Both the position numbers and the translations under genes were made by a program. A stretch of 25,305 bases of DNA from a virus (lineage: Duplodnaviria; Caudoviricetes), in the IMG/VR virus record IMGVR_UViG_3300017747_002323, positions 1-25,305 of that record, one strand, 5' to 3'. Below are positions 1 to 25,305 of the stretch, piece after piece; positions within the stretch are counted from its first letter, which is position 1, and the number at the start of each line of letters is the position of its first letter. Under the pieces are notes generated by a model. It worked only from the letters and a program-made list of their open reading frames with translations. It made no database searches and was not told the DNA's origin.

Positions 1-11
1 ACTTCGGCACC

Positions 12-45
12 TGTCAACCCGCATTGGACGAAATCGGGAAAGATT
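12..45 (-). promoter_or_regulatory. Fourth copy of the early-type promoter (-35 TTGACA at 12-17; -10 outside window)
   Basis: Minus strand GATTTCGTCCAATGCGGGTTGACAGGTGCCGA shares the upstream GTCCAA, TTGACA and spacer GCCGA with the promoters at 8181-8208 and 8695-8722. Confidence 0.55.
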
Positions 46-52
46 CCGCAAA

Positions 53-126
53 TAGCCGCGGCGGGATTCGAACCCGCAGGGGAACGCATTTTGAATGCGT
101 CGCGTATGCCATTCCGCCACGCGGCC
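53..126 (-). tRNA. trnL: tRNA-Leu (anticodon CAA), short variable region, no encoded CCA
   Basis: GGCCGCG TG GCG GAATGGCATA CGC G ACGCA TTCAAAA TGCGT TCCCCT GCGGG TTCGAAT CCCGC CGCGGCT A: complete cloverleaf, TTCGAAT T-loop, discriminator A. Confidence 0.92.
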
Positions 127-209
127 GTAACCCGCCCCAAACCCCGCGCGCGCCCGGCGCGCCGGGGTGCGCGCCCGCGCGCAAACCACCCATATAAACC
201 CGGTTTACG

Positions 210-431
210 TCAACCCGTCCACGGCGACGCGGGCGGCGAATTTCGGCGACAATCCGCCACGGCTTCGCGGATCATTCCGCCTAGCCGCGCCGTTTCGTTA
301 TCGACCAACGCTACCAATTCTGCGTCGGTCGTGTCGGCGGGAACGCGTAGCCGAATCGCAACGTACGCCGTCGCGTATTCGTGGCACCGTTTGACGTTGG
401 CGCGCGTTTCCTGCGGTTCGAATGCCGTCAC
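210..431 (-). CDS. Hypothetical protein (~73 aa)
   Basis: GTG start overlaps upstream TGA (GTGA); protein-like composition. Confidence 0.6.
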   Translation of the reverse strand: MTAFEPQETRANVKRCHEYATAYVAIRLRVPADTTDAELVALVDNETARLGGMIREAVADCRRNSPPASPWTG

Positions 432-796
432 AGAGTCCCCGGCCCGTCCATATGCCGCGTACATTCGTTGCCCTCCGTTTGCATTTGGAACGCCACGCGT
501 TCCACTAGGTCAAGCCAATTGCAACGGTCGCGCCATTGCATGGCCGACCACCGTTCCCAATCCGACAGGGCGGCCGTGTGCGACATTCGCACGGCGGCGG
601 CTACGTCGGGCCACGACGGCGACGGGCGGGCGCATTCGCGCAGGGCCGCGATAGTCACCATACGCCAATCGCGTTCGGCCATTTCGCGTAGCGCGCGGGT
701 TTCCCGCGGCGTGTAGCCTTCCGGCCCGTGTATCCGGTTTGGATTCGCGGACAGGTACCGTACCGCGTCGCGGATTTGTCGCGCGGTATAACTCAT
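428..796 (-). CDS. Hypothetical protein (~122 aa)
   Basis: ATG at 796 coupled to upstream TAA (TAATG). Confidence 0.65.
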   Translation of the reverse strand: MSYTARQIRDAVRYLSANPNRIHGPEGYTPRETRALREMAERDWRMVTIAALRECARPSPSWPDVAAAVRMSHTAALSDWERWSAMQWRDRCNWLDLVERVAFQMQTEGNECTRHMDGPGTL

Positions 797-1131
797 TACG
801 GCACGACTTCCCACACGCGGGCGGCGCGCCCGGAACGCGTCGGGCGCGAACCGTTGGCGCGAATCTTCCCGGCGCGCATCATGGCGTTTATCGTGGCCGA
901 CGCCGTTTGGTGCGTCATATCCAAACGCTGTTGGATTTCGTCACAGGTCGCGGGCGCGTCGCGCAACGATGCGAGAATGCGCGCGGCCACGCCGTCGGGT
1001 TTCGACGCGTACGCGGCATCCTGCGTTGCCCACCGTGTCGCCTGTCGCGCGGTCGCGCGTGGCGGATCGTTGACGGCGAACCGAAACAGGCCCGGCCATT
1101 GTTCCGGCGTGCGTGGCGTGTATTCGTTCAT
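796..1131 (-). CDS. Winged-helix DNA-binding protein
   Basis: ILASLRDAPATCDEIQQRLDMTHQTASATINAMMRAGKIRANGSRPTRSGRAARVW resembles small phage wHTH proteins. Confidence 0.75.
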   Translation of the reverse strand: MNEYTPRTPEQWPGLFRFAVNDPPRATARQATRWATQDAAYASKPDGVAARILASLRDAPATCDEIQQRLDMTHQTASATINAMMRAGKIRANGSRPTRSGRAARVWEVVP

Positions 1132-1691
1132 TGGAATTTTCCCGTTTCGTTACCCCACGAATCCCAACCCGCGCGCGTCGTGCGCGCGAACAGTTCGATA
1201 CGTTGCGCGTTCGGGTACAGCGATTCGATGGAATCGTAAATGGCGTCCGGCTTCCGACTGTGTTCGCGTTTCGGGGCTAGTATGACATTTCGTACGGATT
1301 CATCGGAAATCGGTAGTGGTCGTCCGCGCCTAGCACGGCTTCCGGCAATGACAAATTCCGCGGTCGGCTTGACGATGGATGGGCGGATTCCCTGCGCGCC
1401 AATCGGCGTCCCGTCCGATTTAGTCTTGACCCAAACAAACGCGACGCCGCGATAATGGAACCCCCATGTTTGCATGGTTCGAATTGCGACATCCAATAGC
1501 GGCGACGTTGCCCAAACGAACACGACGCCATTTCCGCGGATGATGGATGCCACGGGGATTTCCGCTATTTGTTCCGCGGGAATCGTTGGATAGAATTTCT
1601 CCGCGGCCGTCCATTTGTCTTTCGCGCCGTAGTATTGCCACGGCGGGTCAATTAGTGCGACGTCCCATTGTCCAATCGGGAGAGTTATCAC
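1128..1691 (-). CDS. MT-A70 family amino-methyltransferase (likely DNA m6A)
   Basis: IDPPW catalytic motif; FVWAT, WGFHY, FVWVK, EHSRKPD and IELFAR motifs; GTG start in GTGA overlap. Confidence 0.92.
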   Translation of the reverse strand: MITLPIGQWDVALIDPPWQYYGAKDKWTAAEKFYPTIPAEQIAEIPVASIIRGNGVVFVWATSPLLDVAIRTMQTWGFHYRGVAFVWVKTKSDGTPIGAQGIRPSIVKPTAEFVIAGSRARRGRPLPISDESVRNVILAPKREHSRKPDAIYDSIESLYPNAQRIELFARTTRAGWDSWGNETGKFQ

Positions 1692-1957
1692 GCGTTCACC
1701 ATTTCCCGTAGCCGCCGGATTTCGGCGGCCGCGTCGCGCCAATCATGCGCTAATCGTCGTAGGCACGTTCCGTCGATTGGCACGCATTCGCCGCGCCTGT
1801 CGGCGTATTCGGCCGCGTGTGACGACACGACGCCGTTCCATGCACAGCGCGCGCCGATGTCGGGCGCGGTTCCGTCCCACGTATGCAGCGGGATTCCGAA
1901 CGCGGGTACGCCCGGTTCCGGTTCCACGTGTGCGTCGTCGTCGTCGTGCGTCGGCAT
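1688..1957 (-). CDS. Hypothetical protein
   Basis: Operon position; ends in DAAAEIRRLR like its neighbours. Confidence 0.65.
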   Translation of the reverse strand: MPTHDDDDAHVEPEPGVPAFGIPLHTWDGTAPDIGARCAWNGVVSSHAAEYADRRGECVPIDGTCLRRLAHDWRDAAAEIRRLREMVNA

Positions 1958-1959
1958 GA

Positions 1960-2289
1960 TTAGCCCACGGTATCGGCGGTTTGTGGCGACTTGCGCGGGC
2001 GGCCGCGCGCCTTGCGGCGAATGCCGCCCGTGAACGATAGTTCCCGCAGCACCGCGCCACCGTTTCGGCGTAGGTCGCGTACGTTGACCATTGGCAATTC
2101 ATAGCCGACCAGTTGGCACATACGCGACATGGCCCAATCGGGGATATTCGATCCGGCCAACCAATTCGACACAGTTTGCGGCGACACCGAAAGATTGGTG
2201 GCGACAGCGCGCACGCCATGCGCGCGAATGGCCCCGGCCATTTCGTCGGTGCGTGTCAACGTCCAAAAGACTTCGGCGTGTACGTTCAT
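1960..2289 (-). CDS. Cro/XRE-like HTH protein with C-terminal AT-hook-like RGRPRK
   Basis: GVRAVATNLSVSPQTVSNWLAG HTH; AAGGGG RBS before ATG at 2289. Confidence 0.8.
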   Translation of the reverse strand: MNVHAEVFWTLTRTDEMAGAIRAHGVRAVATNLSVSPQTVSNWLAGSNIPDWAMSRMCQLVGYELPMVNVRDLRRNGGAVLRELSFTGGIRRKARGRPRKSPQTADTVG

Positions 2290-2474
2290 TGGAAAACCCC
2301 TTGCATGAATCCTAGAAACAGTCGCCCGATGGCGACCCAAAACCACCCGCACGCAAACAGGATAGCGGCGGATACTGTGAATTTCACGAACACCAACGCT
2401 AGCGCGTAGGCGACGCGCACGACGGCGGAACCGTCGCCCCTTACCGCGTCGTCGTCGTCGTAGTCAATCGGCAT
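2286..2474 (-). CDS. Small membrane protein
   Basis: GGAGG RBS before MPIDY; long hydrophobic stretch. Confidence 0.6.
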   Translation of the reverse strand: MPIDYDDDDAVRGDGSAVVRVAYALALVFVKFTVSAAILFACGWFWVAIGRLFLGFMQGVFQ

Positions 2475-2655
2475 TGGTTGAATCCTCCGCATCGTTTACC
2501 GCGGATTTCACGTTGTCTAGCCGACCCCGTAGCCGTTCGATTTCCTGCGCGCATTCGCGCAATAGTCGGCGCATTTCCCCATACCCAACGCCACCGAAAC
2601 CGTAGTCGGCGTCGGCGTGCGCGCGTGCGCGTTTGGCGATTTCATTCTGTGCCAT
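2464..2655 (-). CDS. Hypothetical protein
   Basis: Overlapping operon gene with ECAQEIERLR motif. Confidence 0.6.
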   Translation of the reverse strand: MAQNEIAKRARAHADADYGFGGVGYGEMRRLLRECAQEIERLRGRLDNVKSAVNDAEDSTNAD

Positions 2656-2899
2656 GCGTGGTCGGTTCCTGTGTGATTTGCCGCGCCAACAGGTCGCGGA
2701 TTTGGTGTTCGCGTGCGTTCAACGCGTCGGCAATTTCGTACGCGCTACGTTTGTCCGACAGAATCCACCCGAACGGATGCGCGTCGCATTCGGGCGCGCG
2801 TTCCACCGTCCACGGCGGGCGGTCGGAAACCGTCCACCACGGCACCGACCAACCGCGCGACATTGCACGTTCGGCGTAGTCAATCCCCATTGGTTCCAT
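2642..2899 (-). CDS. Hypothetical protein
   Basis: Fills the operon with short overlaps; IADALN motif. Confidence 0.6.
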   Translation of the reverse strand: MEPMGIDYAERAMSRGWSVPWWTVSDRPPWTVERAPECDAHPFGWILSDKRSAYEIADALNAREHQIRDLLARQITQEPTTHGTE

Positions 2900-3233
2900 C
2901 CTTCCGGTACAAATCCCATTCGCGGGATTCCGCTACTTCCCGCGGCGTTGCATATTCCGATACCGCGACGTTTAGCCAATAGTCCGGGTCGGATTTGGAA
3001 CTACGCGCTAGCAATACGCACACTTCGCGGCGCGCCAAATCGCGTTCGCGCGTCGTAAATTCCAATGCGGTTTCCAATCGCACGGCTTCCGCGCAATACT
3101 GCGTGGTTGATTGATCGCGCGCGCAACCGCCCGCGCGCAATCGTTCGATTTCGTCGGCCGCATCGGTAAATAGTTTTCGCACGTGGTAGCCGCCTTCCGA
3201 TTCGCGCAGACGCGCCACGATGTCATTTTCCAT
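2880..3233 (-). CDS. Hypothetical phage protein (DIVARLR...DAADEIERLR type)
   Basis: GAAGG RBS; motif common in small phage early proteins. Confidence 0.7.
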   Translation of the reverse strand: MENDIVARLRESEGGYHVRKLFTDAADEIERLRAGGCARDQSTTQYCAEAVRLETALEFTTRERDLARREVCVLLARSSKSDPDYWLNVAVSEYATPREVAESREWDLYRKDGTNGD

Positions 3234-3426
3234 TGGTGTTCCGCCTTCCGTTGCGCGCGATTTCCTCCGCGACTTCGCCGCGCCAAATCTCAACTTCGCG
3301 CGGGAATTCGAACGCGACGCGCGCGCGGCCGTCGCCGCGGATCGTGACTTGCACGCGGCCGATTTCCACGCCGTCGCGCGATAGTGTGAATTGCTGATCC
3401 GTCGGAACGGTGATTACCAACGCCAC
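3223..3426 (-). CDS. csrA: CsrA/RsmA-like RNA-binding protein
   Basis: 67 aa; ALVIT...RVQVTIRGDGRARVAFEFPREVEIWRGEV follows the CsrA pattern MLILT...QVRIGVNAPKEVSVHREEI. Confidence 0.72.
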   Translation of the reverse strand: MALVITVPTDQQFTLSRDGVEIGRVQVTIRGDGRARVAFEFPREVEIWRGEVAEEIARNGRRNTNGK

Positions 3427-3593
3427 GCGGCACCCCCTGTTGAGAGTGCCGCACCGCCCACGGTGAGGCTAAACCGTGGACGGCGCGGCGTGGGGAATGG
3501 CCGCATAGCGGCCCCGACGTTACCGCGCGTCCTGCGCGGGATTCCCGCGACGTCGGCGGGGGTTGCGTGCATTGTATCCGGTGTTGTGTTCAT
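3414..3593 (-). CDS. Small hypothetical protein (59 aa, not in ORF track)
   Basis: ATG at 3593 after GAAGGGG; MNTTPDTMHATPADVAG...AAWRW fills the gap. Confidence 0.4.
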   Translation of the reverse strand: MNTTPDTMHATPADVAGIPRRTRGNVGAAMRPFPTPRRPRFSLTVGGAALSTGGAAWRW

Positions 3594-3596
3594 TGG

Positions 3597-4130
3597 TCAC
3601 CCCTTCGGCGTTCCGGCCGCCGTGGCCGTTGCGGCGATTGCCGCGTGTCCAGTATAGCACGATTCCAACGCCGCGCAAACGATGAACACGTGCGCCCGTG
3701 TCCAATCTTCGTAGCGTGCGGGTAGCGGTTCGCGCGGTAGCCATTTCGAATCGCGCATCCGTCGCACGGCATCGGCCACGCGGTCGCGCGGCGTCGTTCG
3801 TAGCCGTTCGACGCACCGCGCGCGGTCGGCTTCCAAGTCGGCCGCCAACCTGTCGCGGTCGGCTTGCGGGTTCGTGGCGGGCGCGGCCTGTCGCGTCGCG
3901 CCCGTGTTCGCAATGCGTCGGTAGACGGCCAACAGTTCCGACAGGCGGAACACGGTGCTAGTGCATTCGGCCCGGTAGTCGTCAATCGCGGCCGCTAACC
4001 ATCGTTGGGTGAGGCCCGACAGGCGGCCGACGGCTAGCCGTCGTTCCTCTTCGGTTGGTTGGTACCGCGGCCATAGGCCGTTGATTCGTTGGCGGTTCGT
4101 TTCCCACGTTGCGTCGGCGTGTTCGGTCAT
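3597..4130 (-). CDS. Replication-associated protein (possible helicase loader)
   Basis: Directly downstream of the initiator (ATGA overlap); function inferred from position. Confidence 0.55.
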   Translation of the reverse strand: MTEHADATWETNRQRINGLWPRYQPTEEERRLAVGRLSGLTQRWLAAAIDDYRAECTSTVFRLSELLAVYRRIANTGATRQAAPATNPQADRDRLAADLEADRARCVERLRTTPRDRVADAVRRMRDSKWLPREPLPARYEDWTRAHVFIVCAALESCYTGHAAIAATATAAGTPKG

Positions 4131-4606
4131 ATGCCACCCTTCCGCGCGTGCGCGCGCGACACACGCGTAGCGTGTGTCTCTTCTCTTCTCTTCTCTTCTC
4201 TAGGTAACGCGGTTGTAACGGTCGAACCGTTACGGCTTCGGTGATTGGCGACCCGGCGCGCCGTTTCCGCGCGTTGTTTGGCGGTTGCGCCGTTGTGTTC
4301 CTCAAATCGCGGAATACGCGGGCTACCGTCGTCGGCGGTTTCCAACCACCCGACCGAACGCAGGGCGTCGGCCAATTGCAGACGCGCGACGCCGTGCGGC
4401 ATGGGTTCGGCCACGACGCCCGCTAGCGCGTTGATTTCGTCCCACGTGCGGTACCGCAACACGCCATCGGTCGAGTGTTCATCCGCCCACGACCACACCA
4501 CGCACAATGCACCGACCACGGTAGCGGGCGCGACGCCCGCGACGCGCGCGACGTAGGCCACGCGTGGGTCGTGCCAAAGGTTCGTACGTACCTTTATCCA
4601 CGCCAC
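4127..4606 (-). CDS. Phage replication initiator (replisome organiser) N-terminal type
   Basis: AWIKVRTNLWHDPRV...VGAL..VWSWAD...VGWL...IPRFEEHNG...REEKRREE signature; start GTG 4606 or ATG 4615. Confidence 0.8.
   Translation of the reverse strand: MAWIKVRTNLWHDPRVAYVARVAGVAPATVVGALCVVWSWADEHSTDGVLRYRTWDEINALAGVVAEPMPHGVARLQLADALRSVGWLETADDGSPRIPRFEEHNGATAKQRAETARRVANHRSRNGSTVTTALPREEKRREETHATRVSRAHARKGGI
4177..4233. repeat. Probable replication origin: (TTCTC)n tract plus GTAACG repeats
   Basis: TCTC(TTCTC)4 at 4177-4200; GTAACG at 4204 and 4215, CGTTAC at 4228, all inside the initiator gene. Confidence 0.55.
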
Positions 4607-4986
4607 GGTCGGCATTCCTTCCCGCACGACAACCGACGTACGCGCGCAATGGCGACCGAACGCCGCACCGCATCGAACCGCGCGCCCGGTTCGACTAGTT
4701 CCCAAATCGCTAGCAATGCGCCCACGGTTTCCGGTTCAACCCGTAGCCGTTTGGCTATCACCGCGCGACGTGGCGACAGGTGGCCCGGCATCATGTCGAA
4801 CACGATGCCCGCTACCGCGATTTCACGCGGTAGCCGGGTATCCGGCCACACGATTTCCGCGGCCGCGTAGGATTCCGCAAACCCGAACGGTCGCGCCCGG
4901 CCGCGCGTGCGGCCCGCGACGGCACGCGCCGCCGCGGGTTCCACCGCGCCCGCCGTTGCCACCGGGTTAGAACGGCAACGATTCAT
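4594..4986 (-). CDS. Putative HTH protein
   Basis: GGAGGGG RBS; PRRAVIAKRLRVEPETV HTH-like segment. Confidence 0.55.
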   Translation of the reverse strand: MNRCRSNPVATAGAVEPAAARAVAGRTRGRARPFGFAESYAAAEIVWPDTRLPREIAVAGIVFDMMPGHLSPRRAVIAKRLRVEPETVGALLAIWELVEPGARFDAVRRSVAIARVRRLSCGKECRPWRG

Positions 4987-5905
4987 CGGTACCCCCCTCC
5001 GTCGGCACCGTTCGGAAATCCTGTAGCAATGGCATCCGGCCCGGCCCGCGGTCGGAAACGACCGGAACCAATGTTGCACCGATTGCAGCGCGCAACACGT
5101 CCAACAACCCGTCGCCAACGATATAGGACGTAGCCACGCCGTCGGCCACGAATTCGGCTACGTGAATCGGCGTACCCCGCACGTCGCGGGCGGTGATTGT
5201 GTGCAGGATTGCCGCGGAACGGGCCGTAGGTTCGCTAGGCGGCGTTCCGTTGGTTTGGGGCGGCGTCGGGGCATCCTGTCGCGGCGTGGCCTGTACGGCC
5301 GTCCTAGTGGCCGTATCGCCCTGCGCGGCGATTCGGTCGTTTAGCGCGCGTGTCGATTCCGACCGCGCCCGGCCCGGCCGTTCCGGTGCCGCCGGGACGG
5401 GCGACGCGGCCGCGGCGCGGTCGCGCATTCCGTGCCGGGTTTCCGCGCGGTCGTCGTTCCGGCCGTCCATATGGCCGGATTCGTCTTCCCGCGGCAAGCA
5501 CAGCAAATCCCGCAACCAATACGAAAGGCTAGTGGTCAAAGCCGACGCCACCGCCTTATCGACGGGCCGCCCCTTTTCCACCACAATCGGCCACACGGTT
5601 TCGGATTCGGCGGCTTCCCCGGTGAACCCGTGGACGACCGACATACGGGACACGACGTACAGGCCGTCGCCCTCAATTCGCCACGACACACGGCGCGCGG
5701 CAATGCCGCCCGTTTGCAGGGCCGCGCGGCACGCACCAATCATTCCCTCCGCAGACGTGTACGCGTATTTGTGGAACGTATTCCGCGCATCCTTCGCCAC
5801 GCCGTCGATAGCACCCTGCGCGACCAACAGGCCGTCGGCTAGCGAACGGGTACCGCTACGCGGGCAAACGCCGGGCGTTTCGTTCGTTTCGTTTCTCTTC
5901 GTCAT
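4967..5905 (-). CDS. erf: ERF-family single-strand annealing protein
   Basis: VAKDARNTFHKYAY...KAVASALTTSLSYWLRDLLCL ERF pattern; acidic DESLPF tail; ATG in ATGA overlap. Confidence 0.8.
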   Translation of the reverse strand: MTKRNETNETPGVCPRSGTRSLADGLLVAQGAIDGVAKDARNTFHKYAYTSAEGMIGACRAALQTGGIAARRVSWRIEGDGLYVVSRMSVVHGFTGEAAESETVWPIVVEKGRPVDKAVASALTTSLSYWLRDLLCLPREDESGHMDGRNDDRAETRHGMRDRAAAASPVPAAPERPGRARSESTRALNDRIAAQGDTATRTAVQATPRQDAPTPPQTNGTPPSEPTARSAAILHTITARDVRGTPIHVAEFVADGVATSYIVGDGLLDVLRAAIGATLVPVVSDRGPGRMPLLQDFRTVPTEGGTDESLPF

Positions 5906-6723
5906 TCGCCACCCCCGTTCGCGGCCGCGGCCGCCCACGCGGGCATCGTCAAGTCCTCGACCCATTGCGAGTACCCCGGCCATTCGCCCGACGATTCGCA
6001 CGCGGCGAACGTTTCCACCGCGCGTTGGATTTGGGGAAGCACCCTATCCATATCTTCATTCGACAAAGAATACGCCGCGACGCCGTACGGCGCGGATTTC
6101 TCCACGGCGATTAGCACCGCGTGCGAAGTGTGTACGCCATTGGCGGCCAAGACTTCCCGATAGAACGCCATTTGCACCCAATACCCGAAATCGACGCACG
6201 AACGCGCAAACGCGCGCGGCGCGGCCGACAGCGTGGTTTTGATGTCCACCACGGTTCCGTCGGGGCCGATTGCGTCTATTCGTGCTTTGCACGGCACGCC
6301 CCACAATTCCGCCGTCCACACGCGTTCGCGTACGCCGCAATTCGACAGGCACACGCGCGCGCCGCGGTGGCCGTCGATAGCCGCCACCATTGCGTCGATT
6401 TGGTGTTGTTCGGCCGCATCCACGACGGTTCGGCCATTCGCCGTCGCCGCGAACAATTCGGCTTCGTCTTTCCCCGCCTTCGTGCGGCGGTCGAATTTCG
6501 GGGACACGACGAATTCCGCCGGGTACAGGTCGGGCCGCAACGCGCGGCAATGCAACGCGCGACCGATCCGCAACGCGTCGCTATCCGCGTCGTCGTTCAT
6601 CCGTGCGCGAAGGTGCGCGGGCGTGGACGTTACCAACGTCTTTACCCACGACGCGCGTAGCGCGGGAATCGCCGCGTATTCGGCTTCGGACATTTCGCGG
6701 CCCATATTGCGTTGCGTGTTCAT
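5902..6723 (-). CDS. RecE/exonuclease VIII-like PD-(D/E)XK nuclease (DUF3799 type)
   Basis: ALRIGRALH, DRRTKAGK, CKARID, VDIKTT, YWVQMAFY, IAVEK, WPGY motifs. Confidence 0.9.
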   Translation of the reverse strand: MNTQRNMGREMSEAEYAAIPALRASWVKTLVTSTPAHLRARMNDDADSDALRIGRALHCRALRPDLYPAEFVVSPKFDRRTKAGKDEAELFAATANGRTVVDAAEQHQIDAMVAAIDGHRGARVCLSNCGVRERVWTAELWGVPCKARIDAIGPDGTVVDIKTTLSAAPRAFARSCVDFGYWVQMAFYREVLAANGVHTSHAVLIAVEKSAPYGVAAYSLSNEDMDRVLPQIQRAVETFAACESSGEWPGYSQWVEDLTMPAWAAAAANGGGE

Positions 6724-6833
6724 CGGTTGCCACCCTTCCGGCGCGTGCGCGCCTTATTCAAATACTCGCGTTCGACGGCGCATCCAAACAGGAACGCGCA
6801 CGCGACTACCGTAACGAATGCCACTACGTACAT
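6720..6833 (-). CDS. Small single-pass membrane protein (37 aa)
   Basis: AGGGG RBS before MYVVAFVTVVACAFLFG. Confidence 0.5.
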   Translation of the reverse strand: MYVVAFVTVVACAFLFGCAVEREYLNKARTRRKGGNR

Positions 6834-6919
6834 TGGAAACCCCTGTGCGCCTGTCGGGCGGCGCGCCCCTTTCGGCCGTATGCCGGGTAGCCCGCCGCAC
6901 GCGGCGGCGGGTTGGCCTG

Positions 6920-7210
6920 TCACACGGCAGCGTCGGCCGTGTTTGCGGCCATCATGTCGTATAGTTTTTGCGCTGCAATGAACCGATTTTTGAGAATCGG
7001 CTTACCGTCGATCATTGCTTGCATTTGCCGCGTTGCGAAGCGCAGACGGGCGGCCGTCCAATGCGCGCCACACAACGCGGCGCGGCGGTCATATTCGCGC
7101 ATTTGCATTTTCACGCACCACAGGCACACGGCAAAATCCGCGGTACGCGGGCGCGGTTCGGCTTCGGCACGGGCAATAACGGCGGCGGCGGCGATTTGGC
7201 TACGGTTCAT
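6920..7210 (-). CDS. Hypothetical early protein (cassette 1, 96 aa)
   Basis: AGGGG RBS, downstream of promoter/leader copy 1. Confidence 0.7.
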   Translation of the reverse strand: MNRSQIAAAAVIARAEAEPRPRTADFAVCLWCVKMQMREYDRRAALCGAHWTAARLRFATRQMQAMIDGKPILKNRFIAAQKLYDMMAANTADAAV

Positions 7211-7228
7211 TTGGCTAACCCCTGTCGT

Positions 7229-7267
7229 CGGCGTTCGGGCCGCCGTAGCCCTGTCGCGTTGCGCGAC
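7229..7267 (-). ncRNA. Structured 5' leader, copy 1 (hairpin + pseudoknot)
   Basis: GUCGCG CAA CGCGAC A GGGC UA CGGCG GCCC GAA CGCCG. Confidence 0.6.
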
Positions 7268-7273
7268 GTTCAC

Positions 7274-7301
7274 ACGGTAACGCATCGGCGTTACGTGTCA
7301 A
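7274..7301 (-). promoter_or_regulatory. Sigma70-type promoter P1 with palindromic spacer
   Basis: TTGACA-16 nt-TACCGT; contains GTAACGC-CGAT-GCGTTAC inverted repeat. Confidence 0.75.
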
Positions 7302-8116
7302 GTACCTTTAGACGAATATGCGAAAATTCGTTTTGATAGGTCGCGTAGAAATCGCGCCTGTGCCGGGGACAGGTCGCGGAACCCCGCGCGGTTCACAATA
7401 TCGCGCGCCACGTTGAAATCGTCGTTTGGCAAATCACCACGCAGGATTTCCGCCATGCCGTCGTCGGTGGTCACGTCTACCAATTCAGGCACCCCGGCCG
7501 CGGTGCAGCGTTCCACGCGTGCGGCGCGCGCCGCGTCGCGTTCGGTGGCGACGTTCGTATACACGGCGGATTCCCTGCACAATACGGTGCGCTGTGCGTC
7601 GGACAGGCCCGCGGCCGCCTTGCGTGCAATATCCATTACGACGAACGACAGGCCCGGACGGAACCAAACCCGGCCGGATTCCTCCGTAATCATCAACGCG
7701 GGGAAGTTAGCCGATAGGTAAGAAACGGCGGCGGCCGTTTCGGCTTCGTGCTTCGCCGTACGGGCCGCGTCGCGGCGACGGTCGGCCGCGATTGACGGCG
7801 CAACCTGTCCGGCCGCAATAGCCAATAGGTCGCGCCACATAGTCGAAACGGCCGCGATACGTGATTCGAACACGCGGCTATTGTTTCCGCCACAACGGAA
7901 ACAATCGCCCCACGGGCGAACAACGCCCGCGCCACCGCAACGCGTGCAGGGCGAACGCCATACCGCCTTTGTACCTTCCGATTCGAAATGAGTCGCCCCG
8001 ACGGCGTGTGCGAATGCGCGTGGATTCGCGCACGACTTCGCGCCGTTCACGTGTCCACATTGCGACAGTACGGCGGCGGCTTCGGCTTGCGTGTAATTGG
8101 CGACGGGTGAACACAT
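7298..8116 (-). CDS. Early protein with DnaJ-like Zn finger (cassette 2)
   Basis: CTRCGGAG...CFRCGG; GAAGGA RBS. Confidence 0.75.
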   Translation of the reverse strand: MCSPVANYTQAEAAAVLSQCGHVNGAKSCANPRAFAHAVGATHFESEGTKAVWRSPCTRCGGAGVVRPWGDCFRCGGNNSRVFESRIAAVSTMWRDLLAIAAGQVAPSIAADRRRDAARTAKHEAETAAAVSYLSANFPALMITEESGRVWFRPGLSFVVMDIARKAAAGLSDAQRTVLCRESAVYTNVATERDAARAARVERCTAAGVPELVDVTTDDGMAEILRGDLPNDDFNVARDIVNRAGFRDLSPAQARFLRDLSKRIFAYSSKGT

Positions 8117-8135
8117 GGCGCGATTCCTTCGTGTA

Positions 8136-8174
8136 CGGCGTCGGCCGCCGCGGCCTGTCGCCCGTATTGGCGAC
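8136..8174 (-). ncRNA. Structured 5' leader, copy 2
   Basis: GUCGCC AAUACG GGCGAC A GGCC G CGGC GGCC GAC GCCG. Confidence 0.6.
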
Positions 8175-8180
8175 GTTCAC

Positions 8181-8208
8181 ACGGTAACGTATCGGCGTTA
8201 CGTGTCAA
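8181..8208 (-). promoter_or_regulatory. Sigma70-type promoter P2 (near-identical to P1)
   Basis: TTGACA-16 nt-TACCGT; GTAACG-N6-CGTTAC. Confidence 0.75.
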
Positions 8209-8465
8209 GTACCTTTGGACAAATCGGCCAAAATTTCTTTCGTGCTATGCGACAGGATCGCGCCGCCGTCGGTTTGGTATTGGCCGTTCCGACGACGGCG
8301 CGCAATCAACGGCCGCCCGCGAATCGGTGCGCCGTGGTCGAAATCAAACACGACGCCATCGTGTCGAACGGCGATAACCACGCACGGTTGGAATAGGCGC
8401 GCACCGCACCCAATGCAGATATGCAACATCACGGCGTCGCCGGGGTTAAACGGGCATGGGGTCAT
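8205..8465 (-). CDS. Hypothetical early protein (86 aa)
   Basis: ATG at 8465 in ATGA overlap; MTPCPFNPGDAV start. Confidence 0.6.
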   Translation of the reverse strand: MTPCPFNPGDAVMLHICIGCGARLFQPCVVIAVRHDGVVFDFDHGAPIRGRPLIARRRRNGQYQTDGGAILSHSTKEILADLSKGT

Positions 8466-8632
8466 GCCGCACCGCCAATCGTTTCCGCAACCACGCGACG
8501 CCATTCGGAAATCGACAGGCCGACAACACGGAAACGGCGGGCCAATGCTTGCGCGTCGCGTTCGGCGTTTCCTGTCAACCACGGGCGGATCATTTCGCGT
8601 ACGGCTTCGGTTGTTACGGTTTCGTTGGTCAT
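8462..8632 (-). CDS. Small hypothetical protein (56 aa, not in ORF track; cassette 3)
   Basis: AAGGGG RBS; MTNETVTTEAVREMIRPWLTGNAERDAQALARRFRVVGLSISEWRRVVAETIGGAA. Confidence 0.7.
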   Translation of the reverse strand: MTNETVTTEAVREMIRPWLTGNAERDAQALARRFRVVGLSISEWRRVVAETIGGAA

Positions 8633-8650
8633 TTGGCTACCCCTTGCATT

Positions 8651-8688
8651 CGGCGTCGGCCGCCGCGGCCTGTCGCCGTAGTGGCGAC
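8651..8688 (-). ncRNA. Structured 5' leader, copy 3
   Basis: GUCGCC ACUAC GGCGAC A GGCC G CGGC GGCC GAC GCCG. Confidence 0.6.
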
Positions 8689-8694
8689 GTGTGG

Positions 8695-8722
8695 AGAATA
8701 GCGATACATCGGCCTATGTCAA
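8695..8722 (-). promoter_or_regulatory. Sigma70-type promoter P3
   Basis: TTGACA-16 nt-TATTCT; GCCGAT in spacer. Confidence 0.75.
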
Positions 8723-8783
8723 GTGCCATTGGACAGAATCCGACGAAATGGGCAAAAAAGTTTCGGCCGCTACCATGTCCGAT

Positions 8784-9221
8784 ATGGCACGTGGACGCCG
8801 ACCAACCGACGCTACCGCGGCCGCGGTCGATTCCGCGCGCCGTCGTGTCGCGTCGGCGTGGGCGTTGTGGTTGCTACTACCACAGGGCAAACGGCCGCCG
8901 ACGGCCGTAGCCGCCGTCCTAGTGGCTACAGCGCGCGGCCGTGCCGACCTATACCGCGTCGTGCGGTCGATTGGCGCGCACGCTCCATTGGAACGCCCGG
9001 CCATACTAGACGCCACCACCCAACGAATCCGACCACGAACGCCGGAGGATTTCGCGGAAATGATCGACACGCTACGCGTAGCGTACGACATAGCGGAAAC
9101 CGCGCACGCCCGCGCGGCGTGCGGCAACGCGCGCGGCGTCGTCATGGCCCGCTATTTCCGCGCGTTAGGAAATCAGGGTATCCAAAATGGTTTCCGCGCC
9201 CGCGCTGTTCGCGGGCAATAG
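8784..9221 (+). CDS. Only plausible plus-strand gene; hypothetical, divergent from P3
   Basis: Uses TTG/CTA/GAA codons like the other genes; TACCAT 7 nt before ATG 8784; start uncertain. Confidence 0.55.
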   Translation: MARGRRPTDATAAAVDSARRRVASAWALWLLLPQGKRPPTAVAAVLVATARGRADLYRVVRSIGAHAPLERPAILDATTQRIRPRTPEDFAEMIDTLRVAYDIAETAHARAACGNARGVVMARYFRALGNQGIQNGFRARAVRGQ

Positions 9222-10541
9222 CAAACCCTTTTCGTACATGGCGTAGAAACGGTCGAATTCGGTATTGAATTCACCTTCCGCGCCGTTCGTGGATTTCAAC
9301 GTTATAGAATCGTTGGCTACCCAATCGGTCGAACCGGGGAGGATTACGATACCTTGCGACCCCGGCGCAAATTGGCGTACTTCGGCCAATACCAGTTCGT
9401 CTAGGAACATCGTCGCGCCCGCGTTTATCGCGGTCGTTTGTTCCAACGAAACGTATACGGTTGACGGCAACGCGACAGGCGCGCGGAAAAACGCATATTG
9501 CCAACCGTACGTCGTTCCAATCGTGTACGGGATATCCACCTGTGCGCCCGTAACAATGGTGCCGCCGGAATTCTGCAACGACACGCGCACGTTTCCCGCA
9601 CTAGGCGCGGCCGACATTCGCGCGGCCACGGCCAACACGTACAGGCGGTCGGAAACGATGCCGTGTGGCGTGCCGGATTCGGTCGCCATTTGCTGTCGAA
9701 CCTTCGCCAACGTCGCGCCGTCACCGATGAACCGGAACGATTTCGCCCCGCGAAATACCGTGGTCGATTCCCCGAAGTGCGTACCCGCCGTACCTGTGGA
9801 TACGGTGAAATAGTCGGGGATGTTGGCGGTCGTGTAGTTTTCGAAGGCGCTATTCCGCAACAGGTTTTCGTAACGCGCGCCCGTGTCGAGTGCCGGATTT
9901 AGGCACGACATTACGAAATCCGCGCCCGACCCCGCGGGGAATCGGTAATCCAAATTCCCGAACGCGACTTGCCCGCGCACGCGGAACCGTTCGCTACCCG
10001 ATGGAATCTCGCGTGCCGTCGCATCCTGCACGCATCGGATTTCCAATCGTTCGGTACGGATGTTGGGAAATTGCGTTACCCCCGACTGCAACGACGGCGG
10101 CGGAATCTCCGTGTACAACAGCGTTCCGTTTCCGGTGTTCGACGCGCCCGTGGCCGACGCGGATTTGGAAATCGCCGTAGCGTCCACCGATTCCGAATCC
10201 GCGGCCATTTCGCGGATCAAATACATAAGCGCATCGTGTACCGTTTTCGACGGCATCGGGCTACGCGTGTTTAACGCGGCGTCGTTGTAGCACGTTTCGA
10301 TTAGTGTCTTTTCGGCCGCTGCCTGTACGTCGGCAACGATTGCGCCCGCGGCCTGTACGCGCAATTGCATTTGGCCGACGATTTCGCCAACCATATACGA
10401 ATCGGCCGACGAATATTCGGCTTGGATTCCTGCAATGCGCGAAACCAAATCCAATTGATGCGCGCGCACGGCTTCGGCTAGGCCAAACAACTTTCCTAGC
10501 CGCGTGAACAATCCATTTGTGCCGTCGTAGGTTAGGGCCAT
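9165..10541 (-). CDS. Putative tail-associated protein with C-terminal CBM-like beta-sandwich
   Basis: ENLLRNSAFE...RGAKSF...FLDELVL resembles the CBM4/9 pattern; last gene of the tail operon. Confidence 0.65.
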   Translation of the reverse strand: MALTYDGTNGLFTRLGKLFGLAEAVRAHQLDLVSRIAGIQAEYSSADSYMVGEIVGQMQLRVQAAGAIVADVQAAAEKTLIETCYNDAALNTRSPMPSKTVHDALMYLIREMAADSESVDATAISKSASATGASNTGNGTLLYTEIPPPSLQSGVTQFPNIRTERLEIRCVQDATAREIPSGSERFRVRGQVAFGNLDYRFPAGSGADFVMSCLNPALDTGARYENLLRNSAFENYTTANIPDYFTVSTGTAGTHFGESTTVFRGAKSFRFIGDGATLAKVRQQMATESGTPHGIVSDRLYVLAVAARMSAAPSAGNVRVSLQNSGGTIVTGAQVDIPYTIGTTYGWQYAFFRAPVALPSTVYVSLEQTTAINAGATMFLDELVLAEVRQFAPGSQGIVILPGSTDWVANDSITLKSTNGAEGEFNTEFDRFYAMYEKGLLLPANSAGAETILDTLIS

Positions 10542-10546
10542 GCGCG

Positions 10547-10819
10547 TTATTCCTGTGTCGGTTTATCGGTGAATGGTACGGCCGCGTTCAACGCGGCGCG
10601 ACGTTCGGCGCAACCACATTTCCCGCCGGGTGCTACGCGTTCAACGACGGCCGCCGCGCCTGTCCATTTGGCGACGGTATGCACCACGTCCCCCAAACCA
10701 CGCAACGTTCCCATGTACATTCGGCACGACGAACAACGTTCGTTCGTGGCGTCACCGCCGACGCCGGGGTGTCGGCATTGGCCCGCATCGTTGAATCGGC
10801 AACCGCTAGGTAAACGCAA
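10547..10819 (-). CDS. Small Cys-rich protein (GLGD...CGC..RR..LN motif)
   Basis: TTG start after GGGGAG; RGLGDVVHTVAKWTG...KCGCAERRAALN. Confidence 0.7.
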   Translation of the reverse strand: MRLPSGCRFNDAGQCRHPGVGGDATNERCSSCRMYMGTLRGLGDVVHTVAKWTGAAAVVERVAPGGKCGCAERRAALNAAVPFTDKPTQE

Positions 10820-11549
10820 TGGAAATGCTCCCCGTGCGCGTGATTCGATATCCCAACGAATCCGTGTAGTCTTCGAATCCGCTACCAATCGGGATTGGCC
10901 CGGCGTATCCGGTGCTATCGGCACCGAATCCGATGGATATGCAATCAACGCAAGTTCCGGGGTCGCAATCCGGCGGGAATTCCCCGACTATATTTATCGT
11001 TACGGAACGCGACAACGATTGCGCCCCGCAATCGGGATTGCAGCACACGCCGACGGAAGAAGATTGATATAGGCCCGTACCCTGAAAAGAAACATTCAAA
11101 CCCCAACGGTTGTCCCCTGCGGTGAATCCACCCAAACAGGTTAGACCGATTGCGTATTGCCCGCCAAGTAATGGCGTGGCGCACGTTCCGAAATTGAACG
11201 ATTGCATATAGCATTCGCGCCAAACGCCGCACGCGCTACCGTCATATTCGTTTATTTTGCTAGTTACGGTTTGTGTCGCGGTAGCCGTTCCACCCAATCG
11301 CGCGGTGCCATATTCACCCGGCGGGGCGGTTGAACCCAATAATGTCCCCGTAACGGTTCCCCCGAACGTCCACGTATCCGTCCCCGTCACAAAACCCGAA
11401 CAACCGTCTACGAATTCCGTCAACGATGAACCGCTAAAGGTTACGGTAACCGTGCGCGGCAACGACGGAAAACACGCCGTCGTCCATTGTTGACAGTTGG
11501 CAATTCCACCACCGCGCGCACAACAGCACAACGCCGCTAGCCGCGACAT
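10806..11549 (-). CDS. Cys/Thr/Gly-rich putative tail-tip or receptor-binding protein
   Basis: N-terminal CCC, many Cys, beta-rich, visibly more AT-rich; in tail operon. Confidence 0.6.
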   Translation of the reverse strand: MSRLAALCCCARGGGIANCQQWTTACFPSLPRTVTVTFSGSSLTEFVDGCSGFVTGTDTWTFGGTVTGTLLGSTAPPGEYGTARLGGTATATQTVTSKINEYDGSACGVWRECYMQSFNFGTCATPLLGGQYAIGLTCLGGFTAGDNRWGLNVSFQGTGLYQSSSVGVCCNPDCGAQSLSRSVTINIVGEFPPDCDPGTCVDCISIGFGADSTGYAGPIPIGSGFEDYTDSLGYRITRTGSISIAFT

Positions 11550-11917
11550 TACGCGTTCCCTTCGCGCCCGTAGACATTCACAGACACGACGCCCGTAACG
11601 CCCGCGCGCCCGCGCAACGACTCGCCCGGAAGTAGCGGCCGTTCCGTTTCATCAATCACCGTCGCGCCGTTCGCCAACCGCGCGTCGTAATACTGCGCGT
11701 TCGCTACCGACGTTGCCGCGCCCGGTCGCGTGTGGTGAATACGAAACGTCGTAGCCGACGTGTGCGTGTTGCATACGACGATTGCCGTAACGAACGCGAC
11801 GCGACTAGACGGAACCGTGTATACCGATTCGTCGTTGGTGGTAAACGTGAATTGCGCCAATAGGCGCGGATTCCGTTCGGAGCGTACGGGAATCGGGGTT
11901 GTGGTTAGGGTGGACAT
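11549..11917 (-). CDS. Small beta-sandwich structural protein
   Basis: VYTVP...IVVCNT...L.PGESL...VSVNVYG pattern. Confidence 0.65.
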   Translation of the reverse strand: MSTLTTTPIPVRSERNPRLLAQFTFTTNDESVYTVPSSRVAFVTAIVVCNTHTSATTFRIHHTRPGAATSVANAQYYDARLANGATVIDETERPLLPGESLRGRAGVTGVVSVNVYGREGNA

Positions 11918-12690
11918 TGGACGTTCAACGCGTTAGGAATGCTAAAGTAGGCGGATTGGCTAGAGAACGACAACGCGACCACGGTATTTACCGCAATCGG
12001 TGCTAGCGAAATGATCGCACCGCCCGGCCCGCTACCCGGCACGGTTCCGGTTTCGCATCCGTTGATTGCAAACGGCCCCGAACCATCGGCACCACCGGAC
12101 GCGCCGCCTGTCTTCAAACGCCACACGATGTCCGCGGGTTGGCCCGCGGGTACCACGATGTCGGCGTATACCTCTTTCCAAGTGTATTTCCAACGCGTCG
12201 GCGGATTCGTGGCAACGCCCAACGTAGCCGCCGCCGTAATGATTGCGGGTATGGTCGATTGCGCCAACGCCGACAGAATCAACCACGAAACCTTACCGTC
12301 GGCACCGATTAGCCGAAGCATGGAAACGATGCTGTTCACCCCTAGCGTTACGTTCGCGCCCGTGGTCGCACCCCACGCCGGAATGGCGTAGGCGGGTTGG
12401 TACCTGTCGCCGTCTGTGCTAGCGAACGACGTACGGCCGTCCGGCCTGTCTTCCCATTCCACGTAACGGTTGTAGTCGGCTTTCGACTTCGGCCACACTT
12501 CCGCCCATCTGTAGTCTTGATACGACCCGGCCGCGTGCGTGATACGCGCGAAACACAGGTCGGACGACGTGGGAACGAATCCGGCACCCGCGGTCAACAG
12601 CGGGCGCAACCTGTCCACCGTGTCGCATATCTCGTTTAGATGTTCGAACGTCAACCGTCCGATTTGGCCGCTGTTGAACCGTGGTAGCAT
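11905..12690 (-). CDS. Putative tail protein with internal duplication
   Basis: ARIT...YRWAEV...AYAI and AIIT...YTWKEV...AIN repeated halves; downstream of TMP. Confidence 0.6.
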   Translation of the reverse strand: MLPRFNSGQIGRLTFEHLNEICDTVDRLRPLLTAGAGFVPTSSDLCFARITHAAGSYQDYRWAEVWPKSKADYNRYVEWEDRPDGRTSFASTDGDRYQPAYAIPAWGATTGANVTLGVNSIVSMLRLIGADGKVSWLILSALAQSTIPAIITAAATLGVATNPPTRWKYTWKEVYADIVVPAGQPADIVWRLKTGGASGGADGSGPFAINGCETGTVPGSGPGGAIISLAPIAVNTVVALSFSSQSAYFSIPNALNVQCPP

Positions 12691-12693
12691 GGT

Positions 12694-13566
12694 TTACCAA
12701 TTCGTGGAAATGGCCGTGAAATCGGCCGTATTCGGGAACGGTTGCCGCCAAAAAACCTTGCGTGCGCGTTTGCCGCCGTTGATTTCCGACGTGGGAATCC
12801 GGCCGCTACCGTCGCGTTCCGGCGTCTGTATCAAATGGTATTCGGAATCTTCGATGAACCGATGCGTAACGGTGAACAGCGAAACGCCCGCGCGTCGGAT
12901 TTGGCCGCCCGTATAGACGACGGTACCGCGCGCGAATCCTTCCCACGATGCGTTATTGCGACGACCACGCGCCGTACGCATATTCGCAATAATGGTCGGC
13001 AATCCCGAAACGTTCTGTATCGTTTCGTTGATTACCAATTCCGAAGTGTACTTTAGACGCGACAACGGCACGCCCTCTAGGTCGATTTGCGTGCCACCCG
13101 TAATTTGCGTCGTGGCCGCGTTGGCCGGGTCGCCATTGGTCGGATACGTCGGGTTGGAAATGTACGTGTCCGCGAACGCGGCGGCTATGTCCAACGTCCA
13201 TTCCACGTAGCCGACTTCGCCGGGCTGTGCGGAACTACTGGTTACCTGTGCGTTGGCGTAGTTCCAAACGACCGTCCAAATATCCGTCAACGGTTCGCGC
13301 GTGATTGAATAGGATTTAGCCCAAACGCCCGTTTCGTCGGGGAATAAATCGCCCTTCGCGGGCAACGCATCCGGCCCCGCGCTAGTCAATCCACCGACGC
13401 TACCACCGACGGCGATACCGAACCATTGGCGAACCCTGTACGGAGAAACCAACGACGACGTAGCGGTGTCGTCGTAAACCTTGAACGTGCGCGACGCGGA
13501 AACCTTGCCCGCGTCGTATGACCACGTTCGGCTTGCGGATTGTTCGATGCAACGGAAATTCGGCAT
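12694..13566 (-). CDS. Putative distal tail/hub protein
   Basis: First gene after TMP; beta-rich; RNNASWEGF..GTV motif. Confidence 0.6.
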   Translation of the reverse strand: MPNFRCIEQSASRTWSYDAGKVSASRTFKVYDDTATSSLVSPYRVRQWFGIAVGGSVGGLTSAGPDALPAKGDLFPDETGVWAKSYSITREPLTDIWTVVWNYANAQVTSSSAQPGEVGYVEWTLDIAAAFADTYISNPTYPTNGDPANAATTQITGGTQIDLEGVPLSRLKYTSELVINETIQNVSGLPTIIANMRTARGRRNNASWEGFARGTVVYTGGQIRRAGVSLFTVTHRFIEDSEYHLIQTPERDGSGRIPTSEINGGKRARKVFWRQPFPNTADFTAISTNW

Positions 13567-14751
13567 TTATTGAAATCCGATTGTTTGAATGGTCGTGGCT
13601 ACCTTTTCGGTAGCGGTCGCGGTGCGTTCCTGCACGCTACGTTGCGCCTCTTTGGGGTACGCGTCGAACGTAAACGAACCTAGCGCGGTGTTGGCGGTTC
13701 CCGTGCGATTGGCCCCGGCCGATTCGGCGTCGGCGCGTTGCGCCTGTACGGCGGCTAGTTCCTCTTCCAACGCGTAACGCTCTTCGATGGCCTTCCGTTC
13801 GTCGGCGGTCAACGCGTCGCGCAACGCTTTTTCCTTCGCCACGGTGCGTTCCACGCGTTCGCGTTCGCGCGCGATTTCGCGGGCCGCGTCTGTTTGTCCG
13901 TCGGCGGCCGCCCGCTCTTCGCGGATTCGTAGCCGCAACAAACGCACGTCGGTTTCGGCCTGTTTGGTACGCTCTTCGCGCGCCTTGCGTTCCTTCTCCG
14001 CGGCTTCGGCTTCGCGTTTGGCCTTGTCGTCGGCGGCTTGTTTTTCCTTCGCCGCGGCTTCCGAAATAGCCTTTAGTTTCCCTTCTAATTCAATCTGTGC
14101 GGCGCGTTGTTTTTCCCTGTTGAGATTTAGCAACGCGTTTAGTTCTAGGTCGGAAATCCCTTCCGCCATTCGGAACGCGAGTTCCGTATCCTGTTCATCC
14201 TTTACGCGTTGGGCTTCGGCGCGGGCCGCGGCTTCGGCGTCGCCACGATTTCGCATGGCGTTTATTTCGTTCGTAACTTCCAACCGTTCGCGTTCACGCA
14301 TTAGGGCCGTGGTTGCGCTATCGGCCGCGCGGCTTTCCTTTTCGCGTTCCCCGGCTACGCGGCGCAACCCTTCGCGCGCGGCCGATTGTTTGGCTATCAA
14401 ATCCTCCGCGGCCTTATCCGCCGCCCCGAAAGTCGCGTCGTAAATCGCGCTACCCAAATCGACAAACGCGCCGACGAACGGAATCGTTTTCAAACCGTCC
14501 AATATGGCGTCGGGCATCGACTTATCCGAACGTAGAACGCTTGCCGCGGCTTTCGCCAATCCGGCCGCCATCATTGGCCCGGCGATTGTGCCGACGACGC
14601 CGCGGGCCTGTTCGGAGAATTTCCCGCCGAAGTCGTAGCCAAGTTTTCCGCCCTGCGTTTGGACGGTTTGACGTGCGGCCGCCAACCCCTTATCCAAACC
14701 GTCAAGTTTGGCGGTAACGTCTATGTAAACTTCACCGCCTTTTTCGGCCAT
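13567..14751 (-). CDS. Short tape measure protein (~394 aa)
   Basis: GEVYIDVTAKLDGLDKGL N-terminus; Ala/Glu/Arg-rich helical body; follows the frameshifted chaperone. Confidence 0.75.
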   Translation of the reverse strand: MAEKGGEVYIDVTAKLDGLDKGLAAARQTVQTQGGKLGYDFGGKFSEQARGVVGTIAGPMMAAGLAKAAASVLRSDKSMPDAILDGLKTIPFVGAFVDLGSAIYDATFGAADKAAEDLIAKQSAAREGLRRVAGEREKESRAADSATTALMRERERLEVTNEINAMRNRGDAEAAARAEAQRVKDEQDTELAFRMAEGISDLELNALLNLNREKQRAAQIELEGKLKAISEAAAKEKQAADDKAKREAEAAEKERKAREERTKQAETDVRLLRLRIREERAAADGQTDAAREIARERERVERTVAKEKALRDALTADERKAIEERYALEEELAAVQAQRADAESAGANRTGTANTALGSFTFDAYPKEAQRSVQERTATATEKVATTIQTIGFQ

Positions 14752-14768
14752 TGTCGGCAACCTTCCGG

Positions 14769-14984
14769 CTATAGGGAATCAATGTACGCCCGTGTATCTA
14801 TCGGGCCGGATACCCGGCGCAATTCGCCCCGCGCCGCGGCTTCTAAATACCCGGTGAATTCCGAAACAGGCAATGCCAACGGATCGGCTACACCGACCAC
14901 GGTAGCCACTAGGAACGATTCCGCTAGCCAATCGCGGGGCCGTTCGCGTCCGGGTTGACGCGCGAACGGCGTACCCATTTTCCC
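14769..14984 (-). CDS. Tail assembly chaperone -1 frameshift extension (gpT-like)
   Basis: Lies in the -1 frame entered at GGGAAAA (14978-14984). Confidence 0.75.
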   Translation of the reverse strand, partial: GKMGTPFARQPGRERPRDWLAESFLVATVVGVADPLALPVSEFTGYLEAAARGELRRVSGPIDTRAYIDSL

Positions 14985-15346
14985 ACGTCGGCCGACCATT
15001 CAAACCCGACGGTTTGCAACGCAAGTTCCGTTAGGTCGTCGGGCGCGATCCCTTCCAACATGGATTCGGCACGGTCGGCCCCGACCGATTCGGTAAGGAT
15101 TCGGCACGCGCCGTCGAACGTAAAGCACGACCGAACCAACGTCGTAGACAATCGGGCGTCTTCGCGGGCGGTGCGCGTTCGACGTAACGTTTCGTCGGTG
15201 TCCAATCCCAACGCGCGACAGTCGGCCGCCGTTTCCGCGGCCATACGTTCCGCCATGACGGATTGCAACGTGCAAACCTGTCGAACGGTCAACGGCGGGA
15301 ACCGTCGTTCCTCCCCGCCAACGATAGCCACCGCGTCCCCGATCAT
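14924..15346 (-). CDS. Tail assembly chaperone (gpG-like)
   Basis: Between tail tube and TMP; ATGA-coupled start MIGDAV; slippery heptamer near its end. Confidence 0.75.
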   Translation of the reverse strand: MIGDAVAIVGGEERRFPPLTVRQVCTLQSVMAERMAAETAADCRALGLDTDETLRRTRTAREDARLSTTLVRSCFTFDGACRILTESVGADRAESMLEGIAPDDLTELALQTVGFEWSADVGKWVRRSRVNPDANGPAIG

Positions 15347-15621
15347 GCGTTGCCCTTTCCGCGGGCTAGCAACGCCCGCAATTGTGTTTCGTAGTCGCCC
15401 ACGACTACGCGTACGTGTTCCGCCGCGCGGCACACGGTTAGGTCGGTCACCCGCTCTAGCGGTATTTTCCCGGCGCGCAGCGCGCGGGCGGCGGCAAATT
15501 CCTCCGCAATCGTTCCCGGTGCGACGCGGAATTTAGACACTATGCCGCCGGAATGCGTTATGGAAACGATCCAATCCGTATCGGAAGGTTGCGCTATTAG
15601 CGACGACGACGCCGGAACCAT
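15343..15621 (-). CDS. Hypothetical tail-region protein
   Basis: Clean ORF coupled to the chaperone gene. Confidence 0.65.
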   Translation of the reverse strand: MVPASSSLIAQPSDTDWIVSITHSGGIVSKFRVAPGTIAEEFAAARALRAGKIPLERVTDLTVCRAAEHVRVVVGDYETQLRALLARGKGNA

Positions 15622-15633
15622 GCCCCAATGATA

Positions 15634-15673
15634 CCGCCGCCGCGGAACGCGCGAACGCGAACCACGGCGGCGG
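15634..15673 (-). terminator. Long GC hairpin after tail tube gene (terminator or stabiliser)
   Basis: CCGCCGCCGUGG UU CGCG UUCG CGCG UU CCGCGGCGGCGG; weak U tract. Confidence 0.45.
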
Positions 15674-15693
15674 GGGCAAGGGGGTTAGCAATG

Positions 15694-16140
15694 TTACGAA
15701 GTCGTCCAAACGACCGTCGGGCCGTTCGTGTCGGCCATGCCGAAATTGACGGCCAAAGTACTGTCGCCGTTCTTGTCTACGTTGAACGCGTATTGACTAA
15801 ATACGGCTTCGAATTGCAACACGCATTGCGTGGCACTAGTGGCCGTATTGAGAGTCGCGCCGCCAAACAGAGAAAGGGTCAACGTACCGCCCGGTTGCGA
15901 CGGCAACGTGTTAGACGTGATGGTACCCCACGGCGTACCCGTGTCGCGCGTCGGTGTCCCGGTAAGGCTACCCGTAATGTCAACGACGCCGAGCCGACGC
16001 ATTGCGCCCGTGTGTGCAAATCCGGTCAACACGGATTCCGTGTACGCAACGTTGGCGGCGAACGCGCGAACGTTCATCGAATAATTGGTAGTTGGAAATG
16101 CAATGTTGCCGTCGTTCCCGACAAGAAAATTCGTTGGCAT
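15694..16140 (-). CDS. Major tail tube protein
   Basis: 148 aa, Thr/Gly beta-rich, GNDGNI...DITGSL pattern; position after tail terminator. Confidence 0.75.
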   Translation of the reverse strand: MPTNFLVGNDGNIAFPTTNYSMNVRAFAANVAYTESVLTGFAHTGAMRRLGVVDITGSLTGTPTRDTGTPWGTITSNTLPSQPGGTLTLSLFGGATLNTATSATQCVLQFEAVFSQYAFNVDKNGDSTLAVNFGMADTNGPTVVWTTS

Positions 16141-16149
16141 GGCGAACCC

Positions 16150-16554
16150 TTATGTTTTCTGTAAACCGATCATTTCGTAGACGTCGGTTACCGACCAAAT
16201 ATCATCGGCAAAAACGGGCGCGCCCCGTTGCCGCAACAGGAATACGACGCGCGCATATCCGGTACCGGACGAAACGGTTTCGTCTAGCAATGTCTTTAGC
16301 CGCGCGCTAGCGTTTGTGAGTGTATCGGGGTTGGCGGTCGTGTCGGCCATTTCGAAGGTAACCAACACGCTGTGCATGGTGCCATCGAACGTTCGTTCGT
16401 ATCGGGTTTCCGACGCCGTGTAGACGCACAACGGAAACGAAACGTCGGCCGGGGCATTGTCAAGATACACACGACCGCTAAACGCTCCGGCAAATCCGGT
16501 CGGCCCTGTGCTAGTGAGAATCACCGTTCGGAGGATTACCAAAAGGTTGTTCAT
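16150..16554 (-). CDS. Tail terminator/completion protein (DUF3168-like)
   Basis: GRVYLDNAPADVSFPLCVY motif; synteny. Confidence 0.7.
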   Translation of the reverse strand: MNNLLVILRTVILTSTGPTGFAGAFSGRVYLDNAPADVSFPLCVYTASETRYERTFDGTMHSVLVTFEMADTTANPDTLTNASARLKTLLDETVSSGTGYARVVFLLRQRGAPVFADDIWSVTDVYEMIGLQKT

Positions 16555-17105
16555 TTGCGCGGCCCTCCGAAATGCCGTTGCATTGCTACGGCCATCGTCG
16601 GTTCGAATAGGTCGCGCACGTTATCCATCGTCGGTTTGATATACGGGCGCGCCGCGACGCGGCCGTACCCTTTGTCGATTCTCGCGTATCGAACCGCGGA
16701 ACCGTAGCGATAGCCGATACGGCGGCCGTCGTTTAGCGGCGTAATAACGGCTTGCCGAACGTCCGGGCCAATCAATTTCCGACGCGCCGACGAAATGAGA
16801 TTGGAAAATGTCGCGGAAATGCCGCCCGTTCCGCCGCGCAATTGCCCGGTACCGATTTGCCACGAACGGCGCAACATTCCGGTATCAATCGCGGGCGGTT
16901 GCCCTGCGCGCGACGCCCTGTGGATTCCGGATTCGCGTGCGTTGCGCGCCTTGCGTCGCCCCTTGCCGATTCGGTATGTTCGACCCCCGCCCGGCTTCGA
17001 TAGTTCCGCGCGCATGGCGCGCGCTATAACCAACATATAAGCGTTTACGCCCTCCTGTACGGCGGCGCGAAGTTTCGCGTTTATGTTGGGGTCGGGTCGA
17101 AACAT
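16551..17105 (-). CDS. HK97 gp10-like neck/tail component
   Basis: HRASRAGQPPAIDTGMLRRS and AARPYIKP motifs. Confidence 0.8.
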   Translation of the reverse strand: MFRPDPNINAKLRAAVQEGVNAYMLVIARAMRAELSKPGGGRTYRIGKGRRKARNARESGIHRASRAGQPPAIDTGMLRRSWQIGTGQLRGGTGGISATFSNLISSARRKLIGPDVRQAVITPLNDGRRIGYRYGSAVRYARIDKGYGRVAARPYIKPTMDNVRDLFEPTMAVAMQRHFGGPRK

Positions 17106-17107
17106 TT

Positions 17108-17479
17108 CTATACGCCAATCGCCGTAACGGCGAATCCTCCCACGCGGTCGGCTTCAACGATGGTATGTACGTTCGCGCTAGCCGCGGGCCGTTCAATCGG
17201 GATACGCACCGACCGGACAATGTATTGTCCTGTTGGATGCGAAAGTATCGCGTCGGTGTCGAACGCGACGCGTCCGGCGAAATAGAACGTTGCCGCGACG
17301 CGCATACGCGACCCGCCCGCAAATTCCGTATCCGAAGCCGACCGCGGTTGTAGGAAAGCACGAATGGCCGAACCTTCCGTATAGGATTTAGTAACCGCGC
17401 CGTTCGTTCCGATTGTGTCGGTCGGCGTCAACACGGTAACGTCGGTTCCATGTTGTGCGATTAGCGCGGTAACGCTCAT
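17108..17479 (-). CDS. Head closure (stopper) protein
   Basis: 123 aa beta-rich, directly after the adaptor. Confidence 0.7.
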   Translation of the reverse strand: MSVTALIAQHGTDVTVLTPTDTIGTNGAVTKSYTEGSAIRAFLQPRSASDTEFAGGSRMRVAATFYFAGRVAFDTDAILSHPTGQYIVRSVRIPIERPAASANVHTIVEADRVGGFAVTAIGV

Positions 17480-18327
17480 TACCGAACCCTTTTGTACGGC
17501 GTCAACAGGCGCAACGCTTCCGCGTCGATTGCGTCGGGCGCGGCCACGCTGTACGAATAGTCCCCGAACGATTCCGACGCCAACGTATTGTCGCGTTTAC
17601 GGTCGTTGTAAATCCGACTCGCCATGATTTGGCACGCGTGGACGATATCCGGCGGCACCGTTTCCCAACCGCCGTCGTAGTCAACGAACACGGTTTCCGG
17701 CCCGGTAGGCCACGCGCCGCCGTCGCCGTCGTCGTAGCCGCTACGACCCATATACAGAATGCCGCGCGGTAGGTCGCCCGTAACGTCCATTTGCGCCTGA
17801 TCGGCAAACGTGATAGTCGCTACCGAATCTTTCAAGTCGCGCCCGACCATTCGATTTATTCGACGTGCGGCGGTGTTCACCGACAACGACGCGGCAAATC
17901 CGGTCGTAGCGGAAATCTGTGTAGCGATTGCCGACGACGTTTTGTGGTTGGCGAATTGGATTTGGGTAGCGGTTTCGGTGCCGTCCGACTGCGTGCGCGT
18001 CAACGTTACGCGCTCTTCGGAAACCGTAATGGTGGCAGAAATATCGCTAGCGACGGTGCTACGCACCGTCATACAGGCCAACGAACCGAACCCGACGTAG
18101 TGGACGTGCGAAACGGGCGACGTGCGAAGCACCAACGCGCCGTCGCCGTGGGCGGTCGTCCATTCGTAAATCCGACGCTGTACCACCTTCCGATCCAAGT
18201 ACGCTTCAATTGCATACGTGGCGCGGTCGATTGCATATTCCAACACCGTGTCGTCCGTGGCAACGGTGATACCTAGGAACGATTTCAGGTTGGCTAGCGT
18301 GGTGATTGCGTATTGGTCTACGGCCAT
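17479..18327 (-). CDS. Head-tail connector/adaptor (gp6/gp15-like) with insertion
   Basis: TTLANLKSFLGI...DD..L...I..AT..IEAYLDR; YDGGWETVPPDI..AC; SESFGDYSYS; LLTPYKR. Confidence 0.85.
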   Translation of the reverse strand: MAVDQYAITTLANLKSFLGITVATDDTVLEYAIDRATYAIEAYLDRKVVQRRIYEWTTAHGDGALVLRTSPVSHVHYVGFGSLACMTVRSTVASDISATITVSEERVTLTRTQSDGTETATQIQFANHKTSSAIATQISATTGFAASLSVNTAARRINRMVGRDLKDSVATITFADQAQMDVTGDLPRGILYMGRSGYDDGDGGAWPTGPETVFVDYDGGWETVPPDIVHACQIMASRIYNDRKRDNTLASESFGDYSYSVAAPDAIDAEALRLLTPYKRVR

Positions 18328-18360
18328 TGGTCGTTCCGTTCATCGGCACGGTGGACGCGG

Positions 18361-18600
18361 CTATTTCGCCCGTGGGGGCCGTCCACGCCGCCGGGGTGGT
18401 TCGGGCGCGTTCAACGGTTCGGCGGCCTGTACGGGCGTTTCCGTGGCCGTATCGGGCAACGGCGCGGCCACGACGATTTCCAACACGCGACGGCGGGCCA
18501 ACGGCCACGCGACGCGGGCCGGAACGGCTACGGTCGTTCCGCGGCGGTGGCCCGCCCACGGTTGCAACACGACGCAAATTACGTTGGCGGTAGTGTCCAA
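18361..18600 (-). CDS. Small head-region protein ending in AT-hook-like RRGRPPR
   Basis: Probable TTG start at 18600; C-terminal PPRRRGRPPRAK. Confidence 0.65.
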   Translation of the reverse strand: MDTTANVICVVLQPWAGHRRGTTVAVPARVAWPLARRRVLEIVVAAPLPDTATETPVQAAEPLNAPEPPRRRGRPPRAK

Positions 18601-19772
18601 TCGGGTTTCCCGTTTGCGTGGTAATCCTGCATATATTGGTGGACGCATTCAAGGCTCCGACCGGGCCACGTGGCAACCATTTGTAGGTGGCCTACGCGTA
18701 CCTGTGGCGTTGTCGAAACCTTCCAACCCTGCGCGCGCGCCTTTTTCCAAAAGTACACGTCGTCGTCCACGCGATCCAATCCCCAATCGCCCTTCGCGCC
18801 GGGTTCCCCGATGAACCACGGCATAGCCATTTTCCGCAACGTGTCGCAACGAATCAACGTCAACCCGAAATGGCCGTGCAGCACGGGCCAATGGTCGTCG
18901 TTCAACCGTTCCACGGCAAGTTCGGACACCATGCCGCCCTTCCCGTCGTCAATCTTCGCCAACAGGCTGTCGCGGTCGCGTCCGATTTGCAGCGGGCATA
19001 GCACGTCCAAATCGTGCGCGTCGGCAATGTCGCGCAACATACATACGTCGTGGCTATCGAAAATCGTATCGTAGTCGATTGCCAAAATATACTTATGCTT
19101 CCCGCCGTCCGCGATTTGGTGGAACAACCGTTGCAAGCATTGGCCCCAAAATACGCCGATTGCGCGCACGAATGGGATTTGAAGCGGCACTAACGACGTG
19201 TAGCAACACCCCATATTTTCCGTCCACGCAAGCCGCGGCATACTCATTACCGCGTGCATATCGGATAGCGGGCGGATCGGGGAACGGCGCAACGCCGCCG
19301 CGGAACGCTTGACGGCGCGTAGGTTCAACGACACGGGCAACAAAGAACACGAATCGGCGTCGCCGGGCCATTCTCCGTTGACTTCAAACCCGGCCGCGGC
19401 CAATGCGTCGGTAAGTTTCTGTCGGTTGAAAATCGCGTGGTGTGCGTCGTGTTGGTCAACATGGCCGCCCATTAGGAACGACTCGACAGGCCACGCGACG
19501 CCCTTCGTATACGCGTCCACGATCCGGTCGAAATCCGGCACCGCGACCAACAGCGTTCCGCCGATACGTAGCGCGCGTCCCCATTCGCGTAGTACGGCCA
19601 TCGTTTCGGTGTGCGGAATATGTTCCAACACGTGCGACGCTTTGATAACGTCCAACGATCCGTCGGGAATCCCGGTCAAACGTCGCGCGTCGCGGCCCTG
19701 CGCGATATCCCACGGTTCGAAACCGGGGGTACAACGATCCATGCAACCGATGTCGAGTTTCGTAATAGCCAT
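18579..19772 (-). CDS. Class I SAM methyltransferase fused to GT-A (GT2-like) glycosyltransferase
   Basis: N-half LDIGC, DAR, ASHVLEH, LRIGGTLLVAVPD; C-half IDYD (DxD), HFGLTLIR, PWF, DDDVYFWKKARAQGWKV...RVGH. Confidence 0.85.
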   Translation of the reverse strand: MAITKLDIGCMDRCTPGFEPWDIAQGRDARRLTGIPDGSLDVIKASHVLEHIPHTETMAVLREWGRALRIGGTLLVAVPDFDRIVDAYTKGVAWPVESFLMGGHVDQHDAHHAIFNRQKLTDALAAAGFEVNGEWPGDADSCSLLPVSLNLRAVKRSAAALRRSPIRPLSDMHAVMSMPRLAWTENMGCCYTSLVPLQIPFVRAIGVFWGQCLQRLFHQIADGGKHKYILAIDYDTIFDSHDVCMLRDIADAHDLDVLCPLQIGRDRDSLLAKIDDGKGGMVSELAVERLNDDHWPVLHGHFGLTLIRCDTLRKMAMPWFIGEPGAKGDWGLDRVDDDVYFWKKARAQGWKVSTTPQVRVGHLQMVATWPGRSLECVHQYMQDYHANGKPDWTLPPT

Positions 19773-19775
19773 AAT

Positions 19776-19846
19776 GCGCGACGGCGGGTTGCCCCGCCGC
19801 CGCGCGTATCGCGGTTCCGACAACCGCGGCTATACCGATTGTATCA
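19776..19846 (-). promoter_or_regulatory. Possible internal extended -10 promoter and two-hairpin leader
   Basis: TGATACAAT at 19838-19846; CGCGGTT-N5-AACCGCG; 13-bp stem with GCAA loop at 19776-19805. Confidence 0.45.
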
Positions 19847-20275
19847 CCGTTCCGGCGAACGTACCCAAATGGTCGCGGACACGTCGCCAACCGCCTTTGC
19901 ACCCATAGCGGGTCGCGCAAGGTCGGCGGTCGAAATGATGTTGGACGACGAACCCGGCGTACAGGAAAACCGAAGATACCGACGGAACGCGCACGTATCC
20001 AAATCGAATACGGCGTAGGGGTTGTTCGTACCCGCCGCCTGTTCGGGAAGGGTGAAATCCGTACCACCCGTCAACCCGCACGCCACGAACGATGTTGCGT
20101 CGGTCGTGTCGCTGTGTTCAATCTTGAACACGGTCGGGATATGCGTGGTCGATTTGAACACGGCAATACGAACCACGTCGTACGCTTTCAAGTCAACATT
20201 AGCCGTCGTCGTAGCGTTGGTAGCCGTGCTACCCAATGTCATAAGAATCGTTTTTGCGTTGCTGTTGTGGATCAT
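19844..20275 (-). CDS. Putative capsid decoration/cement protein 2
   Basis: Paralog of 20346-20783: ANVD, EHSDTTDAT, TGGTDFTL, RYLR shared. Confidence 0.75.
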   Translation of the reverse strand: MIHNSNAKTILMTLGSTATNATTTANVDLKAYDVVRIAVFKSTTHIPTVFKIEHSDTTDATSFVACGLTGGTDFTLPEQAAGTNNPYAVFDLDTCAFRRYLRFSCTPGSSSNIISTADLARPAMGAKAVGDVSATIWVRSPER

Positions 20276-20291
20276 GGAACCGCCCTTACAA

Positions 20292-20324
20292 CCGCAGGGC
20301 GTGGGGATTGCCCACGCCCTGCGG
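20292..20324 (-). terminator. Perfect 14-bp hairpin between decoration genes
   Basis: CCGCAGGGCGTGGG-N5-CCCACGCCCTGCGG; followed by TTGT on minus strand. Confidence 0.55.
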
Positions 20325-20345
20325 CAGAGGTAGAAGATGGTTTGT

Positions 20346-20783
20346 TTAGCGACCCGGAACGGTGACGTACGACGCCGCCGACAGGTCGGAAGCCGAGTCG
20401 ATTCCGGTCAATGGCCGACCAAGTTCGGCAATGGCAACCAAGTTAGCGGTAGCCGTGGCCGGACGAACGGTAAGCCGAAGATAACGCTTCAATCCTGCGG
20501 TAACGATGTCGAACACCGCGTGCGGATTGGTGGACGTTGCCGACGCACCCGCAAGGGTGAAATCGGTTCCGCCCGTGGCGTTGATCGTGGAGAAATTCGT
20601 AGCGTCCGTGGTGTCGCTGTGTTCAACCTTCAACGTCGTCGGAACGTTGGTGGTTGACGAAAACAGCACGATACGCGCCGCATCGAATCCGCGGGTATCG
20701 ACGTTCGCGGTGGCATCCGCATTTGTCGCCGCGCTAGCCGAATTCAGCAGCAGCAAAGACTTTTGGTTTCCAATTTCAATCAT
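20346..20783 (-). CDS. Putative capsid decoration/cement protein 1
   Basis: Directly after the capsid gene; VDTRGF, KVEHSD, KRYLRL jelly-roll-like pattern. Confidence 0.78.
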   Translation of the reverse strand: MIEIGNQKSLLLLNSASAATNADATANVDTRGFDAARIVLFSSTTNVPTTLKVEHSDTTDATNFSTINATGGTDFTLAGASATSTNPHAVFDIVTAGLKRYLRLTVRPATATANLVAIAELGRPLTGIDSASDLSAASYVTVPGR

Positions 20784-20804
20784 GGCGTTTTTCCTTCCGT
20801 CGGT

Positions 20805-22199
20805 TTAGCGGGTCAACATGACGACCGCGCCCGCGTTGGTCGAGTCGCCAACGCTGTGGCAATTGATGTCGATGCGTTGCGTACCGCGGATAACGATTTC
20901 GTCCTGTTCGAACGCATTCAACGCGCTATCCGAAGTCTTGATGGTGACGGCGCGACGGTCACCGAACGCGGCACCCATCGACAGGTCGCCAAAGTAGGCA
21001 AGCGGGGTAGCGTCGGTTCCGGTGCCAATGACGCCGGACATAACTTGCGTAAACACGACCGGGTATCCGAAGAATCGCGGCGCGATTCCATTCTGCATTT
21101 CGGCCGCAGTTACGCCACCCGCAGCCATTGCCACGCGTTCGAACATTGCGTGGAAAACCGACTTATGGCAATAAATCTTGGCGTTCGGCGTCTGCGCGTA
21201 CCCCGGAAGCAATGCCATCATCCCGTGGATGTCGGCTTGCAAATCGGCGGTGGAAATGGTCGAAAGTGCCGCGGTACCGATACCGGAATCCGACGTACCC
21301 GCCAAACCAACGGCGTTCGCCAATCCGACGATGCCGCCGTACGTACTGGTTCCGTCGCCAAGGAATCCGGCCTGATCCTCTCGCAACGCGAATTCGTAGG
21401 CGATTTCGCCCGCCACATTGTCGGCAATGTTCACGATGGCATCTTCGACTAGTTCCGACGACGTGGTGGTAAGGGCGAAAAGTTTCTTCGCCATCAATTG
21501 CACGTTGTCGAATGTCTGCGTCGATTCGGTCGCCGCCTTTGTTTCGCCAACCCAATACGACGTAAGGGTTCCCGTACGGCGCGGAATGTACAGAACGTCG
21601 CGGCCCATGGGCCAAACCTTCGCGTTCGCACGGAAAACGCCGTACTGTTCGCGCAACGAAATCAGCGTGTCGTTGAATTCGTCCGGGACAAGGAAACCGC
21701 CCGCGCTGTTGTTTCCTTCGCTGTGCGCCTTGACTTCGACGCCGTTACGCGCGCACCAATCGGCCGACTTCGCGTGATTGCACGCCGCAAAGATAAACCG
21801 ACCGAATCGGTACGCTTCCGACTTATCGCGGAAATTCTTCAAACGGCCGAACGACTTTGTAAGCACGTCGTCGGAACCGCTAGTGACAATCGCGCGACGC
21901 GACGCGGGGGCCGCGTCGGCAATCGCCGCGCGGATTTCCGCGCGAACCGACTTGGCAACGGTTGCGGCGTCGTCCGACTTCGCGCCGTCTTCCGGCTTCG
22001 CCATGTCGGCTTCGGCTGCGGGTGCCGCGGGTGCCACCATAACGTCGATGTTTGCCGGGTCGATTGGCGCGCCGGATTCGTCCACGATCATGCAGTCTTG
22101 CAACATCAACGACTTGGCGTGGGCAACGCCCTTTTCGCCATGCTGTGCGGCGGCATTCTTCAATGCCGCGGTAAATTGCGAAATGTTCATCGTACGCAT
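20805..22199 (-). CDS. HK97-family major capsid protein with N-terminal extension
   Basis: AGGFLVPDEF, YWVGE, KKLFAL...SSELVEDA, GDGT, FGYPV, FGDLS, FEQD...IR motifs. Confidence 0.95.
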   Translation of the reverse strand: MRTMNISQFTAALKNAAAQHGEKGVAHAKSLMLQDCMIVDESGAPIDPANIDVMVAPAAPAAEADMAKPEDGAKSDDAATVAKSVRAEIRAAIADAAPASRRAIVTSGSDDVLTKSFGRLKNFRDKSEAYRFGRFIFAACNHAKSADWCARNGVEVKAHSEGNNSAGGFLVPDEFNDTLISLREQYGVFRANAKVWPMGRDVLYIPRRTGTLTSYWVGETKAATESTQTFDNVQLMAKKLFALTTTSSELVEDAIVNIADNVAGEIAYEFALREDQAGFLGDGTSTYGGIVGLANAVGLAGTSDSGIGTAALSTISTADLQADIHGMMALLPGYAQTPNAKIYCHKSVFHAMFERVAMAAGGVTAAEMQNGIAPRFFGYPVVFTQVMSGVIGTGTDATPLAYFGDLSMGAAFGDRRAVTIKTSDSALNAFEQDEIVIRGTQRIDINCHSVGDSTNAGAVVMLTR

Positions 22200-22278
22200 T
22201 TGCGATTCCTTCGTTACGTTTCGCGCCCGACTCTAGGCGAATGCTCTAGGCACAATGCCGCCGCAATCGCCGCCGCGT

Positions 22279-22956
22279 TTAGCGCAACAGGCCGCGCGCG
22301 CGCGTGATTTCGCGCCGCGCAATTCCCTTGACGTCAATCGGATTATTCGTGGCGTCCCTTGCGCCCTGCGCCCACGGGCGCGCGGGTACCGGAACGACGA
22401 TACGGTGGCGTTGCGGTTCGGCGTAGCCCAACCACCGCGACGCGTCGGCCGCGGATACCGCGCCCTTGCGAACCGCCGATACCAACGCGTCGGGGTTTGC
22501 CTGTAGCGGTGCTACCGAAATTTCCAACAGTTTCCATTTGCTAAACACCGTGTGTACGGCGTCGCCGTAACGCTTGCGGTCGTCCACGGTCGCGCGACGG
22601 GTGCCGCCCTGTTCGGGCATATAGCCAATGGAAACGCCCTTTACGACGCCCTGTCCGACCAACGCGCGCACGAAATCCGGGAAGAAACTACCTTCGAAAT
22701 CGGGCGGCCGTTCGGCCAACGTGAATTCGCCCACGATTGCGTCGGCGGCCCTCTTCAATCCAACGCATTTCCCGACGGGTAGGTTGTAATCGTGGTTCCA
22801 AAATAGAACCGGGTTGGCTTCGTATTCGGTGGCGTTCATTCCCTGCGGAATCACTACCTCCCCGTCGCGGTCGATTGCGGCCGTCGTAACCGTCGCCGTG
22901 AAACCCGTGGCCGAAGGTAGAAACTTCGCGTCTAGTGTCTTTCGTTGCATTGTCAA
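22279..22956 (-). CDS. HK97-type prohead protease
   Basis: IDRDGEV, NPVLFWNH, PVGK, GVSIGY, LLEISVAPLQANPDA. Confidence 0.93.
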   Translation of the reverse strand: MTMQRKTLDAKFLPSATGFTATVTTAAIDRDGEVVIPQGMNATEYEANPVLFWNHDYNLPVGKCVGLKRAADAIVGEFTLAERPPDFEGSFFPDFVRALVGQGVVKGVSIGYMPEQGGTRRATVDDRKRYGDAVHTVFSKWKLLEISVAPLQANPDALVSAVRKGAVSAADASRWLGYAEPQRHRIVVPVPARPWAQGARDATNNPIDVKGIARREITRARGLLR

Positions 22957-25305
22957 ACCTTCCGCGCGTTCGCGCGTCGTTCGGCTTCGGCCGCGATATT
23001 TTCGTATTCGTCAACCAACGTTGGTTGCATGGCGCATCGGCAATTCGGGTGCAACGGCGGCGCGGAAATCTCTTCGTAGTTCAGTCGCATTTTTCCGCCG
23101 TCCGCGCCTGTCAACGTGTCGCCCTTCGCATAGAACGAATCATCCAACCCGACGCCCTGTTGGCCGAATTTCTTCGCTACGGCTTCGCAAAATTCGCACG
23201 GGTCGGGGGCGAGTAGCCAACGTTTGCCCGACACTAGGCCCGTGGATTTCCACGCGTCCGACTCCGCGGTGGCCGCGGCGCGCGCGGCTTCCGTGCGCGC
23301 AATCATCGTTGCGCGTCGGCGCGTCGCGCGTTCGTCGTCGCCTTCGCCCTGCGCCCATTCCTGTACGCGCGTCGCTAGTTCCCCGGTGGTTTCGCCTAGC
23401 GATAGCCCTTCCCCGAACATATCGCGCAAGCGTTCCACCGTGTACCCGTTGATTGAATCCGCCGCGCGCGACGCTAGCCGCACGCTAGCGCGTTCGACGT
23501 ATTCGGCAAGTTCCTTTGACGACCAACCCAATTCGGCTACCGCCGTGGACGTGGTGAGTTTGGACAGGTTCGCAAACCCGATATCTGCGCCGTGTTGGAT
23601 GGATTCGCGGATATACGGGGCCAACGCGTCCACCAATTCGCGGTGCCATCGTCCCCGTTCCAACACGCCAACGGCGCGCGCCACGGTTTCCGGCGTTACG
23701 TCGCCCTCCCGTTTGATTGCCGCCACGACTTCGCGCACCTGTGCAGCAAACACGGCATCGACGCCCTTTAGGAAATCCGACAACAACGCGTCGTCCACCA
23801 ACGCGCCGGGGTCGGCGGCTTTCGTCACGATTGCCGCGGCGTCGGCTTCCCATAGCGAAGACTGCAACACGGTACCGGGCGAGTCGCCACAACACGCGCA
23901 CGACTTCGCGTGCGACTTGTCGCCGCGGGCGCGGTCGAATTCGTCCCGTTTGCGTTTCGACCATTCCCAACCTTCGTCGCCGCCCCAACCGTGCCACGCT
24001 TGCCACCCCTTGCCCTGTTCGTCCCACGTCGCGCCCTGTTTGTCGCCCACGTGGCGTTCGAAATACGCGACCATGCGCCGAATCGTTTCCTCCGATACGG
24101 CTACGCGGTTCGCTAGGTCGCGCGCGCGCGCGATTCCCGTAGCGGTCATACCGCGTTGGCTAGGCGGCTTCGATTCGCGCACGTCTAACGCACGGCGCGC
24201 GTTGTCGGCCACGGCTTGCGGTGGCACGGTGTCGATGTCTTCCAATGCTTTGGCCGACTTGCCGCACATTTCGTACGCGATAGCGACGGCTTGCGATTCG
24301 CTGTAGCCTTCCGCAAGTAACTTTGGAATCTTCCCCGCCACGCAATCGTCGGCCGCGGCTTTGTTGATTTCGGCCGACGACGCCGCGGCGTCGGCCGCGG
24401 GCGCGCCGGGCGGCAACGCCGGGGGCGGCGTCGGCACCGCCGCGACGGCGGGCGGCTTCGCGGCCAACGCTAGCGGCCCCGGAACGCCCGCGGGCGGGCC
24501 GCCCAATGGTTGCCCGTTTACCAACAGGCGGTCGGCCATAGGGTCGTCGGCGCGTTCCAACCCGTAGCGTTCGCGTGCTTCGTTCGGCGTCAACCAACCG
24601 CCCGCTACCGCGACTTGCGTTTCGGTCAAATCCTGTTGGCGATTCAACGGTACCGGGTCGTCGTACGCCAACACGGCGTCCCCCTCAATACCGAACATCG
24701 GCAACAGTCGTTGGTTTAGTGTTTCTTCGTCCATGCGACACAACGGAAGCACGGACATTTCGCGCCACGACGCAAACCCAATCGTAGCCCCCGCTAAATT
24801 CGGGTCGTTGGCCTTCAACATCGAAACCGGAACGCCGAACACGGCGGCGATTTCCTCCACGATTTCGTCGCGGCCTGTCAAATCCTTTGGAGGGAATTGC
24901 AACGGCTTTATATCCATTTCCGCGGTGGAAACCATGAATTGTCCACGGTTACGCGGGCCGCGGAATTTCGCGCGGATCGACTTTTCTACGCGCGCGATTT
25001 CATCCTGTGACGCGTTCCCCTTGACAGTCAACAACCAATCCGGCCGCCCGCCGTTTTGGAACATTGCCAAATCCATTTCGTGCAATGCCGCGTTAGCATT
25101 TGCCGCGCCCCACGCGGCTTCCAATTTGCCCATTCCGTAGAATAGGTCGCGGGGATTCGGTCGTCGGAAATGGATAACTTCCGACGTGGTGAACGTCTGT
25201 TTAGATTCCGAACCCTTGCCGTATCGGTATCCGCTAATAAACGCTTCCGGGTCGGGAATGATTTCCGTCCATTGCGGCGGCATCGGCCACAATTCCGACG
25301 GCGTA
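22953..25305 (-). CDS. HK97-family portal fused to MuF/SPP1 gp7-like domain (5' end outside window)
   Basis: Portal: EVIHFR, YGMG, FQNGGRP, EIAAVFGVP, GWLTPNEAR; MuF: RATMIARTE, KRW...CEFC, PPLHPNCRC; frame open to the window edge. Confidence 0.92.
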   Translation of the reverse strand, partial: TPSELWPMPPQWTEIIPDPEAFISGYRYGKGSESKQTFTTSEVIHFRRPNPRDLFYGMGKLEAAWGAANANAALHEMDLAMFQNGGRPDWLLTVKGNASQDEIARVEKSIRAKFRGPRNRGQFMVSTAEMDIKPLQFPPKDLTGRDEIVEEIAAVFGVPVSMLKANDPNLAGATIGFASWREMSVLPLCRMDEETLNQRLLPMFGIEGDAVLAYDDPVPLNRQQDLTETQVAVAGGWLTPNEARERYGLERADDPMADRLLVNGQPLGGPPAGVPGPLALAAKPPAVAAVPTPPPALPPGAPAADAAASSAEINKAAADDCVAGKIPKLLAEGYSESQAVAIAYEMCGKSAKALEDIDTVPPQAVADNARRALDVRESKPPSQRGMTATGIARARDLANRVAVSEETIRRMVAYFERHVGDKQGATWDEQGKGWQAWHGWGGDEGWEWSKRKRDEFDRARGDKSHAKSCACCGDSPGTVLQSSLWEADAAAIVTKAADPGALVDDALLSDFLKGVDAVFAAQVREVVAAIKREGDVTPETVARAVGVLERGRWHRELVDALAPYIRESIQHGADIGFANLSKLTTSTAVAELGWSSKELAEYVERASVRLASRAADSINGYTVERLRDMFGEGLSLGETTGELATRVQEWAQGEGDDERATRRRATMIARTEAARAAATAESDAWKSTGLVSGKRWLLAPDPCEFCEAVAKKFGQQGVGLDDSFYAKGDTLTGADGGKMRLNYEEISAPPLHPNCRCAMQPTLVDEYENIAAEAERRANARKV

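Follow-up and report, generated by a model that had tools for sequence, protein, structure and literature searches.

A predicted minimal H-type pseudoknot recurs in the early leaders of an uncultured family of HK97-capsid phages

Why would a phage place the same small RNA structure at the start of one early transcript after another? This question is raised by a 25,305-nt stretch of viral DNA (IMG/VR record IMGVR_UViG_3300017747_002323; hereafter the window), in which an earlier note had pointed to three copies of a structured 5' leader. The window is a tailed-phage fragment with 61% G+C, and its recognised genes all lie on the minus strand. It belongs to an uncultured family of ~32-kb, HK97-capsid phages that carry the leader repeat; relatives with terminal repeats measure 31,944 nt (G002) and 32,336 nt (G416). 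G416 is a distant member that was recovered by a promoter-free scan, and its capsid is 57.6% identical to that of the window. Our searches found no close cultured phage, and the names of capsid and methyltransferase homologs were uninformative about the host. Among 401 Planctomycetota genomes, tRNA matches in 35 were generic, mostly 71-79% over the full length, and the adaptor protein was matched in one, at 28%.

The three copies lie where they had been placed (7229-7267, 8136-8174 and 8651-8688; here c1, c2 and c3), on the minus strand. The predicted transcription starts at 7267, 8174 and 8688 each fall exactly 6 nt after a TAnnnT box, and this box follows TTGACA by 16 nt in all three copies. 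The 6-bp hairpins with their different loops, the single A behind them and the pseudoknot that follows were also as described (Table 1). All three hairpins begin GUCGC, and the AUG lies 18-19 nt downstream of the knot. The complete layout is TTGACA, 16 nt, TAnnnT, 6 nt, the +1 hairpin, a purine, a 20-nt H-type pseudoknot, an SD and AUG. Hairpin and knot together make a leader of 37-41 nt.

Two further copies in the window had been overlooked, one at 3644-3606 (c4) and a variant at 6869-6847. The variant heads a 37-aa hydrophobic ORF, which is followed by the exonuclease VIII gene (5902-6723), and its orthologs are canonical in G001, G003, G004, G006 and G007. At the place that matches the truncated promoter at the end of the window, two relatives (L255 and L289) have a full leader after the tRNA. 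A pattern made from the 3' half of the leader matched three times in the window and never in 100 shuffles, a comparison that is circular because the pattern was derived from the copies themselves.

Table 1. Positions of the leader copies and associated features in the window.
Feature	Position	Strand	Details
c3 promoter	8695..8722	minus	TTGACA-16-TATTCT; from sequence
c3 +1 hairpin	8672..8688	minus	6 bp, loop ACUAC; linker A at 8671
c3 pseudoknot core	8651..8670	minus	3/2/5/0/GA; then SD AAGGGG
c3 start and ORF	8462-8632	minus	AUG 8632, 18 nt after knot; 56 aa
c2 promoter	8181..8208	minus	TTGACA-16-TACCGT, palindrome in spacer
c2 +1 hairpin	8157..8174	minus	6 bp, loop AAUACG; linker A at 8156
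c2 pseudoknot core	8136..8155	minus	SD AAGGAA; AUG 8116 at 19 nt; 272-aa ORF 7298-8116
c1 promoter	7274..7301	minus	TTGACA-16-TACCGT
c1 +1 hairpin	7253..7267	minus	6 bp, loop CAA; linker A at 7252
c1 pseudoknot	7229..7251	minus	4-bp first stem, loop GAA; then SD AGGGG
c1 start and ORF	6920-7210	minus	AUG 7210, 18 nt after knot; 96 aa
c4, whole	3606..3656	minus	Within 3' end of ORF 3597-4130; hairpin unlike c1-c3
c4 extended -10 promoter	3656-3651	minus	TG-n-TATACT
c4 hairpin	3644-3631	minus	
c4 pseudoknot	3628-3606	minus	4-bp/GAA type; SD AAGGGG; AUG 3593
Variant promoterless pseudoknot	6847..6869	minus	Loop GACA; SD AGGGG; AUG 6833
Stem B	6875..6928	minus	Irregular long stem-loop whose internal loop is conserved; immediately 5' of 6869-6847
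Family-type promoter	1..17	minus	GTCCAA-N6-TTGACA, truncated by contig end
CsrA-like gene	3223..3426	minus	67 aa; second in operon led by c4; candidate RNA-binding partner
Portal, protease, HK97 capsid, connector genes	9165-25292	minus	
Exonuclease VIII, ERF-like annealing protein, replication initiator, methyltransferase, tRNA-Leu	53-8632	minus	

The 20-nt sequence behind the hairpin is predicted to fold as a minimal H-type pseudoknot. Stem 1 has 3 bp, loop 1 has 2 nt, stem 2 has 5 bp, loop 2 is absent and loop 3 is GA. For an H-type knot, a 2-base loop across a 3-pair stem is close to the smallest that sterics allow, and a GA loop would suit minor-groove contacts. An alternative type, seen in c1, has a 4-bp stem 1 and the loop GAA. 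The earlier note had the pseudoknot right and the register of its first stem wrong: in c2 and c3 this stem is GGC/GCC, with CGGCG/CGCCG as the second, and not GGCC/GGCC. That 4-bp register is ruled out by variants that are unable to form the fourth pair. Because stem 1 has 3 bp in c2 and c3 and 4 bp in c1, the difference between GGGC/GCCC and GGCC/GGCC, which had been taken for covariation, is an added pair rather than a compensatory change. Real compensatory changes were seen in relatives. ViennaRNA, which considers nested structures only, gave a mean pairing in the leaders of 0.56 for the middle pair of stem 2 and 0.13 for stem 1. The purine before stem 1 was also considered as an invariant position and rejected; it is found in 74 of 75 leaders, yet two G416 copies have C or U.

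Comparison among homologs showed that both predicted stems are kept by compensatory changes while the geometry stays fixed. A scan of IMG/VR with the 3'-half pattern returned 24 loci, nine of which (on 6 contigs) had a promoter and hairpin that the pattern did not require; the other 15 were chance matches. When promoter and hairpin were specified and the 3' part was left free, 26 of 57 distinct sites carried the knot, and these sites showed the true register. We then used two blind tests. With the hairpin and stem 2 free, in 42 of the 64 parts of the collection, 25 of 114 distinct sites had 5/5 Watson-Crick pairs, 2 had four pairs and 87 had three or fewer; every one of the 25 had a hairpin at +1. 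With both stems free, in 52 of the 64 parts, perfect pairing (3/3 and 5/5) was seen at 27 of 113 distinct metagenome sites, and 2/3 with 5/5 at one. Many of these 27 are close relatives and not independent events, one being identical to c3 and two coming from a near-identical strain. The both-stems-free pattern found the knot at 0 of 49 sites in GTDB, where one strict promoter pattern was used.

An ungapped alignment of 27 hand-picked cores contains two-sided changes at all 8 pairs. Pairing holds in 216 of its 216 cells, by construction because the cores were selected for pairing. The only invariant bases are the G and A of loop 3, and when this loop was left free (1-4 nt) it was GA or GAA in all 50 promoter-linked copies. 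A set of 75 distinct leaders, chosen for pairing, SD and AUG, comprises 32 distinct cores with 8 stem-1 types and 11 stem-2 types, and all 4 four-pair stems in it carry GAA. The +1 hairpin covaries too, and G-U pairs are seen on the sense strand. The blind scans and the 27-core alignment bear out the view that homologs keep pairing rather than sequence.

We next considered where the knot occurs. A descriptor free of stem sequence found 61 cores in 11 records (204,537 nt): 47 with promoter, SD and start, 11 with SD and start only, 1 with a promoter at a contig end, and 2 with neither promoter nor start. A core at position 13880 of the window, which has SD and start only, appears to be a chance match inside a gene. 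An SD-like site and start codon follow 58 of the 61 cores, compared with 2 of the 72 cores found in ten order-2 Markov replicates, none of which had a promoter. In the 11 records, 49 of 51 TTGAC-type consensus promoters carry the knot downstream, 46 of them perfectly and 3 with one non-Watson-Crick pair (G-U in one case). A genome can hold up to 11 copies (G002), and G416 has 4, with different hairpins. The knot lies 2-9 nt before the SD. Across the 75 leaders it is 12-20 nt from the AUG, and its spacing from the -10 box is tighter, at 22-25 nt. Cassette content differs between relatives. No cores were found at the capsid, portal and other late starts of the window or at early starts that abut the preceding gene, and no knot copy was found in the window or the records scanned for late transcripts or for the tRNA.

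Two promoter-free scans did not find the motif clearly outside the phage family. With the AGGC type, 6 of 29 sites were perfect, comprising four known records, G416 and a single G417 site that may be due to chance; with the AACC type, 0 of 74 were perfect. The GUCGC hairpin was considered as a special feature and set aside. It occurs at 31 non-family sites and the control GCUGC at 16, an approximately twofold enrichment, and +1 hairpins therefore appear to be common in general.

The variant copy that lacks a promoter lies directly downstream of a long stem-loop, stem B. Stem B is present in 7 records, and the knot follows it in 7/7. Two-sided changes occur in 7 of its 27 predicted pairs (6 sequences), and we regard it as a candidate site for processing of the RNase III type. 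In G002, the place that stem B takes at the exonuclease operon of the others is occupied by a promoter and hairpin.

What might the knot do? We tentatively favor, at slightly less than an even chance, a role in which the knot helps host ribosomes to load on early mRNAs and the +1 hairpin is protective. According to promoter prediction, the RNA would start at this hairpin, which would slow mRNA decay. The knot would form in vivo, with its G and A in the minor groove of the short stem, and the host 30S subunit, probably via protein S1 or the platform, would load at the adjacent SD with the aid of the knot. In this way, each newly acquired single-gene cassette would be given an efficient de novo start of translation in the early phase of infection, at a time of competition between phage and host mRNAs.

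Several observations are consistent with a role in initiation. The knot precedes SD and AUG in promoter-linked and promoterless copies alike, a placement that the earlier note had passed over and that sets the tightest limit on possible functions. Because the promoterless copies hold the same place before the SD, the knot appears to follow the start site and not only +1. Its size is fixed at 8-9 bp, and stem 2 never exceeds 5 bp. Since the size is fixed although RNase E protection grows with the number of coaxial pairs (PMC9943677), these data suggest that the shape is recognised, and not that the knot is simply a bulky obstruction. Unrelated phages have an A/U-rich slot behind the same +1 hairpin (64% A+U in 19 of 31 leaders with SD and AUG; TTAAC in 12 of the 31), which we take to resemble the T7 gene 10 enhancer. 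As precedents, the tisB leader pseudoknot is needed for S1/30S binding (PMC7708055) and the timP leader pseudoknot enhances translation even when the SD is open (PMC11228461). However, the knot is absent from capsid and late starts, which need the most translation. It is also nearly all G-C, contrary to the preference of S1 for less stable pseudoknots and A/U-rich entry sites (PMC7038950). Simple insulation of the SD was rejected, as locking the knot leaves predicted SD accessibility unchanged (0.60 vs 0.60; 68 leaders). A more ambitious proposal is that the knot is an RNA-only priority tag that would dock on the host ribosome and outcompete host mRNA without a phage protein, as part of a widespread undescribed class across phage lineages. 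We consider this doubtful, if still a live idea.

The positions of the copies bear equally on mRNA decay. Because promoter spacing is tight and a possible processing stem precedes the promoterless copies, a 5' end may be close to every copy, and a barrier to 5' decay would then fit just as well. The hairpin would block 5'-end-dependent attack and the knot would stop an RNase J-type exonuclease or RNase E scanning before the RBS; behind stem B, it would shield the monophosphorylated end that RNase III-type cutting leaves. Every copy is within ~19 nt of a predicted +1 or behind stem B (7/7 records), and the promoter and hairpin that replace stem B in G002 agree with such a role. H-type pseudoknots impede RNase E scanning (PMC9943677) and viral xrRNAs are reported to block 5' exonucleases, but 8 coaxial pairs was the smallest size tested and protection rose with length (PMC9943677), whereas stem 2 of the phage knot is never longer than 5 bp. 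The absence of the knot from the tRNA and late transcripts also counts against a barrier, and stem B is a putative cleavage site. Early mRNAs, moreover, usually need a short life. We judge a decay barrier rather unlikely, though with an appreciable chance. The knot could instead be an operator for a phage RNA-binding protein, for example a CsrA-like one, that would jointly shut off early translation from beside the SD, in the way gp32 acts at the pseudoknot of its own leader. The earlier note had listed a nuclease shield and a protein-binding site among its options, and both stay in play as rivals. The fixed shape beside the SD at 49 of 51 consensus promoters and its absence from late genes would suit this, and T4 gene 32 is a precedent (PMC3014915). 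A CsrA-like gene occurs in the window and in 6 of the 11 family records searched, the others being fragments, and is second in a knot-led operon in the window, G001, G002, G003 and G007. It was an Atlas lead scored 0.86, and 4 of its 13 homologs are named CsrA by a source, yet its Pfam match (PF02599, E 2.1e-5, 24.8 bits) falls under the cut-off of 27. CsrA needs a GGA motif at or near the SD, and in only 38 of the 75 leaders does GGA occur between the knot and the AUG. Folding alone, in addition, can explain both invariant bases. An operator seems unlikely to us, with only a modest chance of being correct. The roles in initiation, decay and shut-off are not mutually exclusive.

The earlier note had itself proposed an RNA-only antiterminator like put, which binds host RNA polymerase, and it stated that no N-like antiterminator is evident; the ORFs scanned (35 in PHROGs, 20 in Pfam) gave no N-like or Q-like match. 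Two helical domains with one purine between them lie directly after early promoters at tight spacing, in line with this proposal, and in G001 and G002 the late genes follow cassette promoters without another consensus promoter of their own. However, at 37-41 nt the leader is half the size of put (about 65-73 nt). The put RNA requires the specific bases G35, A9 and A64 (PMC9378689), whereas only GA is invariant in the phage knot. The leader also recurs at single-gene cassettes, and a terminator-like G-C hairpin with a U tract lies <=90 nt upstream of 24 of 54 knot-bearing promoters (12 records), against a background of 40 in 3000 random windows. It would be pointless for terminators to close cassettes that each open with an antiterminator, which disfavors antitermination. 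The three promoters of the window have no upstream terminator (0/3), and its early region holds 14 terminator-like elements vs 15.1 expected, which is no excess. We regard a put-like function as very unlikely. Less probable again, and in our view barely credible, is a signal at the DNA level (an operator, hairpin promoter or recombination handle), with inverted repeats that interleave and would only mimic an RNA knot. Repeated promoter modules act as recombination sites in T4-type PeSLs (PMC2839356), and CCGA recurs in 26 of 50 promoter spacers. Yet sequence varies while pairing is kept (11 stem-2 types, 8 stem-1 types), the G-U pairs are on the sense strand, hairpin loop lengths vary, loop 3 lengthens with stem 1 (GAA in 4/4 four-pair stems), and the element is downstream of a host-type sigma-70 promoter.

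The motif is new and very small. Its covariation is unusually clean, with compensation at every pair among the 32 distinct cores, and it forms a regulon across the genome instead of marking a single gene. If it acts in initiation, it would be a structured, G-C-rich enhancer beside the SD. If it limits decay, it would be a phage-encoded barrier to bacterial 5' decay, and if it is an operator, it would define a pseudoknot regulon for a phage CsrA-like protein. In high-GC hosts, the 21-nt element could be used as a portable part for expression; natural compensatory variants of it exist.

How does the leader compare with known systems? The earlier note had not recognised the motif, and in the window and 8 family loci no Rfam 15 family reaches its gathering threshold on it; only tRNA passes. 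Matches below threshold on a copy were M23 (RF03006; 26.2 vs 41.2) and c4-a1b1 (RF03163; 13.9 vs 46.7). The c4-a1b1 consensus resembles the leader in that a GUCGC...GCGAC hairpin stands 6 nt behind a -10-like box. M23 shares two GC-rich stems before the SD, but its alignment needs four non-standard pairs, and neither model contains the knot. Because hairpin loops are variable in the phage leaders, they offer no fixed antisense target, unlike c4-a1b1. Full-text searches, with catalogue supplements covered in part, found no description of the motif, and the searchable files of the viral candidate-RNA catalogue PMC10690425 contained no match.

Like the phage leader, put is a structured nascent RNA near early promoters, with two helical domains and a single purine between them. 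It differs in being V-shaped with a triplex and in making base-specific contacts to the beta-prime zinc-binding domain (PMC8632103 and PMC9378689); a genome has two put sites, and these have no link to start codons. The leaders of tisB and timP share an H-type pseudoknot near the 5' end of a bacterial 5' UTR and a proposed positive role in initiation via S1/30S (PMC7708055 and PMC11228461). These are single toxin genes under antisense control, however, with larger knots (tisB stems of 9 and 5) and a sequestered SD about 100 nt away, whereas the phage knot has 20 nt and an SD that is adjacent (2-9 nt) and open (predicted mean unpaired 0.60). The gene 32 operator of T4, T2 and RB69 is likewise an H-type pseudoknot with coaxial stems in a phage leader, upstream of the RBS. 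That operator serves one gene, lies ~67 nt upstream, is followed by an A+U-rich tract and is bound by the product of its own gene, gp32 (PMC3014915); the phage knot, in contrast, precedes many unrelated genes at 12-20 nt from the AUG and has no A+U-rich tract.

In overall arrangement, the early cassettes resemble the PeSL cassettes of T4-type phages, which combine a terminator-like stem-loop, an A/T-rich upstream region, a strong sigma-70 promoter, an SD and a small variable gene (PMC2839356 and PMC4122927). The full PeSL-like layout is found at 24 of 54 promoters in the relatives, and at none of the three in the window. In PeSL cassettes the stem-loops are terminators, located inside the promoter or upstream of it, and the word pseudoknot is absent from PMC2839356. 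The phage leaders differ in having a conserved hairpin and knot after +1, in ~32-kb HK97-capsid phages. The motif, absent from Rfam, appears to be a leader pseudoknot within PeSL-like cassettes.

Stem B, a conserved irregular stem-loop ahead of the exonuclease VIII gene, is a second RNA element without earlier description, beside the leader motif. It is present in seven records, with exonuclease identity as low as 45%, and its internal loop is fixed: CCAA or CGAA lies opposite CUA or CUG. Possible roles for stem B are an RNase III-type site or a protein site. The hydrophobic ORF that follows it keeps its position in relatives, and a Pfam search with this ORF returned no match.

Features of the window beyond the leader copies
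Feature	Position	Strand	Remark
tRNA-Leu(CAA)	53-126	-	74 nt, short variable arm
Palindromic, very G-C-rich stretch	130-190	-	immediately upstream of tRNA gene
GTCCAA-type sites	8723-8734, 8209-8220, 7302-7313, 18-29	-	upstream of TTGACA
Palindromic promoter spacers of c1 and c2	7280-7295, 8187-8202	-	common to both copies
CsrA-like gene, divergent	3223-3426	-	kept in 6 relatives
Hydrophobic 37-aa ORF	6720-6833	-	between stem B and exonuclease gene
Stem B	6875-6928	-	conserved irregular stem-loop, ~20 bp
Methyltransferase-like gene; pair of paralogous genes (phrog_5707), ~145 aa each	18579-19772, 19844-20783	-	within head gene block

GTCCAA stands six bases ahead of TTGACA in 38 of 50 distinct promoters and forms an imperfect inverted repeat across the -35 box; CCGA occurs in the spacers of 26 of the 50. 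The GTCCAA repeat and spacer CCGA are candidate operators, and a weak match to a Cro-like HTH gene is present at 1960-2289. The palindromic spacer of leader copies c1 and c2 also occurs in the orthologous promoter of four related phages (G001, G003, G006 and G007).

The CsrA-like gene is coupled to an odd upstream ORF of 58-59 aa (3414-3593, minus strand). Eleven metagenome loci (L026, L028-L030, L048, L052, L054, L063, L068, L070 and L075) form an unrelated phage group of lower GC. They share the GUCGC hairpin at +1; behind it come a TTAAC-rich stretch and AAGGAG.

The G-C-rich palindromic stretch beside the tRNA gene is kept in two relatives (loci L255 and L289), and relatives encode a Leu(TAG) or Leu(CAA) tRNA at the same place. 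A short variable arm is unusual among leucine tRNAs; host-type matches are 80-86 nt long, compared with 74 nt for the window's tRNA-Leu.
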